A stretch of 64,000 bases of DNA from a phage. The first letter of the stretch is position 1. Each line of letters starts with the position of its first letter. The position numbers were made by a program, and so were the translations under genes. Positions 1 to 64,000 of the stretch are shown piece by piece. A model generated the notes under the pieces. That model searched no databases, was not told where the DNA came from, and saw only the letters and a program-made list of their open reading frames with translations. Location: the sequence record PX092659.1; one strand, 5' to 3'.

Positions 1-628
1 TTTAGGACTATTCAGAAAGAATAGAACAACTGTTACTGTCAATTTCTCAACAAATTAATTGCAAATACTGAAGTGGGGTGGCAACTTCCACTTTCACGCT
101 GCGCTGCTGCCTCATTATACCGCACAAATCCTTGAGGATGGCCGCTAAGCCAGATTTGCTCACCTAATGCTTCATATACTAGCTCATACTAGATGCAATA
201 TAACTTACAGAATCACGTCTCGGTAGTTTTTCACTCCTCCCATCTCACTTCACAACCACCTCATACTAGGTTGCTTCGAGGCCTTACCAGGGTTCCTATG
301 GGACGCAGATCGCTAAGTATTCTATTAACTATTTGCTTAAAAACTAACACGTAACAGTTAAAACAACCCTTAATGGGGCAGCCTAACTGTTCCGTATCGC
401 GGATTGTAAACAAGAAAAAACTTTTTCGTAAAGCTCTAGCAACGTACCTTATGCAGCTATTTACGGGTCATCGATTCCTCTCGCCGTAAATCTCTTGTCA
501 GCTTCACTAAGAAAAATTAGTAAAAGATCAATTTTTACTAATGTCTCTCAATTCAATATAAATATTATAGCAAGATTTTGAGCATCATGCAAGTAGATTT
601 TTAAAGAGAATGCTATCAGTGTCTTTGA

Positions 629-661
629 GCACAGAGAAAACCGAGCCAAAATGACTCGGTT
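629..661 (-). terminator. intrinsic terminator closing minus-strand operon
   Basis: On minus strand: hairpin aaccgag/ctcggtt (9-nt loop) followed by TTTTCTCTG, just downstream of the stop of ORF 669..863. Confidence 0.5.
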
Positions 662-668
662 ATACGGA

Positions 669-863
669 TTAATCATAAAAAAGACCACGAATAGTATTAG
701 CAAATTTAAGTATAATAGCGCGGTTTGAGCTACTTAACTTTTTAATATCGAAAGTGGGATCAGTCAAATATCTCGCCATAAATTTTACTTGTTTAGCTGA
801 AAGTTGACCCTTATTCCACTTTTTAATTTTACCATAACATACCCAATATTCTTTATTCATCAT
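669..863 (-). CDS. hypothetical protein (64 aa)
   Basis: ORF in co-directional minus-strand array, start overlaps upstream gene stop. Confidence 0.4.
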   Translation of the reverse strand: MMNKEYWVCYGKIKKWNKGQLSAKQVKFMARYLTDPTFDIKKLSSSNRAIILKFANTIRGLFYD

Positions 864-1245
864 TTAGTCCCGGAACATAGATCCCAACACGATTTAATTG
901 TTCTTTAGCTTCTTTGAGAATATCTGGAGTGTACTCCCAAATATCATCTTCCACCTGTAAAAGATGTGGCGAACAACCGTCATCAGGCACACGACATATG
1001 GCCAAACCACGTGGATGGAACAAAGAGAAATTTAGGGCAACAATCAAGCCCATAGCAGACAATTCATTCCAATCCAATTCCCATTCCCTGGCATATCCAG
1101 ACAGGAAAATGCCAATGCATGGATCATCTATTTGCTGCTCCGGAAAAGTGAAGGAGGCTTGTCTTACCCCCAACCAACGTTGTAGCAGCTTCTCCGCACG
1201 CTTCACCAAACTAGGATCAATCTGACGCCAGTATACTTGTTCCAT
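853..1245 (-). CDS. hypothetical protein, paralog of 1255..1683
   Basis: 130 aa; shares motifs D(D/E)xPCIG, ELxxMGLxxALN, GWxYxP, PGL with adjacent ORF (tandem paralogs). Confidence 0.5.
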   Translation of the reverse strand: MEQVYWRQIDPSLVKRAEKLLQRWLGVRQASFTFPEQQIDDPCIGIFLSGYAREWELDWNELSAMGLIVALNFSLFHPRGLAICRVPDDGCSPHLLQVEDDIWEYTPDILKEAKEQLNRVGIYVPGLNDE

Positions 1246-1254
1246 TATGCCTCC

Positions 1255-1683
1255 TTAGGCAGTTAAACCCGGAATTTGATAACCAAAACGGCGAAGTTTT
1301 TGGATACCATCATTTACTTCTTCCGGTGAGTAAGACCAACCATAACGTTCATTAACCTGAAAACCAGGAGATTCACTAGTTTTATAGTTAACAACGAGGC
1401 GATGCTTAGCAGGCATAAACAGCTTATAGTTTAACGCAAAAACTAAGCCCATTTCATCTAACTCTTTCCAGCCGACAATTTCTTCAAGACCATCCTCTAC
1501 CTGCACAATTAAACCAATACAGGGAGCCTCATCAATATCATCTTTAAAAGCAAAGGAGATTTCGTTATTCTCACACCATATTTTCAAAGAGTTAATAGCC
1601 TCATTATACAGGCTAGCTGGGAGAGTACGCCAAAAGTTAACCAAAATTGGGTTAGCTTCTTTAGAGAGTACATTATTGAACAT
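1255..1683 (-). CDS. hypothetical protein, paralog of 853..1245
   Basis: 142 aa; same conserved motifs as downstream paralog. Confidence 0.5.
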   Translation of the reverse strand: MFNNVLSKEANPILVNFWRTLPASLYNEAINSLKIWCENNEISFAFKDDIDEAPCIGLIVQVEDGLEEIVGWKELDEMGLVFALNYKLFMPAKHRLVVNYKTSESPGFQVNERYGWSYSPEEVNDGIQKLRRFGYQIPGLTA

Positions 1684-1685
1684 AT

Positions 1686-2192
1686 TTACACCTTAAATTG
1701 TTGTAAGGATTTACACATTTCAAGATCTGGGCTAAATTCTAGCATATAGCTAACAGCTTTTAAATCTTGAAGATTTATCCCAGTCCTACCGTTGACTATA
1801 ACTGTTGGATACTGATACATCATAGCACCCGCATCATCAAGTACACACCAATGTTTGAGCTTATACTTTTCAACGAAACGAAGAACAGAATTACCCCTAG
1901 ATAATCCACCTCCAGTAAAATCCGTTGTACCAAGAAAACGATCGATAAGACCTAATCTGGTCATAATCTGAACGTTCTCCATCTCATTTCTAACAGAGAA
2001 CCAAGATGATACTCCAACAATCATTATCGGAGAAGGACGAATAAAGTCCTGAAAAGCCTTGAGAAGCGGTTTGAAAACCCAGTCACTTCCAAAGAAAATC
2101 TTTTCATCATCAGGTGCATGATGGTGGGAGATGCTCGAATTGAGCACCCCATCAATGTCTAGAAAAATAATCGGAGTATTACTTATTTCCAC
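1686..2192 (-). CDS. HAD-superfamily hydrolase-like protein
   Basis: N-terminal HAD motif I FLDIDGVLN; 168 aa. Confidence 0.55.
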   Translation of the reverse strand: MEISNTPIIFLDIDGVLNSSISHHHAPDDEKIFFGSDWVFKPLLKAFQDFIRPSPIMIVGVSSWFSVRNEMENVQIMTRLGLIDRFLGTTDFTGGGLSRGNSVLRFVEKYKLKHWCVLDDAGAMMYQYPTVIVNGRTGINLQDLKAVSYMLEFSPDLEMCKSLQQFKV

Positions 2193-2361
2193 TTTTGTCC
2201 CTTTCTAAGAACGTATCATACTCAACCGTATCAACATATATGACACCATAGTCATCGGATTTATAGTCCATTTCCCACAGCTCACAGCGATAGCACCAAC
2301 TACCGTCCGCCCATACAAATATATCATCAGGGTGTGCATACACAGATTTAATTATGGACAT
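2179..2361 (-). CDS. small hypothetical protein (60 aa)
   Basis: ORF overlapping neighbours by a few codons in operon. Confidence 0.35.
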   Translation of the reverse strand: MSIIKSVYAHPDDIFVWADGSWCYRCELWEMDYKSDDYGVIYVDTVEYDTFLERDKSGNK

Positions 2362-3175
2362 ATTTGTTCCCCGGCATATAAGGCCTACCCTCTAGATGAG
2401 CTTCTACACGAGCAATAAAATCAGGGTCACTGAAGGCATCTACAGCCCCTTTACCCCAGTAAGGGATACCGCGTTCTTCCAACTGGTACATCTCACTACG
2501 AGTCATGCCTTGATAGCCAGGTTCCGCTGCTAGGGCATTATCATAGTAGTTAACAACCATTAGCTTGGCAGCAGTAAGGTTAAGAATAGGAAATAATTCC
2601 CAGTAGAAGTTAATTACTTGGTTAGAGCAACCAACCACAATGATCATATCTTGACTGGTAATACCATCAAAAACATTGTACATTTCTGTATATGCTGGAG
2701 CATGCTCACCAAAGAAGATGACATTAGGTTTAACCCATTTATAGTCATCTGGGTCAATAGAGTTATACCCAACATCAATAATTCGTTTATTACTACTATT
2801 GTAGCTATCAGCTACAACAACCTCCTTTAAGTATCCATGAATGTGGAGAATATCATTATGGGGAACACCAGCACGCTCAATAAGGTCATCAACGTTAGTA
2901 GTCAAATTTACTACTTGACCTGGGTATTGTTTATACCACTCACCAATACGAAGATGCGCAAGGTTAGGTTCAACAGTTTTTAGCTCTTCACGACGCTTGT
3001 TGTAAAACATATGGGTTTTATGATAAAAATTACCACGAAAGGCATGAATATTACATACTTCTTCTAGATCATAATCATCCCACAATGCTTTACCACTAGC
3101 AGTATCAGTACGAAAGGCTCGTACACCACTTTCAACGCTCAAACCCGCACCGCTAATAATAATTAATCTACGCAT
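2348..3175 (-). CDS. Sir2-like NAD-dependent protein (no zinc-ribbon cysteines)
   Basis: Motifs GAGLSVESGVRAFR, TTNVDDL, HIHG, KPNVIFFGE match the Sir2 catalytic core; no CxxC...CxxC Zn module seen. Confidence 0.7.
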   Translation of the reverse strand: MRRLIIISGAGLSVESGVRAFRTDTASGKALWDDYDLEEVCNIHAFRGNFYHKTHMFYNKRREELKTVEPNLAHLRIGEWYKQYPGQVVNLTTNVDDLIERAGVPHNDILHIHGYLKEVVVADSYNSSNKRIIDVGYNSIDPDDYKWVKPNVIFFGEHAPAYTEMYNVFDGITSQDMIIVVGCSNQVINFYWELFPILNLTAAKLMVVNYYDNALAAEPGYQGMTRSEMYQLEERGIPYWGKGAVDAFSDPDFIARVEAHLEGRPYMPGNKYVHN

Positions 3176-3389
3176 TTTTCACCTGTTCTCTGAAGTTTTG
3201 CCCAATACTGTCTAATAGCTCAGCTAATTCTTTATTGCCTTTCTCCATTAAGGTATTAGCAATAACTTCTAGCATAGTAGCGCAGGATTCAACACCATCC
3301 TTATAGCCAGTTTCCCAGTGCTGCATTAATGCGTTTTCCAAAGCGGCGTTTAAACCCTTATCTGGTAGTATCGGCTTCAAGAATGCCAT
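3168..3389 (-). CDS. hypothetical protein (73 aa)
   Basis: ORF in minus-strand array. Confidence 0.4.
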   Translation of the reverse strand: MAFLKPILPDKGLNAALENALMQHWETGYKDGVESCATMLEVIANTLMEKGNKELAELLDSIGQNFREQVKNA

Positions 3390-3561
3390 AAAGTTTCTCC
3401 TCTAATTCCATAACACGATTTTCATAAGAGGCACGCAACTTTTCAATTGCCAGTGCACGCACCGTAACCTCATTAGAATTAATAGCTAATTGGGCCAGAT
3501 CTTCTGTTTCCATACGTCCGTTGTAAATTAAGCGATATTTAAGATGTTTTACGTTTTTCAT
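3358..3561 (-). CDS. hypothetical protein (67 aa)
   Basis: ORF in minus-strand array. Confidence 0.4.
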   Translation of the reverse strand: MKNVKHLKYRLIYNGRMETEDLAQLAINSNEVTVRALAIEKLRASYENRVMELEEKLYGILEADTTR

Positions 3562-3570
3562 TCTTGTTCC

Positions 3571-3852
3571 TTAGTTCTGTACTGTAAATTCATTCTTATC
3601 ACAGTGAGCATAATAATACCCATACATACGATAAATCTTCACAGCCTTAGTAGACCCCTTCGATTCTTCGTAATCAATCCAGAGCCACTTGTCTTTACCT
3701 ACATAATGTACCCGAAACTTCTTAACTTTCTTATCATTCCATGTTGCAACAACACGACGATAATCAAATCCGCCCAACCAATCCAGAGCTTTACGTTCTT
3801 CACTAGGCTCTCCAAGATGGGAGACATCTACTTTAGGAAGCAACTCGCTCAT
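3571..3852 (-). CDS. hypothetical protein (93 aa)
   Basis: ORF in minus-strand array. Confidence 0.45.
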   Translation of the reverse strand: MSELLPKVDVSHLGEPSEERKALDWLGGFDYRRVVATWNDKKVKKFRVHYVGKDKWLWIDYEESKGSTKAVKIYRMYGYYYAHCDKNEFTVQN

Positions 3853-3951
3853 AACTTTCTCCTCTCAAATTTATAAATCTATTATATATAAATTTTTGGC
3901 TGAAAGCAAATAAAATAAAAGCCAGGTCGACTAGCAACCCGGCTGATTAGC

Positions 3952-5778
3952 TTACTTAAGATTTAAGTGTTTTACTCTACCAAGAACTTCTTTTTGTTTC
4001 CCAGAATTGAAAGGCCTACTGCCAGGAGATCCCAGGTACCCGCAAACCCTACGTGTAACCTCTATTTCTTCAGACCCACAACTCGGACATACAAACCCAC
4101 GTTCAGAGGCAACAGATTCACCCATATACCCACAGTTGAAGCACTCATCAATTGGTATATTAACACCAATATAATGGCTACATTCTAGCCCCTTATCCAC
4201 CACATACTCAAGAGCTTTGTGGAACTTTTTCATTTGAGGTAGTTCCACAAATGATATATTACCACCATTAGCTATTTTGGTAAAATGAGCCTCGTACTCA
4301 AATTTAGTATCTGGAGCTACCTTCTCTCTTACGTCCAAATGGTGACTATTAGTAAGATAGCCTTTGTCTGTTAACCAAGAATACTCTGGGAATCTACGTT
4401 CTAGTAATTTATTAAAACGATTACATAGAGACTCACTAGGAGTAGCATACAAGCTAAACCCAAGATTAGTCTCATTAGCTTTAACTTCGCAACGATTTTT
4501 TAGGTGAGTGAGAACTTCCTCTGTAAATTCAATACAGTCCCTATGGGTCTGTGGTAAACTAAACATTATTTGGCACATCTCATAGACCCCAATATACCCA
4601 AGAGATACAGAGGATCTACCCTCAAAAATAGGCCATACATATTCTTCCCCTTCTAAACGTGCACCAAACCCACCGTGCATATAAAGAATAGGGGCTTGTT
4701 TAGCCTTAACTTTCTTCAGTCTGTTTAAGAAGAAGTCATGCGCTTCAAAAGCCTCATCCACATATTTGTCTAGAATACCCCAGAAATCTTCAAAAACTCC
4801 ATCTGCCTCAGCAGCAACCATAGGTAGATTGATAGACACAACACCTAAATTATTACGTCCTGCAATTTCTCCAGAGGGGATAGCAGATAAAAAACTACGA
4901 CAACCCATAGGGGCTTTAAAATCACCAGTAACAGCTACAACTCTCTCGTAACTTAAATAGTCTGGATACATACGAGTAGCAGAACACTCAAGTGCTAGCT
5001 GTTTTATATCATAGTTAGGATCACCTGGGTTTTTATTTAACCCTTCTTTAACTGAGAATACTAGTTTAGGGAAGATAGGGGTTGACTCAGCAGCACCTAA
5101 ACCTTTAATGCGATTTTGGAGGATGGCTTTCTGAATCATCCTTTCCTCCCACTCCTGCCCTAATCCAAAGCCAAGCGTAACAAAAGGGGTCTGCCCATTA
5201 GAGTTAAATAATGAATTAGTTTCATACTCTAGAGCTTGGAATGCATCATAACACTCTTTTTCAGTAAGCTCAGTAGCATACACAGCAGCTTTTCTTTCAT
5301 CCTTGAGCCAACGTAGCCCACGACCCAGATGTTTATTGTAAGACTTTCTGACATACGGGGCTAGAACCTCGTCGATACGATCAATAGAGGTGCCACCATA
5401 CTGAGCACCAGATACTTGGGCAATAATCTGAGCAGTGATTGCACATGCAGTAGTTATGGATTTAGGAGTTTCAATATTTGCATTACCAATTTTAGTACCA
5501 TTCTTCAGCATGCCACCAAGGTCTACTAAGCAACAGTTAGTGTACCCCTGCGCCCTGTAATCCATATCATGAATGTGTATCTTACCTAGATTATGTGCGT
5601 CTAATAGATGTTTGGGTAATTCCTGCGATACTAAATACTTGTTGATTTCTCCGGCTAATAAGTCTCTTTGAGTATGGAACATCTCACTAGGCTTATTAGC
5701 ATTATTATGTTGTAAGTCCTTGTCAGCAGTTAGAGTGAGCAGGCCTTTGCAATTCTCAATTAATTCATTCTCTGTCAT
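3952..5778 (-). CDS. nrdD: anaerobic ribonucleoside-triphosphate reductase (class III)
   Basis: 608 aa; C-terminal zinc-ribbon cysteines and glycyl-radical motif RRVCGYLG. Confidence 0.85.
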   Translation of the reverse strand: MTENELIENCKGLLTLTADKDLQHNNANKPSEMFHTQRDLLAGEINKYLVSQELPKHLLDAHNLGKIHIHDMDYRAQGYTNCCLVDLGGMLKNGTKIGNANIETPKSITTACAITAQIIAQVSGAQYGGTSIDRIDEVLAPYVRKSYNKHLGRGLRWLKDERKAAVYATELTEKECYDAFQALEYETNSLFNSNGQTPFVTLGFGLGQEWEERMIQKAILQNRIKGLGAAESTPIFPKLVFSVKEGLNKNPGDPNYDIKQLALECSATRMYPDYLSYERVVAVTGDFKAPMGCRSFLSAIPSGEIAGRNNLGVVSINLPMVAAEADGVFEDFWGILDKYVDEAFEAHDFFLNRLKKVKAKQAPILYMHGGFGARLEGEEYVWPIFEGRSSVSLGYIGVYEMCQIMFSLPQTHRDCIEFTEEVLTHLKNRCEVKANETNLGFSLYATPSESLCNRFNKLLERRFPEYSWLTDKGYLTNSHHLDVREKVAPDTKFEYEAHFTKIANGGNISFVELPQMKKFHKALEYVVDKGLECSHYIGVNIPIDECFNCGYMGESVASERGFVCPSCGSEEIEVTRRVCGYLGSPGSRPFNSGKQKEVLGRVKHLNLK

Positions 5779-6628
5779 TGATTATTTCCTCGATAAACTT
5801 TATAGCTACTTTTGGTTCAATATTGAAGAATTCCGTAGCGCCATCAAAATCTTTGTAATGGCAATTCTGTTCTTTAAAGTAGTTATGAGCTAATTTTTCG
5901 ATTCGAACTGCACTACTATATTCGCCAATTTCAAATACTTTAAGTATTTCCAAATCAATAAGGTGGCCACTAGATTTAATATGTAGAAGCCTACGCTCTG
6001 GATTGTTAGACCTACCTATTTTAACTCCATGTGTGGGGCTATGCATAACATATATCTTAGTACTTTCTAAATCTCTATAGCTACAGTAAGGACAACCGTT
6101 CCCTCTTAATACAGATCCTGGAGTAGCTCCCCACCTATGCCCTGCGCCACAGAGAAAGGTAGTCTTAGTATTCGCATTAACATATTCACCTACTATTCTG
6201 ATATTTCTGGCAGTAAGACGATCATTTATAACACTAATACTAAGTTTCTGCTTATTAATAGCACAAGACGGACAGCCACTCCCCCTATTAATTATGCTAT
6301 TAAGCGTAGTAGTCCACTCATGACCACAAATACACCTAAATTTAGTGTTTATATCAACACTATTTTTATATCCCCCCAACAATGTAATACCTCTGTCCTG
6401 TAATACAGAACTAATTTTATCAATATCTAGTTTACGGCTATTAGTAGAGCAAGTAGGACAATTGGTCTTTCCATTCCTAATAGCGTCAAATTTAGCTGTC
6501 CATTGATGGCCATATTCACACTGATACGTATGCCTATACCTAGAATTTTGATACGGCTTATCCACCATAGTAAAACCACGCTCGGCTAGGCATTTATCTA
6601 CTTCTTCTTGGGTTAATTTTTTCGGCAT
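5765..6628 (-). CDS. zinc-finger repeat protein with T5orf172/GIY-YIG-like domain (putative homing endonuclease)
   Basis: Repeated CPxC motifs; C-terminal YVMHSPTHGVKIGRSNNPERR matches the T5orf172 signature; start moved to internal Met MPKK with GGAG-type RBS. Confidence 0.55.
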   Translation of the reverse strand: MPKKLTQEEVDKCLAERGFTMVDKPYQNSRYRHTYQCEYGHQWTAKFDAIRNGKTNCPTCSTNSRKLDIDKISSVLQDRGITLLGGYKNSVDINTKFRCICGHEWTTTLNSIINRGSGCPSCAINKQKLSISVINDRLTARNIRIVGEYVNANTKTTFLCGAGHRWGATPGSVLRGNGCPYCSYRDLESTKIYVMHSPTHGVKIGRSNNPERRLLHIKSSGHLIDLEILKVFEIGEYSSAVRIEKLAHNYFKEQNCHYKDFDGATEFFNIEPKVAIKFIEEIINDRE

Positions 6629-6822
6629 TACTCTTCTCCATAGAATTTTTACATTTATTATACTAAACATTATCCACCATGTCAATTAAAATTTTCTTTC
6701 GCCATCTAATACTGTAATATTTCGCGTATAAATAGTTGAGTATCTAGTATCACACATCCCACGTTAAAAGCAAGCAAATTTTTTATTTAAATGCAATATC
6801 ATAGGCTTATTTAAAATTGTAG

Positions 6823-6851
6823 TTGCTTTTTACTGTATATATTGGTATAAT
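6823..6851 (+). promoter_or_regulatory. T5-type sigma70 promoter
   Basis: TTGCTT-17 nt-TATAAT in divergent intergenic region upstream of phoH. Confidence 0.6.
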
Positions 6852-6924
6852 ATATTTGTAAGTTGATAAACAAGATCTTTTTGTTGATCCTCTGTTAGCG
6901 AAGTACACTATAGGAGTGTTATTT

Positions 6925-7677
6925 ATGGGAAAAGCACGTCAAAAAAGAGAGAACCGCAACGGTTCAAGAAAGCGTGGCAACAAATATGAGAATAACGTAA
7001 TTCAGGCGGATTTTTCTAATGATTACGCTAACCCAGTTGCTAAATCCCTAGTAGGTAAAAACCGCGAGCAAAAATCATATATCAATATGATCAAGAACAA
7101 CACAGTGACTGTGGGTATTGGTGAGCCGGGTACAGGTAAAACCTTTATTCCGTCTGTTCTTGCAGCTCAGGAACTCGTAGACATTCACTCAGATATTGAG
7201 CAAGTGATCCTCGTACGTCCTAATGAACCTCTAGGTAAGTCTCTTGGTATGCTTCCTGGTGATCTAGCGGAAAAGCTAGAGCCTTGGTTGGAGCCAATAG
7301 CTGATGGTATGAAATGGGCCATCGGCGATCATGCGTATAAAGGATATGTCGAACGTCAGAAAATTAAATTTTTGGCTGTCGAACATGCTCGTGGCAGAAC
7401 TTTCAACAACTCCTATGTAATTGTCGATGAAGCTCAGAATATTTCCGTTGAGGCAATGATTTGTCTCCTAACTCGTGTAGGACAAGACTGCCGTTTAATT
7501 ATCTGCGGAGATATAGCTCAGAAAGACATTAAAGGTGACTCAGGTCTAGCACTCCTTATGGAAGTCTATGAGAAATACGAAAATGCCCCATTCTCAATGA
7601 TCGAATTGATTGATAACGTTCGTTCTGTCGAGTCTAAAGCATTCTATGATATTTTTAAAGACATGGGGAAGGTGTAA
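6925..7677 (+). CDS. phoH: PhoH-like ATPase
   Basis: Walker A GEPGTGKT; RBS taggag 6 nt upstream of ATG 6925 (ORF track starts at GTG 6916). Confidence 0.8.
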   Translation: MGKARQKRENRNGSRKRGNKYENNVIQADFSNDYANPVAKSLVGKNREQKSYINMIKNNTVTVGIGEPGTGKTFIPSVLAAQELVDIHSDIEQVILVRPNEPLGKSLGMLPGDLAEKLEPWLEPIADGMKWAIGDHAYKGYVERQKIKFLAVEHARGRTFNNSYVIVDEAQNISVEAMICLLTRVGQDCRLIICGDIAQKDIKGDSGLALLMEVYEKYENAPFSMIELIDNVRSVESKAFYDIFKDMGKV

Positions 7678-7678
7678 T

Positions 7679-7900
7679 ATGGGAAACGTCGTTCATCTGA
7701 GCCGTAAAACTAAAATACATCGTACTTCACTGAGTGCTGCTAATATTATTACACGTAAAGAAGGAGAAGAAAGTCCTAAGACAACCCTAGCGTGGAAAAT
7801 TGTAACCTCAAACCCAAATAAACCCTTCAATTATAACGAGCTGAGCACCTCCATAGATATTCTATTAAAAGAAGTAGCTAGAGCTAAAGTAATTGAATAA
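7679..7900 (+). CDS. hypothetical protein (73 aa)
   Basis: ATG immediately after phoH stop; listed ORF 7610..7900 trimmed to this start. Confidence 0.45.
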   Translation: MGNVVHLSRKTKIHRTSLSAANIITRKEGEESPKTTLAWKIVTSNPNKPFNYNELSTSIDILLKEVARAKVIE

Positions 7901-8042
7901 GCTAAAAAGCTAGACTGGTAATATACAGGGCCTGGGTATGAAAATACTCGGGCCTTTTCTATCAGAAAATTTTATTTGCCTAATGACCAATAATAATGTA
8001 GAATATTCCTTAAATCCTGATAACTATAAAAAGGAAAGCCAA

Positions 8043-10373
8043 ATGAGCCATCGCATTGAAAAAGTAATTAAACGTGACGGTACTGTAGAAGACTTTGCTC
8101 CTGAAAAACTCAATGGTTGGGCAGAGTATGGTTGCAAAACAGTTGATGTAAGTTGGTCAGCCATTACTATGGCTGCTCAAAAAACTCTACCTAAAGGGGT
8201 TGTAGATTCCGACACTCTGATGGACGCATTAATTAAAGCTGCTGAAAGTCTTATCAAAGATAACCCAGCATACGATGTGCCAGCAAAGGAATTACGTCTT
8301 GCGCAAATGCGTAAGCGCCTTTATGACTCTTTCGAACCACCTTCTCTACGTTTCTTCCATGACCATATGGTTAGCGTAGGTGCATGGGAAGACATGAGTG
8401 CATGGATTACCGATGAGCAATTTGAAGCTCTGAATCAGGTTATCGATCATGATCGTGACCGTCTTTTTACTAGTGGTGGACTGAAACAGTTCTTTGATAA
8501 GTATTCCCGTCGTAACATAGCCACTGGTGAAATTTATGAAACCCCGCAGTTTGCCTACATGGGTATGGCAATGGCGATGTTATCTCAACCTAACTGGACA
8601 ATTCTAGATGCAATCGACCTCTACAACGCAATGTCGCTCCACAAAATCAACGTTCCTACGCCGCCACTGGTTGGTCTGCGCTCTAGTGACCGTGGATTTG
8701 CTAGTTGCTGCCTCGTGGATTCCACTGACACGTTGGATTCAATCGACACCGCCGAGCACATCGTCTTCAAAATGGTCGCAGCCAGAGCGGGAATCGGGTA
8801 TCATCTTGAAAGCCGATCAATTGCTGATCCGGTGCGAAATGGGGCATTCCCGCATTCCGGAAAACTGCCATATTATAGACACATTGACCGCTCAGTAAAG
8901 GCCAATACTCAGCAAACTCGTGGGGGTTCTGCCACAGTGTCTTATCCATACTTCGACCCTGAAATCATTCAATTGATGCAGGTTAAGCAACAACGTGCTA
9001 CAGATGAGAATAAAATCGATAAGATGGATTATTCTCTGAGCTTCAACAATCTTTTGTTAAAACGTTATCTGAAAAATGAAGATATTACGCTAATGTCATA
9101 CTTCTATGCTCCAGAAGTTCATGAAGCGTTTTATAGTGATGACGAGGCTAAATTTGAAGAAATCTACGTGGCAGCGGAGAAACGTGTGGCATCTCTTACA
9201 AAGATCGACCACGAAGGAAAAACAGTTCCTGCAGCTCCTAAAGTCTCTGCAAAAGAAATCCTAGATACTTGGCTACGTATCCGAATGGAAACAGGACGTA
9301 TGTATGCTCATCACATCGGGGAATCTAATCGTCACGGTAACTTCCTTGATCCGATCCGTATGACAAACCTTTGTGTTGAGATTACTCAGCCTACGCGCCC
9401 GTTCCATCATATCACAGAACTGTATAAGACAAAAGAGCAGCTTGATCAAATGAAGCCGGAGGATATTGGTGAAGTATCTCTGTGTAACTTAGGTGGTGTT
9501 GTACTTGGGCGCATGGAATCTCTGGCTGAGTGGGAAAAAACTTGCTACATCCTTCTGAAATTCGTTGATACAATTATCGAAATTCAGGATTATCCGTTCC
9601 CAACTATGGAATATACGGCTAAGAAACGTCGTAATGTTGGTATTGGTCTAATGAACGCAGCAGGTGCAATGGCAGCAGAAGGTCTGGCTTATGAAGGTAT
9701 TGAAGCCCGTAACTGGATTCACCGTGAGGCTGAAAAACTGTCTTACTTCCTGCATAAAGCCTCTGTACGCCTAGCTAGAGAACAGGGCGCATGTGAGTGG
9801 TTTGATCGTACTAAACCATCTAAAGGAATTCTGGTAATCGACACGTACAAGAAAACTGTTGATGAACTGGTATCCGTAGGTCTAGAAATGGATTGGGAGT
9901 CTCTGCGTGCAGATATTCTGAAATACGGTATGCGTAACTCTGTTCTGACTGCTCAGATGCCGGGGGAAAGTTCCTCTGTTCTGTTAGGTGTTACTAACTC
10001 TATCGAACCGCCTCGTAAGATTGTATCTATCAAGGGTAGTGCAGTAAATAAAGTAATTGCAATTGCTCCAGGTGCAACCGATTGGGAAACGTTAATGAGC
10101 TATAAATTGGCTTATGATGTAGATCGTATCGAGTGGATCAAATGGGTAGCAACTATGCAGAAATTCTTCAGTCAGTCTATCAGTACGAATATGTACTATG
10201 ACTACACTAAGTTTGAGAATGAAATCATTCCTGGCCCAGTAGTAGTTCGTGATTTCATGACTGCTGTTAAGTATGGGTGGAAAACTTGGTATTATGCTAA
10301 CTTCAATACCGCAAATGGTGGAGGTGCTGGAGAAGAAGCAGCCGGTTGTGCATCAGGTGGTTGTACTATTTAA
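8043..10373 (+). CDS. nrdA: ribonucleoside-diphosphate reductase large subunit (class Ia)
   Basis: ATP-cone start MSHRIEKVIKRDGTVEDF after RBS; motifs NLCVEI and CNLG; C-terminal CASGGC tail. Confidence 0.9.
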   Translation: MSHRIEKVIKRDGTVEDFAPEKLNGWAEYGCKTVDVSWSAITMAAQKTLPKGVVDSDTLMDALIKAAESLIKDNPAYDVPAKELRLAQMRKRLYDSFEPPSLRFFHDHMVSVGAWEDMSAWITDEQFEALNQVIDHDRDRLFTSGGLKQFFDKYSRRNIATGEIYETPQFAYMGMAMAMLSQPNWTILDAIDLYNAMSLHKINVPTPPLVGLRSSDRGFASCCLVDSTDTLDSIDTAEHIVFKMVAARAGIGYHLESRSIADPVRNGAFPHSGKLPYYRHIDRSVKANTQQTRGGSATVSYPYFDPEIIQLMQVKQQRATDENKIDKMDYSLSFNNLLLKRYLKNEDITLMSYFYAPEVHEAFYSDDEAKFEEIYVAAEKRVASLTKIDHEGKTVPAAPKVSAKEILDTWLRIRMETGRMYAHHIGESNRHGNFLDPIRMTNLCVEITQPTRPFHHITELYKTKEQLDQMKPEDIGEVSLCNLGGVVLGRMESLAEWEKTCYILLKFVDTIIEIQDYPFPTMEYTAKKRRNVGIGLMNAAGAMAAEGLAYEGIEARNWIHREAEKLSYFLHKASVRLAREQGACEWFDRTKPSKGILVIDTYKKTVDELVSVGLEMDWESLRADILKYGMRNSVLTAQMPGESSSVLLGVTNSIEPPRKIVSIKGSAVNKVIAIAPGATDWETLMSYKLAYDVDRIEWIKWVATMQKFFSQSISTNMYYDYTKFENEIIPGPVVVRDFMTAVKYGWKTWYYANFNTANGGGAGEEAAGCASGGCTI

Positions 10374-10382
10374 TAAAAACAA

Positions 10383-10410
10383 GGAGATCTTCGGGTCTCC
10401 TTTTTCTTTG
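10383..10410 (+). terminator. intrinsic terminator after nrdA
   Basis: Hairpin ggagatc-ttcg-ggtctcc followed by TTTTTCTTT. Confidence 0.65.
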
Positions 10411-10419
10411 AAATTTTAC

Positions 10420-10448
10420 TTGCTAATCGCTACCAGATTTGCTATAAT
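10420..10448 (+). promoter_or_regulatory. T5-type promoter
   Basis: TTGCTA-17-TATAAT. Confidence 0.65.
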
Positions 10449-10474
10449 ATCTCCATTAGTTAAGGAGATTAGTT

Positions 10475-10990
10475 TTGATAACACAAGATGAATTAAAAAG
10501 GATTCTGGAGTATAATCCAGATGAAGGAACATTTACTTGGTTAAATAACCAAGAAGTACACAATAAAGTAAGAGGATTACCTGCTGGCTGTTTAAAACCA
10601 CACTCAGTAGACCCTAACCGAAAAGACTTAGTGATACAAATCAAGGGCAAGAAGTACCCTGCACAAAATATTGCCTTCCTGTACATGACAGGAAACTTAC
10701 CTAAAGTTATGGTTGACCATATAGATGGAGATTCACTAAACTATAAGTGGACTAATCTAAGAGAAGCAGACTGGCAATTAAATAGTCAAAATAGAAAAAC
10801 CAGTAAAAACAATATATTGGGTACTAAGAATATTCGGAAGAAAGGGTCTGGATTTCAAGTTAGAAAATCCATTAACGGAAAAGAATATGTGAAAACTCTT
10901 CCAACTCTAGAAGAGGCAATAGAGTATCGAGATTCTTTAATCCTCTCTATAACCAAAGATCCAACACTACTTAGAAACACAGATAAATAG
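10475..10990 (+). CDS. HNH homing endonuclease (HNH plus AP2-like DNA-binding region)
   Basis: TTG start after AAGGAG; motifs HIDGDSLN, NLREA, KKGSGFQVRKSINGKEY; sits between nrdA and nrdB. Confidence 0.75.
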   Translation: MITQDELKRILEYNPDEGTFTWLNNQEVHNKVRGLPAGCLKPHSVDPNRKDLVIQIKGKKYPAQNIAFLYMTGNLPKVMVDHIDGDSLNYKWTNLREADWQLNSQNRKTSKNNILGTKNIRKKGSGFQVRKSINGKEYVKTLPTLEEAIEYRDSLILSITKDPTLLRNTDK

Positions 10991-10998
10991 GAGAACTA

Positions 10999-12144
10999 AT
11001 GACAACTTTACTTAACTTAAACTGGGATCATACCAATAAAGATCTATTTCTCGGTGATTCTCTTGGTATTGCAGATTATGTACGAGTAGCCCATCCAGAG
11101 CTGGAAAGGCTGGCGTTATTAGCTCGCTCTCAATTTTGGACTGAAACTGAAATCAGTCTGGAAGCAGATAAGAAACAATGGCCTAATCTCCCACGAGAAA
11201 TTCAGGAAATTACACTCCTGAACTTAGCATGGCAGACTCAAACTGATTCCTTTATCAGTCGTGCCCCTGAAGCAGCTATTATGCCACTTGTAAGTCGTCC
11301 AGAATTGGAAGGTATGCTCAAACAGTGGAGCTATTTTGAAGACTTGCATAGTCGTGCTTATAGCAATATTATTCGTAATGTGCTGACTGATCCAGCAGAA
11401 TTTATTGATTCTGTAACCAAAAACCAAGAAGCATTCGCGCGCATCGCTGATTCTGTTGAACTATTCGATGAACTGTACCAGTTAGGTCAGTATTTCATCG
11501 CAGTACGCGATCATCGTGGCGACAATACATACCCAGAAACGGAGTTTCCTGAAGTTAAACGTGAAACTCAGGCTAAACTATTAGATGCTTACTTTGCTAT
11601 CTATGGTCTGGAAGCAATGCAGTTTTACGCATCCTTTGCATGTACCTTTGCATTAGCAGAGAACGATATTCTGCAAGGTATTGCTAAAAATCTGCAATTA
11701 ATCGCTAAAGATGAAGCTCTGCACACTCAGATGTCCAAAGCAATCATCCAGATTATGTTCCAGCAGTTTGACAAAGACCTAGTAGATGAAGCAGTGGCTA
11801 AAGCACCAGCACAGCTCCTGAAAACCCTGAAAACTGAAATTGAATGGGGTCATTTCATTTTCAAAGGTCGTAGTCTGATTGGCTTGAATGCAGAACTTCT
11901 AGAAGAATATCTGTACTTTGTGGGGCGTAATGCATTTATGCACATCGGTGTAGAATGGCCTAGTCATTTACCAGTAATCACCAAAAACCCTATTCCGTGG
12001 ATTATGAACTGGTTGGATACTACTTCTCTACAGCCTGCTCCACAAGAAATTCAGATTGGTGCAGCCTACCGTGTAGGTCAGGTAACTGAGACCTCTACTG
12101 ATACTCTGAAAGATCTGGGTAATGAATTTGGAGATTTCTTATGA
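10999..12144 (+). CDS. nrdB: ribonucleoside-diphosphate reductase small subunit
   Basis: 381 aa with di-iron ligand pattern typical of NrdB (e.g. EAMQFYASF, DEALHT); follows nrdA. Confidence 0.85.
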   Translation: MTTLLNLNWDHTNKDLFLGDSLGIADYVRVAHPELERLALLARSQFWTETEISLEADKKQWPNLPREIQEITLLNLAWQTQTDSFISRAPEAAIMPLVSRPELEGMLKQWSYFEDLHSRAYSNIIRNVLTDPAEFIDSVTKNQEAFARIADSVELFDELYQLGQYFIAVRDHRGDNTYPETEFPEVKRETQAKLLDAYFAIYGLEAMQFYASFACTFALAENDILQGIAKNLQLIAKDEALHTQMSKAIIQIMFQQFDKDLVDEAVAKAPAQLLKTLKTEIEWGHFIFKGRSLIGLNAELLEEYLYFVGRNAFMHIGVEWPSHLPVITKNPIPWIMNWLDTTSLQPAPQEIQIGAAYRVGQVTETSTDTLKDLGNEFGDFL

Positions 12145-12674
12145 TTACAGCAATGTATGCAGTTGGGCCGAATGGGGAGTTCGGCCTCCGAGGTAAACTT
12201 CCCTGGGGTTCCTTCAAAGAAGAACTAGATGCTTTCTATTCTCAACTGGACGTGTTGAATCCAGATAACATCATCATTGGTGCGGGTACTTATTTAGCTC
12301 TTCCATACGCCGTTAGAGAACGTATGATTGGAGCTTCTGACCTATTTATTCGTGCTGATCGTCCACTGCCAGACGATATTACACATGATATTTACACTCC
12401 AATTTCTAAGATTGGGGATGCTTTACCTACATTTCTGAAAGATCAGCAGACAGTAGTTCTAGGTGGGGCTAACCTTCTTCTAGAAATGTATATTCATGGA
12501 CATATTGAAAGTGCTTTTGTATCTACAATCTTTAGTGATCAAAAACTAGAGGCAGATACACACCTAGATAGTATGATACTGGATTATAACTATGAATCCA
12601 CTCGATTAGTCTATGCAGTTGGCGCAAACAGTGATAACAGCCTGCGATTTGTACAGGAATTGGTTACTTATTAA
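12141..12674 (+). CDS. frd: dihydrofolate reductase
   Basis: N-terminal GPNGEFGLRGKLPW resembles DHFR motif; overlaps nrdB stop and td start (ATGA coupling). Confidence 0.75.
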   Translation: MITAMYAVGPNGEFGLRGKLPWGSFKEELDAFYSQLDVLNPDNIIIGAGTYLALPYAVRERMIGASDLFIRADRPLPDDITHDIYTPISKIGDALPTFLKDQQTVVLGGANLLLEMYIHGHIESAFVSTIFSDQKLEADTHLDSMILDYNYESTRLVYAVGANSDNSLRFVQELVTY

Positions 12675-13513
12675 TGCAACAATACTTAAAAATTTTGACA
12701 GATGTAATTTTACTAGGTGAACCCCGTAATGACCGTACAGGAACAGGCACAGTTTCAATTTTTGATTCTTACGCTAAATTCGATCTACGTGACGGGTTTC
12801 CTGCTGTCACTACCAAACGTCTAGCTTGGAAATCAGTAGTAGGAGAACTTTTATGGTTCTTGTCTGGTTCTACAAATCTTCATGATCTACGTGTATTCAC
12901 ATTTGGTCGTGACGAAGGACAGTGGACCATCTGGACTCCAAATTATGAAGACCAAGCTATAAGTATGGGTTATGATAAGGGTAATCTAGGACCAGTATAT
13001 GGTAAACAGTGGCGTAACTTTGGTGGGCGAGATCAGATTCTAGAACTCATTGAGGGACTCAAAAATAACCCGCATGGCCGTAGACACCTAGTATCTGCAT
13101 GGAACGTAGCTGAACTGGACAAGATGGCATTACCACCATGTCACTATGGTTTCCAATGTTACATAAGTAATGATGGATACTTAGATCTTAAATGGACACA
13201 ACGCTCTGTGGATTGTTTCCTCGGTTTACCTTTCAATATTGCTAGTTATGCTTTATTAACGCATATATTAGCAAAACTGACAGGATTAAAACCTCGTTAT
13301 CTTATCTTTAGTGGCGGTGATACTCATATCTATAATGACCACATGGAACAGGTAGAAGAACAGGTAAAACGTAAACCTCGTCCTTTACCGACTCTAGTAA
13401 TGCCAGAATTTGTAGATCTTTACGACTTACTAGAAAATAATACGGCAGCTTGGTCATTCCATTTAGAGGGGTACGATCCTCATCCAGCTCTTAAAGCTAA
13501 AATGTCCTCTTAA
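12674..13513 (+). CDS. td: thymidylate synthase
   Basis: NDRTGTGT, TTKR, GPVYGKQWR and active-site PPCH motifs; uninterrupted 279 aa. Confidence 0.9.
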   Translation: MQQYLKILTDVILLGEPRNDRTGTGTVSIFDSYAKFDLRDGFPAVTTKRLAWKSVVGELLWFLSGSTNLHDLRVFTFGRDEGQWTIWTPNYEDQAISMGYDKGNLGPVYGKQWRNFGGRDQILELIEGLKNNPHGRRHLVSAWNVAELDKMALPPCHYGFQCYISNDGYLDLKWTQRSVDCFLGLPFNIASYALLTHILAKLTGLKPRYLIFSGGDTHIYNDHMEQVEEQVKRKPRPLPTLVMPEFVDLYDLLENNTAAWSFHLEGYDPHPALKAKMSS

Positions 13514-13518
13514 ATTAA

Positions 13519-13545
13519 ATAGCCCTTCGGGGCTATTATATTTAA
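13519..13545 (+). terminator. intrinsic terminator after td
   Basis: Hairpin atagccc-ttcg-gggctat then TATATTT. Confidence 0.6.
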
Positions 13546-13552
13546 ATTTCAT

Positions 13553-13581
13553 TTGCTTATTTAGTGAAATTTAAATATAAT
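13553..13581 (+). promoter_or_regulatory. T5-type promoter
   Basis: TTGCTT-17-TATAAT. Confidence 0.65.
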
Positions 13582-13606
13582 ATATTTTATAAATTGGAGG
13601 TATACA

Positions 13607-13888
13607 ATGATTTCAGCCAAAGAAGCCCAAGAACTTGCAGGATTAACAGAAGTACCCGCATTTCTAAAGTTTATAGAAGAAAAGATTGTAGAAGCTGCTA
13701 AGTCTGGAAATACAGAAGTAATTATTCGAGATAATCCTTACGCTAGGTGGCTATATAATCCTAGAGAAATGCCAGGAGCCGCTAAATCGGTACTAAAAAC
13801 CTTATCGGATAAGGGGTATCATCACTCACAATACTACCGAGAAGCCGCCTTTGTAGACATGGGTCTTAAAATTAGTTGGGGGGTATAA
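13607..13888 (+). CDS. hypothetical protein (93 aa)
   Basis: ORF after promoter with GGAGG RBS; stop overlaps rnh start. Confidence 0.5.
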   Translation: MISAKEAQELAGLTEVPAFLKFIEEKIVEAAKSGNTEVIIRDNPYARWLYNPREMPGAAKSVLKTLSDKGYHHSQYYREAAFVDMGLKISWGV

Positions 13889-14364
13889 TGTCGGTTTTCC
13901 ACATTTACACAGATGGTGCTTGTAAGTCTAATCCGGGTCCAGGTGCTTGGGGTTTTATTGTCTATGATGATAACGACGATCGTTTAGGTTCTAAATCTGG
14001 TTATAATCCTAAAACTACAAATAATGAGATGGAACTCACAGCTATTGTAGAAGCTCTACGTTGGTCTGTTAAAAAAGATAATAGACCAATTGCTATCTAT
14101 ACTGACTCTGCTTATTGCAAAAATGGTATGGAAAGTTGGATGTTTTCTTGGCAAAGGAAAGGCTGGAAGAAAGCAGATGGTGAAGTTCCTCTTAATCTAG
14201 AACTTTGGCAGGAAGCATTTAAATTAACACAGCAGTATATCAACTTTCATAATACTAACCCTACTTTTATTAAGGTTAAAGGACATTCTGGTATTAGTGG
14301 TAATGAAGCTGTAGACGCCTTATGTAACACAGTTATTACTGAAGCTGAAATGGCTGAGATGTAA
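13888..14364 (+). CDS. rnh: ribonuclease H
   Basis: RNase HI motifs HIYTDGACKSNPGPGAWG, TNNEMEL, YTDS, KGHSG; start set to ATG 13888. Confidence 0.8.
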   Translation: MSVFHIYTDGACKSNPGPGAWGFIVYDDNDDRLGSKSGYNPKTTNNEMELTAIVEALRWSVKKDNRPIAIYTDSAYCKNGMESWMFSWQRKGWKKADGEVPLNLELWQEAFKLTQQYINFHNTNPTFIKVKGHSGISGNEAVDALCNTVITEAEMAEM

Positions 14365-14384
14365 TAAATAAATTAAAAATTCTC

Positions 14385-14413
14385 TTGCTTAAAGCCCTCT
14401 AATTTAGTATAAT
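14385..14413 (+). promoter_or_regulatory. T5-type promoter
   Basis: TTGCTT-17-TATAAT. Confidence 0.65.
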
Positions 14414-14440
14414 ATTCGTATTGAAAGTGAGGAGGGCTTT

Positions 14441-14719
14441 ATGCGGATTTATAACTTAAATTCATTAGGATTTAAACCATTGAGAAAACGTGCACAATCA
14501 CCTCGTCAAATAAGAAAGGCTAATATTGGTGAGCCAGAAACACGTCTTCCACCTCCTCCAGAACAACGTTTAGTTTATCTGGATGAAGAATTAGCCGAAC
14601 GCGAAAGAAAAGCTCAAGAAGAGATTGAGCGTAAGAAAATGTGTACTGCTCCAGCATATAATAAAGGAGCGTATCAATATGTTTCCGATGCAGAACAAGC
14701 CAAGATGGTTGGTAGATAA
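14441..14719 (+). CDS. hypothetical protein (92 aa)
   Basis: ORF after promoter and GGAGG RBS. Confidence 0.45.
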   Translation: MRIYNLNSLGFKPLRKRAQSPRQIRKANIGEPETRLPPPPEQRLVYLDEELAERERKAQEEIERKKMCTAPAYNKGAYQYVSDAEQAKMVGR

Positions 14720-14735
14720 TTTTTAAAAAATTCAT

Positions 14736-14764
14736 TTGCTAAACGCTTCAAATTCTTGTATAAT
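14736..14764 (+). promoter_or_regulatory. T5-type promoter
   Basis: aaaaaattcaTTTGCTA-17-TATAAT, near-consensus copy of the repeated promoter. Confidence 0.7.
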
Positions 14765-14802
14765 ATACTTCATAAATTGATAAACAAAAAGGAAAACAAA
14801 TA

Positions 14803-15318
14803 ATGGCTAAGCAGAAAAACGCAAAAACTCAAGCAGCTACTACAGTTAAAACTTTCCCGCAGACTGAGGCTAACCGCAAAGCTCGTCTGGAACGCCACCT
14901 GCGCAAGCACCCTACTGATGCTCAAGCTGCACAGGCACTGAATCGTCCGGCTCCGATTCGTCAAAAGCCGAAGGCTAAGAACGCTACTCGTTCTGTAGCC
15001 CGCCTTGTGACCTATGTACAAGGTTATGGTCACAAATCTGTCCCAGTAACACTGAGTTTCAATGCTGGAGCAGAATTGTTCCCTCGTAATGGCATGGCCA
15101 TGAAAGATTACGAGAAAGCAGTTAACCAGAAACGCAAACCAACGGCAGATGTACTGCGTGATGCTCGTGGACAGTTTGGTTCTGTTAAGCCAAATATCTT
15201 CGGTGTAGAGTATAGCAAAGATAACGTTCGTGCTCTGTGTTACGGTGTAGGCATTAAGTTCACGGGTGATTCTGCTCGTAAATCTGCTAAACCAGCTCGT
15301 AAACGTAAAGCGAAGTAA
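14803..15318 (+). CDS. basic protein of unknown function (171 aa)
   Basis: K/R-rich; visibly different, GC-richer codon choice than neighbours. Confidence 0.5.
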   Translation: MAKQKNAKTQAATTVKTFPQTEANRKARLERHLRKHPTDAQAAQALNRPAPIRQKPKAKNATRSVARLVTYVQGYGHKSVPVTLSFNAGAELFPRNGMAMKDYEKAVNQKRKPTADVLRDARGQFGSVKPNIFGVEYSKDNVRALCYGVGIKFTGDSARKSAKPARKRKAK

Positions 15319-15325
15319 TAGATAA

Positions 15326-15350
15326 GAGGGGCTTTCGCCCCTCATATTTT
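15326..15350 (+). terminator. intrinsic terminator
   Basis: Hairpin gaggggc-tttc-gcccctc then ATATTTT. Confidence 0.65.
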
Positions 15351-15359
15351 GGAGAAACT

Positions 15360-15596
15360 ATGCGTAATTTTGTAGCAAAGAATGATTTTAACCGTGCTAG
15401 CACCCATAAGTCAGCTAGGGATTATACACGACTTTCTAGTCATGAGGTAATGGATGCCTGTTATGAAGAGCTGGAAGGTAGCTGGAATGAATGGCCCGAC
15501 TTCTCTATGGAAGAAAACTGGGATGTCAGTGAGGATATGCTTCCTGGTTTTAAAGACCCCAAGAAGTGGGAGTCTATTAAAGAGACAGCTCTTTAA
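15360..15596 (+). CDS. hypothetical protein (78 aa)
   Basis: ORF in plus-strand array. Confidence 0.45.
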   Translation: MRNFVAKNDFNRASTHKSARDYTRLSSHEVMDACYEELEGSWNEWPDFSMEENWDVSEDMLPGFKDPKKWESIKETAL

Positions 15597-15624
15597 TAGT
15601 TTTCTACACAATAAAGGATAAGTT

Positions 15625-16326
15625 ATGAAAGTAAAACCATTTGGTATGCTAGATATTGAATCTCTAGGAACTCCAGGAGATTGTGGTACTACTCATATCG
15701 CAATGCCTTCTTTCGCTTTTGTGGCTATGCATGGGATTGACAAAGACCCTGACTTAGTATTTGTTACTTTGGATGTGCAGGATCAGCTTAATTCTGGTGC
15801 CAAAGTTACAGCATCTACTCTAGCATTCTGGATGGATCAAGCTAAAAATAGCCCGTCTGCTATTCACATTATGGAAGCTATGAAGGAACGTAATCCAAAA
15901 CTGATTGCCTTCCAGAATGGTAAACATCATTGCACTAATAAATTAGGCTCAAACTATGCTGCCTTCTCTATGGCACAAAATATTATGGAGTTGGCTCTAG
16001 GCGAAAATGCTTTGTATTATGGCAATGGCCCAGAGTTTGATATGACTATCTACTCTGCAAACACGTTCCATGCTGGAACCAATGAAGAGGTAGTTCCGTG
16101 GAAATTCTGGAATTTGGGTAATGTTCGATCTCTTCGTAATCTCTGGATGCAAGCTGGATACAGTTATAAGGCTCTAGAGACCGAAGCTATTAGCTGGGCA
16201 ATAGCTAAAATGGAGAAGATGGACACCATTCGTTATGGGATCTATCCGGTTAAGCACGACCCAGCATTCGATGCCCTAGTTGAGAGCTATTGTGTTGCAG
16301 CTATGATCGAAAAAATGAAAATTTGA
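15625..16326 (+). CDS. DEDDh-type 3'-5' exonuclease-like protein
   Basis: Exo motif I GMLDIESLG and C-terminal YPVKHDPAFDALVESY (H-x4-D). Confidence 0.55.
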   Translation: MKVKPFGMLDIESLGTPGDCGTTHIAMPSFAFVAMHGIDKDPDLVFVTLDVQDQLNSGAKVTASTLAFWMDQAKNSPSAIHIMEAMKERNPKLIAFQNGKHHCTNKLGSNYAAFSMAQNIMELALGENALYYGNGPEFDMTIYSANTFHAGTNEEVVPWKFWNLGNVRSLRNLWMQAGYSYKALETEAISWAIAKMEKMDTIRYGIYPVKHDPAFDALVESYCVAAMIEKMKI

Positions 16327-16336
16327 TTTGCTTCCG

Positions 16337-16365
16337 GCTCCAAAATTCTGTATAATATATTCATA
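16337..16365 (+). promoter_or_regulatory. T5-type promoter
   Basis: TTGCTT-17-TATAAT. Confidence 0.65.
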
Positions 16366-16396
16366 AATTTGAGAAAACAATAAAAGGAAAACAAAT

Positions 16397-16579
16397 ATGC
16401 CAGTATCTAAAAATGTTCGTAAAAACGGTAAGAAAGCTACTCGTAATCTGGGTATCCGTCGTATGGCTGAACGTCAATCAGGTATCCAGAAAATCTTTGA
16501 TCTGCTAAATCGTGCTAATCCTAAAATTGGTAACAGTAATGATACTGTTCTGCGCACTCTGCTGGCAATTGGTCTGTAA
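16397..16579 (+). CDS. hypothetical basic protein (60 aa)
   Basis: ORF after promoter. Confidence 0.45.
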   Translation: MPVSKNVRKNGKKATRNLGIRRMAERQSGIQKIFDLLNRANPKIGNSNDTVLRTLLAIGL

Positions 16580-16632
16580 TAGACCAAATTTAAACAAATT
16601 CAAATCTCAAACTTCATATAAGGAAGCAAATA

Positions 16633-17271
16633 ATGACTACTCGTATCTCTAAAACTCGCGCTCTGGCAACTATCAAATCTCTGGAAGCTAAAATCCGTAA
16701 AGCTACTGAACAACAGCTTCTGATCGCTGTTGGTGAAGGTAAGGATAAAAATAAGGTTGTAGTTGGCGCTGCAATCGAAGTAGACGATCTGTCTGCTCGT
16801 ATTAAGGCAGATTTCCAATCTCTCCTGGATATGATGTCCCAGCGTGATCGTATCAAAGCTGCTCTTATTAAGAGCAATGCGGAAACAGTGGTTGAGATTG
16901 GTTCTCGTAAGATGACTGTTGCGGAAGCAATTGAAGCTAAGCGTTCTATGGAGCTTAAAGCCCAACTGCTGGCTAACATGCGTAAGCAGTTCCATGCCGC
17001 TACGGTTAAGTTTAATACGCAGAAAGCACAGTTTGATGCTAAATATGAGCGTTTGCAGGATAGCATGGCTACCCGCGATAAGAAAACTTCCGAAGATGAA
17101 GTTAAAATGCAGCTCAACCTGCTGGAACTCAAGAATACTCCATTCTTGATTGATCCGCTGGAACTGGAAAAGCTGATTAAGCAGCACGACGAGGAATATC
17201 AGGACTTTGCAACAAATGTTGACTTTGTTCTGTCCGAGTCTAACGCCTCTACCTTCATTGAAGTAGAGTAA
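16633..17271 (+). CDS. hypothetical protein (212 aa), predicted helical
   Basis: ORF with AGGAAG RBS; antisense ORFs in same interval rejected. Confidence 0.55.
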   Translation: MTTRISKTRALATIKSLEAKIRKATEQQLLIAVGEGKDKNKVVVGAAIEVDDLSARIKADFQSLLDMMSQRDRIKAALIKSNAETVVEIGSRKMTVAEAIEAKRSMELKAQLLANMRKQFHAATVKFNTQKAQFDAKYERLQDSMATRDKKTSEDEVKMQLNLLELKNTPFLIDPLELEKLIKQHDEEYQDFATNVDFVLSESNASTFIEVE

Positions 17272-17654
17272 TAATTTAAAAGCTAGTAAATCGGTAGACG
17301 AAAGCCCAAGCATCTTACCTCGCAGCAGCGGTTGAAATACGAGGTTAAATAAGACCGCTGACCATACTATAAAGTATAATCTATTGGAGATTATGTTTAT
17401 TACACCAGCCTCTTAAGCTGACACGTAAGAACAAAGCGTCGTTGATATTACCGACACAACTTCAAAGATCAACATTTAAGTATGAAAGCTGAAAAGTTTA
17501 AAGAACTCAAACTTCTAAACTTCTAAAGCTAAAAGATGCAAAGTATTCGTTGATGATTCAAACCCTAGATCAAAGGTACATGGCTCGTAAGATATGGCCT
17601 GTGGCGCCTCTAGGCTGTTTATCGGTTTACTAGTTTCACAATTTAAAAATGTAT

Positions 17655-17683
17655 TTGCTAATTTACTAAGTTATCTGTATAAT
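17655..17683 (+). promoter_or_regulatory. T5-type promoter
   Basis: TTGCTA-17-TATAAT. Confidence 0.65.
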
Positions 17684-17713
17684 ATATTTTTAAATTGATG
17701 AAACGAGGCTATT

Positions 17714-18031
17714 ATGACTTTTCATATTTTGATTGATGATGTGCGTAATCTTCACGGAATGGACATTATCATTCGAACCCCAGAAGCCGCTGTAGAGTTT
17801 CTGAATAAAACTGATACCACAGGCCATTTCGTTTATATGGATAATGACTTGGCTGTAGATGGTATGGAAGGTTATCAAATTCTCCGTTTACTCTTAGAAT
17901 TTGGGCAGAGACCAAAGAAAGTGGTACTAGTAACCTCGAACCCAGTAGCTAAGCAAAATATGCGCAATGATTTGCTTGACTTAGGGTATAAAGAAAATCC
18001 CAATCGTGTTGAATATGATTGGCAGGAGTAA
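17714..18031 (+). CDS. hypothetical protein (105 aa), weak receiver-fold-like pattern
   Basis: ILIDDV...YMDNDL...LVTSN pattern; tentative. Confidence 0.45.
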   Translation: MTFHILIDDVRNLHGMDIIIRTPEAAVEFLNKTDTTGHFVYMDNDLAVDGMEGYQILRLLLEFGQRPKKVVLVTSNPVAKQNMRNDLLDLGYKENPNRVEYDWQE

Positions 18032-18036
18032 AAAGA

Positions 18037-18486
18037 ATGAAGGCAGCTTTGCTTTTAGTAGCTGCCCTTACCTTCAGCTTTAGTAGTCAGGCATCGCACG
18101 ATGCAAAAGAAATAGATTGCATTGCTAAAAATATCTATTTCGAAAGTCGTGGTGAGGGCATAAAGGGAATGACGGCGATTGCACATGTTACTAAAAACCG
18201 TGTAAACTCCGGTAAATTCCCAGATTCCTACTGTAAAGTAGTATATCAGTCTAACCAGTTCTCTTGGGTATCTAAGAAACCAAAAGTTGATAAAACTGAT
18301 GAGGCTTGGCAAACCGCTAAGAATTTAGCTAGAGTGATATACTACGTTGATTTACCACAAGATCCTACATATGGAGCACTATACTTCCATAGTGGTAAAG
18401 ATAAACCTTACTGGACAAAGAAGTTTAAGAAAACAACTAAGATTAAGGGACATACGTTTTATAAACCTGTTGTCACTAAAACTTAA
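18037..18486 (+). CDS. secreted SleB-like cell-wall hydrolase
   Basis: Signal peptide MKAALLLVAALTFSFSSQA; motifs NIYFESRGE, AIAHVTKNRV, YCKVVYQSNQFSW typical of the SleB/Hydrolase_2 family. Confidence 0.6.
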   Translation: MKAALLLVAALTFSFSSQASHDAKEIDCIAKNIYFESRGEGIKGMTAIAHVTKNRVNSGKFPDSYCKVVYQSNQFSWVSKKPKVDKTDEAWQTAKNLARVIYYVDLPQDPTYGALYFHSGKDKPYWTKKFKKTTKIKGHTFYKPVVTKT

Positions 18487-18496
18487 AAAAATTTAC

Positions 18497-18525
18497 TTGC
18501 TTAGCTACTTAAATTTCTGTATAAT
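18497..18525 (+). promoter_or_regulatory. T5-type promoter
   Basis: TTGCTT-17-TATAAT. Confidence 0.65.
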
Positions 18526-18556
18526 ACTTTCATAAATTAATGAGAGGAAGCGAAAT

Positions 18557-18727
18557 ATGAAATCAGTTGTAATTATTGGTGTTAACACTCGCGGTATTCG
18601 TACTACGAAAACTGTTAAAACTTCTAACATTGCTGAAATCACTACGAACCCTAAAAAGTTTGATTTCGCCAAAGTCTCAGCAGTTATGACAGAACAATCT
18701 TTTAACCAAGCATTGGGGATGAAATAA
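18557..18727 (+). CDS. small hypothetical protein (56 aa)
   Basis: ATG after GAGGAAG RBS; stop overlaps next start; below the ORF-track length cutoff. Confidence 0.35.
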   Translation: MKSVVIIGVNTRGIRTTKTVKTSNIAEITTNPKKFDFAKVSAVMTEQSFNQALGMK

Positions 18728-19185
18728 TGGGTGAAAATATTCTAATGACCCTTCGTGGACTGCTTAGTCTAGCACGTACTCACGGTGATAAGGAACGGGC
18801 ACTTAATCTTCAGACCATGATTGGTGATCTGCAACGTATTGATAAAGACATTGTTACTCGAACCGAGTTCGTAGCCTATCTGAAAGCTCAGATTAAGGCT
18901 CTAGAAAATGCAAAACAACGCGCTATTAAAGTTGGTACGGAAGTTCCTACCGATGTAGACTATGAGCAACTGCTTTATTCCATGCTGCAAGAGTATCAGC
19001 CAAGTCAACTTACTGAAACTGAAATTCGTGAGTATTTTGCAGAACTGGTTAAATTAAACCCAGGTATTACCAAAGCTCTATTAATGAAAACCATTAAGGC
19101 AGAATTTCCTGGACGTTATGACGGTAAAACAACTGCTTTGATTGCTAGTGAATTTTTTAAAAATTCATTTGCTAAATGCTTATAA
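18727..19185 (+). CDS. hypothetical protein (152 aa)
   Basis: ORF in plus-strand array. Confidence 0.5.
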   Translation: MGENILMTLRGLLSLARTHGDKERALNLQTMIGDLQRIDKDIVTRTEFVAYLKAQIKALENAKQRAIKVGTEVPTDVDYEQLLYSMLQEYQPSQLTETEIREYFAELVKLNPGITKALLMKTIKAEFPGRYDGKTTALIASEFFKNSFAKCL

Positions 19186-19197
19186 ATTCTGTATAAT
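19169..19197 (+). promoter_or_regulatory. T5-type promoter at the start of the tRNA island
   Basis: aaaaattcaTTTGCTA-17-TATAAT; overlaps the 3' end of the upstream CDS. Confidence 0.7.
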
Positions 19198-19435
19198 ATA
19201 TTCATAAATTAGGGAACAGCGAGCCGATTACGCTGAACTTGTCTTAATGTAAGATGCGTCGAGCACTAAGATTCGTTGAATAGAGTCGGTGGGTTAGTTG
19301 TAAAACTAGTACACAGGGGGCGGCAATCCCGGTTAGTGGCTAGAACGTGTAAAATGAGGCGTCTGAAACCTCTCCCCTAAACTCTTCTCTAATTTATAAA
19401 TAGTGGGGTGTGGAAATCACTTATGTAGTAGCACT

Positions 19436-19510
19436 GCCGTCCTAGTATAATTGGTATTATCAAGCCGTAACTGGTGGAAGATGTAGGTTCGAATCTTACG
19501 GTCGGTAAGA
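19436..19510 (+). ncRNA. degenerate tRNA-like element
   Basis: Canonical T-arm gtagg-ttcgaat-cttac and 6/7 acceptor pairing, but no acceptable anticodon stem and no CCA. Confidence 0.25.
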
Positions 19511-20009
19511 ACTGGATAACTGATGCTTTTAACGTAAAAGCTTCCGAGGTTAGTTGCGCACTGCCTAAACCACGCGGTAGTTGGTTCCAGGCTAACCAAC
19601 CAGTCTGCTGAATAGTTTTATTACGATTTAACTATGTCCAGACTAAAGAAGAACTTTAGAAGGTATTCTAGGATAGTGAAGTTCTTTCTCCATATCGGAG
19701 TAGTTTTTCAAGCTATCCACAAAGTGGGAAATGCTGACATGAGAGATGTCACTAATGGTGCACAATAGCACAGGTAATTCGCGATAACTCCTGTTGAGTA
19801 GCAGCAAAAGGCGGGAAGTCATGACCCCAAGCCTAACCGAGTCCTCAATATACCGCAGGACATAACCACTAAGTCACCCTGACTTAAACTGGAAAATAAT
19901 AGACGTTACTGTATTTTGTCTTGAAATACTTAATGAGTGAGACTTATGACTCTCCCGGTATCGTCTGTATTTTTAAGAGTTTTTACGAGAGTTCTTAAAA
20001 ATACTTAAA

Positions 20010-20084
20010 CGGGGTGTAGTCTAAGGGAGAGGCAGGAGTCTTCTAAATTCCTTTATGCAGGTTCGAATCCTGTCACCTCGGCCA
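20010..20084 (+). tRNA. tRNA-Arg (anticodon TCT)
   Basis: Manual cloverleaf: acceptor cggggtg/cacctcg, anticodon loop cttctaa, T-arm gcagg-ttcgaat-cctgt, encoded CCA. Confidence 0.75.
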
Positions 20085-20118
20085 ATTTTATTAACTGTAA
20101 CTAAAACAAAGGAAATAT

Positions 20119-21066
20119 ATGTTTAATACTAAAAATATGAAAGAACTGACTTCTGAGCAGAAAGTAATTCGTACTATTAAACGTTGGGGTATTGGTGCTG
20201 TAGTTGGTTTAGCAGGCTTGATTCTAGCCTTTAATTCATATACTATTGTTTCTGATGGTACGGTTAAAACTCAAACATTTCTGGGTAAAGTAGATCCTAA
20301 CCCAGTATTACCAGGTTTCCATCTTGTAAACCCCTTTGCATCTTTCGACACTTTTAGTACAAAAGATATTGCTGTAAAATTAGATAAACTTCAAGTTCCT
20401 AGTCAGGATAAATTTAAATCCACTGTTGACCTGACTGTTATGTTGCAGTTTGATGGTTCTAAGGCACCGATTAACCGTATTAATGCGGGTACTCAGGATC
20501 AAGCGTTAGACAAATATGTAACTGAAAAATTACTGTCTACTATTCGTGAGTTTGGTAAGTCTGTACCTAAAGCACAAGATTTGTTTGATGCTAAAATTCA
20601 GGCTCAATTGCAAACTGCAATTCAACAGGAAGTTGAAGAGTATGCACGCCCATATGGTTATACAGTTAAGCAGGTATTCCTTCAGGATATTACTTTGCCA
20701 CCGGTAATCATGGAACAGGTACAGAATACCAAAGTTCGTGAAGAACAGGTTAATGCTGCTAAAGCTGAATTAGCTCGTGTTGAACAGGAAGCACAGCAAA
20801 AAGTTAAACAAGCAGAAGCAGATCGCGAAGCTCGTAATAACCAAGCTATTGCCAATGAGCGTGACGCAGATGCCAAACTGTACGCAGCTAAGAAAGAAGC
20901 TGAAGCTAACGCCGCGTTGCAACGTACCATTACTCCTGAGATGATTCGCTGGAAGCAACTGGAAGTTGAAATGATTCGTGCTCAGAAATACCAAGGTGGT
21001 GTACCGCAGACTGTGGTTGGCACTGGCTATGATGGCCAAATGATTATGGATATGCGTAATAAATAA
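20119..21066 (+). CDS. SPFH/band-7 (stomatin/HflC-like) membrane protein
   Basis: N-terminal TM helix, SPFH-like core, C-terminal coiled coil rich in A/E/K/Q (AKAELARVEQEAQQKVKQAEADREA). Confidence 0.65.
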   Translation: MFNTKNMKELTSEQKVIRTIKRWGIGAVVGLAGLILAFNSYTIVSDGTVKTQTFLGKVDPNPVLPGFHLVNPFASFDTFSTKDIAVKLDKLQVPSQDKFKSTVDLTVMLQFDGSKAPINRINAGTQDQALDKYVTEKLLSTIREFGKSVPKAQDLFDAKIQAQLQTAIQQEVEEYARPYGYTVKQVFLQDITLPPVIMEQVQNTKVREEQVNAAKAELARVEQEAQQKVKQAEADREARNNQAIANERDADAKLYAAKKEAEANAALQRTITPEMIRWKQLEVEMIRAQKYQGGVPQTVVGTGYDGQMIMDMRNK

Positions 21067-21090
21067 TACCCGCATGTAACATCTGAAATA

Positions 21091-21126
21091 AGCCCTGCGT
21101 TTCCTGGAGAGCGCAGGGCTTTTCTG
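21091..21126 (+). terminator. intrinsic terminator after SPFH gene
   Basis: 9-bp stem agccctgcg/cgcagggct followed by TTTTCTG. Confidence 0.7.
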
Positions 21127-21141
21127 TATTTAAGATAAAAG

Positions 21142-21180
21142 AAAAGCCCCTAAGTCTTTCGACTAGGGGCTTTATTGTTT
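21142..21180. terminator. bidirectional terminator-like hairpin
   Basis: GC-rich stem gcccctaagtc/gactaggggc flanked by A-run upstream and T-run downstream, between convergent genes. Confidence 0.55.
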
Positions 21181-21390
21181 GGTTCTTTAGAACCATATAC
21201 TCTTGTTACAGCAACCACCCATACGGGAGGCCAATCTTGACTGAAAATCTACTCTAGGGGGCAGGATAAGAGTAGGCTTAAAGGCAAACGGATTGAACGC
21301 CGGTATTTGTGTAAACATTGCTGGAGAGCAACAACGTGCTACAGGCATTGGGCAGCACGAAATAGATTTTCTGCAACACATAATTTCTCC

Positions 21391-21807
21391 TTAGGAGTTA
21401 TTACCACCATTTTGAGCTTTTGCAACTTGGCTTTGGCAGAAGCTATTAAACTTACCCATAAGTGATACAAGCTGTTTCCCATCCTCTGTCTTTGCGAAGT
21501 CTTCGAAAAGGGCTAGTACTGCCTGTCCTTCCGCAGAAACCTGCGGTTGTTGGGTTTGTTGCTGAACTTGCTGCTGAGGCACCTGTTGCTGCATTTGTTG
21601 AGGCATTTGCGACTGCCCGCTCATTTGCTGCATCATTTGCATAGGACTCACACTTCCAGGGTTTTGCTGGAGTTGTTGCTGCATCTGTTGCGCTTCTGCT
21701 AAACGCTGTTGCAATTGTTGTAAGTAGGGGTTATCCAGACCCGGAATGGGCTGCTGGGAGCCCATACTTTGATTAAGTCCGTTATTTACAAAACCATATT
21801 TACTCAT
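21391..21807 (-). CDS. Q-rich low-complexity protein (138 aa)
   Basis: Long Gln/Met-rich stretches; convergent with SPFH gene. Confidence 0.5.
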   Translation of the reverse strand: MSKYGFVNNGLNQSMGSQQPIPGLDNPYLQQLQQRLAEAQQMQQQLQQNPGSVSPMQMMQQMSGQSQMPQQMQQQVPQQQVQQQTQQPQVSAEGQAVLALFEDFAKTEDGKQLVSLMGKFNSFCQSQVAKAQNGGNNS

Positions 21808-21828
21808 AATGGGCTCCTCCCCTTAATA

Positions 21829-22821
21829 TTAAGCCGGCAGTTTAGCCTGCAGACCAGCCAGAGTCTGAGTGATAGCACCAAGACTTACAGCGATTTGATT
21901 AATTACCTGACCGTTAGCACCGTTACCCGCAGCGATTGCTTCACGTAGGCGACATGCATCTAACTCATCCTGAATACGAGCAGTAGTTACACCAGCGATA
22001 GCAGTCTGAAGTTCACAGCAACATTCAGCGATCTGACGTTCCAGAGAGTTCTGGTTAGCACACATCTGAGCCTGAACAGCGGCAAACTGGTTATTAGTTT
22101 GTAAAGTCTGCTGGAAAGCGATCTGTGCAGAATCAAACTTATCTTGTGCACGAGCTATCTGATTAGCTGCGAAAGATTGATCAATCTGGCGAGAAAGATC
22201 GAACTGACCCTGAATAACGTTGCGAGTTTCCTGACAGATCTGATTAGACAGATTAGCACCTGTACCATAGATCGTAGTTAGTACAGACTGAGTATCACGG
22301 CTCTGGTTTTGGGATGTCTGGCTAAACCCATTGTTAACTGCGCTTAAAACAGCTCCAGTACCCTGGTTAGCTTCTGTACGAGTAGTGTTAATAGCTGCTA
22401 GAATACTAGCGGTATCTTGGTTCTGAAGTACTGCATCAACTGCGGTACCATCACCAACTACACCACGTCCACCGAATCCACCGAAACCACCGAATCCGCC
22501 TGTTAATAGAGCACCGATTAGGATAGCTCCGAATAGTCCCATACCTTCACCACCGAAAGCACCTGCGTTTGCTGGGTAACCACCCAGTAGGCCAGGGAAG
22601 CCACTAGTAAATACGTTTACTGGTTCTTGCATTTTATGTTTTCCATATTTATGACAATGTTCATCGTCATCTTCTTCATCATCGTGTTCACGATGTTTTT
22701 CTTCGTAGGCTCTGACCTTCTCCCACTTTTTCTTATCTGATTCCTCGTGACGGTGCAGTTCTGCTGCAACGCTAGCGACGGTCTCAGGACTCTTAGCTAC
22801 TTCTTCTGTCATTTTTGACAC
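21829..22821 (-). CDS. membrane protein with His/acidic N-terminus and glycine-zipper TM segment (330 aa)
   Basis: GAILIGALLTGGFGGFGGFGG segment then Q/N/A/T-rich domain with CCC motif; RBS AGGAGG upstream on minus strand. Confidence 0.55.
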   Translation of the reverse strand: MSKMTEEVAKSPETVASVAAELHRHEESDKKKWEKVRAYEEKHREHDDEEDDDEHCHKYGKHKMQEPVNVFTSGFPGLLGGYPANAGAFGGEGMGLFGAILIGALLTGGFGGFGGFGGRGVVGDGTAVDAVLQNQDTASILAAINTTRTEANQGTGAVLSAVNNGFSQTSQNQSRDTQSVLTTIYGTGANLSNQICQETRNVIQGQFDLSRQIDQSFAANQIARAQDKFDSAQIAFQQTLQTNNQFAAVQAQMCANQNSLERQIAECCCELQTAIAGVTTARIQDELDACRLREAIAAGNGANGQVINQIAVSLGAITQTLAGLQAKLPA

Positions 22822-23018
22822 CTCCTAGTATATAGAAAATGTGTGTCTCTTTGATCACTCATCCATAACATATACTTTACACTACCCCAGCGAAAATGTC
22901 AAGGGGTCTTTAAAAATTGCCCCTGAATTTTTAGTGGGGTCACAAATTTTGGTCCTCACCATTTATCTGCTATCCTTAAGTGCCCTATGATTTTCCTCTA
23001 AAAAGTTAAAAAATTTGA

Positions 23019-23047
23019 TTGCTTGAATGCTAAATTCTCTGTATAAT
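23019..23047 (+). promoter_or_regulatory. T5-type promoter
   Basis: TTGCTT-17-TATAAT. Confidence 0.65.
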
Positions 23048-23077
23048 ATATCTATAAATTTGAAAGAGGAACCAAAT

Positions 23078-23596
23078 ATGAATGTTGATGAGCTAACACA
23101 GCACCTCTTATCTAGAGGATTTGATACAGATAAATATCATTGCTGGTTAAGTCCGGAAGGATGGCTAACAGTCCCGTTGTATGACTTCTCTGGGATGTTG
23201 AGGGGCTATCAAACTTATAATCCTTCTGCTCCAAAAGGTCATGGTAAGTGCCCCTTTGAAGCTAAATACTTTACTTATTCTACTACCCAGTGTGTATGGG
23301 GACTAGAAACTCTCAATGGAGATGAAAAAGTAGTATTGATTGCTGAATCTGTATTTAAGGCAGTTGCGTTACATAATGCTGGTTATCCAGCCCTAGCAAT
23401 GTTGGGTTCTTCTCCAGGAAAAGCGTTATTAAAGCAACTGAAATTACTACCTTTTAAATTGGTAGCTGTCGGAGATAATGATCCTGCGGGTGAAAAATTT
23501 GCTAGAAAATTAAACGGCTTTGTTTCTCCCGTAGATGTGGATGAGATGTCTACCGAAAACTTGAAAAATTTTCTTGCTATGAAGCTAAATTTCTAA
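23078..23596 (+). CDS. small Toprim-domain-like protein
   Basis: Start MNVDELTQ after GAGG RBS; VVLIAESVFKA...LVAVGDNDPAGEKF resembles Toprim E...DxD. Confidence 0.5.
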   Translation: MNVDELTQHLLSRGFDTDKYHCWLSPEGWLTVPLYDFSGMLRGYQTYNPSAPKGHGKCPFEAKYFTYSTTQCVWGLETLNGDEKVVLIAESVFKAVALHNAGYPALAMLGSSPGKALLKQLKLLPFKLVAVGDNDPAGEKFARKLNGFVSPVDVDEMSTENLKNFLAMKLNF

Positions 23597-23602
23597 TATA
23601 AT
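23574..23602 (+). promoter_or_regulatory. T5-type promoter embedded in the 3' end of the upstream CDS
   Basis: TTGCTA-17-TATAAT directly upstream of tRNA-Ser/tRNA-Met. Confidence 0.6.
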
Positions 23603-23617
23603 ATATCTTATAAATTC

Positions 23618-23706
23618 GGAAGAATAGCATAACGGTATTGCAGCAGATTGCTAATCTGTCGGCTTGAAATATAGCCTTGTGGGTTCGATTCCCACTTCTT
23701 CCGCCA
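23618..23706 (+). tRNA. tRNA-Ser (anticodon GCT), class II
   Basis: Acceptor ggaagaa/ttcttcc, anticodon loop ttgctaa, long variable arm, T-arm gtggg-ttcgatt-cccac, CCA. Confidence 0.75.
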
Positions 23707-23712
23707 AACATA

Positions 23713-23787
23713 GGGTCGGTAGCTTAAAGTTAAAGCGGTGGCCTCATAAGCTAACGAGTAGGAGTTAGATTCTCCTCCGACCCACCA
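23713..23787 (+). tRNA. tRNA with CAT anticodon (Met, fMet or Ile-lysidine)
   Basis: Acceptor gggtcgg/ccgaccc, anticodon loop ctcataa, T-loop ttagatt, CCA. Confidence 0.65.
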
Positions 23788-23801
23788 ATTAGGTACTGCG
23801 T

Positions 23802-24203
23802 ATGGAAAAGGTTGAATTTGAGTACTTTGGAGTTATTTTAATTGTACACTTAAATGGTACAATAGAAACTAAAGATAGAATAATAACACAACGAAATCAA
23901 TATGGCGAGTATACTAGAACTATAAAAGGAAAGGTACTGTCTCCACGTTGCAATGGTAAATCTGGGTATTTTCAGGTGAAGATTTGCAATAAGGGATTAG
24001 GTAAAAATGAGTATGTGCACAGACTCGTATGGATGGCTTTCAACGGTGAAATACCGGAAGGCTATGAAATAGAGCACAAAGATGATGATAAGTCTAATAA
24101 TGCTTTACCTAACCTAGAATTATTCACAAGAAAGCAGAATATGGACAAAGTCTTAAATAAGATGACTAGAGATTCTCTAGGTCGTTTTGAAAAACTTAAC
24201 TAG
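23802..24203 (+). CDS. HNH homing endonuclease
   Basis: VHRLVWMAFNGEIPEGYEIEHKDDDKSNN...NLELFTRKQN (HNH_3-type). Confidence 0.7.
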   Translation: MEKVEFEYFGVILIVHLNGTIETKDRIITQRNQYGEYTRTIKGKVLSPRCNGKSGYFQVKICNKGLGKNEYVHRLVWMAFNGEIPEGYEIEHKDDDKSNNALPNLELFTRKQNMDKVLNKMTRDSLGRFEKLN

Positions 24204-24211
24204 GAGACTAT

Positions 24212-24397
24212 ATGTCTAAGTTTCAAGAACTCAAGCAAGAGCTAGAAGAATGTGCCTGCCCTGAGTGTAGAGGAATTGGTGAAAGTTCTGATGCAGAAGC
24301 AGGAGATACTTTTTGCAATATCTGGGTTTGCCCAACTTGCAATGGTACAGGTATTAATCCTAACTGCGGTATTTCCCTAGATATTGAGCGAGGATAA
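24212..24397 (+). CDS. small zinc-ribbon protein (61 aa)
   Basis: CxxC...CxxC (CPEC...CPTC). Confidence 0.45.
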   Translation: MSKFQELKQELEECACPECRGIGESSDAEAGDTFCNIWVCPTCNGTGINPNCGISLDIERG

Positions 24398-24498
24398 TAC
24401 CTGTGAAACTAAAAGATTATTATATTGGTTGGTTTGTGGGACTAGTAGTAGTATTTTCACTAGGCTATAATATGTATCAACTAATAAACTGATTACAT

Positions 24499-24575
24499 GG
24501 GGGTGTAATCGAATTGGCATAGGTACTGGACTTAAAATTCAGGTTTTGTGGGTTCGAATCCCACCACCCCTACCA
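24499..24575 (+). tRNA. tRNA with TAA anticodon (Leu by anticodon) but class I architecture
   Basis: Acceptor gggggtg/cacccct, anticodon arm ctgga-cttaaaa-ttcag, 5-nt variable loop, T-arm gtggg-ttcgaat-cccac, CCA. Confidence 0.55.
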
Positions 24576-24590
24576 AATTAAGGAAATAAG

Positions 24591-24758
24591 ATGTATAGAC
24601 ATCCACCTCCGCCAACACGTCGTTCCAGAGAAGTTATCCTCATGGAGTTGACTAAAAACTTCAAGGCAACTCTTGAAGATAGAGATTTAGGCACGGATGA
24701 AGACATTGATTTTATTTGTAGACTATTAAAGATGAAACTGGAGAAACAACATGGCTAA
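24591..24758 (+). CDS. small hypothetical protein (55 aa)
   Basis: ATG after AAGGAAA; below ORF-track cutoff. Confidence 0.3.
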   Translation: MYRHPPPPTRRSREVILMELTKNFKATLEDRDLGTDEDIDFICRLLKMKLEKQHG

Positions 24759-24957
24759 TCCTGAAATTACCGCACAACGTTTCATGCTTAAAGGCATGAT
24801 TGCTGAAGCAGGTATGACTCAAGAGGTTGCAGACTTTCATAAGCAATTTCTTGATATTATAACTCTAGCTAAAGAGACTGGAGAAAAAGAACACGGAGCA
24901 GCAATTATGGCTATATCTCTTATTAGTCTAGACTTGGCTGAAGAATCTGGAGTTTAG
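24751..24957 (+). CDS. hypothetical protein (68 aa)
   Basis: ORF in plus-strand array. Confidence 0.45.
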   Translation: MANPEITAQRFMLKGMIAEAGMTQEVADFHKQFLDIITLAKETGEKEHGAAIMAISLISLDLAEESGV

Positions 24958-24977
24958 CTCCTCCAAACAGAATTTTT

Positions 24978-25007
24978 AAAAATGTACTTGCCTTTTGCTT
25001 TAAATTT
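24978..25007 (+). promoter_or_regulatory. T5-type promoter
   Basis: TTGCCT-18-TATAAT. Confidence 0.55.
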
Positions 25008-25047
25008 CTGATATAATAGTTATATAAATTGATGAAGGAGTTAACGA

Positions 25048-25323
25048 ATGCAAAATCGTGTTATAGCAGCTGGTATTGAAAGTGCAATCTGTAAATCCTG
25101 GGAAGGCTGGGAAGGTGAGATTGAATGGCTTTATTTCTATGATGTAGAACTTCTGCCGGAAGTTAAAGCTAAATGTGTTGAAGCTGGCATGGCTCCAGAT
25201 GCAAAAGCTGATATTGATATTTCAATGTCTGAACTTAAAGGTCGTGTAATTACTGTTAGTGATGAGGGCGAAGAAGTCTTCGAACTTCCATTCTCCTTAA
25301 TTGTCACTCCTAAGTTCGACTAA
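25048..25323 (+). CDS. hypothetical acidic protein (91 aa)
   Basis: ORF with GGAG RBS. Confidence 0.5.
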   Translation: MQNRVIAAGIESAICKSWEGWEGEIEWLYFYDVELLPEVKAKCVEAGMAPDAKADIDISMSELKGRVITVSDEGEEVFELPFSLIVTPKFD

Positions 25324-25359
25324 CTAATACAGCACTGAGCAAGTTCTTTAAAATTTGAC

Positions 25360-25389
25360 TTGCTCAGTGCTATAAAACTTGATATAATA
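25360..25389 (+). promoter_or_regulatory. T5-type promoter overlapping a terminator-like inverted repeat
   Basis: TTGCTC-18-TATAAT; 13-bp inverted repeat agcactgagcaag/cttgctcagtgct (25331-25370) spans the -35. Confidence 0.55.
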
Positions 25390-25520
25390 GTTATCTAATT
25401 TGGAAAGTTCTTTTTAAGGTAGTTCCTACTTTAGTAGAGTAAATTTTTGGCAGATGGCCCCACCATTTTACCGATAACTCCTAGTCAGTGCGGCAACACT
25501 GGCTACCTTAAAGAGAATTT

Positions 25521-25608
25521 GGGCGTTTATTCCGTAAGTGGTAGCGGAGGGGATTGTAAATCCCTGGTCATTGCGACTCGAGTGGTTCGACTCCATTAAC
25601 GCCCACCA
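25521..25608 (+). tRNA. tRNA-Tyr (anticodon GTA), class II
   Basis: Acceptor gggcgtt/aacgccc, anticodon arm gggga-ttgtaaa-tccct, long variable arm, CCA. Confidence 0.75.
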
Positions 25609-25615
25609 AATTTAA

Positions 25616-25692
25616 GTCCTGTTAGACAAACGGGTAAAGTCACTACCCTTTCAAGGTAGGATTTGCGGGTTCGATCCCCGCACAGGACGCCA
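25616..25692 (+). tRNA. tRNA-Glu (anticodon TTC)
   Basis: Acceptor gtcctgt/acaggac, anticodon arm ctacc-ctttcaa-ggtag, T-arm gcggg-ttcgatc-cccgc, CCA. Confidence 0.75.
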
Positions 25693-25701
25693 ATTTCTGC
25701 A

Positions 25702-25777
25702 TTCCTAGAGTGTTACTGGACAGCATGTCGGTCTCCAAAACCGTACGGTCTAGGTTCGAGTCCTAGTAGGTTTGCCA
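25702..25777 (+). ncRNA. tRNA-like element (anticodon arm compatible with CCA/Trp; acceptor stem defective)
   Basis: T-arm ctagg-ttcgagt-cctag plus encoded GCCA end, but only 3-5 of 7 acceptor pairs. Confidence 0.3.
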
Positions 25778-25783
25778 AAATTT

Positions 25784-25858
25784 GCACCTTTAGCTGAGAT
25801 GGATTAGCGCTTGCCTGAAGAGCTTGAGAGGTTCGTTCGATACGAACAGGGTGCACCA
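25784..25858 (+). tRNA. tRNA with GAA anticodon (Phe?), weak anticodon stem
   Basis: Acceptor gcacctt/agggtgc, T-arm gttcg-ttcgata-cgaac, CCA; anticodon stem has two U-U mismatches. Confidence 0.45.
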
Positions 25859-25875
25859 AATTGAAGGAGCTGCTG

Positions 25876-26148
25876 ATGCATCCTGAAAACTTCTTTATTT
25901 ACTGCGCGGATAAGTCGCTGAAACGTAGAATTAACAAAGTCTATCATTATCGTGCTAGTCAACAGCCTTATGTATATGCTTTTGACGGTGATCACATTCC
26001 ACTAGAACAATTATCTTGTGATTACATGATATTGAAGAACTTTGACGAGACGAAGATCTCAAGCGTTCATAATCGACAGAATCCCTTAACGTGGAAATAT
26101 AAGAAGAAAAAGAAAGGCATCAAATTCTTAAAAAATGTAGTTGCTTAG
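25876..26148 (+). CDS. hypothetical protein (about 90 aa)
   Basis: Listed ORF 25861..26148 trimmed to first ATG; ends inside next promoter. Confidence 0.4.
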   Translation: MHPENFFIYCADKSLKRRINKVYHYRASQQPYVYAFDGDHIPLEQLSCDYMILKNFDETKISSVHNRQNPLTWKYKKKKKGIKFLKNVVA

Positions 26149-26169
26149 TTTCTAAAAGTTCTGTATAAT
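26141..26169 (+). promoter_or_regulatory. T5-type promoter
   Basis: TTGCTT-17-TATAAT. Confidence 0.65.
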
Positions 26170-26217
26170 AATTACATAAATTGAACTGGAGAAGCAACAT
26201 GACAGAACAAGATAAAC

Positions 26218-26293
26218 CGACCGTTGGCTGAATGGCTTAGGCGAAGGATTGCAAATCCTTTTTATGTGAGTTCAAATCTCATGCGGTCGTCCA
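26218..26293 (+). tRNA. tRNA-Cys (anticodon GCA)
   Basis: Acceptor cgaccgt/gcggtcg, anticodon arm aagga-ttgcaaa-tcctt, T-arm gtgag-ttcaaat-ctcat, CCA. Confidence 0.75.
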
Positions 26294-26300
26294 AATTTTA

Positions 26301-26383
26301 GGGTCGTTAGCCAAGCGGTTTGGCGGCGGATTGTTAATCCGTGTCGAAAGACAACGTAGGTTCGAATCCTACACGGCCCGCCA
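26301..26383 (+). tRNA. tRNA with GTT anticodon (Asn by anticodon) and a 13-nt variable arm
   Basis: Acceptor gggtcgt/acggccc, D-stem gcca/tggc, anticodon arm gcgga-ttgttaa-tccgt, variable arm gtcgaaagacaac, CCA. Confidence 0.6.
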
Positions 26384-26485
26384 AATTCTGTGTAGAGTTA
26401 AGTAAACCGGTAGCCAACCAGCTATCATTGCTGACATCGAATTCAGCCACAGATACCATTTTCATTAATAACTGAGGAAACAAGC

Positions 26486-26671
26486 ATGTCCAAGAATGTA
26501 ATTGCGCAGCTAGAAGTTCATCGTGATAGCACTATTAACAATATTGAAGTTGAAAAGAAATACATCGAAGAACTTAAACACGATATACTAGTAAGTCTCA
26601 ATCGTCTTAATGTACGAAAAGAGTTTCTTAAAGAACTTAATGCAGCTATTGAAAAACTCAAAGCTGAGTAA
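26486..26671 (+). CDS. hypothetical protein (61 aa)
   Basis: ORF with GAGGAAA RBS. Confidence 0.45.
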   Translation: MSKNVIAQLEVHRDSTINNIEVEKKYIEELKHDILVSLNRLNVRKEFLKELNAAIEKLKAE

Positions 26672-26680
26672 ATGAATTAT

Positions 26681-26757
26681 GCGACCGGGGCTGGCTTGGT
26701 AATGGTACTCCCCTGTCACGGGAGAGAATGTGGGTTCGAATCCCATCGGTCGCGCCA
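26681..26757 (+). tRNA. tRNA-Asp (anticodon GTC)
   Basis: Acceptor gcgaccg/cggtcgc, anticodon arm ctccc-ctgtcac-gggag, T-arm gtggg-ttcgaat-cccat, CCA. Confidence 0.8.
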
Positions 26758-26774
26758 AATAAGGTAGGTTAGCT

Positions 26775-26927
26775 ATGGAATGTAGGGAGTTTACTCCAGA
26801 AGAGATAGAGCAGATAAAAGAATCTGCTATGAAAAATGCTAGAATATCTCTGTCACTGGAAGGTATCATTATTAGTGATGTAAACTTTGAAAAAATCAAA
26901 GCCATAGCTGATGAACTGGAAAAGTAA
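26775..26927 (+). CDS. small hypothetical protein (50 aa)
   Basis: ATG after AAGGTAGG; below ORF-track cutoff. Confidence 0.3.
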   Translation: MECREFTPEEIEQIKESAMKNARISLSLEGIIISDVNFEKIKAIADELEK

Positions 26928-26933
26928 TTTAAT

Positions 26934-27009
26934 ACATCCATAGCTCAATGGTTAGAGCTACCGCCTCTTAAGCGGAGGGTTCTAGGTTCAAGTCCTAGTG
27001 GGTGTACCA
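26934..27009 (+). tRNA. tRNA-Lys (anticodon CTT)
   Basis: Acceptor acatcca/tgggtgt, D-stem gctc/gagc, anticodon loop ctcttaa (one A-A mismatch at stem base), T-arm ctagg-ttcaagt-cctag, CCA. Confidence 0.55.
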
Positions 27010-27034
27010 AATTAATTTAGTATGAGAATATACT

Positions 27035-27382
27035 ATGCGTAATGCTAAAGAAGAGCTGTTACTCGCCTTAAAAAATACCAATTCTAAAGTTAAGTGTATT
27101 AAAATAGAATTTGGGTATTATGGGGACAAAAAAGTCTGGGTATTACCTTTAGGTTATACAGAAGAAGACATTGAGGGGTTTCTTAATAACCTAGACTTTG
27201 AATATGATTCTGGATACGGTGGACAATTACTTTATGGTAATGTATGGTTTGCCGATGGAACTTGGCTAGAACGTGGGGAATATGATGGTGCTGAGTGGTG
27301 GGAATACAAGGCTACACCAGCAATCCCAGAGGAATGCCGAACAATTAATGGTGAAGTAGATAATACTTTACGGTTAAACTAA
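27035..27382 (+). CDS. hypothetical protein (115 aa)
   Basis: ORF in plus-strand array. Confidence 0.5.
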   Translation: MRNAKEELLLALKNTNSKVKCIKIEFGYYGDKKVWVLPLGYTEEDIEGFLNNLDFEYDSGYGGQLLYGNVWFADGTWLERGEYDGAEWWEYKATPAIPEECRTINGEVDNTLRLN

Positions 27383-27504
27383 TAAAATTTCAGTGCAGAA
27401 CACGGAGCTAGCAATTCGGAAGTGCTGACTCATGATAAGCTGCCTATGTACTTGCAAAGCGGTCGTGTCCAAGACTCGGACTCTTGCACTGAAAACAATC
27501 AAAC

Positions 27505-27623
27505 ATTCTAGCGTGGTTGATGGGGAAACCAGCTTGGCTAGGGCAGAAGCTCGTTCGATTCGAGTGAAAGAATGGTTCTCGTAAGTCCGCACAAGTGATA
27601 GCAGGTTCGAGTCCTGTCTAGAA
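27505..27623 (+). ncRNA. tRNA-like RNA with a ~105-nt body
   Basis: 7-bp acceptor-like helix attctag/ctagaat closing a region that ends with canonical T-arm gcagg-ttcgagt-cctgt. Confidence 0.3.
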
Positions 27624-27774
27624 TGATACTATAAAGTTTACTTATTGAGTAGGTTCCGATAGATCGGCGGGTCTATTCTGGCAGTTAAGAGAGGTCTCGC
27701 AAACTTCTTTGTCAGCCGTGGGGTTGGTAGCCTCCAGGTGGCCTACACAATAAGTAAATTTATTAAAAATTCAT

Positions 27775-27803
27775 TTGCTATTTCGCTTAATTCTCGGTAT
27801 AAT
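27775..27803 (+). promoter_or_regulatory. T5-type promoter
   Basis: aaaaattcaTTTGCTA-17-TATAAT. Confidence 0.7.
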
Positions 27804-27835
27804 ATATCTTATAAAGTGTTGAGAAGGAAAGCAAA

Positions 27836-28033
27836 ATGAAAAAAGTTTTACTGCTGTCTGTATTCCTACTTACTGGTTGTTTTAAACTTGACTCAACCAT
27901 TAATAAAGAGTATGAATTTGCTAAAAATTTCTGTGGCGGAGAGAGTAATATAAAGAATTTCTACATATATAGTACAATTCCTAGTACCGTTTATTGTGTA
28001 GACGGACGAATTATTAATATTCCTCCACAATAA
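27836..28033 (+). CDS. small lipoprotein (65 aa)
   Basis: Signal peptide with lipobox LLTGC. Confidence 0.5.
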   Translation: MKKVLLLSVFLLTGCFKLDSTINKEYEFAKNFCGGESNIKNFYIYSTIPSTVYCVDGRIINIPPQ

Positions 28034-28042
28034 AAGAATTAA

Positions 28043-28118
28043 CAGTGCGTAGCGCAGTTGGTAGCGTGGGAGCCTTGGATGCTTCGGGTCGCAGGTTCGA
28101 GTCCTGCCGCACTGACCA
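28043..28118 (+). tRNA. tRNA-Pro (anticodon TGG)
   Basis: Acceptor cagtgcg/cgcactg, anticodon arm ggagc-cttggat-gcttc, T-arm gcagg-ttcgagt-cctgc, CCA. Confidence 0.8.
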
Positions 28119-28124
28119 AACAAT

Positions 28125-28202
28125 TGCGGGTTAGATCTCTGGTAGAGATCGCTAGTCTCATAAGCTAGAAAGAGGTAGGTTCGATTCCTGCACCCGCTTC
28201 CA
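28125..28202 (+). tRNA. tRNA with CAT anticodon (Met, fMet or Ile-lysidine), U-U mismatch at 1:72
   Basis: Acceptor tgcgggt/acccgct, D-stem gatc/gatc, anticodon arm ctagt-ctcataa-gctag, T-arm gtagg-ttcgatt-cctgc, CCA. Confidence 0.6.
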
Positions 28203-28222
28203 TTTTAATAGAGGGTTTCGAA

Positions 28223-28390
28223 ATGAAAGTATTTCGATTAGTAGTAAGTGACAAACGTTTAGGTAAGAATACCTCAAAATCCTTACTTGCTCATTATGGA
28301 AAAGATGAGAAAGAAGTAATGGCGGAGTTTGGGATTAATCACCCTTACTTGAAAGTTCACTCTATTAAAGAAGTATATAATGGTTACTAA
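28223..28390 (+). CDS. small hypothetical protein (55 aa)
   Basis: ATG after GAGGG; between tRNA genes; below ORF-track cutoff. Confidence 0.3.
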   Translation: MKVFRLVVSDKRLGKNTSKSLLAHYGKDEKEVMAEFGINHPYLKVHSIKEVYNGY

Positions 28391-28391
28391 T

Positions 28392-28470
28392 AGATCGCTA
28401 GCTCAATAGGTTTAGTAGCATCCGACTTTTAATCGGAAGGTTCTGGGTTCGAGTCCCAGGCGATCTACCA
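28392..28470 (+). tRNA. tRNA-Lys (anticodon TTT)
   Basis: Acceptor agatcgc/gcgatct, anticodon arm tccga-cttttaa-tcgga, T-arm ctggg-ttcgagt-cccag, CCA. Confidence 0.75.
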
Positions 28471-28488
28471 ATTTCAAGAAAAACGCAG

Positions 28489-28517
28489 TTGCTTAATGCG
28501 TAATTTCTTGTTACAAT
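28489..28517 (+). promoter_or_regulatory. T5-type promoter
   Basis: TTGCTT-17-TACAAT; drives a non-coding transcript. Confidence 0.6.
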
Positions 28518-28745
28518 ATTTATATAAATTGATGAGGAGAAATCCTCGTCATAGTTCACTAAGGTATTAGCTCGACCTAGGACTGGCTGCCAAAAAGCAC
28601 GATCCCTACGATTCGGGAGAAGTTCTAGATTAGTCCACTAGATTCAGCGGCAACTGAATAGTGTATCGGGTTTGCGAGATGACGCGGTTCCTTCCGCTCG
28701 AAGCGAAGGTGCTGTAGTTACGCCGAGCTAATAGCCTTAGTAAAC

Positions 28746-28820
28746 TAAAGAATTTGGGCGAATAGTGTCAGCGGGAGCACACCAGACTTGCAATCTGGTA
28801 GGGAGGGTTCGAGTCCCTCT
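28746..28820 (+). tRNA. tRNA-Ala (anticodon TGC)
   Basis: Acceptor gggcgaa/tttgtcc (G-U pairs), anticodon arm ccaga-cttgcaa-tctgg, T-arm gaggg-ttcgagt-ccctc, CCA. Confidence 0.75.
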
Positions 28821-28825
28821 TTGTC

Positions 28826-28902
28826 CACCAAATACGCGTGATTGATGGAATTGGCATACATACCGTCCTTAGAAGTCGGGTTTTGAGGGTTCGAATCCCT
28901 TG
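28826..28902 (+). tRNA. tRNA with TAG anticodon (Leu by anticodon) but class I architecture
   Basis: Acceptor gcgtgat/gtcacgc, anticodon arm ccgtc-cttagaa-gtcgg (one mismatch), 5-nt variable loop, T-arm gaggg-ttcgaat-ccctt, CCA. Confidence 0.55.
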
Positions 28903-29014
28903 TCACGCACCAAATTTGATGGTCAGAGTAAATTAAACCTACTATCTCGGTTGAGCTGTTTTAATGGGTTCGAATCCCAGCGAGGCGTAACTGCCTGGCG
29001 TGATAGAGGCATCA

Positions 29015-29105
29015 TCTTATTACTGGAAGAGCAAATCGAATTGGCGACGAAAACCGCTTGGAAAGTGGCTGACTGGTAAAACGGCTTGAGAGTTCAAATC
29101 TCTCC
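29015..29105 (+). tRNA. tRNA-Ser (anticodon GGA), class II
   Basis: Acceptor ggaagag/ctcttcc, anticodon loop ttggaaa, ~18-nt variable arm, T-arm gagag-ttcaaat-ctctc, CCA. Confidence 0.65.
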
Positions 29106-29134
29106 TCTTCCGCCAAACACTTGAGGTAATAATA

Positions 29135-29482
29135 ATGTTAGCAAAAGATAAAGCTCTAGAGTTTTTAGCATCTTTAGATGAAGATAAGATTATAGATGCT
29201 GCTGAAAAAGCTGGAATGCCCGATTTAACATATCTGGAACGTGCTATTATTGCTCGTGATAAACTACAGAAAGAGTTTGCTATTGCCCAGGAGGAGTTTT
29301 ATACTCGCTATAACGCTCTTACTAAGCAAATTGAAAATGAGTGTTCCCATACTTGGGGAGTAACAGAAAACCTAGGTAATGATCACGATGGCTGGTCTAA
29401 AGTAAAAATTACCTACTATCATCGTAGGACTTGTAAAATTTGTGGAAAAGTAGAAGATTTCACTAGTACGAGTGACTATTAG
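29135..29482 (+). CDS. hypothetical protein (115 aa), C-terminal zinc-ribbon-like
   Basis: CSHTW...CKIC motif; RBS TGAGGTAA. Confidence 0.5.
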   Translation: MLAKDKALEFLASLDEDKIIDAAEKAGMPDLTYLERAIIARDKLQKEFAIAQEEFYTRYNALTKQIENECSHTWGVTENLGNDHDGWSKVKITYYHRRTCKICGKVEDFTSTSDY

Positions 29483-29495
29483 TATAATAAATACT

Positions 29496-29585
29496 AGAAG
29501 ATAGGACGTAGTGGTACGTAACTGGTCTTGAAAACCAGCCCGCTGTAGCGATACGGTGATGGTTCGACTCCATTATCTTCTGCCA
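29496..29585 (+). tRNA. tRNA-Ser (anticodon TGA), class II
   Basis: Acceptor agaagat/atcttct, anticodon arm ctggt-cttgaaa-accag, long variable arm, T-arm gatgg-ttcgact-ccatt, CCA. Confidence 0.8.
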
Positions 29586-29605
29586 ATTAACTATAAGGAA
29601 GTCTT

Positions 29606-29779
29606 ATGAGCAAAACAGTTACTGTAACAATGAAGGACGGTAAAAAATTTAAAGCATGTCTTCATGAAACAGATAAGGGGTGGATGGCTTATTTGCCACA
29701 CCTAGATTCCACCGGGTACGGAATGACCCAACGTGAAGCTATTGTTGATGCTTTAAATGAGGCTTCTGCTGGTTTATAA
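29606..29779 (+). CDS. small HicB/UPF0150-like protein (57 aa)
   Basis: GWMAYLPHLDSTGYGMTQREAIVDALNEA resembles HicB-fold antitoxins; RBS AAGGAAG; no HicA partner seen. Confidence 0.4.
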   Translation: MSKTVTVTMKDGKKFKACLHETDKGWMAYLPHLDSTGYGMTQREAIVDALNEASAGL

Positions 29780-30148
29780 AAAATTCTTGAAGTATGCCGG
29801 AATCGGTAGACGGGGCTGCCTAAAAGGTTTATAGGGAACATCCACTCCCTGCAACATACCTCATAAAGCGGCTGAGATAAATGGTCTATCTCGTGAAGGT
29901 TCAAGTCCTTCTGCTTCTTGATACATCTATGGCTCAAAGTGTAACGGTGCTATTTGATGCTCTTGGTAAGACTTCCCCGACATGCGTTCGGGAGTAAGCT
30001 GCTAAGACTAGAGTAGAAGAGTTTCTGAGAGCCGCCACAATTGAAAATTCGTACTCGTCTTGAGCTGCGTGCAATAGGAGATAACTTGATTAGTATTCTA
30101 GAACATGCTAATTGAGGATGGTTTCGCTAACCCTGCGAGTTTTCAATT

Positions 30149-30225
30149 GTGGCTATATCATAATTGGTTAATGATCCTGATTGTGAATCAGGCCTATGTG
30201 GATTCGAATTCCACTAGCCACCCCA
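30149..30225 (+). tRNA. tRNA-His (anticodon GTG)
   Basis: Acceptor gtggcta/tagccac, D-stem tcat/atga, anticodon arm cctga-ttgtgaa-tcagg, T-arm gtgga-ttcgaat-tccac, discriminator C, CCA; position -1 is T not G. Confidence 0.7.
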
Positions 30226-30250
30226 AATTAACTTAAATAGGAAATAAAAT

Positions 30251-30448
30251 ATGGCTGATTTCTGCAAACAATGCTCCATTGATATGTGGGGCAGAGATAC
30301 TGGTGATCTTTCTGGTTTGATTACAGAAGCTGAGGTCAAAGAAGGTTATGGTGCAGTTGTGATTTGCGAAGGATGCGGAGTTATTCGAGTAGATCATGAA
30401 GGCAAACGTTTAAAAGAACCGGAAAACTTAGGAGAAACAAATGAGTAA
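30251..30448 (+). CDS. small zinc-ribbon protein (65 aa)
   Basis: CKQC...CEGC motif. Confidence 0.45.
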   Translation: MADFCKQCSIDMWGRDTGDLSGLITEAEVKEGYGAVVICEGCGVIRVDHEGKRLKEPENLGETNE

Positions 30449-30677
30449 TGCTTTAATTAGTGAAATTATGTTAACACGTCTTGCAGAACTGCAAACTCTT
30501 CGAGATGAATCTCAGAATAACTTAGCCTATCATAAACAGATGGTAGATACTCTTACTACTCGTATTGAAACTTACGAGCGTGATATTGCAGCATTACAGG
30601 CTCTTTTCTCAGTATCAGCACCAGATACTTTAGAGCAGCCTGTTGTATCTCAGCCAGTAGAAACAGCATCTAGTTAA
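30441..30677 (+). CDS. hypothetical protein (78 aa)
   Basis: Start overlaps upstream stop. Confidence 0.45.
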   Translation: MSNALISEIMLTRLAELQTLRDESQNNLAYHKQMVDTLTTRIETYERDIAALQALFSVSAPDTLEQPVVSQPVETASS

Positions 30678-30686
30678 TAGCATTTT

Positions 30687-30762
30687 TGGAGTGTAGATCA
30701 ATTGGCAGATCGTCGGCCTCTGACTCCGAAGGTTCCTGGTTCGATCCCAGGCACTCCAGCCA
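30687..30762 (+). tRNA. tRNA-Gln (anticodon CTG)
   Basis: Acceptor tggagtg/cactcca, anticodon loop ctctgac, T-arm cctgg-ttcgatc-ccagg, CCA. Confidence 0.7.
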
Positions 30763-30768
30763 AATAAT

Positions 30769-30844
30769 TGGAGAGTAGTGTAACGGTTAGCACAACGGCC
30801 TTTGACTCCGTTAATGGTAGGTTCGATTCCTCCTTCTCCAGCCA
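30769..30844 (+). tRNA. tRNA-Gln (anticodon TTG)
   Basis: Acceptor tggagag/ttctcca, anticodon loop ctttgac, T-loop ttcgatt, CCA; near-duplicate of the previous gene. Confidence 0.7.
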
Positions 30845-30852
30845 AGTAATAA

Positions 30853-30928
30853 GCGGTTAAGCACACGGGTTGTGTCGCAGGCCTTCCAAGCCTCGCTGAG
30901 TAGGGTTCGATTCCCTCTAGCCGCTCCA
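30853..30928 (+). tRNA. tRNA-Gly (anticodon TCC)
   Basis: Acceptor gcggtta/tagccgc, D-stem caca/tgtg, anticodon loop cttccaa, T-loop ttcgatt, CCA; some stem mismatches. Confidence 0.6.
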
Positions 30929-30944
30929 ACTTTAAGGAAACGTT

Positions 30945-31196
30945 ATGCACGTTTTTGAGTTTCGTAATAAAAGTACCGATAAACGAGTTATTGTTATTGG
31001 AGAAACATACCGAGCATACGAACAAACTGACGGCTCTGTCATCCTGAATGATGAGAAAGGAGGTTTTAGCTTTTATCCAGAAGAACCTTATGAAGAGTTT
31101 CGAAAACAATTTAACCTAGACTGGAGAAAGCATTTAAACACTGTTGCTTCATCTGTAGTATTGCCAACTACCAGTACTGTACTATCTAATGGCTGA
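30945..31196 (+). CDS. hypothetical protein (83 aa)
   Basis: ORF with AAGGAAA RBS. Confidence 0.45.
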   Translation: MHVFEFRNKSTDKRVIVIGETYRAYEQTDGSVILNDEKGGFSFYPEEPYEEFRKQFNLDWRKHLNTVASSVVLPTTSTVLSNG

Positions 31197-31353
31197 TAAC
31201 CTAAAAGTCAAGATCGACAAACAAAAGAAACGTGTAGAAGTAGAGATTGGTGAAGAACGTGTAGCCTTCACCTTTGAATTCCTACAACAAATGGCAATGG
31301 TAGTTATGACTGATAAGTCTCCTGTTATTGAAAAAGAAATCCCGTTGAAATAA
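31189..31353 (+). CDS. small hypothetical protein (54 aa)
   Basis: ATG overlapping upstream stop; followed by hairpin cccgtt-gaaata-acggg. Confidence 0.35.
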   Translation: MADNLKVKIDKQKKRVEVEIGEERVAFTFEFLQQMAMVVMTDKSPVIEKEIPLK

Positions 31354-31363
31354 CGGGATCATC

Positions 31364-31438
31364 GCTCCTAAAGCATTGCTGGCGATGCAGTTGCCTTGTA
31401 AGCATCTGAACCGGGTTCGATTCCTGGTGGGAGCACCA
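31364..31438 (+). tRNA. tRNA-Thr (anticodon TGT)
   Basis: Acceptor gctccta/tgggagc, D-stem gcat/atgc, anticodon loop cttgtaa, T-arm ccggg-ttcgatt-cctgg, CCA. Confidence 0.65.
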
Positions 31439-31453
31439 AATTTAAAAATTCAT

Positions 31454-31482
31454 TTGCTTTCTCTCTTATTTATTGTTATAAT
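31454..31482 (+). promoter_or_regulatory. T5-type promoter
   Basis: aaaaattcaTTTGCTT-17-TATAAT. Confidence 0.7.
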
Positions 31483-31512
31483 ATTTATATAAATTAATGA
31501 GAGGGAAACCAA

Positions 31513-31803
31513 ATGAAACGTTATCTTTCTGTTGTGTTCCAAACTGGTGGTCAACGCTATACCTATGAATTTCCTAGCTCTTGGAAGATCAAAGAAGGTG
31601 ATCAAGTAGTAGTGTTAACACCGCGAGATGGATATAAAGTAGTAACGGTTAAACAAGTATTCCCAAAAGATCATGAACCAGCTAAAGGCATTCGCTATAA
31701 GATGATTCATGGTGTGGTTCGTCAAGTACCACGAACTGAGGTAGAAGTAGATAAGACTGGAGAAGCTAAATTCCGTTATACTTCTTACCTAGATAGTGTG
31801 TGA
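31513..31803 (+). CDS. hypothetical protein (96 aa)
   Basis: ORF with GAGGGAAA RBS. Confidence 0.5.
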   Translation: MKRYLSVVFQTGGQRYTYEFPSSWKIKEGDQVVVLTPRDGYKVVTVKQVFPKDHEPAKGIRYKMIHGVVRQVPRTEVEVDKTGEAKFRYTSYLDSV

Positions 31804-31818
31804 TGTAAATATTTTAAT

Positions 31819-31895
31819 GCTTCGGTAGCTTAGCGATCTAAAGCACTCGGCTGATAACCGAGAGATCGGGGGTTTAAATCCCTCCCGGAGTACCA
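31819..31895 (+). tRNA. tRNA-Ile (anticodon GAT)
   Basis: Acceptor gcttcgg/ccggagt, D-stem gctt/aagc, anticodon arm ctcgg-ctgataa-ccgag, T-arm ggggg-tttaaat-ccctc, CCA. Confidence 0.8.
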
Positions 31896-31991
31896 AATTT
31901 AGGAATTAAGACTATGCGTCCAGGAAAGTTTAAAAAAGCTAGTTGGTCTAAAGAGTATAAAGAATACTTACTTAGTCTAATAAAACATAAT

Positions 31992-32067
31992 AGTTAGTTG
32001 GCAGAGTGGTTATGCACCTCCTTCATACGGAGCGACTACAGTGGTTCAAATCCACTACTAACTACCA
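31992..32067 (+). tRNA. tRNA with CAT anticodon (third copy; Met, fMet or Ile-lysidine)
   Basis: Acceptor agttagt/actaact, anticodon loop ttcatac, T-arm agtgg-ttcaaat-ccact, CCA. Confidence 0.65.
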
Positions 32068-32090
32068 AATTCTAACATCGGGGAGATCTA

Positions 32091-32459
32091 ATGAAAGCAT
32101 ATCAAAACCTTAAATCTGGCGTAATTAACCTTGTTCATGAAAATCAGATTATTCAGCTATACTCCGACAACGGTGAACTTAAACAGAAAGTTCTAGTTGA
32201 AGATCTAGAAGGTATCACACCACAATTCGATCCTGAATCCTTCCGTGAAGTTAAGGTGGAAGTCGCCCCTCAAATCGAAGGTGGTCAGCACCTAAATGTC
32301 AATGTATTAAGCCGTGATCAGCTTTTGGATGCACAGAAACATCCTGAAAAATATCCTCAGTTGACCATCCGTGTCTCTGGCTACGCTGTTCGATTTAATG
32401 CACTGACTCGTGAACAACAGAACGACGTTATTAGTCGTACATTTACTCAGGCGATGTAA
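32091..32459 (+). CDS. grcA: autonomous glycyl-radical cofactor (GrcA/YfiD-like)
   Basis: C-terminal [10 protein letters not shown]...[37 protein letters not shown] matches the PFL-type glycyl-radical domain (RVSGY). Confidence 0.8.
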
Positions 32460-32540
32460 TGGGGTTTGGGTACGATTTCTCCGAACTACGTGGGGTAGTC
32501 GAGCAAACTCCATTTATCTCCCAAGTTTTAGGAGAAATGT

Positions 32541-32855
32541 GTGGATCGAGCATTAAGACGCCATCACCGGCAACGTGTGAAGAACAACCGCAGGAAGTAT
32601 TGGACAGTCTTCCCACATGAAGAAAGCCCTAAGCGGTTAGGTATTATCACTACTACTCCTTGCATCTGTTCTTGTTGGATGTGTGGGAACCCTCGCAAAT
32701 ACTATAAGAATAGTAAAGCAGGCATGAAAATTTCGGAGATTAGGAAAATGGAAGCAATGATTATGGGCATCTCAAATGATGAATTTGATGACTTTGTAGG
32801 ATTCGGAGAAGGAATCAGCTCAGGCTGTTTCGAAGATGAGCGCCCCGATCTGTAA
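32541..32855 (+). CDS. hypothetical Cys-rich protein (104 aa)
   Basis: GTG start after AGGAG; CxCxxC and CG motifs. Confidence 0.45.
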   Translation: MDRALRRHHRQRVKNNRRKYWTVFPHEESPKRLGIITTTPCICSCWMCGNPRKYYKNSKAGMKISEIRKMEAMIMGISNDEFDDFVGFGEGISSGCFEDERPDL

Positions 32856-32867
32856 TTAATAATAAAC

Positions 32868-32900
32868 CCCAGCTATTGAATAAGTAGTCTGGGGTTTTTC
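32868..32900 (+). terminator. intrinsic terminator
   Basis: Stem ccccag/ctgggg then TTTTTC. Confidence 0.65.
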
Positions 32901-32976
32901 TGTATAAAGGTACATAATATATGTATAACAAAATTCATCCACATTAGGTTAATTTAAAAGACTTAATGGAGGTAAT

Positions 32977-33324
32977 ATGAGCCGTACTTATCGTAAACAA
33001 TCTGGTGATCAGTGGTGGAAGTCTAAAGAACAATTCTCTCAAGAATATTCTTTCTTCAAAGAAAATGGCTACTGGATTCGTGTTATTTATGCTAAATCCT
33101 GGGATGATATAAAACAGGAAATGAAGGAAGCAACCATTCGTAATGAGAAAAAGGATGGTTATAACTGGAATTCTATTAGTAAGAATGTTAAGTGGCATTC
33201 TAATAAAATGGTTCGTCAAGGGAATCGTCAAGAACTCCACCGCGTGATGAAAGATCCAGAAAATTACGACTATAATCGCGATCATGACATGCGTAAGCGT
33301 GGATTATGGTGGTGCTATGACTAA
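32977..33324 (+). CDS. hypothetical protein (115 aa), Trp/Lys-rich
   Basis: ORF with GGAGG RBS. Confidence 0.5.
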   Translation: MSRTYRKQSGDQWWKSKEQFSQEYSFFKENGYWIRVIYAKSWDDIKQEMKEATIRNEKKDGYNWNSISKNVKWHSNKMVRQGNRQELHRVMKDPENYDYNRDHDMRKRGLWWCYD

Positions 33325-33341
33325 ATTCTGAAATAATTCAT

Positions 33342-33370
33342 TTGCTAAACCTCTCTTTTCTTGCTATAAT
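33342..33370 (+). promoter_or_regulatory. T5-type promoter
   Basis: aaataattcaTTTGCTA-17-TATAAT. Confidence 0.7.
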
Positions 33371-33400
33371 ATATTTATAAATTGATGAGAGAGGTTTGAA

Positions 33401-33682
33401 ATGAAAACTCGTCTAGACTGTGCTGTTCATGTTCTTGAACACGATGTTGTGGGAACCTGTATGTCTTACCATGAAGCAGGTCGTTTAATTAAAGAACGTG
33501 TGGCAGATGTGTGCGGATTGAAGATTGCTGCTGAGGAAGCTGATGATCTTTTAGGTCAAGCACTAGAGAAAACCGAAATGTTTCTCTGCGATTCTTGTTC
33601 TTGGTGGTGTGAAGCTCACGAACGTTCTTTCAACGATTATGATGTATGTCGTGATTGTAGTGGGGAGGATGAAGATGAATAA
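33401..33682 (+). CDS. hypothetical Cys-rich acidic-tail protein (93 aa)
   Basis: CDSCSWWC...CRDCSGEDEDE tail; stop overlaps next ATG. Confidence 0.5.
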   Translation: MKTRLDCAVHVLEHDVVGTCMSYHEAGRLIKERVADVCGLKIAAEEADDLLGQALEKTEMFLCDSCSWWCEAHERSFNDYDVCRDCSGEDEDE

Positions 33683-33974
33683 GTTTATTATTGCACTGAT
33701 GATCTCCGCAGTTAGTTTCGGTTCTTTGGCATCTACCAAAGTTTCTATGAAAAATGGTAATGTTAAAGTCCAACAGAACGGCATTATTACCGAGTATGGT
33801 AAAGTTCGTGATGTTAGGGAACGTAATGGTAAAGTAGAAATATATACTAATAAAAACTTCTCTACTCCAGCCGTTACTATTAGCAAACGCGGTGAAATAA
33901 CCACTCAACGTACTAATAGCTCCAGTTCTTTTACTTGTCGTTATGATTGCGACTTTGAAGGTGAAGATGAATAA
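33675..33974 (+). CDS. secreted hypothetical protein
   Basis: Signal peptide MNKFIIALMISAVSFGSLAS; ends ...CRYDCDFEGEDE; listed ORF 33609.. trimmed to this ATG. Confidence 0.5.
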   Translation: MNKFIIALMISAVSFGSLASTKVSMKNGNVKVQQNGIITEYGKVRDVRERNGKVEIYTNKNFSTPAVTISKRGEITTQRTNSSSSFTCRYDCDFEGEDE

Positions 33975-34386
33975 TTTAGACCCTAGAATTAAATTTGCAA
34001 TTACAGAAATCCAAGATCAAATTGACGAGGACTTCACCGTTTGGTCAAGGTCTGGTAATGGGGAATACTGCCAGCTTTACAGCATGAAAATGGGTATCTC
34101 AATTGAGCTTAATATCAACTCTGAAGGTAGAGTAGAAGCCCAACCCATGTTCAGTGTTCCAGGCTTCTCTGGGTTTGTTGCGGGTATGAAATTATGCCTA
34201 CCAAATAACCATCTTCATCGAGTTATTTGTCAGCTAGAGACTATTAAGCATTTCTTGCCAGAAGATAATATCAATGACTACTACCATGAAGTCGTAGCAG
34301 CTCATATGATGAGAGAATGTAAACGTCGGAGAGAAGAACGTGAAAAGACTAAACATCAACAGCACAGTGCAGATTCCAGCAACTAA
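33967..34386 (+). CDS. hypothetical protein (about 139 aa)
   Basis: ATG within GATGAATAA overlap; listed ORF 33943.. trimmed. Confidence 0.5.
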   Translation: MNNLDPRIKFAITEIQDQIDEDFTVWSRSGNGEYCQLYSMKMGISIELNINSEGRVEAQPMFSVPGFSGFVAGMKLCLPNNHLHRVICQLETIKHFLPEDNINDYYHEVVAAHMMRECKRRREEREKTKHQQHSADSSN

Positions 34387-34636
34387 GGATGTTTTAACAT
34401 TCCTACGTAGTGAGAATACCCAGTTTTGGCATGACTATATTCAGGAAAATAAAAATAATCCAGACATAGTTGCTTTTGCCAAAAAACGTATTGGGGAATA
34501 TAAAGATCCAGAGATTAAAGATGGGATGATTACTATGCAGTTATGGATAGCTATGAAAACCTTTGGACCTACTATGAGTTTAGGATTTACTCCACTGTTT
34601 ACTGATATTCTAATTAATGAAAGGGATCTGAAATGA
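34340..34636 (+). CDS. hypothetical protein (98 aa)
   Basis: ORF overlapping upstream gene end. Confidence 0.4.
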   Translation: MKRLNINSTVQIPATKDVLTFLRSENTQFWHDYIQENKNNPDIVAFAKKRIGEYKDPEIKDGMITMQLWIAMKTFGPTMSLGFTPLFTDILINERDLK

Positions 34637-34917
34637 TTATCTCCCCATTTGCTCTTTGGTTCGTCATTGGATCTATAGTTGCTATTTATAGCCTGGTTGA
34701 TGATCTGTATATTTCTAAGAATAAAGATGTAATATTATACGTTATACATAAAACACGTCCACTAGATCTAGCACCTCTTGATGATACAACACTATTAAGA
34801 TGTGGTATGTCTGTGATATTTATTATGGATATTCTGCTAGGACCAGCATCTGTATTTTTCTATTACCGAAAAACTCGTAATATGAAAAAATTTAAAGCAG
34901 AAATGCAGAATAATTAA
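34633..34917 (+). CDS. small membrane protein (94 aa)
   Basis: Two hydrophobic helices. Confidence 0.45.
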   Translation: MIISPFALWFVIGSIVAIYSLVDDLYISKNKDVILYVIHKTRPLDLAPLDDTTLLRCGMSVIFIMDILLGPASVFFYYRKTRNMKKFKAEMQNN

Positions 34918-35026
34918 AGAACTCGCGTAGGACCGAGTTGCGTCACCTGCAACTGTTACGGATAAGGGAGTCGTGCCCCTTAGTGCGGTAAGTGGTGAGT
35001 TGGTCGCTGACCTTAACTGGAGATTA

Positions 35027-35372
35027 TATGACTATAGTACTAATTCTTGTTACCACTTGGTTTTTAATCGGCGCTGGGTATGCAGTAGCTATACTTAGAC
35101 ACTTAGATGAATATTCTGCTGAATGGTTCATTAAACACCTTCGTATAGACAACAAGGAGCACGAGTTTGAAAACGAAAAACAAAGAAAAGCAGTTGAAGA
35201 AATGACAGGCGAAGAATGCTTATTCTATATGCGTGCAATAGGATTCTTAGGATTATTTAGTGCTGGCCCACTAGGTTTTACCATAGCTCCTTATAAAGAA
35301 ACAGTAGACGATATTAAGTTATGGAGAAATGCAGGGGTACTGCACAAAGCTAGAAAAACTAATATTACATAA
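35027..35372 (+). CDS. membrane protein (about 115 aa)
   Basis: Start MTIVLILVTTWFLIGAGYAVAIL; listed ORF 34992.. trimmed. Confidence 0.5.
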
Positions 35373-35416
35373 GATTGACACTAAGTCAGCTTACTAGCAA
35401 AAGCAAATAATGACAA

Positions 35417-35451
35417 AGCCCAGCCTGCAAAGTTGCGACTGGGCTATTTTT
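35417..35451 (+). terminator. intrinsic terminator
   Basis: Stem agcccag/ctgggct then TTTTTAT. Confidence 0.7.
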
Positions 35452-35466
35452 ATAATAAAATTTTAG

Positions 35467-35495
35467 TTGCTTAGATGCCCAAACTTTTGTATAAT
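35467..35495 (+). promoter_or_regulatory. T5-type promoter
   Basis: TTGCTT-17-TATAAT. Confidence 0.65.
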
Positions 35496-35526
35496 ATGTT
35501 TATAGATTGAGGCAAGAGGATTAAAT

Positions 35527-36225
35527 ATGAGGATTATTTCTAAGTTCGCCGATGTTTATGATTTGCAGAACAGTTTGTTCGACCCAGATCGTGTTTGGGA
35601 ACGTAAAACTGAAGAGTTGCTGGTTAAAGTAACCGATGATGCAGAAAAGAACATTGTGCATACTCGCCAGGTATTTCGTGATGGCTCGCTATCTTTTCGT
35701 GGTGATTTCGAATATTTTGTAAACCCACTATTTGTTGCAGGTGAAGTTTACTGGTTGCACGAGCTGTACTGCTGGCATCCGGCATTTAGCTTCAAAACGT
35801 TCAACCTCGACACTATGTTCGATAAAATGGAAGAGATGGGATTGCATGCCCGCTCTTACTTAATGGATAAGAGTCGTGGAGATGTTCGTGAAACAATGCG
35901 TGATTTGCTCATTGAAGCAAAACCTAAAGCAGAACGTATCTTGTCCGAACTGCGTGTACCGATTGCATATGTGAAAGGTATTAAAAAGAACGATAATGAT
36001 GATGTTCGTAACTTCGTGATTCAGACTAACATTCGTTTCCATCAGTCAGGTATTCCGTGGCAGGAAATTGAAAGTAACTTATATCGTTTACACCAGATGA
36101 TCGAGCAATATATCTGGGGCGTGTTAGGAACCGGTGAGCCTGATATGATTACCACTTCCGATAAGGATCGCTTAACCGCACATGGATTTGATACTGTTAC
36201 TTCTTTTAGGAATATGAAAAGATGA
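35527..36225 (+). CDS. hypothetical protein (232 aa)
   Basis: ORF with GAGG RBS. Confidence 0.55.
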   Translation: MRIISKFADVYDLQNSLFDPDRVWERKTEELLVKVTDDAEKNIVHTRQVFRDGSLSFRGDFEYFVNPLFVAGEVYWLHELYCWHPAFSFKTFNLDTMFDKMEEMGLHARSYLMDKSRGDVRETMRDLLIEAKPKAERILSELRVPIAYVKGIKKNDNDDVRNFVIQTNIRFHQSGIPWQEIESNLYRLHQMIEQYIWGVLGTGEPDMITTSDKDRLTAHGFDTVTSFRNMKR

Positions 36226-36719
36226 TCAGTAAGGAAGAGCTAAGAAGAATGTTCGATTACCAAGAAGATGGTAATCTTATCTGGAAACCCAGGGAAGGGG
36301 ACGAACATTTTAATAAGATATTCGCCGGAACAGTAGCAGGATCTAGACAAAGTACAGGGCATAGAGTAGTTGAACTATATAATGGTTCCATAGCTATAGG
36401 GGCACATAGATTAATCTATGCATGGCATACTGGAGAATGGCCTGAAATAGTTGATCACAAGGATAAAGACCCAACTAATGATAGATTTGAGAATCTAAGA
36501 CCTGCTACAAGATCTGATAATGCTTGTAACCAAAAAGTAAGAAGCGATAACCATTTAGGCGTTAAAAATATCCATAGAAAAACAAATGGGACTTACCAAG
36601 TAAGAATTACCAAACACGGTAAGCAAGTTTCGAAAACACTTAAGAGTTTGGAAGAGGCTATAAAATGGCGGGATACCAAACTCAAAGAACTCCACGGTGA
36701 GTTTGCGAGTACAGGCTAA
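36222..36719 (+). CDS. HNH homing endonuclease
   Basis: HRLIYAWHTGEWPEIVDHKDKDPTNDRFENLRPATRSDN...GTYQVRITKHGKQV (HNH_3 plus AP2-like). Confidence 0.75.
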   Translation: MISKEELRRMFDYQEDGNLIWKPREGDEHFNKIFAGTVAGSRQSTGHRVVELYNGSIAIGAHRLIYAWHTGEWPEIVDHKDKDPTNDRFENLRPATRSDNACNQKVRSDNHLGVKNIHRKTNGTYQVRITKHGKQVSKTLKSLEEAIKWRDTKLKELHGEFASTG

Positions 36720-37162
36720 TGCGGAAATGGTTTGTAGACTTAGTTTGGAATAACAAGATATACATCCTGGGAGCAGGTCTAGCGATAGGCATCGGGTTCG
36801 GTGCTTATCACTTAGTAGATAAAGTGGAGACTTTAGCAGGAGATCTTGCGGTAGCTACTAAAAAGATTTCTTCTCTAGAAACCTCCCTTAATAAGGTGAA
36901 AGCTGAAAGCGAACTTCGTGAGACTAGAATGAATCAGTATTTCACGATGAATAATATTTCTCAAGCAGACTTAGATAAGAAAATTGGTCAGCTTGATAAG
37001 GCACTTAGCCGCCAAGATATTATAGCTGCAAAGCCCGGATTGGTAACATTAATTGCTAAAAAGCAGAGTAAAGAGTTCGAGGAAAGATTAGCGTGTTTAA
37101 CTGGAAACTTGGAATACTGCTCGCAGCCGCAATCACAATCACAGGCTGTGCACAAGAAATAG
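36719..37162 (+). CDS. membrane-anchored coiled-coil protein (147 aa)
   Basis: N-terminal TM helix; overlaps next ORF by ~70 nt, so one boundary is uncertain. Confidence 0.45.
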   Translation: MRKWFVDLVWNNKIYILGAGLAIGIGFGAYHLVDKVETLAGDLAVATKKISSLETSLNKVKAESELRETRMNQYFTMNNISQADLDKKIGQLDKALSRQDIIAAKPGLVTLIAKKQSKEFEERLACLTGNLEYCSQPQSQSQAVHKK

Positions 37163-37446
37163 AGTCAGAACCCACACACGAGCTACCAACAGCTCATGTA
37201 GACTGGCCTAAAGGACTTCAACCTTGTAGCTTTGACTTTAAGTTTGAAAAGAAATTAGCTACAAATGGAGAAGATGGCGTAGTAGTTGTTGTACCATATA
37301 AAGATTGGAATGCAAAAGCAAAATGTGAGGAAGCAGTTTACTCTTACATTTCACGACTGACTGGTATGGTTTGCTTCTATCGTCAAGATTTACAAGAAAA
37401 ACGTTGCTTAGTTTACTATCCACCCATTACAAATAGGAAAGATTAA
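37093..37446 (+). CDS. lipoprotein (117 aa)
   Basis: Signal peptide with lipobox ITGC. Confidence 0.45.
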   Translation: MFNWKLGILLAAAITITGCAQEIESEPTHELPTAHVDWPKGLQPCSFDFKFEKKLATNGEDGVVVVVPYKDWNAKAKCEEAVYSYISRLTGMVCFYRQDLQEKRCLVYYPPITNRKD

Positions 37447-38198
37447 TGTCAGTATTAGTCGGTTTACATGGTGAAGCTGGTTCGGGAAAAGATACCGTTG
37501 CAAAATTAATTATCGATTGGTGTAATGACACGTATCCAACGTGTTTATCCCGTCGTTACCGTTTTGCTAAGCCCGTTTATGAACTTGCATCCGTAATCCT
37601 CGGTGTAACTCCAGAGTTTCTAGGAGAGCGCAGAGGAAAAGAGATTGACCAATGGTTTACGGTCACACAATCTCAATTGGAGCGAGCCAGAGATGTGTGG
37701 TTTAAGTACGGTATCGATAAGTTTGAAGACTTCTCGTACGTTTGGCCTATTTTTGAGGAAAAATATCTTAATCCTCAACAACTTATCTCAGAGAATAAAG
37801 AAGACGGACTTTATAGTTTATTTATTTCTCCGAGAAAAATGTTACAGCTCATAGGGACAGAGCTAGGAAGGCAGCTGGTGCATGAACGCATTTGGCTCAT
37901 AATTCTGGAGCAATCCATCGCTAAAGACGACCCAGATGTCGCCGTAATAACAGATGTTAGATTCCCCAATGAAGGAGAGTTACTCAGAGAAACAAACCAT
38001 TTAGATATGGATTCTTTGATAGTAAATGTAGTACCCGCTGAGCAGAAGTTCACTATTAAATCAGATCATCCATCTGAAAGTGGTATTCCTGCAAAATATA
38101 TTACTCACGAATTAGTTAATAAATTCGATGGTATCAATAACCTTAAACTAGAAGTTTATAACTTCTGTGACTTAGAGCTAGAACCACTAGTTGGATAA
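37446..38198 (+). CDS. dnk: P-loop kinase, dNMP-kinase-like
   Basis: Walker A GEAGSGKDT at N-terminus; 250 aa. Confidence 0.65.
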   Translation: MSVLVGLHGEAGSGKDTVAKLIIDWCNDTYPTCLSRRYRFAKPVYELASVILGVTPEFLGERRGKEIDQWFTVTQSQLERARDVWFKYGIDKFEDFSYVWPIFEEKYLNPQQLISENKEDGLYSLFISPRKMLQLIGTELGRQLVHERIWLIILEQSIAKDDPDVAVITDVRFPNEGELLRETNHLDMDSLIVNVVPAEQKFTIKSDHPSESGIPAKYITHELVNKFDGINNLKLEVYNFCDLELEPLVG

Positions 38199-38210
38199 TC
38201 AAGGATCGCT

Positions 38211-38810
38211 ATGACTAATAAAAAAGAAGAAAAGACTAACCTGTTTCACTCCATTCGCCAATCTAATGAGTATACCTTTTTCTTTGATGAAGAATTAGGC
38301 CCGCCGGATGAATACCGTGATTTATCAATGGTACTTATGCAGGCAAATGAGGACGACGAAATTAATCTGATGATTAATGGCCCTGGTGGTTATGTTGATA
38401 CTGCTGCACAGTTATCTAACTTAATTGCTAATTGCCGTGGAACAGTTATAGGACACCTGATTGGTCCTAGTGCTTCTGCTTACTGCACAATTTTCCTATC
38501 CTGTCATGGATGGGTAGTACATCCACATGCTACGCTAATGGGACACACGTTCTCTGGCGGATTCTGTGAGAAGGGTCAAGAAATCAAGAAAGCCTATGAA
38601 TCTTACAACAAGTTCGTAGAAGATATGATGCTAGATGTCTACTATCCGTTCTTCTCAATAGACGAAATCGACGAGATGGTAAAAGACAACAAAAATATCT
38701 ATCTAGATAGCAAAGAAATCCATAAGCGTATTGAAATCTTGGCAAAATATCGATCTGAGCAATATAATAAAGCCCAGTTACCTCAATCCGAGGAGCATAA
38801 CGAAGAGTAA
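38211..38810 (+). CDS. ClpP-like serine protease
   Basis: MINGPGGYV and GPSASAY motifs resemble ClpP INSPGG / catalytic Ser region. Confidence 0.55.
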   Translation: MTNKKEEKTNLFHSIRQSNEYTFFFDEELGPPDEYRDLSMVLMQANEDDEINLMINGPGGYVDTAAQLSNLIANCRGTVIGHLIGPSASAYCTIFLSCHGWVVHPHATLMGHTFSGGFCEKGQEIKKAYESYNKFVEDMMLDVYYPFFSIDEIDEMVKDNKNIYLDSKEIHKRIEILAKYRSEQYNKAQLPQSEEHNEE

Positions 38811-38820
38811 GTAATTTTAA

Positions 38821-38850
38821 GCCAGGGTTTAACGACCCTGGCTTTTCTTT
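38821..38850 (+). terminator. intrinsic terminator
   Basis: Stem gccagggt/accctggc then TTTTCTTTT. Confidence 0.7.
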
Positions 38851-38913
38851 TATCTAAAATTCTTCTTGACAACGACAAAATTTTATGCTCCAGAAGTGAT
38901 CTTTAAAAACACA

Positions 38914-38942
38914 TTGTAATTTTCCTCCAAAATTAGTATAAT
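38914..38942 (+). promoter_or_regulatory. sigma70-type promoter upstream of the lysis genes
   Basis: TTGTAA-17-TATAAT; differs from the TTGCTA early family. Confidence 0.55.
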
Positions 38943-38966
38943 GGTACTGGTTAGAGGAGGTTACAA

Positions 38967-39623
38967 TTGGAAAAGTTCTTACAATTATTAACGGTACTGC
39001 TCCAAGAAGCGAAAGATCCAGCATCGCTTCTTAAACGTCTGCTAACTATCTTAGTTGCTGTCATTATTTTCTTATTTGTTAGTAATACTAGTGAGGTGAT
39101 GTCGTTCTTAAAGACTTTCTCCACGTCTGCGGTTCTACAGGATGTTCAAACTCAAAGGATAAGTAATTTTCCTAACGTAGCTAGAGAAAAGAGCATGGTG
39201 CTTTTTTCCCAAACGGGTGCGGATGCTGTTTTTGTAGTCAAGTATAAACCCGATGCCATTAATGATTATTCTAACATTATTGCATGGGAAAGCAATGCGC
39301 AATTAGATAGGGCTGACTTGGCCGATAAAGCGGTAAATAAGACGTCTGAGCTATATAGACGTCACTTAGACGGCTTTAACTACGCATCGGATTTAAGTGT
39401 AAAAGTAAATAAATACATGGGGTTAAATATACCTGCGTTTAAGAACGTTACTTTTAATTACATATACACTTGTCCGTACTTCAATCTAAACAATATCTAT
39501 GCTGGATATATTGGTATTGCTTGGAAAGATAATCCTGTAGATGCAGCCGATTCTGAGAAATTTAACGAGTATTTAACAAAGCTCTGTTCCCCACAACAGA
39601 GATCTTTAGGTAGATCAATATGA
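38967..39623 (+). CDS. hol: putative holin
   Basis: TTG start after GAGGAGG; single N-terminal TM helix; overlaps endolysin start. Confidence 0.55.
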   Translation: MEKFLQLLTVLLQEAKDPASLLKRLLTILVAVIIFLFVSNTSEVMSFLKTFSTSAVLQDVQTQRISNFPNVAREKSMVLFSQTGADAVFVVKYKPDAINDYSNIIAWESNAQLDRADLADKAVNKTSELYRRHLDGFNYASDLSVKVNKYMGLNIPAFKNVTFNYIYTCPYFNLNNIYAGYIGIAWKDNPVDAADSEKFNEYLTKLCSPQQRSLGRSI

Positions 39624-40033
39624 GTTTTAAATTTGGTAAAAATAGCGAAAAACAATTAGCTACCGTTAAGCCAGAGCTACAAAAAGTAGCTCGTAGAGCT
39701 TTAGAATTATCTCCTTATGATTTCACGATCGTACAGGGTATTCGTACAGTAGCACAAAGTGCCCAGAATATTGCTAATGGTACTTCATTCTTAAAAGATC
39801 CTAGTAAAAGCAAGCATATTACTGGGGATGCTCTTGATTTTGCTCCATACATTAATGGTAAGATTGATTGGAATGATTTAGAAGCATTTTGGGCAGTTAA
39901 AAAGGCTTTTGAACAAGCAGGTAAAGAACTAGGCATTAAACTTCGTTTTGGTGCTGATTGGAATGCTTCTGGAGACTATCACGATGAAATAAAACGTGGT
40001 ACCTATGATGGCGGTCATGTCGAACTAGTTTAA
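39620..40033 (+). CDS. lys: endolysin, zinc-dependent L-alanyl-D-glutamate peptidase (M15-type)
   Basis: 137 aa; zinc ligands in SKHITGDALD and DGGHVEL. Confidence 0.8.
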   Translation: MSFKFGKNSEKQLATVKPELQKVARRALELSPYDFTIVQGIRTVAQSAQNIANGTSFLKDPSKSKHITGDALDFAPYINGKIDWNDLEAFWAVKKAFEQAGKELGIKLRFGADWNASGDYHDEIKRGTYDGGHVELV

Positions 40034-40044
40034 TTAATAACTTA

Positions 40045-40067
40045 GGCGGGAGTATTCCCGCCTTTTT
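40045..40067 (+). terminator. intrinsic terminator after lys
   Basis: Stem ggcggga/tcccgcc then TTTTT. Confidence 0.7.
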
Positions 40068-40110
40068 AGGCAAAGGGGGCTTTAATAATTTTTGAAGATA
40101 GGAGAAAGCC

Positions 40111-40527
40111 ATGTTTGCAGAACTATTCACTATGATGCTGCTAGGTATCTGGAAAATAAGTCTAGTAGTATTCGTTTTAATGATAGTCTTTACTATCATT
40201 GCATTAACTACCAGAAATAGCTTATTAATAAAGGTTATTCACGGACTAGAGTATATAATTATGGGTTCATTCGGCGTTTGTAAATGCAATTGCCATAGAG
40301 ATACGAAATATTGTTGGTTATGGATGGAACTAGAGAATCCCATATCCATAGCTTTGGCTGTTTCATTCGGTATGATTCTTATGGCCCTTACTCTAGCATT
40401 AATACCTTTGATGTTAGCTGGGGGAGTTACAGCGTATTTCACCCTTTTCTCCCCGATACTTATGTACTCAATTTACCCAATAACTATGTATCTAGTTAGG
40501 AAAAGATTTATACATGTAGTAGATTAA
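40111..40527 (+). CDS. polytopic membrane protein (138 aa)
   Basis: Four predicted hydrophobic helices. Confidence 0.5.
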   Translation: MFAELFTMMLLGIWKISLVVFVLMIVFTIIALTTRNSLLIKVIHGLEYIIMGSFGVCKCNCHRDTKYCWLWMELENPISIALAVSFGMILMALTLALIPLMLAGGVTAYFTLFSPILMYSIYPITMYLVRKRFIHVVD

Positions 40528-40540
40528 GATAAAAAAGTAG

Positions 40541-40569
40541 TTGACTTTTAGCCCTAGTTATTATATAAT
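40541..40569 (+). promoter_or_regulatory. T5-type promoter
   Basis: TTGACT-17-TATAAT. Confidence 0.65.
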
Positions 40570-40602
40570 ATATACATAAATTAGTTAAGAGAGGTATATA
40601 TT

Positions 40603-41034
40603 ATGTCTGATCGTTTCTATACTCAAATGGCGGAACATTTTCGTATACCACATTACGAGCTAAACATTGCACTCCGTGATCATGACTCTCCTGAGTACAA
40701 AAAGCTCGAAAAGAAAGCGGAAAAATCTATTGATACAAAGGTAGGTGCATCTATGTCTAAGGGCAAAAAGTTAACTCGTCTTGATCTTAATAAAATTTTA
40801 ACTGAACTTTTGGGTACTGATATTGAAGGTGCTAAATTACCACTTCTTGTACTAGAGACTATGATTAAAAAGGTCAAAAATAAAGAATATAAGAAGGTAG
40901 AAGTCCCGGAAGGCAGATTAAAGGCTCCTTATCAGGAAGCATTAACTGAGTGTTTGGGTGTAAATCTTGATCTGAGCACCGCAACCGTAAAAACTATGAA
41001 AAACTTCTTAGAGGCCATTAATAACTATGAGTAA
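40603..41034 (+). CDS. hypothetical protein (143 aa)
   Basis: ORF with GAGAGG RBS. Confidence 0.5.
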   Translation: MSDRFYTQMAEHFRIPHYELNIALRDHDSPEYKKLEKKAEKSIDTKVGASMSKGKKLTRLDLNKILTELLGTDIEGAKLPLLVLETMIKKVKNKEYKKVEVPEGRLKAPYQEALTECLGVNLDLSTATVKTMKNFLEAINNYE

Positions 41035-41317
41035 ATTAGTATATCTATTAAAAGGTTCCACCTGTAACCCGTGTAAACTTTTCGAGCCAGTATTTGATAA
41101 AGTAGTCAATGACTATAATTTGGAAGTCCATAAAGAGACTGATAATACAGAATTAATGCAGAAATTTGGTGTACGCCAAGTTCCTGTAGTAGTTCTAGCG
41201 GATCGCTTACCTAATGGTCGAGTAGAAGCTAATCATATTTTGATTGGACGTCAGCTTCGTAAAGAAACTATGCACGAAGCTATTAAAAACTTCCTGGAGG
41301 ATAATCCAGAAGATTAA
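41027..41317 (+). CDS. thioredoxin/glutaredoxin-like protein
   Basis: CNPC redox motif near N-terminus. Confidence 0.55.
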   Translation: MSKLVYLLKGSTCNPCKLFEPVFDKVVNDYNLEVHKETDNTELMQKFGVRQVPVVVLADRLPNGRVEANHILIGRQLRKETMHEAIKNFLEDNPED

Positions 41318-41324
41318 TAAACCA

Positions 41325-41356
41325 AGCCTGATCTTAGCGGATCAGGCTTTTATTTT
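41325..41356 (+). terminator. intrinsic terminator
   Basis: Stem agcctgatc/gatcaggct then TTTTATTTT. Confidence 0.7.
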
Positions 41357-41358
41357 AC

Positions 41359-41387
41359 TTGCTTTTTGCTAAAAATTTTGGTATAAT
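41359..41387 (+). promoter_or_regulatory. T5-type promoter
   Basis: TTGCTT-17-TATAAT. Confidence 0.65.
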
Positions 41388-41420
41388 ACTTATATAAATT
41401 GATGAGAAGGCTATCTTCGT

Positions 41421-41855
41421 ATGGGTTCTAGTCATACTAAGGGCTATCTACGCACTACAAGAAATAGGAGTATTCCAATGAACTATGCATATCTTATTAT
41501 TAATAATAACGTAGTTTGTGGTACTCGCGCTGTTGAGATGGGTATTACAGAAGAAAAGTATAAGTCACTTCCAGAAAAGGAACAACAATATTATGTTGAA
41601 GAAGCTGCTTGGGAGTATGCTGAGGTTTATCCCGAAGAACGTGAAGATCGTCTTACTCTTGTTGTGTCTCTGGGTTTGGTTGGCTGTGATACCGAAGTTG
41701 ATACAGACCTAGAGACTTTAGAGGAGTGGGAAGAGTTAGATATTTCAGCTAAAAACTCCTTAATCCGTGAAGCCTTTTGGGAAGCTGTAGATTGCCATGT
41801 AGTATTTGAGCCTAATGATGAAGAGGCTGAAAAACATACTAACCATTGGAGATAA
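41421..41855 (+). CDS. hypothetical acidic protein (144 aa or shorter)
   Basis: ORF; internal Met at MNYAYLI may be the true start. Confidence 0.45.
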   Translation: MGSSHTKGYLRTTRNRSIPMNYAYLIINNNVVCGTRAVEMGITEEKYKSLPEKEQQYYVEEAAWEYAEVYPEEREDRLTLVVSLGLVGCDTEVDTDLETLEEWEELDISAKNSLIREAFWEAVDCHVVFEPNDEEAEKHTNHWR

Positions 41856-41859
41856 TTAA

Positions 41860-42105
41860 ATGTTAGCGGAACAAGCAAAACGTTTAGCTAGAATAAATAG
41901 AGCCGCGTCCCTTAAGAGCCGAAAGAAAACGTATAGATGGGTTAAGCGAAGGATAGTATCTTCTGTCGAGATTGGAGGTTCTTTTGTACAGCTTAATCGT
42001 GACGAAATTAGTTATGAAGCTATAAAAGCCCTCTATAAAGATGGTTATACTCTAAAACTATCAAATAATTATGGTACAACTATTTTAAATGTTATTTGGG
42101 AATAA
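41860..42105 (+). CDS. hypothetical protein (81 aa)
   Basis: ORF in array. Confidence 0.45.
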   Translation: MLAEQAKRLARINRAASLKSRKKTYRWVKRRIVSSVEIGGSFVQLNRDEISYEAIKALYKDGYTLKLSNNYGTTILNVIWE

Positions 42106-42107
42106 TT

Positions 42108-42971
42108 ATGAAAAAAGAATTTAATGTGCATAAAACACTAGTAGTACCTGATGATGTTAACTTATTCTTTGTTGGTGATATTCATGGATGCAACGATTTA
42201 CTAGAAGATGCATTACAATTAGCTGGCTATAACGGCAAGAAAGACTGCGTTGTATGCGTTGGGGATTTAATTGATCGAGGCACGCAGAACCTACAAGTTT
42301 TAGCCAAATTCCTGTATAATCCACGCTTTATCAGTGTCCGTGGTAATCATGACCAATTTATGATTGTGGGAGATTGGGCTAACTGGATGTATAACGGTGG
42401 TATGTGGGCCATGAATGAACTAGATGCAGATACCATTAAAAATATTGCTGAAGACATGGCTGAAAAAATGCCAGTATTTCTGACTGTATTGCATCGTGGT
42501 AAAAAGTATGGTGTTGTTCATGGTGGTGTACCTTTTACGTACAAAGAATGCGGTAACGAAGTAGAAACCCCAGTATGGGATAGCCTTATTGCACAAGTAG
42601 AAGCAGCTAAGGAAGATCCACATGACCATCCTGGATACCATGTTGAGCCATACTTATGGGATCGAGATGTAATCCAAGAAATAGGTTTTCACTTAGCTAA
42701 AAATGGTGAAGAACACTCACATTTCCAGCGTTATGCAGGGTTTAAAGAGAAATACATGGTAGAAGTACCTCCGGTTAATGGAGTAGACTTTGTATTTCAT
42801 GGGCATACCGGAGTACCTTACCCGATTTTATACCAGAACCGTGTTTACCTAGATACCGGCGGTGTTTTCAACGGGCAGTTGACGGTTGCGCAGGTTAACG
42901 ATGAAACTGGCAAAATCACCACATTTACCACAGACAAAAATGATAGCTGCGGTGTACAGAGGATCCTTTAA
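42108..42971 (+). CDS. Ser/Thr protein phosphatase (PPP/lambda-PPase-like)
   Basis: GDIHGC, GDLIDRG, RGNHD metallophosphatase motifs. Confidence 0.8.
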   Translation: MKKEFNVHKTLVVPDDVNLFFVGDIHGCNDLLEDALQLAGYNGKKDCVVCVGDLIDRGTQNLQVLAKFLYNPRFISVRGNHDQFMIVGDWANWMYNGGMWAMNELDADTIKNIAEDMAEKMPVFLTVLHRGKKYGVVHGGVPFTYKECGNEVETPVWDSLIAQVEAAKEDPHDHPGYHVEPYLWDRDVIQEIGFHLAKNGEEHSHFQRYAGFKEKYMVEVPPVNGVDFVFHGHTGVPYPILYQNRVYLDTGGVFNGQLTVAQVNDETGKITTFTTDKNDSCGVQRIL

Positions 42972-43258
42972 TGAATGATAGAATGAAAGAAGTACAAGAA
43001 GAATTACGAGCAATGCGTATTGATGCCCTTCGTTGGAGGGCATTAGTTAATGCTTTCGTCAAAGGAGACACCGGAGTAATATATTCTGGAATAGCAGTCA
43101 ATTTTTGTTTTAATTCTCCTGCTGAAATAGAGATAGAAACAAGGCTTACTACCTACCTTAATGAGGTAGACCTTAAGGAAGGAGAGACTCCCGAGGAGTT
43201 TAAAACTAGAGTATTAACTACCTGGGTTGATAACTTAATACAAAAAAGGAGTAAGTGA
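42971..43258 (+). CDS. hypothetical protein (95 aa)
   Basis: ORF, ATGA overlap. Confidence 0.45.
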   Translation: MNDRMKEVQEELRAMRIDALRWRALVNAFVKGDTGVIYSGIAVNFCFNSPAEIEIETRLTTYLNEVDLKEGETPEEFKTRVLTTWVDNLIQKRSK

Positions 43259-43848
43259 TGAAGGTTAAATTCTGGTCAGACTTGCACTTAGACCACCCTG
43301 GAGCACTACGTTTCCGTCCGTGGTTTAAGAACATGAAAGAGCACGATGAGTATATTCTAGATACTTTGTCCAAGCATATTGGTAAACGAACAAAACTTAT
43401 TTTGCTAGGAGATATTGCAGTAGGTCGTGAAGGTCTGGACAAATTAAAGTCGGTTATCCACAATGTCCCTAATCAACTCATTATGGGTAATCATGATGCG
43501 GAGCGTCAAGGACTGAGTATTAGGGACTTAGCGGAAGTTTATGATGATATTCAGGCTCTAGGTAAACAGACTGGAGGTGGCAAAAAGTTTTGGCTATCTC
43601 ACTGCCCTTTGCATCCCAATGAACTTCGTGGTAAACTAAATATTCACGGACACGTACATACTACTTCTTTACGTGATCCACGTTATATTAATGTCTCATT
43701 TGAAATGAGTAAAATTCCAATTCCGCTAGAGGATATTGTATCTGGTAAGTTTACTAGCTATGATAGGGTAGTTAATTGTACTACCGGCGAGGTATTACAA
43801 ATAGGAGAAGACGTAGCTGCTGTATTACGTGGTGATATAAATGTCTAA
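43255..43848 (+). CDS. calcineurin-like metallophosphoesterase
   Basis: SDLHLD, LGDIAVG, GNHD, GHVH motifs. Confidence 0.7.
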   Translation: MMKVKFWSDLHLDHPGALRFRPWFKNMKEHDEYILDTLSKHIGKRTKLILLGDIAVGREGLDKLKSVIHNVPNQLIMGNHDAERQGLSIRDLAEVYDDIQALGKQTGGGKKFWLSHCPLHPNELRGKLNIHGHVHTTSLRDPRYINVSFEMSKIPIPLEDIVSGKFTSYDRVVNCTTGEVLQIGEDVAAVLRGDINV

Positions 43849-43956
43849 GTATATAGCTGAGGCTATTATTAAACGAATCATACAAGCGATAGCAATACTT
43901 ATAATTATTTGTATTGCTATTGGCACAGGATTAGGCATTTTAACTAAAAGTTTTAT

Positions 43957-43985
43957 TTGCTAAAATGCTTAAGTTTCTGTATAAT
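43957..43985 (+). promoter_or_regulatory. T5-type promoter
   Basis: TTGCTA-17-TATAAT. Confidence 0.65.
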
Positions 43986-44015
43986 TACTTTATAAATTGA
44001 TGAGAAGGAATCAAA

Positions 44016-44447
44016 ATGAACAAAGTTGATAAAGCTCTAGTTTTCGCAGCAGCAGATAAGTTTGAACAAGTTAAGGCAACTTTCCGAACCTTGTTCCAGT
44101 CTTACGTTCAGGATAAGTCTAATCCTATTTCTGAACGCTTGATGGTTTGGGAGTGTCATGCTTGCAATGCCCTGCTAATTGCTGATTACCGTAGTGATAT
44201 AGATAAAGATCTTTGTGAAATCCTTATCCCCGAGGAAGCAGAACGTTATCAGTTAATCTCTTTCCAAGATTTGGCGGAGCATATCATTCCTGATGATCTT
44301 TGGGACAAATATTACGGTGATCCTGAAGATGAAGGAATGACTCCAGAAGCCTGTATTGAGCTGATCTGCAAAGATCATCCTGAAATTGCAGAGAAATTTG
44401 AAAAAGTTTTTGCTTCTGAGTTCTCCGGCGTTGTTAACGATTGGTAA
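44016..44447 (+). CDS. hypothetical protein (143 aa)
   Basis: ORF with AGGAA RBS. Confidence 0.5.
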   Translation: MNKVDKALVFAAADKFEQVKATFRTLFQSYVQDKSNPISERLMVWECHACNALLIADYRSDIDKDLCEILIPEEAERYQLISFQDLAEHIIPDDLWDKYYGDPEDEGMTPEACIELICKDHPEIAEKFEKVFASEFSGVVNDW

Positions 44448-44464
44448 GTAATTAAAAAATTCAG

Positions 44465-44493
44465 TTGCTTTAAGCCTTAAAATTCTGTATAAT
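44465..44493 (+). promoter_or_regulatory. T5-type promoter
   Basis: TTGCTT-17-TATAAT. Confidence 0.65.
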
Positions 44494-44525
44494 AAGTTCA
44501 TAAATTAATGAGAGAGGAAATTCTA

Positions 44526-44804
44526 ATGGAAAACATGACTAAAGACTTCGACGCCTCTAACCTTACCAAGACTGAAATGGCCAATGTATTAGCAATTCTC
44601 CTCGACATGCAAGGATTTGAGGGGCAACTGATGAAAATGTCTATTCCGGCGATGAAGAAGATGTATGATTCTCTTAACAAGAACGCTATGGCCTTTAACT
44701 TAGCAAAACAAGAGGCACGCTTTGCTAAGGAGCATCAAGCAGTGGCAGAACGCCGAGCAGCTAGCTTTGAGCGTGAAGTCAAGCAATTAAAGAAAAAATG
44801 CTAA
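44526..44804 (+). CDS. hypothetical protein (92 aa)
   Basis: Listed ORF 44508.. trimmed to ATG after GAGGAAA. Confidence 0.45.
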   Translation: MENMTKDFDASNLTKTEMANVLAILLDMQGFEGQLMKMSIPAMKKMYDSLNKNAMAFNLAKQEARFAKEHQAVAERRAASFEREVKQLKKKC

Positions 44805-45334
44805 CACAAGAAAGATTAAAAGAGTTATTTGAATACCGCCCGGAAACGGGCGAGTTTATAAGGAAAGTCAGTAGAGGACGAGGTAAAGCAGGTAGTATTG
44901 CTGGTAGTCCTGATAAGGATGGTTATATATTTATTGGGATAAATAGAAGAAGATATGCAGCCCATAGGTTAGCCTTTTTGTACATGGAGGGGTATATTCC
45001 AAATCTAGTACACCACTTAAATAATATAAGAAAAGATAATAGATGGTGTAATTTAAAAGATTGTACGTCCCAAGAAAATAATCGTAGCAAAATCGCTCAA
45101 TCTAATTCGGGGTACTTAGGAGTTACCTGGAAAAAAGATCGACAACAATGGAGAGTCCAGGCCAGAAGCGCCGAAAGCATTACAGTACACGGAGGCTACT
45201 TTAGGTATCTAGATTTAGAGTTGGCAGTTCAAAGAGCTAATGAACTACGTTTAGAACTACATGGGCCTAATGCTGTTATAGAAACTTTTGATCATACAAA
45301 ACCCTTACCTACTTTAGAGGACTTAAATAAATGA
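44798..45334 (+). CDS. HNH homing endonuclease
   Basis: AAHRLAFLYMEGYIPNLVHHLNNIRKDNRWCNL...QEN and AP2-like GVTWKKDRQQWRVQ. Confidence 0.7.
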   Translation: MLTQERLKELFEYRPETGEFIRKVSRGRGKAGSIAGSPDKDGYIFIGINRRRYAAHRLAFLYMEGYIPNLVHHLNNIRKDNRWCNLKDCTSQENNRSKIAQSNSGYLGVTWKKDRQQWRVQARSAESITVHGGYFRYLDLELAVQRANELRLELHGPNAVIETFDHTKPLPTLEDLNK

Positions 45335-45612
45335 TTACAGAAATTCTCATTGGATTGCTAGTGCTTATGACACTAGCAGCGATTGGTGGGATTATTGGTA
45401 TTGTAAGCATACGAAAAAATATGGAGGGTATGATTATTACTAATAGTGGACTTCACTGTCGTTTGATAGAACAAGAACAAGATATTGAACTAGCACAGAG
45501 ACGCTCAGATATTCTAAAAGAAAAACTAAACAATATTGAAGCAATAGCTGGAAATACCAAATTACCTGCCAAAGTAATGCGTGCACAGATAATCACGGAG
45601 ATTAAAAAATGA
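45331..45612 (+). CDS. small membrane protein (93 aa)
   Basis: N-terminal TM helix. Confidence 0.45.
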   Translation: MITEILIGLLVLMTLAAIGGIIGIVSIRKNMEGMIITNSGLHCRLIEQEQDIELAQRRSDILKEKLNNIEAIAGNTKLPAKVMRAQIITEIKK

Positions 45613-45854
45613 TGATGTTTATTCTAGCATTTTATTTGATTGTGGTAGGGGTTCTAGTTACTAAGTACCATACATGGGCACCAAAGAATGTAGGTAAGGT
45701 AGCACTGTTTGTTATCCCAGTTCCACTTATTATACTTTCTATGCTACTGGTGATGTTAATAGGTAAAGTAACAAAAACAGATGTTAAGCGCATTGCTGAC
45801 GAATTGCAACAGTCCTGTGATATGGTTGAGGATATTCTTAAAGATGAAGCTTAA
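45609..45854 (+). CDS. small membrane protein (81 aa)
   Basis: Two hydrophobic helices. Confidence 0.45.
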   Translation: MMMFILAFYLIVVGVLVTKYHTWAPKNVGKVALFVIPVPLIILSMLLVMLIGKVTKTDVKRIADELQQSCDMVEDILKDEA

Positions 45855-46170
45855 TTTTAATGAATTAAATACCTTACATGAGATATTACAGTTTGTGAAT
45901 AATAATATTAGTATTCCAGATGATACACTAGAAGTTCTCAGGGTAATCGAGAAAAAGGTAGGAATTGAAATTGAGGACTCTTGGAAACCACTTTCTGTAT
46001 TAACACCTCTTAATATGAAAGTGATAGTTAAAAATATCGATACTGGTGAAGAATGTAAGATGATTCGTAAAGAACTAGCTGATAGTTATTCACCAAAGTC
46101 TGTAGTAATGTATCATGATGACACACCTAAGATCCTACAGACAGCTAATTACGTATGGCGTCTCCCATGA
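45844..46170 (+). CDS. hypothetical protein (108 aa)
   Basis: Listed ORF 45781.. trimmed to ATG overlapping upstream stop. Confidence 0.45.
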   Translation: MKLNFNELNTLHEILQFVNNNISIPDDTLEVLRVIEKKVGIEIEDSWKPLSVLTPLNMKVIVKNIDTGEECKMIRKELADSYSPKSVVMYHDDTPKILQTANYVWRLP

Positions 46171-46314
46171 TTGATTTAGTACCAATTACTGCGGGGCTAC
46201 TGGCACTATTAGTGCTCGCAGTTTTTATTATTGTGGAGCAGGCCAAAGTAATAAGGAGACTTAAAAACAATGATAAAACGTCTTGTTTATCAGGCACCAA
46301 AGATTGTAACTGAG
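46168..46314 (+). CDS. small membrane protein (48 aa)
   Basis: Plus-strand ATG overlapping upstream stop; preferred over antisense ORF 46145..46354. Confidence 0.3.
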
Positions 46315-46470
46315 TATTTTGTATTACTGCCTCAGATTGTATTTCTAACAGCATTATTTAATATACTTTTTCGACATCTAGGAATAACGGAAAATATTTT
46401 CTACACTTCTGAACTACTTCCTTTTATGTACGAAGGCATCCTCGTGGCAATTAACGGAGTTCGTAAATGA
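46270..46470 (+). CDS. small membrane protein (66 aa)
   Basis: ORF in array. Confidence 0.4.
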   Translation: MIKRLVYQAPKIVTEYFVLLPQIVFLTALFNILFRHLGITENIFYTSELLPFMYEGILVAINGVRK

Positions 46471-46928
46471 CAGCACTACAACAACTACAGAATTACTGGT
46501 TTGATAACCAATTTAACGATCTCTTTATCCAGTTATTTGTCGAAACGAACGGACGCTTCAACTACCGATTCTTTAATAAGTTTCACGAAACAAAATTCTC
46601 GCATACAGAAATTAATGCAGCGATCCAAGACCTAACTGGTTCTAAAGTAATTCAGTATCGTGAAGTAGACTTCACACCGGATTGCTTTGGGTTTAAATTG
46701 TTTAAGAAAGCGTATAAATTTGGTAAGTTTGAAGATGCTCGTCAATGGGTTTACGATTTCTGGTACAACACTGATATTGTTCCTAGTCGTGTACTGATTC
46801 TTAACTGGATTGCTAAACAACATCCACCTAAAGCTCAATCGTCCTTCTTACCAACAGACACAGGAAACCTTTACCATGACAGAAAAGAAAAATCCATTGC
46901 TGGAGCAGATGAAGGAATGGGAGAGTAA
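46467..46928 (+). CDS. hypothetical protein (153 aa)
   Basis: ORF, ATGA overlap. Confidence 0.5.
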   Translation: MTALQQLQNYWFDNQFNDLFIQLFVETNGRFNYRFFNKFHETKFSHTEINAAIQDLTGSKVIQYREVDFTPDCFGFKLFKKAYKFGKFEDARQWVYDFWYNTDIVPSRVLILNWIAKQHPPKAQSSFLPTDTGNLYHDRKEKSIAGADEGMGE

Positions 46929-47247
46929 TATTGAATCTGGCCTAATAGACGGTGAAGATATTGTTAACTCTATGCTAGAAGTAACAATAGATAATATTAA
47001 TCCTATTTTGGCCAGTGAAACCTCAGATCTTATAGGACTTTCTAGTACTTTCGATTCTTTAGCTAAATTAGCTTTAGATAATGAAGAGATAACCAAAGAA
47101 GATCTCGCCTCATCTATGAATATGGCTATTAACGCTTACATCGGCAAACGTACCGATGAACTTGGTAAACAGATCAATAAGCGTGATACTACGCTAGGTC
47201 TTATGGAAACGGCCACTATGTTACGAAGTGGTAAACAACTTCATTAA
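46876..47247 (+). CDS. hypothetical protein (about 123 aa)
   Basis: Listed ORF 46810.. trimmed to internal ATG (MTEKKNP). Confidence 0.45.
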   Translation: MTEKKNPLLEQMKEWESNIESGLIDGEDIVNSMLEVTIDNINPILASETSDLIGLSSTFDSLAKLALDNEEITKEDLASSMNMAINAYIGKRTDELGKQINKRDTTLGLMETATMLRSGKQLH

Positions 47248-47253
47248 TTCTAG

Positions 47254-47284
47254 AGGCCAGGACTTAATTGTTCTGGCCTTTTGT
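47254..47284 (+). terminator. intrinsic terminator
   Basis: Stem aggccag/ctggcct then TTTTGTGTTT. Confidence 0.7.
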
Positions 47285-47302
47285 GTTTCAAGGAACTTCA
47301 AA

Positions 47303-47506
47303 ATGCAAGTATATGTCCTTACCAGAGATATAAATGAGTATAATCAGGATGGTGAGTATTTTGTAAAAGTATTCGCTGAAAAGCCAAGTAAACAACAATT
47401 ATTAGATGCTGGAGTACCGGAAGACCAAGCTAAGTGTTTACTACAAGATAAAGAATTTACTGGAGATGCTTACGAATGTTTCTACCTTAACTGTGAGACT
47501 ATTTAA
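47303..47506 (+). CDS. hypothetical protein (67 aa)
   Basis: Listed ORF 47228.. trimmed to ATG after the terminator. Confidence 0.45.
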   Translation: MQVYVLTRDINEYNQDGEYFVKVFAEKPSKQQLLDAGVPEDQAKCLLQDKEFTGDAYECFYLNCETI

Positions 47507-47507
47507 T

Positions 47508-47948
47508 ATGAGAGAGAAAGTAAATGAATTATTAATCGAGGAAGCTAACAACTTTCCAATAAATAGGTTCATTAAATCGGATGGTTCTATTAATAGAACT
47601 AAGATTAAGCAGCTACATTCCGACTTCCAGCAAGAAGCACTAAACCTTATATTTATCAAGAAAGCCGTTGCAGCTCACGGGGCTTTCTTCGGATATGAGC
47701 GTGTAAATTATAAAACAATGCAACAGCAAGTAGAGATCTATTGTCCAGATCACGATGATTATTACTGGCAAACTGCTAGATCTCATTTAGAAGGGCATGG
47801 TTGTCGACTGTGTGCACACAAGGTTGTGCAGCGTGTCACGGATTATGGAACCTATACCGTACCAGCATGTTATCATAAATTTGTAATTGACGATAACCAT
47901 ATAGTTTGGTATAATAAGTTTTCAAAGTTAAGAATGGAGATAAAATAA
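47508..47948 (+). CDS. hypothetical protein (146 aa), Cys/His cluster
   Basis: Listed ORF 47406.. trimmed to ATG; HGCRLCAH motif. Confidence 0.45.
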   Translation: MREKVNELLIEEANNFPINRFIKSDGSINRTKIKQLHSDFQQEALNLIFIKKAVAAHGAFFGYERVNYKTMQQQVEIYCPDHDDYYWQTARSHLEGHGCRLCAHKVVQRVTDYGTYTVPACYHKFVIDDNHIVWYNKFSKLRMEIK

Positions 47949-48133
47949 TGGAAACTCTTTTTATTTTAATGCTAGTAGGTTCCTTGCTAGTTATACTAGC
48001 ACTTCTATTTATTTGCAATCTTCTTAATAAAGAGAACCTAGAGTTAAAGTGTGAGAACCAAATCCTTAACCGTGAGATTAAACAATATAATCTAGCAGCT
48101 CATAATCTGCTAGACAAACTGGAGAATAAGTAA
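47948..48133 (+). CDS. small membrane protein (61 aa)
   Basis: N-terminal TM helix then coiled coil. Confidence 0.45.
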   Translation: METLFILMLVGSLLVILALLFICNLLNKENLELKCENQILNREIKQYNLAAHNLLDKLENK

Positions 48134-48744
48134 TGACTTTTAATACACAACAATCTATTCAAGTAGTACCAGACCATGAACTGAATACGTGGGATTATAG
48201 CTTTAAAGATTTAACTGCTACTGTACAATTCAAATCTATGAAGCTAACATTTGCACACACTGACCTTAAAGCCTGTAAGGATTTTGAAGGTAAGCTCGGA
48301 GATGCTCGTAAGATCTTTGGCAAGGCTCGTATTCCAGCGGATAACCTTATTAATGCATTAATAGATGCTGGTTATAAACTCATGAAGGCTGAGGTAAACC
48401 GTCCTAGTGCTCCAGTAACTATTCGAAATCCGTGGCCGTCAGGGCCAATTACAGTGCGGAACAGTCCTAAAGTAACGTCGGATTTGCACAATGTTCCGTG
48501 CGGTGGCATTATAGAAAATAGTTCCTCATATCGAGTTGGTGAAGATTACGGCCCTTCTGTACAGCTGAAACATACTCAAGAAGCTTTTGAATCTGATATG
48601 CGAAGCGTAGCACCTGCGGATGCTGGAGTTTCTAGGGATTCTGTTTATACTATTCATTTTAATAATCCTGGTAAGCATGGAAGTCTAAATGATGCAATTA
48701 TGGAGGCACTGGGAGCTGTTATTAACGAAAGTAAAAAGGATTAA
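48133..48744 (+). CDS. hypothetical protein (203 aa)
   Basis: ORF, ATGA overlap. Confidence 0.5.
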   Translation: MTFNTQQSIQVVPDHELNTWDYSFKDLTATVQFKSMKLTFAHTDLKACKDFEGKLGDARKIFGKARIPADNLINALIDAGYKLMKAEVNRPSAPVTIRNPWPSGPITVRNSPKVTSDLHNVPCGGIIENSSSYRVGEDYGPSVQLKHTQEAFESDMRSVAPADAGVSRDSVYTIHFNNPGKHGSLNDAIMEALGAVINESKKD

Positions 48745-48823
48745 TAATTCCTAACACACGAGCCTCTACGGAGGCTCTAAAATAAAAAGAAGGTCATCCA
48801 GACCTTAAAAATGGGAGATAATA

Positions 48824-49708
48824 ATGTATAACTTTAAAGATAAACTAAGACAAAATGCTGGTAAAACAAAACCTAAAGAGAACAATAATATTCCTAATGC
48901 CAAAGTATTACCATTTCCAGAACTATCTCAAGAAGAAAAAGATAAATTAGCATTTATGTTTGATGCCCTTCTAGGGCTAAATGGACGTTTATATTCCTCA
49001 CTCAATATTAATGAGAAACGTTTAGTAGAGATGTTTTGTAAACGTTATCAAGTTACTTCAAAGGGCAATTCTTATAAAGAAGGCGAGAAAGCATTCACAG
49101 TCTTAAAAATCAGTGCATATGCACATCGTTTCTTAGTTTATGGGTTACAGATGGAATACTTCACCATCCCATCATTTAGCTCTTTCCATATCTTTGAAGA
49201 TGAACGAATGAATATTGATGATCTCTATGGGGATACGTACAAATATTCAGGAAGTCCATTCCATGATGCATTAAGAAGCTATCCTACTAGTTATCTGCCA
49301 GTTAGGGCATCACAAGGTAAAGCTAGCGTCTTCGCTGTGTACTCAGGATCTAAAGCATCGGATCTAGAAACTTATATATTTAAAGAGCGTAAATCTGTGC
49401 TTCCAGATGAAGCATTGTATAACAATCCGTTGCTTCCAGAAAAAGAACCAGAAAAAACTGATGTAACCCAACCAATCCCATCTGATTCTCAGTATTTAAT
49501 TTATGAGAAACAAGTTAAGTTATCTCTAGAAATTGGGTTAGTTACACCGCTTGCTGCAGCGTTCATAAATAGATATCTAGAAATTCCTGACGAGTTCCAC
49601 ACACGTTATAATACGAATATTCAGATAACAGATGAACTAATTGCGTTAGCAAAAGATACACCTACAGATACTGAGGCGTATCAAAAAGCATACCAAGAGT
49701 TACTGTAA
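48824..49708 (+). CDS. hypothetical protein (294 aa)
   Basis: ORF with GGAGA RBS; last plus-strand gene before the repeat region. Confidence 0.55.
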   Translation: MYNFKDKLRQNAGKTKPKENNNIPNAKVLPFPELSQEEKDKLAFMFDALLGLNGRLYSSLNINEKRLVEMFCKRYQVTSKGNSYKEGEKAFTVLKISAYAHRFLVYGLQMEYFTIPSFSSFHIFEDERMNIDDLYGDTYKYSGSPFHDALRSYPTSYLPVRASQGKASVFAVYSGSKASDLETYIFKERKSVLPDEALYNNPLLPEKEPEKTDVTQPIPSDSQYLIYEKQVKLSLEIGLVTPLAAAFINRYLEIPDEFHTRYNTNIQITDELIALAKDTPTDTEAYQKAYQELL

Positions 49709-50225
49709 GATCCTGCATGTCTCGGTGCACAATACCTGTACCGAGACAGAAATACAAACTCTCGTTGACAGATAGCTAAATGTATGTTATCATAACTCTA
49801 TGAGTTAATAGAATTAACCATTTAGAGTTGCCACACAGAAGGTGTGGTGGTTCAGTAATTTAAAATTACTAACTTGTAGCGTAGGATACGGAGCGACAGG
49901 ACAAGTTAATAAGTAATTTAATATAAATTGCTAGAAACATCACAAGACCTTCTGGCGGGGGCAAAGCTCTATATGAGAACCCTGGGGGATCTTATATTTA
50001 AAATAAAAGTAAAACTTTTGACCACATAATTTACATTCAAGATGATACACCTGTTGCCGCTCATCTGCTAGGATGGTACAACACTTTCTTCTAGACTCCT
50101 AAGTTTCTAGGGCAGTTTTCATTGTTCCTAGAAACTCCAGCAATAGGCGGTTAATACAGGGCGGTTATAGGGAGGGCGGTTATTTCTAGAAGACATTTTT
50201 TGAAAACACATTTCCAGAAATTACT

Positions 50226-50825
50226 GTCGGATTTGCACATTGTGTTTCTAGAAATTTATGGTCGGATTTGCACAAACGCCTAAGTTTTTAGGAACATATA
50301 ATCTCCTGAAAATAGCAGCATTATTTCGGGCCGAAGGCCCATGATTGCCTGAGTTTTTAGAGCCACAAGAATTTTCACTTGTCAAGCTATTTTGCCCCAT
50401 TTAGCTAATAAAATTTTACTTTTTCTGCACCTATCTCAAATTTCCCCAAATTATCTCAACTCTTCCCCAAAATCCCCGCAAATCAGGTGCTTCGCACCAA
50501 TCCTGCGCCCACATCCTTCTAGCTCCCAAATTTTTCTCGCTCTCTCATCTTCTCCTCAAACCTATACAATCACACACCCTCCAATCGAAGTCACAAAAAT
50601 CTTGTCGGATTCGCACATCTTAATCCTAGAAAAACCGTGTCGGATTTGCACATACCCCACAGGATTCGAACGCAGTTCGTGATTGCTGGAGTTTTTGGGA
50701 AAATTCGTCGTCGGATTCGCACATCACAAAAGTTTTTAGGGTCGGATTTGCACACTACCAAAAATTGTCGGATTCGCACATACACGCCAGCACGTAACCC
50801 TTGGAGCAAATGTCGGATTTGCACA
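50226..50825 (+). repeat. eight direct copies of GTCGGATT(T/C)GCACA
   Basis: Copies at 50226, 50261, 50604, 50639, 50710, 50741, 50767, 50812, all in the same orientation with irregular spacing. Confidence 0.85.
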
Positions 50826-50864
50826 AAAGCGCAGGGCAATTGCCCTGCTCGCCTGAATGCGAAT

Positions 50865-50957
50865 GATAATAAGAATCATTATCATTTAAAAAGCGAAATG
50901 AGAATGATAATAATTCGCATTTAAAAAGTGAAATGCGAATGATAATAATTCGCATTT
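50865..50957. promoter_or_regulatory. cluster of three AT-rich operator-like palindromes (Fur-box-like)
   Basis: 50865-50883 gataataagaatcattatc is 17/19 to GATAATGATAATCATTATC; 50896-50922 and 50931-50957 are 27-bp palindromes aaatg(a/c)gaatgataataattcgcattt. Confidence 0.45.
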
Positions 50958-50967
50958 AAGAATGGAA

Positions 50968-51099
50968 GTGAGAAACACTATTATTTAAGTTATCCACAGA
51001 CTTATTAACAGCACGATTTGACTTGACAGAATCCTAGCCATTTTGAGGCGTTATTAACAGACTTATCCACAGCTTATCCTACTGTATAAATATACAGTA
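50968..51099. repeat. left arm of ~130-bp imperfect inverted repeat carrying DnaA boxes and a LexA box
   Basis: Starts gtgagaaacact; TTATCCACA at 50990-50998 and 51063-51071, TTATTAACA variants at 51003 and 51050; about 80% identical to the reverse complement of 53916-54045. Confidence 0.8.
51080..51099. promoter_or_regulatory. LexA (SOS) box-like site
   Basis: TACTGTATAAATATACAGTA fits CTGT-N8-ACAG with AT spacer and TA flanks. Confidence 0.55.
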
Positions 51100-51293
51100 T
51101 TCCTATGTAGTGAATAATTCTAATATACCGCTAAAACGTCCTAGATCGCATTCTAACGCGTTTAATTTTGGTGGGGATACTAAAACAAGGGCAAAATTGG
51201 AGGAGGCTTAAAAATTAGTTAGCCCGCTAACGATCACACAAGGCGACACGTAACACCCTAATCATTAGCAGGCTAACCATCGCGGGCGCAGTC

Positions 51294-51314
51294 AAATGAG
51301 AATCATTCTCATTT
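51294..51314. promoter_or_regulatory. perfect 21-bp palindrome AAATGAGAATCATTCTCATTT
   Basis: Core TGAGAATCATTCTCA is 13/15 to Fur core TGATAATCATTATCA; same half-site as the palindromes at 50896-50957. Confidence 0.4.
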
Positions 51315-51355
51315 GAGAATTGGGGGTACTCCCTGGTAGTTGCGCCCCGTGATTA

Positions 51356-51550
51356 TTAGTCCGGTAATTGATGCGTGATCTTCTCCTCCTCCCCGTAGGA
51401 ATCGACCAAATGCTGATAATAACCATCGTGATCATAAATCACTTTATCATACTCGCCCCGCTCGACCGCTTGCCGGTTTTCCGGCGTATCGGGCACGTAA
51501 AAAACATCAACCATTGTACTGATTTTGGTTACAACAATTTTATTGCTCAT
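51356..51550 (-). CDS. hypothetical protein (64 aa)
   Basis: Last ORF of the minus-strand cassette. Confidence 0.45.
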   Translation of the reverse strand: MSNKIVVTKISTMVDVFYVPDTPENRQAVERGEYDKVIYDHDGYYQHLVDSYGEEEKITHQLPD

Positions 51551-51891
51551 TGCGCCACCTTTCGAAACGCTGTTTCAATACTATCCGCAGTGGATTGAAT
51601 ATATGCGCCTTTCATTATCAGGCGCTCGGTGCATATCTTGCGGAAAATATTAATAAAATCATCTTCATTTTCTGCAATTAACGCTTCACCCATAACCTGA
51701 ACGTCACAAGATGCAAAGGTCAAAAATTGAAACGCTAGTTCACGGGCAACGACCGCATTGATTTTATAATGCGCCGTGCCCTCATAAATATTAATAACGC
51801 CCTTATAAGCTGGTGAAAGCTGGTTTAAATAGTTTGCTAATAATGCCGGACGGCAATTAGCAACAAAGCGGTTGCCCTCATAAATAACCAT
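51547..51891 (-). CDS. hypothetical protein (about 114 aa)
   Basis: Listed ORF 51547..51930 trimmed to internal ATG (MVIYEGN). Confidence 0.45.
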   Translation of the reverse strand: MVIYEGNRFVANCRPALLANYLNQLSPAYKGVINIYEGTAHYKINAVVARELAFQFLTFASCDVQVMGEALIAENEDDFINIFRKICTERLIMKGAYIQSTADSIETAFRKVAQ

Positions 51892-51892
51892 T

Positions 51893-52105
51893 TTATAACA
51901 CTCCCCGAAACGCAGCGTAAAAGGTGGCAAAGTGTTTAACCGTTTCAGCGATCACGTTGCCGCGCTTGTCGAATTTTTTCTCGGTAACACGAAAGGCATT
52001 TTTGTTACGTGCTACATATTCGATTTTACAATCTTCCCGCTCGAACGTGCTAACATCCACCAGCTTAAAGCCTTTCGAACGAGCAAGAGAAACGTTGCGG
52101 ATCAT
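51893..52105 (-). CDS. hypothetical protein (70 aa)
   Basis: ORF; AGGAG RBS on minus strand. Confidence 0.45.
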   Translation of the reverse strand: MIRNVSLARSKGFKLVDVSTFEREDCKIEYVARNKNAFRVTEKKFDKRGNVIAETVKHFATFYAAFRGVL

Positions 52106-52107
52106 TT

Positions 52108-52257
52108 TTATTCTCCTTTACTAGTCATGCAGCCCAGCAGATAAGAAAATACAGCAATGCCAGCACCAACAATAACGGCGTGAACACCGAAAGCTATTGC
52201 AAACAACGATAAAATAGCGCCCAAGATACCTGCCAGAATAGCTCGAAAAATAACCAT
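52108..52257 (-). CDS. small membrane protein (49 aa)
   Basis: Hand-translated minus-strand ORF MVIFRAILAGILG...; stop abuts next start; below ORF-track cutoff. Confidence 0.3.
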   Translation of the reverse strand: MVIFRAILAGILGAILSLFAIAFGVHAVIVGAGIAVFSYLLGCMTSKGE

Positions 52258-52306
52258 TTGTAATACTCCCCTAGTTAGTGGGGCGAAAGTAACGCCCCGT
52301 TATTAA

Positions 52307-52570
52307 TTACATTAAAACAATTTTTGCCGCTTGTTTTTTGGTACAGTGTTCCGCTTTCAGGGTATCCAGCAAAAAGCCAGCCGTTTGCTGATCAATCTTA
52401 TCAGCGTTATACAATTCTTGGATGGTGTTATAAGTTTTAGCAATGCCGTATTCTTGCACCATTTCGTGAATAATAACGCGATTAGACACCCAGCCTTGAG
52501 CGGTAAACAGATGACTAGCAGAAGAGTATGCAACCATTTTAAGCCTCCAAATTTTTGGGAAAATTTTCAA
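52307..52570 (-). CDS. hypothetical protein (87 aa)
   Basis: ORF in cassette. Confidence 0.45.
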   Translation of the reverse strand: MKIFPKIWRLKMVAYSSASHLFTAQGWVSNRVIIHEMVQEYGIAKTYNTIQELYNADKIDQQTAGFLLDTLKAEHCTKKQAAKIVLM

Positions 52571-52600
52571 CCGTCCTCAAACGGTGTAAAGGCATTATAA

Positions 52601-52629
52601 CAAAAAAGGCCGCTGATTATGGCGGCCTT
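52601..52629 (-). terminator. intrinsic terminator (minus strand)
   Basis: Stem aaggccgc/gcggcctt; on minus strand followed by TTTTTTG; downstream of the 330-aa gene. Confidence 0.65.
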
Positions 52630-52655
52630 TACAAAACTTTACACTAGGTTAATTA

Positions 52656-53648
52656 TTACTCGCTTTCGGTGCTAGTGGTAAAAGTAGAAATATCAATACC
52701 TTTCACCATTTCATCAATCATCTCAGCGATGTTAAAACTTTGCACCATTTCTAACATAGCCGCTTCCATAGCTGCACCCGCTACCGCTTTCGCCTTTTGG
52801 TTAGCAGGGGCGTACTGGTCAACCGCTACGCTCAGCAGGTTGGCAATCACTACTCGACCAATCGGCGTATCAATATAACCTTTGATCATGAATGGTGCTT
52901 TTTTAGCCGCTACTTTCGTGATTTGGGTTAATGCAATTTTACCCGCTTCCAGTTTTGCAGCATTTACAATAGCGGATTTATTAGCGGCAACGATGTTAGC
53001 AATCTTGGTCATGGTGTTTTTTCCTTTGTTTTCAGTAGTTTGAATTTTAACGCTTTGAGTGTTAGAATTTACAGCATGGTTTTCCGTATTGTCAATAGGC
53101 TGATTTTCATCTTTCCAGAAAGTAAAACCGGCTTCCTGTATCAGATCATTATAAACATACGGGTATAACTCCGACGGTAACAAAAAATTACCGTTATCAT
53201 CAAAAGCCATTACAGCCGCAAAACGATACCCGTCATAATCTGATCGATTCCATCCAACTGATAAATAACGCCAAAATGAATCGAGAAAATTTTCTACGTC
53301 ATAAAGATCCTTATCATAAGGCTCATAATTTTCTATCGTGAAAACTTCTAAGCTCGCCCCCGCATCATAGGCTTTTACTGTATTGCCTTTTACTACGATA
53401 AAATCAGTATCTGGCCCTCGACTAGTAAGCAAGTGAGATTCCTGATTATATAAAACAAGCGTTGCCCCTTGCTTATATAACGGTAGAAAACTATTCATAT
53501 TATAAGCATCATAATCATCAAAAAAGTTATGATGAATAGTTTCAATATTGAAAACAAAATGTTTGATGCTGGTTGTTCTGCTACCGTCCAGCAGGTTACG
53601 CAGCGCACCTTTTAAGATGGTTGCGTTATCTGGTTTATATAGCCTCAT
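52656..53648 (-). CDS. hypothetical two-domain protein (330 aa)
   Basis: N-terminal ~180-aa domain, polar linker, Ala/Lys-rich helical C-terminus; first gene of the cassette. Confidence 0.55.
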   Translation of the reverse strand: MRLYKPDNATILKGALRNLLDGSRTTSIKHFVFNIETIHHNFFDDYDAYNMNSFLPLYKQGATLVLYNQESHLLTSRGPDTDFIVVKGNTVKAYDAGASLEVFTIENYEPYDKDLYDVENFLDSFWRYLSVGWNRSDYDGYRFAAVMAFDDNGNFLLPSELYPYVYNDLIQEAGFTFWKDENQPIDNTENHAVNSNTQSVKIQTTENKGKNTMTKIANIVAANKSAIVNAAKLEAGKIALTQITKVAAKKAPFMIKGYIDTPIGRVVIANLLSVAVDQYAPANQKAKAVAGAAMEAAMLEMVQSFNIAEMIDEMVKGIDISTFTTSTESE

Positions 53649-53915
53649 TTGTTCGGCCTCCCTCGTTAATCGGTGAGTGAATGATAAAGGTAATTTTCTA
53701 ACATAGGCAAATATTATTTTACCTTTTTATTTTCCTTGCCTAGCGCCTAGTTTTATGCTAACCGCGCAGCGGTGCAATAAAGAGCAAAACACGGCGAAGC
53801 CACCAGGGCGACGGGTGAAGGCTTTACTTTAATATTGCCCCACCGCATTTAGCTCGTTAGAAAGCGTTTTAGGCCGCTTAAAATTGATTGCAGTTGTTAA
53901 CACTACCTTTCTACC

Positions 53916-54045
53916 CTGTATATTTATACAGTAGGATAACCTGTGGATAAGTCTGTGGATAAGCCCTTATATCGCCGCCTATCGTGTCAAATCAAAAAGT
54001 GCTGTGGATAACGTTGTGGATAACTTAAATAACAGTGTTTCTCAC
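53916..54045. repeat. right arm of inverted repeat carrying a LexA box and four DnaA boxes
   Basis: CTGTATATTTATACAG at 53916-53931; TGTGGATAA (reverse complement of TTATCCACA) at 53942, 53954, 54003, 54015; ends agtgtttctcac. Confidence 0.8.
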
Positions 54046-54213
54046 TAACTAATTTATAAAGTTATTATATCGTAAAACATAGTTAGTTGGCTAATAGGAT
54101 TTTACCGTGATTATGAGTCTGCTAACTAATCCTGAAAAACTCATTAGCTCGCTTGCTAACTATTTTGATATAATATAATAGAGATTAAATTAATAACATA
54201 AGGAAACAATTAG

Positions 54214-54732
54214 ATGCCTAAATATAAAGATATAGATTATGACCTTTTTAATAGTTACTTTTATTATGATGAAACAGCGTTATCATTTTTACGTTGGCGG
54301 GAGGATCACGCCGTCGCAGGTGGTTTAAATGGTAATTATTGGCAAGTTGAATTATTAGACATGGGGCAATTCAAAGTACATAGAATTATCTTTTGTATAA
54401 TGAATGGCGGTATAGATAGCGAGCTAATGATTGACCATATTGATCGTAACACACGTAACAATAACATCTGGAATCTTCGCGCGGTTGATAGTTCGCAGAA
54501 TAATTATAATCGTACTCCTAGTGAGTATGAAAACTGTAAGCGTGCTAATGGTATCCCTAGAAACATTTACGTTAATAAAGTTCGCCCCCGTGATAGTTTC
54601 GGGCGTGATTATTTAACTGCTCAAATTAAGAATCCTATTACTAACAAGCGTGTTAGTAAGCCTGGTTATGATTTACAAGAGTTATTATTATGGCTTGAAG
54701 CTAAAAAAGCTGAATTTGGAATTGTCAATTAA
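54214..54732 (+). CDS. HNH endonuclease
   Basis: VHRIIFCIMNGGIDSELMIDHIDRNTRNNNIWNLRAV...QNN. Confidence 0.65.
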   Translation: MPKYKDIDYDLFNSYFYYDETALSFLRWREDHAVAGGLNGNYWQVELLDMGQFKVHRIIFCIMNGGIDSELMIDHIDRNTRNNNIWNLRAVDSSQNNYNRTPSEYENCKRANGIPRNIYVNKVRPRDSFGRDYLTAQIKNPITNKRVSKPGYDLQELLLWLEAKKAEFGIVN

Positions 54733-55121
54733 TTAATTTTATAAAATAACTCGTTTAGTCTTGATTTTTAAAAGTCAAGACCTTTTTCAACTATTTTTCA
54801 ATTTTGCGGTTGTTAAATATTTGTTAAGTCAAAAATAAGCGGCCTAAAACGCCCTAGAACGCGATGAAAGTTTTAGCCATGCCATTGCATTGCCTACCCT
54901 CGTTTATCGCTACCACGAGCTTTTTAGATTTTGTCAAGTAGGGCAAGGCAAATAAAACTGAAAAAATTACTTGCCAACCTGCTGGGTTTTATGGTATTCG
55001 CGCGCCCGTTTCCTTTAAACTTAGGTGAGCGCCGGACGCGGTGCGGTGAAACTGTGTTAGCCATATTGCTAATAATTTTGGTATAATATAATAACCAAAT
55101 GAAACTAATAGGAGAATATTA

Positions 55122-55463
55122 ATGATTGAGCTAACAAAAGATATTGATTTAGAAACTGTACTAGATAATCTTTACTATGATGAAACTAGTCCCAGTTGCC
55201 TACGGTGGAAAGTATCCCGCCCCGGTTGCGCCCTTCATGGGGTAGCAGGTACTAAAAGAAAGGATGGTTACTGGTCTGTACAGCTCAATAAAGAGCGTTA
55301 CTTAGCGCATCGTATTGTGTGGTTATTATTTAATTATAAAATAGATAGCAAACTAGTAATTGATCATATTGATCGTAACCCTAGTAATAATTTTATTGAT
55401 AACTTACGGTTAGTAACTCAAGCCGAAAACAACCAAAATAAGGGAGGCTATAGAAAGGCGTAA
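55122..55463 (+). CDS. HNH endonuclease-like protein (paralog of 54214..54732)
   Basis: AHRIVWLLFNYKIDSKLVIDHIDRNPSNNFIDNLRLV...ENN. Confidence 0.6.
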   Translation: MIELTKDIDLETVLDNLYYDETSPSCLRWKVSRPGCALHGVAGTKRKDGYWSVQLNKERYLAHRIVWLLFNYKIDSKLVIDHIDRNPSNNFIDNLRLVTQAENNQNKGGYRKA

Positions 55464-55595
55464 AACTTACGTTTCTTTACAAAAATAAGGTTGCGCCATT
55501 TTCGGGAATCTCTTACTATTTATCACGTAGGGCGGCAATGACGAACTACACGGCGGGAAGTTTACCGCCACGCTCTTTAAAAATTGGGTACATCT

Positions 55596-55880
55596 TAAAG
55601 CCTATCGGCGGTAAACTTATTCATTATAAGGAATCGACGATATGAAACAAACTCTTTTGATCACTGGCAAGCCTAGCAAGGCACTAGATAGCAAAACAAA
55701 AAATTTGTTGACAGTAGCGCAAAGATCGATAAAATATCGATTTAAGCAGTACAAGAAAGGCCGCCAGCAAGGTCTAGAAATGATCTGGCGAAATATTATG
55801 ATTGACTTAAAAGAAAATCATAAAAAATTGCAAAAAACCGTTTGACAACCTAGCCGATAGGTTTTAAGATGTACCCAGTT
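55596..55880. repeat. 24-bp inverted repeat pair flanking a 67-aa ORF
   Basis: 55596-55619 gggtacatcttaaagcctatcggc versus 55857-55880 gccgataggttttaagatgtaccc (23/24 complementary). Confidence 0.8.
55642..55845 (+). CDS. small basic hypothetical protein (67 aa)
   Basis: ORF bracketed by the 24-bp inverted repeats. Confidence 0.4.
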   Translation: MKQTLLITGKPSKALDSKTKNLLTVAQRSIKYRFKQYKKGRQQGLEMIWRNIMIDLKENHKKLQKTV

Positions 55881-56076
55881 CGATAAGAGCGATAACTTGA
55901 TAAAATTTGACGGTCGGTGCTTACCATAATGCATCCCGCCCCCTAACTGGGATATAGCGGCCTACGTGGAGTTCTTTAAATCGATTATATTGGCGAGCGG
56001 ATTGTTACTTATTACCTGCTGTTACTTTCTAGCAGGTAATGCGGAACAATCCACCAAATAACTCGGAGTTTATATT

Positions 56077-56328
56077 ATGCAAAACGTTATTACCGCGCCT
56101 AAAATTGGTCAATCCGTCTTCATTCCTTTCGTTACTAAAACGGATGAATTAACCGGAAAGGCCGAACGCATTAAAGGTGCGGCGCTTATGCCGTTCGATA
56201 CAATCGACGCGGTATATGCTGAAACTGAACGCAGTAACAACGGCAAGCCTGTTTTTAGCGTTCGCGTTAAATCCGGTGACGTTGTAAAGGTTGTTCAACG
56301 TAACGAAAAATGGGAAGCTGTTTTATAA
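56077..56328 (+). CDS. hypothetical protein (83 aa)
   Basis: ORF with RBS; followed by hairpin atatccccc/gggggatat. Confidence 0.45.
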   Translation: MQNVITAPKIGQSVFIPFVTKTDELTGKAERIKGAALMPFDTIDAVYAETERSNNGKPVFSVRVKSGDVVKVVQRNEKWEAVL

Positions 56329-56427
56329 TTTAGTGTTAACTTTATATCCCCCTAGTAGTTCGGGGGATATAACGATTAACATTATGTTAATCTTATCCCT
56401 TAAATTAAACTAATAGGAGTTTTTACC

Positions 56428-56835
56428 ATGACTAACGTTAAAACCGCAAAATTTTCTTGGAATGAAGAAAACACCCAGCAGGCTGTTACCATGTATCAGC
56501 AGTTAATTAACGAAAACGGTTTAGATTTCGCAAATAGCGACGGTTTAAAAGAAATTGCGAAAGCAGTTGGCGCGGCTTCTCCCGTGTCCGTTCGCTCAAA
56601 ATTGACCAGTGCAAAAGCGTATCAGAAAAGCGATAAGCCGCGCAAAGTTGGCGGCGGTAGCTCAATCCGCAAAGCGCATTATGTGCGCGTTATTGCAAAA
56701 CATGCCATCGATTCCGGCATTATCAAAGACGCTGACGATCTGGCATCACTGGAAAGCGCAAAATTGGAAACGCTGGACGCCGTGGCGCAACTGTTAGGCG
56801 TTGCCGATGAAGTGAAACAAGCCGCAGGCGAATAA
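56428..56835 (+). CDS. hypothetical protein (135 aa)
   Basis: ORF with AGGAG RBS; followed by palindrome agtggggaatattccccact. Confidence 0.5.
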   Translation: MTNVKTAKFSWNEENTQQAVTMYQQLINENGLDFANSDGLKEIAKAVGAASPVSVRSKLTSAKAYQKSDKPRKVGGGSSIRKAHYVRVIAKHAIDSGIIKDADDLASLESAKLETLDAVAQLLGVADEVKQAAGE

Positions 56836-56891
56836 ATTTAATTAGTGGGGAATATTCCCCACTATAATTTCCCTTTGACTGGAGTTTTAAA

Positions 56892-57089
56892 ATGATCCTT
56901 TACCCCACTGAATCCCTCATTCTAGGCTTATTTATTATGGCGGCCTCATTATTATTCGCTTATTTTCAAAATGATTTAGATTCATATTATTTTAAGCGTA
57001 AATCTAAATTGGCAAAACGTTTAGGCTTACTTTGCTTTATTGCCGCCGTTGTTTGTGGTGTTAGTTCTAGTCTAATGCCGATTAGTTAA
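56892..57089 (+). CDS. small membrane protein (65 aa)
   Basis: Two hydrophobic helices. Confidence 0.4.
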   Translation: MILYPTESLILGLFIMAASLLFAYFQNDLDSYYFKRKSKLAKRLGLLCFIAAVVCGVSSSLMPIS

Positions 57090-57187
57090 ATGTTGCAAAT
57101 TATAACGCTGTAAATAAACGGCGTTATATTTGGCAATATTTGCCAATAACAAACGTTTTTTAATCCCTTTAATGGAGTTTTATTAAT

Positions 57188-58852
57188 ATGATTATTTCCG
57201 CAGAAAAACAAACCGTTATCCTGAAAATGGCCGCTGACTTTAATTTCTATGGTAAACGTCTGCGCGCCACTAAACTGGAGGTCTGCGACGATATATCAAA
57301 AGCGGTCTATGATACTACAAAACACTCGACCGCGATTTGTGATTGGTTGGAAGCAAATAAACCAGCGAAACCAAAAGCGGCGAAAGTAGCAAAAGCCATT
57401 AAAAACGACGAGCGCCCAGAAGCGGCGGGGATTGTTTCTAGTACCGTGGAACAATGGGAAGTAAAACAAGGTAAACGCTTTATTATTACGTCGATTCAGA
57501 ATAATACTTTCCCGCATAAAAACTTTTTAGCCTCGTTGGAGCAATTTGCTAAATATATCGGCGCTGATTTGCTGGTTAGCAAGTATATTTATAATAAAAA
57601 CGGATTCCAAAATGGCGAGGGTGCAGATGGAATAAAATATGATTCCGCGTTCGATAAATATATTTGCAGCAAAAACGTGTTTTTGAATAATCGCCGTTTT
57701 GCTTTCATGGCTGAAATTAACGTTTTGCCCACCGCAGATTATCCGCTTTCTGGATTCGCTGAAACTGCAACCGCGCTTAATCTGGAAGGTCTGGCAATTG
57801 GAGCGGCTAAAATCACCGCCGAAAGCGTGCCAGCTTTAAAAGGTGAAATTGTGCGCCGCATGTATTCAACCGGAACGGCAACGCTCAAAAACTACATTCA
57901 GCAGAAAGCAGGGCAAAAAGCCGAAGCATTGCATAATTACGGTGCGCTTATTGTCGAGTTTGATGAGGACGGTGAATTTTTTGTTCGCCAGCTTGAAACG
58001 ATGGACGAAAGCGGCATGTTTTATGATCTGAATATCTGCGCGACCCCCGCCGGATGTTTTGAAACGTCCGATCATGTTTTAGGCTTGCAATATGGCGATA
58101 TTCACGCCGAAAAATTAGATGATGATTGTGCCGTTGCGTCATGGGCTGGCGAAAATAGCTTGCTTGATATTCTCAAGCCTAAATATCAGTTTATCCATGA
58201 CGTGCATGATTTCACATCACGCAACCATCATAACCGTGCGTCAGGTGTATTCCTAGCGAAACAGTATGCAGCCGGACGTGATAAAGTTCTGGATGATCTT
58301 ATCGATACCGGTCGCGTGCTGGAATCAATGGAACGCGATTTTAGCCAAACAATCATTGTTGAATCGAATCACGATTTGGCGCTATCCCGTTGGCTTGATG
58401 ATCGTAATGCTAACATTAAAGACGATCCAGCCAATGCGGAACTATATCACCGCCTAAATGCTGCGATTTATGGAGCTATTGCAAAGCAGGATGATACTTT
58501 CAACGTGCTAGATTATGCGCTGCGTAAGGTTGCAGGTTGTGAGTTTAACGCCATTTTCCTAACGACTGACCAATCTTTCAAGATTGCAGGCATTGAATGC
58601 GGCGTACACGGTCACAACGGCATAAACGGCAGCCGTGGCAATCCGAAACAGTTTAAGAAATTGGGTAAACTGAACACGGGGCACACTCACACCGCCAGCA
58701 TTTACGGCGGGGTATACACCGCTGGCGTGGCTGGTAGTCTGGATATGGGTTACAACGTTGGCGCGTCAAGCTGGACGCAAACGCATTTAATTACATATGC
58801 AAACGGTCAGCGCACTTTGATCGACTTTAAAAACGGTAAATTCTTTGCCTAA
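57188..58852 (+). CDS. A1: pre-early A1-like protein, predicted metallophosphatase/nuclease
   Basis: 554 aa; GDIH, HDVHD, ESNHD, GVHGHNG, GHTH phosphoesterase motifs; position and size match phage T5 A1. Confidence 0.65.
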   Translation: MIISAEKQTVILKMAADFNFYGKRLRATKLEVCDDISKAVYDTTKHSTAICDWLEANKPAKPKAAKVAKAIKNDERPEAAGIVSSTVEQWEVKQGKRFIITSIQNNTFPHKNFLASLEQFAKYIGADLLVSKYIYNKNGFQNGEGADGIKYDSAFDKYICSKNVFLNNRRFAFMAEINVLPTADYPLSGFAETATALNLEGLAIGAAKITAESVPALKGEIVRRMYSTGTATLKNYIQQKAGQKAEALHNYGALIVEFDEDGEFFVRQLETMDESGMFYDLNICATPAGCFETSDHVLGLQYGDIHAEKLDDDCAVASWAGENSLLDILKPKYQFIHDVHDFTSRNHHNRASGVFLAKQYAAGRDKVLDDLIDTGRVLESMERDFSQTIIVESNHDLALSRWLDDRNANIKDDPANAELYHRLNAAIYGAIAKQDDTFNVLDYALRKVAGCEFNAIFLTTDQSFKIAGIECGVHGHNGINGSRGNPKQFKKLGKLNTGHTHTASIYGGVYTAGVAGSLDMGYNVGASSWTQTHLITYANGQRTLIDFKNGKFFA

Positions 58853-58919
58853 TTAAATTTATAAGCTGGGAATATTCCCAGCTTAAACGCCTTATTAAAT
58901 TAATTGGAGTTATATAAGT

Positions 58920-59312
58920 ATGAAAAAGCAAAATATTCCATTCGATCGCGCTCAATCTTCCATTGTTCTGGTTTATTCTAATGGCGAACGTTACCACGTC
59001 GAGGCGGGGCACGTTATTGATGAGCTATTGGACTTTAACGACGCCTTGCAGGTTACTACCTTTGCATATATGCAAGGTAAACTAACCAGCCATATTAAGG
59101 CAAAAGGCGTTTATGTTGACACGGTGAAACAAGAAACGATTATCATCGACTCCGTAAAATCCGGCCTAGCCTTTGCAGTTGTCGCGCCTTGCCCCGCTTG
59201 CCCCGATGATCAATTGACCAGCGCAAAGGTATATACCTGCGCGGGCATTCGTTCCGGTGTATCTGGTGAAGATATTAGTTTTATTGCTGATGCGTTGGCG
59301 TATGGTCTTTAA
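58920..59312 (+). CDS. A2: pre-early A2-like protein
   Basis: 130 aa immediately downstream of the A1-like gene; assigned by position and size only. Confidence 0.45.
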   Translation: MKKQNIPFDRAQSSIVLVYSNGERYHVEAGHVIDELLDFNDALQVTTFAYMQGKLTSHIKAKGVYVDTVKQETIIIDSVKSGLAFAVVAPCPACPDDQLTSAKVYTCAGIRSGVSGEDISFIADALAYGL

Positions 59313-59392
59313 TAGTTGATTTATTATTGCCCGCTATTTATAAGCGGGCAATGCTGGATAAACTAAATCCCTTAAATGGAGAACGTAACAAA

Positions 59393-60127
59393 ATGAATCA
59401 AGTTAAAACGAATATTACCCGTAATTTCCCGCATATTTCCCGCGTCATGATTTGGGATCTGGACGGCACTATCATTAATTCTTTCCATCGCGTAGCGCCT
59501 TGCTTTGATAGCGAGGGCAATTTAGATTTAAATAAGTATAAAAATGAAGCCTGCAAACATGATTTAATAATGCAAGATACACTATTGCCCCTTGTTACAT
59601 ATATGCGCCAGTGCATGAATGACGCAAATACTTTAAACATTATTTGCACCGCTCGACTAATGAGCAAGTCGGACTATTATTATTTGCGCAAACAAGGCTT
59701 GCGCGGTCGTGGTAATAGTAATATCCGCGTGTTTTCCCGTGATACACTGCATAAATATTTTGAGGCTGATAAAGTTAGCGAGATATACCACAGCAAAGAC
59801 GCAGTTTATAAAAGTTACTATTTTGGGCTATTCAAACAATTATATCCGAACGCTGATTTTACAATGATTGATGATCATAAAGGCGTGCTATCAGCGGCAG
59901 CGTCATACGGATTTAAAACGCTGGACGCGCAAGCCGTTAATGATATTCTATCGATCGGCGTTACATTGATAGGTGAAACCTTTATTGATGAATCTCTTGA
60001 GGATGATAATGATTATCAGTTCCTAGCCGATCGCTTGCAATTATGTTGGGAAAGTATGACCGAAGAAGAACGCGCAGAATATAGTTGCAGCCCGCAACAA
60101 TATATTGAGAAATTAAAAGTTGCGTAA
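59393..60127 (+). CDS. dmp: HAD-family 5'-deoxyribonucleotidase-like protein
   Basis: HAD motif I WDLDGTIIN; 244 aa from ATG 59393 (listed ORF starts further upstream at 59327). Confidence 0.65.
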   Translation: MNQVKTNITRNFPHISRVMIWDLDGTIINSFHRVAPCFDSEGNLDLNKYKNEACKHDLIMQDTLLPLVTYMRQCMNDANTLNIICTARLMSKSDYYYLRKQGLRGRGNSNIRVFSRDTLHKYFEADKVSEIYHSKDAVYKSYYFGLFKQLYPNADFTMIDDHKGVLSAAASYGFKTLDAQAVNDILSIGVTLIGETFIDESLEDDNDYQFLADRLQLCWESMTEEERAEYSCSPQQYIEKLKVA

Positions 60128-60144
60128 TAATTAAAGTTGAAATT

Positions 60145-60181
60145 GTTTCACCCTGCAATTAAAATGGTTGCAGGGTGAAAC
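60145..60181 (+). terminator. strong hairpin (possible terminator) after the dmp-like gene
   Basis: Perfect 14-bp stem gtttcaccctgcaa/ttgcagggtgaaac with 9-nt loop; no clear T-run. Confidence 0.45.
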
Positions 60182-60291
60182 AGTTAGCATGGTAATAGTA
60201 ACGGGGGTGGCGGTTAGCAGACTAAGTATTTTCGCCGGAGGCAGTGAGCACACCCTCATGTGTAATCTTATGAAATTTGGCAAAAGTCAAA

Positions 60292-60537
60292 TTAGCGCAT
60301 AGAAGGGTCATCAAACCTGTGTTCTGGTCTGAACTCACGGAATCTCTTCCGCGACGCCCGAGAACCATCCGACCACTCCCGTTCAAACTCCGCACGTTTC
60401 TCCGAGAATCTCCGCTCTCTTTCCGCAATCTCCCGCGATACTTCCGCAATATATTTACGATGCTTGTTAATAGCCGCAGTCATTCCGAAAACTCCCGCGA
60501 TTATCCCGATAATAAAAGCAACTATAATACTAAACAT
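60292..60537 (-). CDS. small membrane protein (81 aa), last of tandem array
   Basis: N-terminal TM helix MFSIIVAFIIGIIAGVFGM then R/E-rich tail. Confidence 0.45.
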   Translation of the reverse strand: MFSIIVAFIIGIIAGVFGMTAAINKHRKYIAEVSREIAERERRFSEKRAEFEREWSDGSRASRKRFREFRPEHRFDDPSMR

Positions 60538-60724
60538 CTAATTCCCTCTCAATTTGCAGAATACGGGTACTATCACAACGTTGAAGTTCTACTAATTTTT
60601 CTATAGCAAATTGTTGCTGCTTTACCTGGGCCTCTAGAGTTTTTAGACGAACATACGCGGTATAAGAAACAATGAAAATTGCCCAGACTAGTATTACTAT
60701 TAGTGTAGCTGCCACTTCCATCAT
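60530..60724 (-). CDS. small membrane protein (64 aa)
   Basis: N-terminal TM helix then coiled-coil tail; ATG overlaps upstream stop. Confidence 0.45.
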   Translation of the reverse strand: MMEVAATLIVILVWAIFIVSYTAYVRLKTLEAQVKQQQFAIEKLVELQRCDSTRILQIERELDV

Positions 60725-60828
60725 TTACGTTTCTCCAGTAATAAGGTTTCAACTCTAGCTAAGTGATTATCTAAAATACATTGCCCGATAATCACAATCC
60801 CTAGTAATGCAATAATTACCCATTCCAT
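60721..60828 (-). CDS. small membrane protein (35 aa)
   Basis: Hand-translated MEWVIIALLGIVIIGQCILDNHLARVETLLLEKRK; ATG overlaps stop of upstream ORF. Confidence 0.3.
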   Translation of the reverse strand: MEWVIIALLGIVIIGQCILDNHLARVETLLLEKRK

Positions 60829-60983
60829 TATTTACGCTCCTCTAATAAAATTTCAATCCTAGATAATCTGTTACTCAACTGTACTAATTTAACTTCTACT
60901 TGTGTTATAGAGGTATCTATTACACGTAAGCCTACAAAGAGAAGTATCAGTAAGACGAATATGCCAATAATTACCCATTCCAT
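60828..60983 (-). CDS. small membrane protein (51 aa)
   Basis: Listed ORF 60828..61013 trimmed to MEWVIIGIFVLLILLFVGL..., paralogous to 60721..60828. Confidence 0.4.
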   Translation of the reverse strand: MEWVIIGIFVLLILLFVGLRVIDTSITQVEVKLVQLSNRLSRIEILLEERK

Positions 60984-61111
60984 TAAATCCACCCCGCCAT
61001 AGCTGCTAACCAAAAACCTACGAAAATAAAGAATAGGATAGTTCCGAATCCAAAGCTATTAATCCAACTATCGTACACTTCTCCGCGTCTATTCTTTCTT
61101 TTATTTGACAT
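60983..61111 (-). CDS. small membrane protein (42 aa), first of tandem array
   Basis: Hand-translated MSNKRKNRRGEVYDSWINSFGFGTILFFIFVGFWLAAMAGWI; GGAG RBS upstream on minus strand. Confidence 0.3.
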   Translation of the reverse strand: MSNKRKNRRGEVYDSWINSFGFGTILFFIFVGFWLAAMAGWI

Positions 61112-61272
61112 GTCTTTCATACTCCTGTAAATGTTGTATTTGGAATATTCTAGCAATTGCACGAGTCATAACATTTTATCTTATATGGTGTTCTGAATGA
61201 CCTCAATTGCATTGTGAACTAGTTTTGACCTAGGATCCACCCCGGTACACATTCCTGGAAAGATTTTTCCTG

Positions 61273-61506
61273 TTAGAAAGCCCCTTCGCATGTATTTCCT
61301 TCGGTAAAGTAGCTTACCGGAGCCCAGAAAGACCCGTAGGCCATGATTGGTGCCACTAAGAACATATCCCCTTTCCTATCAAAAACATTGGCCTTATATT
61401 TCACATGATCCTGCATATAGTAGGCCTCACATTTAATATCTTTAGGCCCAAAAGTAGAGCAAGCCGAAAGAAGTACCACTGCCAGAGCTAAAAATAATTT
61501 TTTCAT
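61273..61506 (-). CDS. llp: Llp-like lipoprotein (lytic-conversion / receptor-blocking type)
   Basis: 77 aa; signal peptide with lipobox LLSAC; divergent from the adjacent receptor-binding gene, the arrangement known for T5 llp/oad. Confidence 0.65.
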   Translation of the reverse strand: MKKLFLALAVVLLSACSTFGPKDIKCEAYYMQDHVKYKANVFDRKGDMFLVAPIMAYGSFWAPVSYFTEGNTCEGAF

Positions 61507-61585
61507 TTACATTCTCCTCTATTTAATTTATAATACTATTATACAGAATTATGGCAGTATAAGCAACTAAATTTTTGGAGAACTT

Positions 61586-63508
61586 ATGAGTTTTTTCGCT
61601 GGTAAGCTAAATAACAAATCTATACTCTCACTGCGAAGGGGTAGTGGTGGGGATACTAACCAACATATCAACCCTGATTCCCAAACCATCTTTCACTCAG
61701 ATATGCCGCACGTAATTATAACGGAAACTCATTCTACTGGGTTAAGGTTGGATCAGGGTGCTGGTGACTATTACTGGTCTGAGATGCCTAGTAGAATTAC
61801 ACAGCTACATAATAATGACCCCAATAGAGTTGTGCTAACAGAAATTGAGTTTTCTGATGGCTCTAGACATATGTTATCTGGCATGTCTATGGGGGTAGGG
61901 GCTAAAGCGTATGGAATTATAAATCCGCAGGTCATGTCTCAAGGTGGTTTAAAAACACAAATAACAGCTAGTGCTGATCTATCTCTTGATGTGGGCTATT
62001 TTAATAGTGGTACTAGTGGAACTATCCCCCAGAAATTAAGAGACGGTACTGGATGTCAGCATATGTTTGGCGCCTTTAGTGGGCGTAGAGGGTTTGCATC
62101 TAGTGCAATGTATTTAGGGGGTGCCGCTCTTTATAAGTCTGCCTGGGATGGTTCAGGATATGTAGTGCCGGATTCAGGAACTCTAACTATCCCTAGCGAC
62201 TACGTTAGGCATCCCGGAGCTAGAAACTTTGGATTTAACGCCATATATGTTCGTGGTAGGTCTTGTAATAGAGTTCTTTATGGTATGGAAGGGCCCAACT
62301 ACACCACTGCTGGAGCTGTACATGGGGCGTCGAGTTCAGGGGCTCTTAACTTTATGTCTAATCCTAGCAATCCCTCGGCTCCTAAGTACTCTGTAGGTTT
62401 CGCACGTGCTGATCCCACTAACTATGCGTATTGGGAAAGTATGGGTGATCCGAATGATGCTGCTAATGGGCCCATAGGTATATATAGTGAGCACCTCGGT
62501 ATTTATCCATCTAAAATTACCTGGTATGTTACTAACTTAGTGTATAATGGTTCAGGTTATAGTATTGATGCTGGATTATTTACAGGTAATGATATAAAAT
62601 TAAGCCCCACTGAATTTATTATTAAAGGTATTAACGTTAATAATACATCTTGGAAGTTTATCAACTTTGTTGAGAAAAACTTTAATGTAGGGAGCAGAGC
62701 TGATTTTCGTGATGTTGGGTGTAACTTGAGTATGGGTGGCCCCTCTACTGGGATCTCTGGCATAGCAACATTTGGACTACCAACCACAGAAAGCAATAAC
62801 GCACCAAGTATTAAGGGTGGTAACGTTGGTGGTTTAAATACTAATGTAGTTAGTATTTATAACTTTTTACCTTCAGCATCTTGGTATGTTTCTAGTAATC
62901 CTCCAAAAATAGGGAGTAATTATGGGGACGTTTGGAGTGAAAATCTTCTACCTTTAAGACTTCTAGGTGGTAGCGGAAGTACTGTACTATCTGGTAACAT
63001 AGTATTTCAGGGTAATGGTTCCGTGCATGTTGGTACTGTGGGACTAGATCTTAATAGTAGTAGAAATGGTGCAATTGTATGTACTATGGAGTTCCTAGAT
63101 GACACATGGTTGTCTGCAGGAGGTATTGGCTGCTTTAATCCTACGGAAATGCTATCTAAAGGCGCTGAATATGGCGATAGTAGGTTTAGAATGGGTGGCA
63201 ATACTATTGATAAAAAACTTCACCAAATATTGTCCCTACCTGCAGGAGAATATGTACCATTTTTTACTATTAAAGGTACTGTAGTAAATGCTTGTAAATT
63301 ACAGGCTGCTGGGTATACTCCAACTCCGTACTGGGTATCTGGGTTGCCAGGATCCGTAGGTCAAACGGGTTACTATACTCTAACATACTATATGAGAAAT
63401 GATGGAAATAATAATATCTCTATTTGGTTAGAATCCTCTATGAGCAATATAATTGGCATGAAAGCATGCTTACCAAATATTAAACTTATAATTCAACGCC
63501 TTACCTAA
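61586..63508 (+). CDS. oad: receptor-binding tail protein pb5/Oad-like
   Basis: 640 aa, Gly/Ser/Asn-rich, divergent from llp; size and context match T5 pb5. Confidence 0.65.
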
Positions 63509-63518
63509 AGGAGGAAAT

Positions 63519-64000
63519 ATGGCAAATGATGTATTAGTACCAGATCTTATGTCCCCTGAAGGGATGGATGTAATTGAAGCTTATTTACAGTGCGGCAGCG
63601 ATGTGCCTTCTGCCGCACGTAGTCTTGGAATGTCCGAAATTGCTTTCCGAGATATTATGAATCGTAGTGAGGTTAAGAACTACTTAAATGATATTTTTAT
63701 GGAGAGTGGTTTCCGTAATAGGGATCGTTTATTTGGTGTTCTGGATGAAGTTATTAAGCGTAAGCTGGAGGAACTAGAAGAAACTGGCATGGGTTCTGAC
63801 CAGGATATTATGGATATTCTCTGGAAAGCACACAAAATGAAGATGGAAGAAATGAAGATGATGGTGGAGTTAGAAAAAGCTAAAGCTGCCGTCCGTACTC
63901 CAGCTAACCAGACCAACATCCAGAATAATATTATTGCTGGAGCTGGGGATCAAAACTACATGGACTTAATTACTTCCCTAGCTACTGGAGGTAAGAAGTA
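63519..64000 (+). CDS. hypothetical protein, partial (runs off window end)
   Basis: ATG after AGGAGG RBS, open to window end; starts [22 protein letters not shown]. Confidence 0.5.

What the first reader, a model, noticed from the sequence alone, without database searches (positions are those of the whole stretch)
24499..28902. Atypical tRNA architectures: class I tRNAs with Leu anticodons and a long-variable-arm tRNA with an Asn anticodon
By manual folding, the tRNAs at 24499-24575 (TAA) and 28826-28902 (TAG) have 5-nt variable loops although Leu tRNAs are normally class II. The tRNA at 26301-26383 has a 13-nt variable arm but anticodon GTT. Either my folds are off or these are unusual phage tRNAs whose charging identity may not follow the anticodon.
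Basis: seen in the sequence. Interest (0 to 1): 0.5.

Follow-up and report, generated by a model that had tools for sequence, protein, structure and literature searches.

The report
Odd-shaped Leu and Asn phage tRNAs
A T5-like phage carries two leucine tRNAs that lack the usual long extra arm and an asparagine tRNA that has gained one; they look like working tRNAs that still match their anticodons, and both shapes prove common in phages, the long-armed asparagine type apparently undescribed.

Summary

The window is a T5-like phage tRNA cluster. The suggestion that charging may not follow the anticodon is not supported. Both Leu tRNAs keep every E. coli LeuRS determinant, and the identical BF23 gene is annotated as becoming an effective amber suppressor. 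The Asn tRNA keeps GUU plus G73 and an almost host-identical anticodon arm.

New context:
- Reference T5 has canonical versions in the same slots, so these are alternative alleles, and the atypical ones are in the majority.
- Both shapes recur across phages: 5/25 Asn tRNAs are long and 28/77 Leu tRNAs are short in an arm-blind viral sample.
- I collected 72 distinct long-arm Asn tRNAs. The arm helix covaries.
- In cellular genomes they were rare and sat in dense tRNA arrays.

Why the shape differs is inferred, not shown: synthetase tolerance, possibly combined with escape from tRNA-cutting defence nucleases. I found no description of the long-arm Asn class in the searchable literature.

The parts
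24499..24575 (+). tRNA-Leu(UAA), 77 nt with encoded CCA. Class I-shaped, with a 5-nt variable loop GUUUU at 24543-24547, a 3-bp D stem plus Leu-type D loop AAUUGGCAUA, and A73.
   Evidence: ARAGORN; Rfam 57.4 bits with alignment; comparison with E. coli leuZ; 326 phage records at >=95% identity.
28836..28912 (+). tRNA-Leu(UAG), 77 nt with encoded CCA. Class I-shaped, with a 5-nt variable loop GUUUU at 28880-28884, the same Leu-type D arm, A73, and a U30-U40 mismatch in the anticodon stem.
   Evidence: ARAGORN; Rfam 47.5 bits with alignment; 100% identical to BF23 tRNAL1, annotated as an effective amber suppressor after anticodon replacement.
26301..26383 (+). tRNA-Asn(GUU), 83 nt with encoded CCA. 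Class II-shaped, with a 4-bp D stem GCCA/UGGC, an anticodon arm equal to E. coli asnT except C32U, G73 and G1-C72.
   Evidence: ARAGORN; Rfam 58.4 bits with alignment; comparison with asnT; 270 phage records at >=95% identity.
26343..26355 (+). Variable arm of the Asn tRNA: GUC-GAAA-GAC hairpin followed by unpaired AAC. C48 can pair with G15.
   Evidence: Sequence; CM insertion; across 38 relatives all 4 arm-helix pairs change on both sides and 93.3% of cells are paired; same length, same GUC/GAC stem and same 3-nt 3' tail as the E. coli tyrU arm CGUCACAGACUUC.
20010..32067 (+). The surrounding T5-type tRNA gene cluster: 24 tRNAs by default ARAGORN; Gly(UCC) 30853-30928 and Ser(GGA) 29025-29115 appear at relaxed thresholds. 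Small ORFs and structured RNAs are interspersed.
   Evidence: synteny with slur09, T5 and BF23 annotation.

Best explanation
The three genes are genuine, functional elongator tRNAs in the tRNA cluster of a T5-like (Tequintavirus) phage. They are most likely charged by the host synthetase that matches their anticodon.

Leu tRNAs. They are Leu tRNA bodies in which the 13-15-nt arm is replaced by a 5-nt loop. E. coli LeuRS reads A73 and the D-loop/elbow geometry (A14, A15-U48, G18G19, A20a), not the arm or the anticodon, so they stay Leu acceptors and read UUR and CUN-type codons.

Asn tRNA. It carries an extra 3-bp/GAAA hairpin in the variable region. AsnRS reads G34 U35 U36 and G73, all present, so it stays an Asn acceptor.

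Alleles. These shapes are interchangeable alleles, not one-off accidents. T5 has canonical versions in the same slots, all four allele combinations exist among T5-like phages, and both shapes recur widely in phage tRNA clusters.

Shown: the structures, the conserved identity elements, covariation, the allele distribution, and suppressor activity of the identical BF23 Leu body as annotated in its record.

Inferred: the amino acid attached, and the reason for the shape. The most likely reason is that the cognate synthetases tolerate these variable regions. That lets phage tRNA bodies drift or be selected away from host-like shapes, spread by recombination and homing-endonuclease-linked cassette exchange, and possibly gain protection from tRNA-cleaving host defences.
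For: Structure.

Phage identity: the window matches 573 T5-like phage records.

Leu determinants: D arm AUCG-AAUUGGCAUA-GGU and AUGG-AAUUGGCAUA-CAU versus E. coli GUGG-AAUCGGUAGA-CAC and GCGA-AAUUGGUAGA-CGC; U48 and A73 in both. The rules come from PMC9976931.

Function of the short-arm Leu: BF23 tRNAL1 is 100% identical to 28836-28912 (H218) and is annotated 'replacement of the anticodon with CUA sequence converts this tRNA into effective amber suppressor'.

Asn determinants: GUU, G73, and an anticodon arm GCGGA-UUGUUAA-UCCGU versus asnT GCGGA-CUGUUAA-UCCGU. G73 is an antideterminant for LeuRS and TyrRS.

Family-wide conservation: of 72 long-arm GUU tRNAs, 69 have G73 and 44 have U1-A72. Of 47 short-arm Leu tRNAs, at least 45 have A73 and 45 have U48.

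Covariation: 16 of 20 cloverleaf pairs are compensatory. All 4 arm-helix pairs are compensatory, and 96.6% of cells pair versus 32-49% when the partners are slid.

Alleles: T5 has an 85-nt class II Leu(UAG) and a 78-nt class I Asn in the same slots. Records at >=95% identity: long Asn 270 vs canonical 132; short Leu(UAG) 162 vs class II 52.

Precedent for phage tRNAs as defence countermeasures.
Against: No aminoacylation or tRNA-seq data for these alleles were available.

The suppressor note does not say which amino acid is inserted, and CUA suppressors are often mischarged with Gln or Lys (my own knowledge).

E. coli LeuRS failed to charge the type I tRNA-Leu(CAA) of Streptomyces coelicolor (PMC6614811), so loss of the arm is not automatically tolerated.

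Class II synthetases such as AsnRS approach tRNA from the variable-loop side (my own knowledge), so an added arm could interfere.

The T5 record's note that tRNA-Asn does not convert to a suppressor concerns the canonical allele, not the long-arm one.

The long-arm Asn also has G1-C72, G2-C71, C11-G24 and G73. By my own recollection these overlap the E. coli Ser identity set; only G73 on tRNA-Ser is confirmed by a source I read.
Confidence: 0.72

Rival explanations
1. Architecture-level escape from host defences. The changed variable region is itself the adaptive feature. On tRNA-Asn the extra arm sits at the base of the anticodon stem and hinders nucleases that cut that stem, such as TOPRIM enzymes like P2-OLD and PARIS AriB. 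On tRNA-Leu, loss of the arm removes a handle used by some nuclease that recognises class II shape. This adds to the best explanation rather than replacing it.
For: P2-OLD cleaves E. coli tRNA-Asn(GUU) after nt 28 and nt 40 at a paired CNG motif, and AriB cuts tRNA-Lys between 40 and 41 (PMC12445682 and PMC11464382).

E. coli asnT has CGG/CCG at those positions.

Both phage Asn alleles differ from the host in or next to this stem. T5's canonical allele has GCAUC/GUUGA, with no CNG and two mismatches. The common long-arm allele has UGG/CCA. This window's allele keeps CGG/CCG but has the arm.

In the arm-blind sample 4/4 long-arm Asn tRNAs keep the paired CNG motif, against 7/29 short phage Asn tRNAs. 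My own hypergeometric estimate is about 0.008, not corrected for relatedness.

Phage tRNAs rescue infection from PARIS, P2-OLD, retron-Eco7 and PrrC170.
Against: No nuclease assay exists for any long-arm Asn or short-arm Leu tRNA.

The SP15 long-arm tRNA-Asn did not rescue from PrrC170, but it was only a control for a Lys-specific nuclease.

Known resistance determinants map to the anticodon stem-loop, not to the variable region.

I found no defence nuclease specific for tRNA-Leu or for class II shape in bacteria. The prokaryotic Schlafen studied cuts T-loops of 28 E. coli tRNAs.

The CNG association could simply reflect common descent of the long-arm family.
Confidence: 0.25
2. Neutral cassette polymorphism driven by homing endonucleases. 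The atypical and canonical genes are functionally equivalent. They persist because mobile endonuclease genes in the tRNA region repeatedly replace neighbouring tRNA genes by co-conversion, so the shape has no selective meaning.
For: In T5 and BF23 the canonical Asn allele is overlapped by an ORF (T5.069) with T5orf172/MUG113 domains, and T5's class II Leu(UAG) abuts the HNH endonuclease hegC. The atypical alleles in the window lack these ORFs: there are 7 nt between Cys and Asn.

Alleles assort independently. T5, BF23, HMD-P4/Lindwurm/SSP1 and this window show all four combinations.

The long-arm Asn also occurs at about 80% identity in unrelated ~165-kb Klebsiella/Enterobacter phages, and the short-arm Leu occurs in FelixO1-like phages.
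Against: This explains the spread, not why a covarying arm helix is maintained across at least 72 diverse sequences. It also does not explain why Asn is so much more affected than most other class I tRNAs: 0/65 Arg, 0/21 His, 0/21 Asp and 0/33 Glu are long in the arm-blind sample.

I did not test endonuclease target sites.
Confidence: 0.3
3. Identity mismatch. The long-arm GUU tRNA is charged by a synthetase that recognises class II tRNAs (SerRS or TyrRS), or the short-arm Leu-anticodon tRNAs are charged with something other than Leu, so some codons would be ambiguously decoded during infection.
For: The Asn tRNA's arm has the same length, the same GUC/GAC stem and the same 3-nt 3' tail as E. 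coli tRNA-Tyr, and it shares G34 and U35 with tRNA-Tyr.

Its G1-C72, G2-C71, C11-G24 and G73 overlap Ser-type features (the Ser identity set is from my own knowledge).

Precedents exist for V-arm tRNAs whose charging ignores the anticodon: nematode nev-tRNAs (PMC3333845) and allo-tRNAs (PMC5389517).
Against: G73 is an antideterminant for TyrRS and LeuRS.

The 13-nt arm is shorter than the Ser arms examined here: about 19-21 nt in the phage's own tRNA-Ser, about 20 nt in serU.

G73 and the bacterial Asn-type U1-A72 dominate the family.

Phages that are otherwise about 95% identical carry either allele, so the two alleles must deliver a compatible amino acid.

The Leu tRNAs lack a long arm (so not Ser) and lack G3-U70 (so not Ala), and they keep the full Leu set.
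Confidence: 0.05
4. Non-translational RNAs or decaying genes. The odd shapes mark pseudogenes, nuclease decoys or regulatory tRNA-like RNAs rather than decoding tRNAs.
For: The T5 tRNA region does contain several tRNA-like and stable RNAs of unknown function (RNA1, RNA2, RNA3 and others), and one T5 tRNA is flagged as a pseudogene.
Against: All four standard helices and the extra arm keep pairing through compensatory changes. Anticodons, discriminators, T loops and encoded CCA are conserved. CM scores are well above the gathering threshold. The identical BF23 Leu body works as a suppressor on the ribosome.
Confidence: 0.05

Closest known systems
BF23 tRNAL1 (tRNA-Leu UAG) of the classic T5 relative BF23, record NC_042564
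   Same: 100% identical over all 77 nt to window 28836-28912. Same slot after tRNA-Ala. Annotated as an effective amber suppressor after anticodon replacement.
   Different: Nothing in sequence. The record does not comment on the missing long arm or name the inserted amino acid.
Type I tRNA-Leu(CAA) of Streptomyces coelicolor and mitochondrial tRNA-Leu (PMC6614811)
   Same: [quoted passage not shown]
   Different: The phage tRNAs keep the E. coli-type Leu D arm and work in an E. coli host. The Streptomyces type I tRNA was not charged by E. coli LeuRS. The anticodons differ (UAA, UAG). The phage genes are mobile alleles found in many phage families.
Bacterial class II tRNA-Tyr (E. coli tyrU)
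   Same: 13-nt variable arm with a GUC/GAC stem and three unpaired 3' bases ending in C48; G34 and U35; anticodon loop differing only at position 36.
   Different: U36 rather than A36; G73 rather than A73; a 4-bp D stem with a 7-nt loop rather than the 3-bp stem and long loop of tRNA-Tyr. Nearest-neighbour identity to any Tyr tRNA is only about 0.72-0.76.
Canonical bacterial tRNA-Asn (E. coli asnT) and the canonical T5 tRNA-Asn
   Same: GUU anticodon, G73, A37, G15-C48; the anticodon arm is almost identical to asnT; same genomic slot as T5's tRNA-Asn.
   Different: An 8-nt longer variable region forming a hairpin; G1-C72 instead of U1-A72; no overall sequence relationship to T5's allele.
Non-canonical V-arm tRNAs: nematode nev-tRNAs (PMC3333845) and bacterial/phage allo-tRNAs (PMC5389517)
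   Same: A long variable arm on a tRNA whose anticodon belongs to a normally class I amino acid.
   Different: Those carry the identity elements of Leu or Ser and are charged regardless of the anticodon; allo-tRNAs have 8/4 or 9/3 acceptor/T stems. Here the stems are 7/5, the discriminator and anticodon match Asn, and the arm is short.
Nuclease-resistant phage tRNAs (T5 tRNA-Lys vs PARIS; phage tRNA-Thr vs P2-OLD; T5-family tRNA-Tyr vs retron-Eco7)
   Same: Same phage family and gene cluster. Phage copies differ from the host tRNA while keeping the anticodon. Host tRNA-Asn is a documented P2-OLD substrate.
   Different: Known resistance maps to anticodon stem-loop substitutions. No role for the variable region has been shown, and none of the three tRNAs here has been tested.

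Membership tests
tRNA (Rfam RF00005) | Covariance-model score above the gathering threshold with a full-length cloverleaf | tested here: met
   57.4, 47.5 and 58.4 bits versus 29, model positions 1-71 of 71; ARAGORN agrees.
tRNA (functional gene rather than pseudogene) | Helices maintained by compensatory substitutions among relatives | tested here: met
   For the Asn family, 16/20 pairs are compensatory in an independent RNAalifold run, and 22/25 pairs show a change on both sides with 96.6% of cells paired. For Leu there is diversity with conserved architecture, but I ran no formal count.
Type I (class I-shaped) tRNA-Leu | Leu anticodon with a 4-5-nt variable loop | tested here: met
   UAA and UAG anticodons with variable loop GUUUU.
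Type I (class I-shaped) tRNA-Leu | Leu identity elements for the host LeuRS: A73, A14, A15-U48, G18G19, A20a | tested here: met
   All are present in both tRNAs, in the same D-arm register as E. coli leuZ/leuW; rules from PMC9976931.
Type I (class I-shaped) tRNA-Leu | Leucylation by LeuRS | not testable with these tools
   Only indirect evidence: the identical BF23 tRNA is annotated as an effective amber suppressor. E. coli LeuRS did not charge a Streptomyces type I tRNA-Leu.
Class II (long variable arm) tRNA | Variable region longer than 10 nt that forms a helix | tested here: met
   13 nt, GUC-GAAA-GAC plus AAC; the helix covaries in relatives.
tRNA-Asn | G34 U35 U36 and G73, the E. coli AsnRS identity set | tested here: met
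   rule from PMC9976931. G73 in 69/72 family members.
tRNA-Asn | Charging with Asn | not testable with these tools
   I found no assay. The T5 record's suppressor note concerns the canonical allele.
tRNA-Ser-like identity | Long variable arm of Ser length (16 nt or more, stem of 5 bp or more; my own knowledge) | tested here: not met
   13 nt with a 3-bp stem, versus about 19-21 nt in this phage's own tRNA-Ser and about 20 nt in E. coli serU.
tRNA-Tyr-like identity | A73 discriminator and GUA anticodon | tested here: not met
   G73 and GUU. The review table lists G73 on E. coli tRNA-Ser as an antideterminant against TyrRS.
allo-tRNA | 8/4 or 9/3 acceptor/T-stem configuration | tested here: not met
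   7-bp acceptor and 5-bp T stems in all three tRNAs; definition from PMC5389517.
Nuclease-resistant phage tRNA | Same anticodon as a host tRNA that a defence nuclease cleaves | tested here: met
   E. coli tRNA-Asn(GUU) is cleaved by P2-OLD. I found no equivalent target for Leu(UAA) or Leu(UAG).
Nuclease-resistant phage tRNA | Altered cleavage motif (paired CNG at 28-30 and 40-42) or shortened anticodon stem | tested here: not met
   The window's Asn keeps CGG/CCG and a full 5-bp stem. The commoner slur09-type long-arm allele has UGG/CCA, and T5's canonical allele has neither motif.
Nuclease-resistant phage tRNA | Demonstrated resistance to cleavage, or rescue of infection | not testable with these tools
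   The only reported use is of SP15's long-arm tRNA-Asn as a negative control for PrrC170.

The most novel reading that the evidence does not exclude
Switching structural class is a general phage counter-defence strategy. The covarying extra arm on phage tRNA-Asn shields the anticodon stem, and the loss of the arm on phage tRNA-Leu removes a recognition handle. The result is that host tRNA-cleaving immune nucleases cannot destroy these tRNAs, while the cognate synthetases, which ignore the variable region, still charge them. On this reading the long-arm tRNA-Asn would be a previously unrecognised, largely phage- and mobile-element-restricted tRNA class.
Probability: 0.2. Interest if true: 0.75.

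Novelty: new variant of a known kind. Interest (0 to 1): 0.5.

Why it matters
Textbook rules say that bacterial Leu tRNAs always have a long extra arm and Asn tRNAs never do. This window, and the survey it prompted, show that phages break both rules often, and in a structured, selected way, while apparently keeping the correct amino-acid identity.

This matters for four reasons:
1. It gives natural test cases for how much of a tRNA body LeuRS and AsnRS really read. That includes a conflict with the report that E. coli LeuRS charges only type II tRNA-Leu.
2. T5-like phages carry either the canonical or the atypical allele in otherwise near-identical genomes. That is a ready-made isogenic system for asking whether tRNA shape affects susceptibility to tRNA-cleaving defence systems such as PARIS, OLD, retron-Eco7 and PrrC.
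3. Annotation pipelines and isotype classifiers that assume class membership may mis-score such tRNAs.
4. Compact orthogonal-looking tRNA bodies are of interest for genetic-code engineering.

Tried and rejected
1. The 1970s-80s T5 tRNA papers (Scherberg and Weiss 1970; Chen et al. 1975), which might report Leu or Asn acceptance directly, are not held. My searches for Ksenzenko-group papers returned only citations.

2. Literature searches for a described long-arm tRNA-Asn or phage class I tRNA-Leu found nothing specific. This is absence from the held library only.

3. Recent capture from the host is rejected. No E. coli genome out of 5,426 has a match covering 80% or more of the Leu(UAA) or Asn gene.

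4. MAFFT plus RNAalifold did not recover the variable-arm helix because length variation scrambles that region. I solved this with a covariance model that includes the arm, with the caveat that such an alignment leans towards the model.

5. A first CM search at E<=1e-9 returned 268 mixed tRNAs and an unusable alignment, so I repeated it at a stricter cutoff.

6. Ancestry of the long-arm Asn from Tyr, Ser or Leu bodies is inconclusive. Nearest-neighbour identities are only 0.72-0.76 and are confounded by length, although some subfamilies have Leu-, Ser- or Tyr-like D arms.

7. Using T5's suppressor notes as evidence for the atypical alleles is rejected, because sequence comparison showed that T5 carries different, canonical genes in those slots.

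8. The prokaryotic Schlafen nuclease as a class II-specific threat is not supported. It cuts T loops of 28 E. coli tRNAs.

9. The 'tRNA amidotransferase' annotated beside the T5 cluster: the window homolog has only a sub-threshold YqeY-like match (20.8 bits versus a cutoff of 27), so I did not use it.

Full report
WHAT IS THERE

ARAGORN finds 24 tRNA genes, all on the + strand, between 20010 and 32067. They include tRNA-Leu(UAA) at 24499-24575, tRNA-Asn(GUU) at 26301-26383 and tRNA-Leu(UAG) at 28836-28912.

Rfam's tRNA covariance model scores the three at 57.4, 58.4 and 47.5 bits against a gathering score of 29. Both Leu tRNAs have the 5-nt variable loop GUUUU. The Asn tRNA has a 10-nt insertion in the variable region, so that region is 13 nt, GUCGAAAGACAAC: a GUC/GAC stem, a GAAA loop and three unpaired 3' bases.

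WHERE IT COMES FROM

The 4.8-kb stretch matches 573 phage records, nearly all T5-like phages of Salmonella and Escherichia, with best identities of 94-96%. A relative, slur09 (Tequintavirus), annotates the same three tRNAs with the same lengths.

Neither the Leu(UAA) gene nor the Asn gene has a counterpart in any of 5,426 complete E. coli genomes. They are phage genes, not recent host captures.

DO THE ANTICODONS PREDICT THE AMINO ACID?

I fetched E. coli K-12 leuZ, leuW, asnT, serU and tyrU and laid the sequences out arm by arm.

Leu tRNAs. The two phage Leu tRNAs have the E. coli tRNA-Leu D arm in the same register: a 3-bp stem, N13 and a 10-nt loop, AAUUGGCAUA against AAUUGGUAGA or AAUCGGUAGA. 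That gives A14, A15, G18G19 and A20a. The variable loop ends in U48, and the discriminator is A73. According to the identity review PMC9976931, E. coli leucine identity rests on A73, the A15-U48 Levitt pair, G18G19, A20a and the D/T-loop tertiary contacts. It does not rest on the anticodon or the long arm, and tRNA-Leu variants lacking the arm remain active. The only difference from a host tRNA-Leu that bears on class is that a 13-15-nt arm is replaced by five nucleotides.

Asn tRNA. Its anticodon arm is GCGGA-UUGUUAA-UCCGU, against GCGGA-CUGUUAA-UCCGU in asnT. It has G73 and a possible G15-C48 pair. E. coli asparagine identity is the three anticodon bases plus G73, and it can be transplanted into another tRNA body. 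The same review lists G73 of tRNA-Ser as an antideterminant against LeuRS and TyrRS. The 13-nt arm has the size and stem of E. coli tRNA-Tyr's arm (CGUCACAGACUUC) and is much shorter than the Ser arms examined.

Inspecting identity elements therefore supports Leu, Leu and Asn. This is inference, because no charging data for these alleles were available.

AN IMPORTANT CORRECTION FROM THE REFERENCE GENOMES

The curated T5 record carries experiment-based notes on each tRNA. However, T5 itself has different genes in these slots: an 85-nt class II tRNA-Leu(UAG) with a 13-nt arm, and a 78-nt class I tRNA-Asn with loop GGGUU. Both are unrelated in sequence to the window's genes, although the flanks are shared. 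T5 also lacks the Leu(UAA) gene. T5's notes therefore cannot be transferred to the window's alleles.

The BF23 record does help. Its tRNAL1 is 100% identical to window 28836-28912 (H218) and is annotated 'replacement of the anticodon with CUA sequence converts this tRNA into effective amber suppressor'. So this exact short-arm body is processed, charged independently of its anticodon and used by E. coli ribosomes.

BF23's tRNA-Asn is the canonical T5 type, so no comparable test covers the long-arm Asn. Azam et al. expressed the tRNA-Asn of phage SP15, which (H37) shows is the long-arm allele, only as a negative control for a Lys-specific PrrC.

ALTERNATIVE ALLELES

Counting phage records at 95% identity or more gives:
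- Long-arm Asn: 270 records. Of these, 40 are the window's type and 230 are a sub-allele with C28U, U32C and G42A.
- Canonical Asn: 132 records.
- Short-arm Leu(UAG): 162 records.
- Class II Leu(UAG): 52 records.
- Short-arm Leu(UAA): 326 records.

All four combinations of the Asn and Leu(UAG) alleles exist:
- This window: long Asn with short Leu.
- T5: both canonical.
- BF23: canonical Asn with short Leu.
- HMD-P4, Lindwurm and SSP1: long Asn with class II Leu.

In T5 and BF23 the canonical Asn gene is overlapped by an ORF with T5orf172/MUG113 domains, and T5's class II Leu abuts the HNH endonuclease hegC. The window's alleles have no such neighbours. Cassette exchange linked to homing-type endonucleases is a plausible way these alleles move.

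BEYOND T5-LIKE PHAGES

The long-arm Asn also occurs, full length at about 80% identity, in ~165-kb Klebsiella and Enterobacter phages. Matches spanning the arm occur in ~150-kb Escherichia phages and in Pseudomonas jumbo phages.

ARAGORN found 77 GUU tRNAs of 80 nt or more in those loci.

Across all loci I collected 72 distinct long-arm GUU tRNAs:
- Variable regions are 9-21 nt (mode 15), with stems of 2-6 bp and mostly GNRA or UUCG loops.
- G73 is present in 69 of 72.
- The bacterial Asn-type U1-A72 pair is present in 44 of 72.

The arm stems differ widely while keeping their pairing. After realignment with a covariance model that includes the arm, all four arm pairs show changes on both sides, with 93.3% of cells paired. 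The whole structure has 96.6% paired cells, against 32-49% when the partners are slid. An independent RNAalifold run recovers the four standard helices, with 16 of 20 pairs compensatory.

For a sample blind to arm length, I scanned IMG/VR for a generic T arm plus CCA and counted every tRNA in those loci:
- 5 of 25 Asn tRNAs are 80 nt or longer.
- 28 of 77 Leu tRNAs are shorter than 80 nt.
- None of 65 Arg, 21 His, 21 Asp, 33 Glu, 16 Val or 12 Trp tRNAs is long.

Short-arm Leu tRNAs number 47 distinct sequences with all six Leu anticodons, A73 in at least 45 and U48 in 45.

The same Asn pattern run on 185,579 species genomes gave mostly non-tRNA matches. Only five long GUU tRNAs turned up, three of them inside arrays of 11, 34 and 36 tRNAs within 8 kb. 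Ordinary chromosomal Asn tRNAs there are 75-76 nt.

WHY THE ODD SHAPES?

The minimal reading is tolerance. LeuRS and AsnRS do not read the variable region, so phage tRNA bodies are free to differ there.

A more interesting reading is that the shape helps against tRNA-cleaving defences. T5-family tRNAs are known to neutralise PARIS (tRNA-Lys), retron-Eco7 (tRNA-Tyr) and PrrC. [quoted passage not shown]

How the alleles compare at this motif:
- Host asnT has CGG/CCG there.
- T5's canonical allele has a mismatched stem with no CNG.
- The common long-arm allele has UGG/CCA.
- The window's allele keeps the host stem but has the arm emerging next to it.

In the arm-blind sample all 4 long-arm Asn tRNAs keep the paired motif, against 7 of 29 short phage Asn tRNAs. 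This is suggestive only: the numbers are small, the sequences are related, and no nuclease assay exists. I found no candidate nuclease for the Leu case; the prokaryotic Schlafen studied so far cuts T loops of 28 E. coli tRNAs.

COMPARISON WITH KNOWN THINGS

The short-arm Leu resembles the type I tRNA-Leu(CAA) of Streptomyces coelicolor and mitochondrial tRNA-Leu. That paper states that E. coli LeuRS charges only type II tRNA-Leu. The BF23 annotation suggests that a type I body with E. coli-type D-arm features is accepted in E. coli.

The long-arm Asn is not an allo-tRNA, because its stems are 7/5 rather than 8/4 or 9/3. It is not like nematode nev-tRNAs, which carry Leu identity. Here the discriminator and anticodon agree with Asn.

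My searches of the held literature found no description of a long-arm tRNA-Asn. That library lacks most subscription journals and the early T5 papers.

VERDICT

The genes are long-annotated members of the T5-family tRNA cluster, and one has been shown to function.

The added findings are moderately interesting and directly testable:
- The atypical genes are alleles alternating with canonical tRNAs.
- Both class switches recur across phages.
- The long-arm tRNA-Asn forms a diverse family with a covarying arm, found mainly in phages and tRNA arrays.

Noticed in passing
window 29788-29919: A 132-nt tRNA-like element with a Leu-type D arm (GCCGGAAUCGGUAGACGG) and T loop (UUCAAGU) but a greatly expanded anticodon-arm region. 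It scores 25.2 bits against Rfam tRNA (below threshold). By position it corresponds to T5 'RNA1, tRNA-like stable RNA with unknown functions'.
   Followed up: partly
window 27390-27760 and 28540-28750: Long structured non-coding stretches between tRNA genes. By synteny with the T5 and BF23 annotation they correspond to the stable RNAs RNA2/RNAIV and RNA2H, all annotated 'unknown functions'. ARAGORN at relaxed threshold calls a 68-nt tRNA-like element at 27506-27573.
   Followed up: partly
window 26384-26460: The stretch immediately downstream of the long-arm Asn gene corresponds to T5/BF23 'RNA3, putative tRNA-like RNA'. The downstream flank (CCAAATTCTGTGT) is shared between phages carrying the long-arm and the canonical Asn alleles.
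   Followed up: partly
window 30853-30928 and 29025-29115: tRNA-Gly(UCC) and tRNA-Ser(GGA) are missed by default ARAGORN and appear only at relaxed thresholds. Rfam assigns 30852-30925 to tRNA-Sec at 30.9 bits, below threshold. T5's Gly1 in the same slot is annotated as an effective suppressor, so it is probably functional but unusual. No tRNA-Val was found, although T5 and BF23 have one directly after tRNA-Lys(UUU).
   Followed up: partly
window 19435-19508: A weak tRNA-like hit (Rfam tRNA 30.7 bits, just above threshold; relaxed ARAGORN calls 'Ser(act)'). It lies in the region that T5 annotates as the 719-nt stable RNA 'RNAX' next to tRNA-Arg. ARAGORN finds the same element in T5.
   Followed up: no
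window 18727-19185 (+): A 152-aa ORF at the edge of the tRNA cluster, homologous by position to T5.081, which is annotated 'tRNA amidotransferase'. It has only a sub-threshold YqeY-like (GatB C-terminal, tRNA-binding) Pfam match: 20.8 bits versus a cutoff of 27. A possible small tRNA-binding protein.
   Followed up: partly
L364 (T5) 10007-10525 and 7023-7607; BF23 L366 4691-5209: In T5 and BF23 the canonical tRNA-Asn gene is overlapped at its 5' end by a T5orf172/MUG113-domain ORF, and T5's class II tRNA-Leu(UAG) abuts the HNH endonuclease hegC. The atypical alleles lack these neighbours, which suggests endonuclease-linked cassette exchange of tRNA alleles.
   Followed up: partly
IMG/VR loci L156, L198, L205, L212, L239: tRNAs of 90-94 nt with anticodon UAU (Ile) and a long variable arm containing a conserved CCAGAUUAG-type motif. 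They account for most of the 6/30 long 'Ile' tRNAs in the arm-blind viral sample and form a separate unusual class.
   Followed up: no
IMG/VR loci L125, L135, L158, L161, L165, L166, L173, L253 and others: Other normally class I tRNAs (Met, Gly, Thr, Pro, Lys, Gln, Cys) occasionally carry GNRA-capped variable-arm hairpins in phage tRNA clusters. In the Asn-pattern loci, 8/31 Cys and 7/44 Thr tRNAs are 80 nt or longer. Arm gain is therefore not restricted to Asn, though Asn, at 5/25, is among the most affected; only the separate UAU 'Ile' class (6/30) is as frequent.
   Followed up: partly
L267 (Verrucosispora sp. chromosome), L280 (Micromonospora craterilacus), L253 (Saprospiraceae MAG): Dense arrays of 34, 36 and 11 tRNA genes within 8 kb of cellular contigs. 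Each includes an 87-90-nt long-arm tRNA-Asn. L253 also has an 88-nt long-arm tRNA-Lys(UUU).
   Followed up: no
IMG/VR loci L007, L048, L050, L057, L067, L085, L092, L100, L106: Nine viral contigs encode both a long-arm and an ordinary 72-76-nt tRNA-Asn. The two forms can therefore coexist in one genome rather than always replacing each other.
   Followed up: no

What the first reader, a model, noticed from the sequence alone, without database searches (positions are those of the whole stretch)
27389..27623. Two adjacent structured-RNA candidates between a CDS and the next promoter
ttcagtgca (27389-27397) pairs with tgcactgaa (27485-27493), closing a ~105-nt domain. Directly after, a 7-bp helix attctag/ctagaat (27505-27511 with 27617-27623) encloses ~105 nt ending in a canonical tRNA T-arm (gcagg-ttcgagt-cctgt). 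The second looks like a tRNA with a very large insertion, or a tRNA-derived small RNA.
Basis: seen in the sequence. Interest (0 to 1): 0.5.

Follow-up and report, generated by a model that had tools for sequence, protein, structure and literature searches.

The report
Known T5 tRNA-like stable RNA2
The second candidate is the long-catalogued phage T5 "RNA2", a tRNA-shaped stable RNA whose anticodon loop is replaced by a conserved ~55-nt domain and whose function is still unknown; the first candidate is a strongly conserved but unannotated 121-nt element whose RNA fold cannot be verified.

Summary
The window is the tRNA cluster of a T5-like phage. Candidate 2 (true extent 27504-27628) is 96.7% identical to the gene the curated T5 record annotates as rna2, a "tRNA-like stable RNA with unknown functions".

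Covariation across 23 homologues confirms a cloverleaf frame. A conserved inner domain replaces the anticodon loop and holds a second T-loop hairpin with an invariant UUCGAUU loop. Homologues occur in Klebsiella and Serratia T5-like phages, T4-like Acinetobacter phages and a soil metagenome contig. There is no Rfam family.

Candidate 1 (27383-27503) is unannotated everywhere. It is as conserved as RNA2, about 8-fold less diverse than neighbouring third-codon positions, and sits in three different upstream contexts. Its fold has no covariation support and only marginal thermodynamic support.

My best mechanistic reading is a natural "tRNA scaffold": the frame gives RNase P processing and stability, and the inner domain is the functional payload, partner unknown. 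Verdict: already known, with modest residual interest.

The parts
27383..27503 (+). Conserved, unannotated 121-nt element between the stop codon of the T5.067-like ORF and the 5' end of RNA2. Perfect 10-bp closing helix 27388-27397 / 27485-27494; interior fold unverified.
   Evidence: Helix verified. 98.3% identical to the unannotated gap in T5. Found in 220 phage records, all at least 90% identical. Diversity pi 0.019, against 0.161 at third-codon positions of the neighbouring ORF. Three different upstream contexts. No compensatory changes. z = -0.83 / -1.82. No Rfam hit.
27504..27628 (+).
   Evidence: 96.7% identity to T5 misc_RNA rna2, in the same position. Also annotated in the BF23 record. 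Covariance model gives 147.9 bits. 94.8% of cells paired and 23 of 35 pairs compensatory over 23 homologues.
27504..27511 (+). RNA2 acceptor stem, 5' strand (C-1 plus ATTCTAG). Pairs with 27618-27625 (CTAGAAT plus G73).
   Evidence: all 8 pairs show compensatory changes across lineages.
27514..27531 (+). RNA2 D-arm: 5-bp stem TGGTT/AACCA, loop with GGGG.
   Evidence: 5 of 5 pairs covary; the GG of the loop is invariant.
27532..27596 (+). Anticodon-type stem (27532-27536 with 27592-27596) enclosing the conserved inner domain (27537-27591) that replaces the anticodon loop.
   Evidence: 3 of 5 stem pairs covary. The inner sequence motifs GAAAGAATGG, CGTAA and TCCGCA are near-invariant from T5-like to T4-like phages.
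27550..27564 (+). Inner T-arm-like hairpin CTCG-TTCGATT-CGAG (a second T-loop).
   Evidence: Seven lineages, 100% paired, 3 of 4 pairs covary, 7-nt loop invariant.
27601..27617 (+). RNA2 T-arm GCAGG-TTCGAGT-CCTGT, directly abutting the 3' acceptor strand (27618-27624) and discriminator G27625.
   Evidence: 3 of 5 pairs covary.
27647..27749 (+). RNAIV homologue (stable RNA, function unknown), not in the finding. The extended closing helix spans 27640-27756; the fold is a four-way junction with three hairpins.
   Evidence: 97% identity to T5 misc_RNA rnaIV. z = -3.49. 43 consensus pairs, 9 compensatory.
27756..27830 (+). Promoter region homologous to T5 P13a (hexamers TTGCTA / TATAAT at 27775-27803). 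It starts the next transcription unit.
26121..26195 (+). Promoter homologous to T5 P14b, the inferred start of the transcript that carries tRNAs, small ORFs, E1, RNA2 and RNAIV.
   Evidence: 97% identity to the annotated T5 P14b. No other promoter-like site of comparable quality lies between 26600 and 27750.
27035..27382 (+). 115-aa ORF (T5.067 homologue, function unknown) immediately upstream of E1.
   Evidence: phrog_3972, unknown function.

Best explanation
The region is the 3' end of a polycistronic early tRNA-operon transcript of a T5-like phage. It carries three independent RNA modules in a row: E1 (27383-27503), RNA2 (27504-27628) and RNAIV (27647-27749).

Candidate 2 is the gene for T5 RNA2. 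I read it as a natural 'tRNA scaffold'. The frame (8-bp acceptor helix, D-arm, T-arm, anticodon-type stem) makes the host tRNA-maturation machinery excise it and shields it from exonucleases: RNase P at 27503/27504, then 3' trimming. The conserved ~55-nt inner domain replaces the anticodon loop. It carries a second T-loop hairpin plus invariant AAUGG and CGUAA motifs, probably forming a second elbow-like module. This domain would be the functional payload, acting in trans on a still unknown partner. RNA2 is not a decoding tRNA.

E1 is a separately conserved module that always abuts the RNA2 5' end. After RNase P cleavage its 10-bp closing helix would sit at the 3' end of whatever lies upstream. 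It would either protect that RNA or persist as an eighth ~110-120-nt stable RNA.

Shown: identity with T5 rna2 and rnaIV; the RNA2 and RNAIV folds by covariation; modularity; strong conservation of E1.
Inferred: processing route, scaffold/payload division of labour, trans action, and any E1 transcript.
Approximate likelihoods: identity with T5 RNA2 about 0.97; scaffold-plus-payload mechanism about 0.4; E1 being a functional RNA element about 0.55.
For: Identity: the T5 reference annotates rna2 and rnaIV between T5.067 and promoter P13a. The alignment is 97% identical and collinear. Coordinates map to 27504-27626 and 27649-27749. BF23 carries the same annotation.

Fold: RNAalifold recovers acceptor, D, anticodon-type and T stems. 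Over 23 homologues, 94.8% of cells are paired and 23 of 35 pairs are compensatory, against 10 or fewer in slid controls and 0 of 500 shuffles. The inner hairpin is 100% paired with an invariant loop.

Frame is tRNA-like: the RNA2 model also hits ordinary tRNAs at 15-32 bits by deleting the inner domain, while true homologues score 57-150 bits.

Payload matters most: the inner domain and T-arm are the best-conserved part in T4-like Acinetobacter phages and metagenomic relatives, where the acceptor and D arms are degenerate or overlap the next tRNA.

3' CCA is encoded in some lineages and absent in others, arguing against aminoacylation as the conserved role.

Always inside tRNA clusters.

Operon context: P14b and P13a are mapped, with no internal promoter or terminator.

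E1: pi 0.019, equal to RNA2 at 0.017 and far below third-codon positions at 0.161. Three upstream contexts, but always directly 5' of RNA2.
Against: No expression, end-mapping or binding data could be examined here. 'Stable RNA' rests on the depositors' annotation and on my memory of 1980s work by Ksenzenko, Kryukov, Bayev and colleagues, which the paper library does not hold.

The partner of the inner domain is unknown. Two of the proposed inner helices are only weakly supported and fail in some lineages.

Free-energy z-scores of RNA2 are not significant.

For E1 there is no covariation. Several natural substitutions hit predicted pairs, and the interior minimum-energy fold changes between variants. 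Its high identity could partly reflect recent horizontal spread rather than constraint. E1 is absent from many relatives that keep RNA2, so it is dispensable for RNA2 maturation.
Confidence: 0.55

Rival explanations
1. tRNA-mimic decoy. The tRNA-like frame itself is the active part. RNA2 binds and titrates a host tRNA-binding factor, such as a defence tRNase, a modification or processing enzyme, or a synthetase. The enlarged anticodon arm makes it uncleavable or non-decoding.
For: The frame is conserved with canonical D-loop GG and a T-loop, so a tRNA-like elbow is expected. The gene sits among phage tRNAs. From published work known to me, not tested here, phage tRNAs in T5 counter tRNA-targeting defences. 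The second T-loop module could mimic a second elbow.
Against: Anticodon nucleases usually read the anticodon loop, which is absent. In T4-like Acinetobacter homologues the acceptor and D arms are degenerate while the inner domain is kept. That points to the insert, not the frame, as the conserved functional part. Position 8 is C rather than the near-universal U8, and the D stem has 5 bp. No binding partner is known.
Confidence: 0.2
2. Purely cis-acting punctuation or stability elements. RNA2, E1 and RNAIV exist only to direct cleavage of the polycistronic transcript and to protect the flanking mRNA and tRNAs from exonucleases. The released RNAs are by-products without a trans function.
For: They lie at the end of a transcription unit with no intrinsic terminator. 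E1's helix would cap the upstream RNA after RNase P cleavage (inference). E1 and the slot upstream of RNA2 are variable among relatives.
Against: A cleavage signal needs only an acceptor/T-arm minihelix. Near-invariance of a ~55-nt inner domain across phage families and hosts is not explained. Neither is E1's interior being as conserved as its helix. RNA2 homologues wedged directly between tRNAs need no extra punctuation.
Confidence: 0.15
3. RNA2 is a genuine decoding tRNA whose anticodon loop carries an intron-like insertion that is removed after transcription.
For: The acceptor, D and T arms and a 5-bp anticodon-type stem are in the right places. Some homologues encode 3' CCA.
Against: The curated mature RNA is 125 nt, so the insert is retained. 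The insert is about 55 nt with no group I intron features and no Rfam intron or tRNA hit, even at E up to 10. ARAGORN, which allows introns, calls nothing. The insert is more conserved than the frame. CCA and the discriminator are not conserved. No isotype affinity was seen.
Confidence: 0.03
4. E1 is not an RNA element at all. It would be a DNA-level or selfish module: a small inverted-repeat element, or a recombination or homing-endonuclease target that spreads among T5-like tRNA regions. Its conservation would then reflect recent transfer.
For: 10-bp terminal inverted repeats, patchy distribution, three different upstream junctions, and higher identity between SB9-type phages and T5-type phages than the adjacent RNA2 shows (about 97% against 89.5%). 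The T5 tRNA region carries several HNH endonuclease genes.
Against: Single copy: TTCAGTGCA occurs once in 64 kb, and nhmmer finds no paralogue. There is no clear target-site duplication (sequence inspection). Its 3' neighbour is always RNA2, on the transcribed strand of an RNA operon.
Confidence: 0.12

Closest known systems
Bacteriophage T5 RNA2 (gene rna2, locus T5s06; also annotated in BF23), 'tRNA-like stable RNA with unknown functions'
   Same: Same gene: 96.7% identity over 123 of 125 nt. Same position between the T5.067 ORF and RNAIV/promoter P13a, same strand, same length.
   Different: A few substitutions only, for example the 3' tail AUA here against ACA in T5, and G against A at the base of the anticodon-type stem.
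Bacteriophage T4 species 1 and species 2 RNAs (rnaC, rnaD)
   Same: Small stable RNAs encoded inside a phage tRNA cluster and co-processed with tRNAs, function unknown. rnaC also ends in a T-arm plus an acceptor-like helix around a large insert (sequence).
   Different: Not detectably homologous. The RNA2 model gives only 15.5 bits on part of rnaC, and BLAST finds only T-arm words. This is an analogue, not a family member. True RNA2 homologues do occur in other T4-like phages (Acj133, Acj9).
Engineered 'tRNA scaffold' chimeric RNAs (Ponchon and Dardel; from my own knowledge, not checked here)
   Same: An RNA of interest inserted in place of the anticodon loop of a tRNA is processed and stabilised by the host tRNA machinery. 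RNA2 has that architecture.
   Different: RNA2 is natural. Its D stem has 5 bp and position 8 is C. The acceptor helix is 8 bp and CCA is not encoded in this phage.
tmRNA tRNA-like domain and bacterial YrlA (Y RNA-like) tRNA-like modules
   Same: Non-decoding RNAs that keep an acceptor/T-arm or elbow mimic fused to another functional domain.
   Different: ARAGORN finds no tmRNA. There are no Rfam tmRNA or Y RNA hits at E up to 10, no tag reading frame and no pseudoknots. In YrlA the termini lie at the opposite end of the molecule (own knowledge).
T5 RNAI, RNAIII and RNAIV (103-107-nt stable RNAs with a long closing stem and three hairpins)
   Same: E1 has a similar size and predicted overall shape, and lies in the same operon type.
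   Different: No sequence similarity to any of them. E1 is not annotated in any record seen, and its fold is unsupported by covariation.

Membership tests
T5 RNA2 (tRNA-like stable RNA) family | Sequence homology to the annotated T5 rna2 gene | tested here: met
   96.7% identity over 123 of 125 nt. Model score 147.9 bits against 145.2 for T5 itself.
T5 RNA2 (tRNA-like stable RNA) family | Syntenic position: downstream of the T5.067 ORF, upstream of RNAIV and promoter P13a, same strand as the tRNAs | tested here: met
   Collinear 97% alignment across the whole interval.
T5 RNA2 (tRNA-like stable RNA) family | Cloverleaf frame with a large conserved domain in place of the anticodon loop | tested here: met
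T5 RNA2 (tRNA-like stable RNA) family | Accumulates as a stable ~125-nt RNA in infected cells | not testable with these tools
   Known only from the depositors' annotation. No expression data were available.
Canonical decoding tRNA | 7-bp acceptor stem, D-arm with GG, and a T-arm with a T-loop abutting the acceptor 3' strand | tested here: met
   Here the acceptor helix has an extra -1:73 pair and the D stem has 5 bp.
Canonical decoding tRNA | 5-bp anticodon stem closing a 7-nt loop with an anticodon | tested here: not met
   The stem opens into a 55-nt domain (27537-27591).
Canonical decoding tRNA | Detected by tRNA gene finders or covariance models | tested here: not met
   ARAGORN finds nothing at 27389-27760. 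Rfam RF00005 is absent even at E up to 10.
Canonical decoding tRNA | Conserved 3' CCA end and discriminator allowing aminoacylation | tested here: not met
   G-AUA here and G-ACA in T5. CCA is encoded only in the UTK0010/INF11 lineage and one Klebsiella lineage. Post-transcriptional CCA addition was not testable.
tRNA interrupted by a group I intron | Intron of about 200 nt or more with a group I core | tested here: not met
   The insert is about 55 nt, and there is no Rfam intron hit.
tmRNA | tRNA-like domain with G3:U70, a tag reading frame and pseudoknots | tested here: not met
   ARAGORN finds no tmRNA and Rfam finds none. The acceptor pair 3:70 is U-A here.
T4 rnaC / rnaD | Detectable homology to T4 species 1 or species 2 RNA | tested here: not met
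   15.5 bits on part of rnaC only. BLAST finds T-arm words only.
Any Rfam 15 family (for E1) | Covariance-model match | tested here: not met
   No hit over 27300-27850 at E up to 10, apart from an irrelevant weak 'pan' match at 27724-27831.
Conserved structured RNA (for E1) | Base pairs maintained by compensatory substitutions | tested here: inconclusive
   27 distinct variants, all at least 94% identical. No compensatory change was seen, and several substitutions fall on predicted pairs. The closing helix is invariant, so it is uninformative.

The most novel reading that the evidence does not exclude
RNA2 would define an uncatalogued phage RNA family with no Rfam entry. It is spread by horizontal transfer among T5-like siphoviruses, T4-like Acinetobacter myoviruses and uncultured soil phages. 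Its conserved double-T-loop 'second elbow' payload would dock onto or sequester a conserved host component of the tRNA/translation system, for example a tRNA-targeting defence nuclease, RNase P, or the CCA ends or elbows of tRNAs. That would make it an RNA-based counter-defence or host-takeover factor. In addition, E1 would be an eighth, never-described stable RNA of T5.
Probability: 0.15. Interest if true: 0.75.

Novelty: already known. Interest (0 to 1): 0.33.

Why it matters
As a discovery it does not matter much. The tRNA-like RNA has been in the curated T5 and BF23 records for about two decades, and to my knowledge in the literature since the 1980s.

It matters in three smaller ways.

(1) Almost all of the ~490 related phage genomes leave RNA2, RNAIV and the other T5 stable RNAs unannotated or cover them with spurious 'hypothetical protein' ORFs. 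No Rfam model exists, so the annotation gap is systematic and easy to close.

(2) RNA2's inner domain is conserved across phage families and hosts while its function has stayed unknown. With the current interest in phage tRNAs as counter-defence tools, it is a well-defined, testable candidate.

(3) E1 is a strongly constrained, unannotated 121-nt element next to it that nobody appears to have looked at.

Tried and rejected
- Rfam at gathering thresholds over the whole window, and at E up to 10 over 27300-27850. Nothing relevant was found.
- ARAGORN for tRNA, intron-containing tRNA and tmRNA. Nothing in the region.
- Homology of RNA2 or E1 to the other T5 stable RNAs and to T4 rnaC/rnaD. None was found.
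- Isotype affinity of the RNA2 frame. No clear signal.
- Remote homologues or paralogues of E1 by blastn, in phages and in E. coli genomes, and by nhmmer over 1.36 Mb of fetched loci. Only near-identical copies were found.
- Similarity or complementarity of the RNA2 inner domain to E. coli genomes. No match, but the test is insensitive for short pairings.
- Loose core-pattern scan of bacterial genomes. It returned 120 loci, all chance matches on inspection; the scan was row-capped.
- Intermolecular pairing among E1, RNA2 and RNAIV by duplex folding. Not meaningfully better than shuffles; E1-RNAIV gave z = -2.4 and was not pursued.
- Literature searches for functional or expression data on the T5 stable RNAs. 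Nothing was found in the library; only a T4 review stating that the roles of RNAC and RNAD are unknown.
- A resemblance between CUCGUAAGUCCGCA and the E. coli tmRNA pseudoknot-1 region, recalled from memory, was dropped. The pairing pattern here is nested, not pseudoknotted.
- The two inner helices I proposed (GGGC/GUCC and AGAA/UUCU) are only partly supported and should be treated as provisional.

Full report
**What the window is.** The 64-kb window carries 24 ARAGORN tRNA genes on one strand, interspersed with small ORFs. The region of the finding is 95-98.5% identical to about 200 T5-like phages (Demerecviridae, Tequintavirus and Epseptimavirus). It is the early tRNA-gene cluster of a T5 relative.

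**Checking the observation.**
- The 9-mers of candidate 1 are exactly where stated. The perfect helix is 10 bp (27388-27397 with 27485-27494).
- For candidate 2, ATTCTAG is at 27505-27511, but CTAGAAT is at 27618-27624, one base off from the finding. The helix extends to 8 bp with C27504:G27625.
- The T-arm is at 27601-27617, directly abutting the 3' strand.
- Such helices alone are not beyond chance. The window has 46 perfect 9-bp inverted repeats with 60-150-nt loops against 33.7 +/- 6.8 in shuffles.
- Free-energy z-scores are weak: candidate 1 gives -0.83 (105 nt) or -1.82 (121 nt), and candidate 2 gives +0.10 or -0.87.
- Four genuine tRNAs of the same window score between -0.04 and -2.56.

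**What candidate 2 is.** The curated T5 reference record (NC_005859 / AY543070) annotates two misc_RNAs between ORF T5.067 and promoter P13a:
- rna2, 'tRNA-like stable RNA with unknown functions' (125 nt)
- rnaIV, 'stable RNA with unknown functions' (103 nt)

The window aligns collinearly at 97% identity. T5 rna2 maps to 27504-27626/8 and rnaIV to 27647/9-27749. The BF23 record carries the same rna2 annotation. All seven T5 misc_RNAs have counterparts in the window:

| T5 RNA | Window coordinates |
|---|---|
| rna3 | 26386-26458 |
| rna2 | 27504-27626 |
| rnaIV | 27649-27749 |
| rna2H | 28565-28736 |
| rna1 | 29786-29930 |
| rnaI | 29931-30037 |
| rnaIII | 30042-30147 |

Candidate 2 is therefore an already catalogued gene. 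Nearly all other deposited genomes leave it unannotated or lay a spurious 'hypothetical protein' over it. Neither ARAGORN nor Rfam reports anything there, even at E up to 10.

**Is RNA2 really structured, and how?** Homologues are not limited to close relatives. They occur in:
- Epseptimavirus lineages (SB9, UTK0010, INF11)
- Klebsiella Sugarlandvirus
- a Serratia demerecvirus
- T4-like Acinetobacter phages Acj133 and Acj9
- a 167-kb IMG/VR contig
- a soil-metagenome contig

They are always inside tRNA clusters.

RNAalifold on 12 sequences recovers acceptor, D, anticodon-type and T stems. A covariance model built on this structure separates true homologues (57-150 bits) from ordinary tRNAs. 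The tRNAs match only the frame, at 32 bits or less, by deleting the insert.

On 23 homologues:
- 94.8% of cells form standard pairs.
- 23 of 35 pairs carry compensatory double changes, against 10 or fewer for every slid control.
- No shuffle out of 500 reaches the observed values.

The anticodon-type stem (27532-27536 with 27592-27596) does not close a 7-nt loop. It opens into a 55-nt domain. Within that domain a 4-bp hairpin with the T-loop-like heptaloop UUCGAUU (27550-27564) is 100% paired in seven lineages. It uses six different stem sequences around an invariant loop.

The single-stranded motifs GAAAGAAUGG, CGUAA and UCCGCA are nearly invariant from T5 to the T4-like phages. The two further inner helices I proposed are only partly supported.

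The invariant GG of AAUGG next to a T-loop suggests a second D-loop/T-loop-type 'elbow'. This is inference only.

**Features that argue against a decoding tRNA.**
- There is no anticodon loop.
- C replaces U8, and the D stem has 5 bp.
- The 3' tail is AUA here, ACA in T5 and ACU in others. CCA is encoded only in two lineages.
- No isotype affinity was found.
- In the Acinetobacter phages the acceptor and D arms are degenerate or overlap the next tRNA, while the inner domain and T-arm persist.

T4's own rnaC and rnaD are analogous: stable RNAs in the tRNA cluster with unknown roles. They are not detectably homologous to RNA2.

**The missed third element.** Between RNA2 and the promoter lies the RNAIV homologue. 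With its extended closing helix (27640-27756) it has the only clearly significant z-score (-3.49). Its consensus fold has 43 pairs, 9 of them with compensatory changes.

**Candidate 1 (E1).** The 121 nt between the ORF stop codon and the RNA2 5' end are unannotated in T5, BF23 and every other record seen. E1 occurs in 220 phage records, all at least 90% identical. No remote homologue, paralogue or host match was found.

Among 16 distinct loci:

| Region | Nucleotide diversity (pi) |
|---|---|
| E1 | 0.019 (7.4% variable sites) |
| RNA2 | 0.017 |
| ORF, second-codon positions | 0.020 |
| ORF, third-codon positions | 0.161 (44.7% variable) |
| RNAIV | 0.039 |
| Promoter region | 0.061 |

E1 appears in three upstream contexts: after the ORF, directly after tRNA-Lys(CUU)-CCA in one phage, and after another tRNA-like element ending CCACCA in SB9-type phages. 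It is always immediately 5' of RNA2, and many relatives that keep RNA2 lack it. E1 is thus a discrete, constrained module and not merely the ORF's 3' UTR.

Its fold cannot be confirmed. The closing helix never varies, so it is uninformative. Substitutions such as T44C, G45T, T48G and T81A fall on predicted pairs without compensation. The interior minimum-energy fold differs between variants.

**Transcription context.** T5's annotated promoters map as follows:
- P14b: 26121-26195
- P13a: 27756-27830
- P13b: 28470-28543

The consensus scan finds only the P13a site (27775-27803) as a strong promoter nearby, and no intrinsic terminator. E1, RNA2 and RNAIV are therefore the tail of the P14b unit, after tRNA-Cys, Asn, RNA3, Asp and Lys and three small ORFs. 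In a fold of the whole 27383-27756 stretch the three modules stay independent.

**Mechanism.** I commit to the following reading.
- The host tRNA-maturation machinery cuts the polycistronic RNA at tRNA-like structures. RNase P cleaves at 27503/27504 because the 8-bp acceptor helix, T-arm and D-arm present a tRNA-shaped substrate.
- The frame then protects RNA2 from exonucleases, as in engineered tRNA-scaffold RNAs.
- The conserved inner domain is the payload, acting in trans on an unknown and probably conserved partner.
- E1 is left at the 3' end of the upstream fragment, where its helix can block 3' exonucleases, or it persists as a further stable RNA.

Shown here: identity, folds of RNA2 and RNAIV, modularity, conservation. 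Inferred: processing, division of labour, trans action. Rivals, with rough probabilities, are listed separately: a frame-based tRNA decoy, purely cis punctuation, an intron-containing tRNA, and a DNA-level or selfish nature for E1.

**Verdict.** The interpretation of candidate 2 is right but describes a known gene. Candidate 1 is a genuine conserved element of unknown nature whose 'structured RNA' status is unproven.

Residual interest lies in three points. The RNA2 family is widespread, crosses phage families, and lacks both an Rfam model and a function. Its insert carries a covarying second T-loop hairpin. And E1 has apparently never been annotated.

Noticed in passing
window 27640-27756: Third structured RNA, the T5 RNAIV homologue (mature 27647-27749), between RNA2 and the promoter. 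It has the best z-score of the three (-3.49) and 9 compensatory pairs. It is not in the finding.
   Followed up: yes
window 26386-26458, 28565-28736, 29786-29930, 29931-30037, 30042-30147: Homologues of the other five curated T5 stable RNAs (rna3, rna2H, rna1, rnaI, rnaIII) are present, at 85-100% identity. None has an Rfam family, and most related genomes do not annotate them.
   Followed up: partly
window 29786-29930 (T5 rna1 homologue): By eye, RNA1 looks like a class II (long variable arm) tRNA with a ~47-nt insertion in the anticodon loop. Its variable-arm loop shares AAAUGGUCU with the inner domain of Klebsiella-type RNA2. That would be a second 'tRNA scaffold'-like RNA in the same cluster.
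   Followed up: no
window 30853-30928: 100% identical to T5's annotated tRNA-Gly(UCC), yet called neither by ARAGORN nor by Rfam at the gathering threshold.
   Followed up: partly
window 19436-19507: Rfam tRNA hit (30.7 bits, just above threshold) that ARAGORN does not report.
   Followed up: no
window 28471-28565 and 29024-29115: T5's tRNA-Val(UAC) and tRNA-Ser(GGA) have no BLAST counterpart in the window; the interval after tRNA-Lys(UUU) holds the P13b promoter homologue instead. The RNA2 model gives a weak tRNA-frame hit (20.3 bits) at 29024-29115, where no tRNA is called.
   Followed up: partly
L001 508-600 (Salmonella phage SB9); also L181 609-700, L182 208-300, L011: Unannotated ~90-nt tRNA-like element 'X' between tRNA-Lys and E1 in some Epseptimaviruses. 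Acceptor GGGGUCU/AGACUCC has a G3:U70 wobble, followed by A73 and an encoded CCA (alanine-type identity features), but with an 11-nt non-T-loop in the T-arm position. Not present in the window.
   Followed up: partly
L001 927-1045; also L020, L032, L181, L010, L031, L009: Another conserved unannotated ~120-nt element 'Y' follows tRNA-Gly(GCC). It is inserted between RNA2 and RNAIV in many Epseptimaviruses and some Tequintaviruses, and is absent from the window.
   Followed up: no
L034 307-428 (Serratia phage Kamaji); L003, L035, L036: The Serratia RNA2 homologue has an acceptor stem with G3:U70 and A73. The UTK0010/INF11 homologues and one Klebsiella homologue encode a 3' CCA, whereas T5-type copies do not. 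The 3' end chemistry of the family is not uniform.
   Followed up: partly
window 27836-28033: The small ORF after promoter P13a starts MKKVLLLSVFLLTGC (lipobox-like) and matches phrog_6073, labelled 'Rz-like spanin'. In T5 it is annotated only as a hypothetical protein with two transmembrane domains.
   Followed up: partly
L002 1466-1575 (Acinetobacter phage 133): The 3' strand of the RNA2-like acceptor helix overlaps the first bases of the downstream tRNA-Cys. The two structures are mutually exclusive, and RNase P processing of tRNA-Cys would truncate the RNA2-like helix.
   Followed up: no
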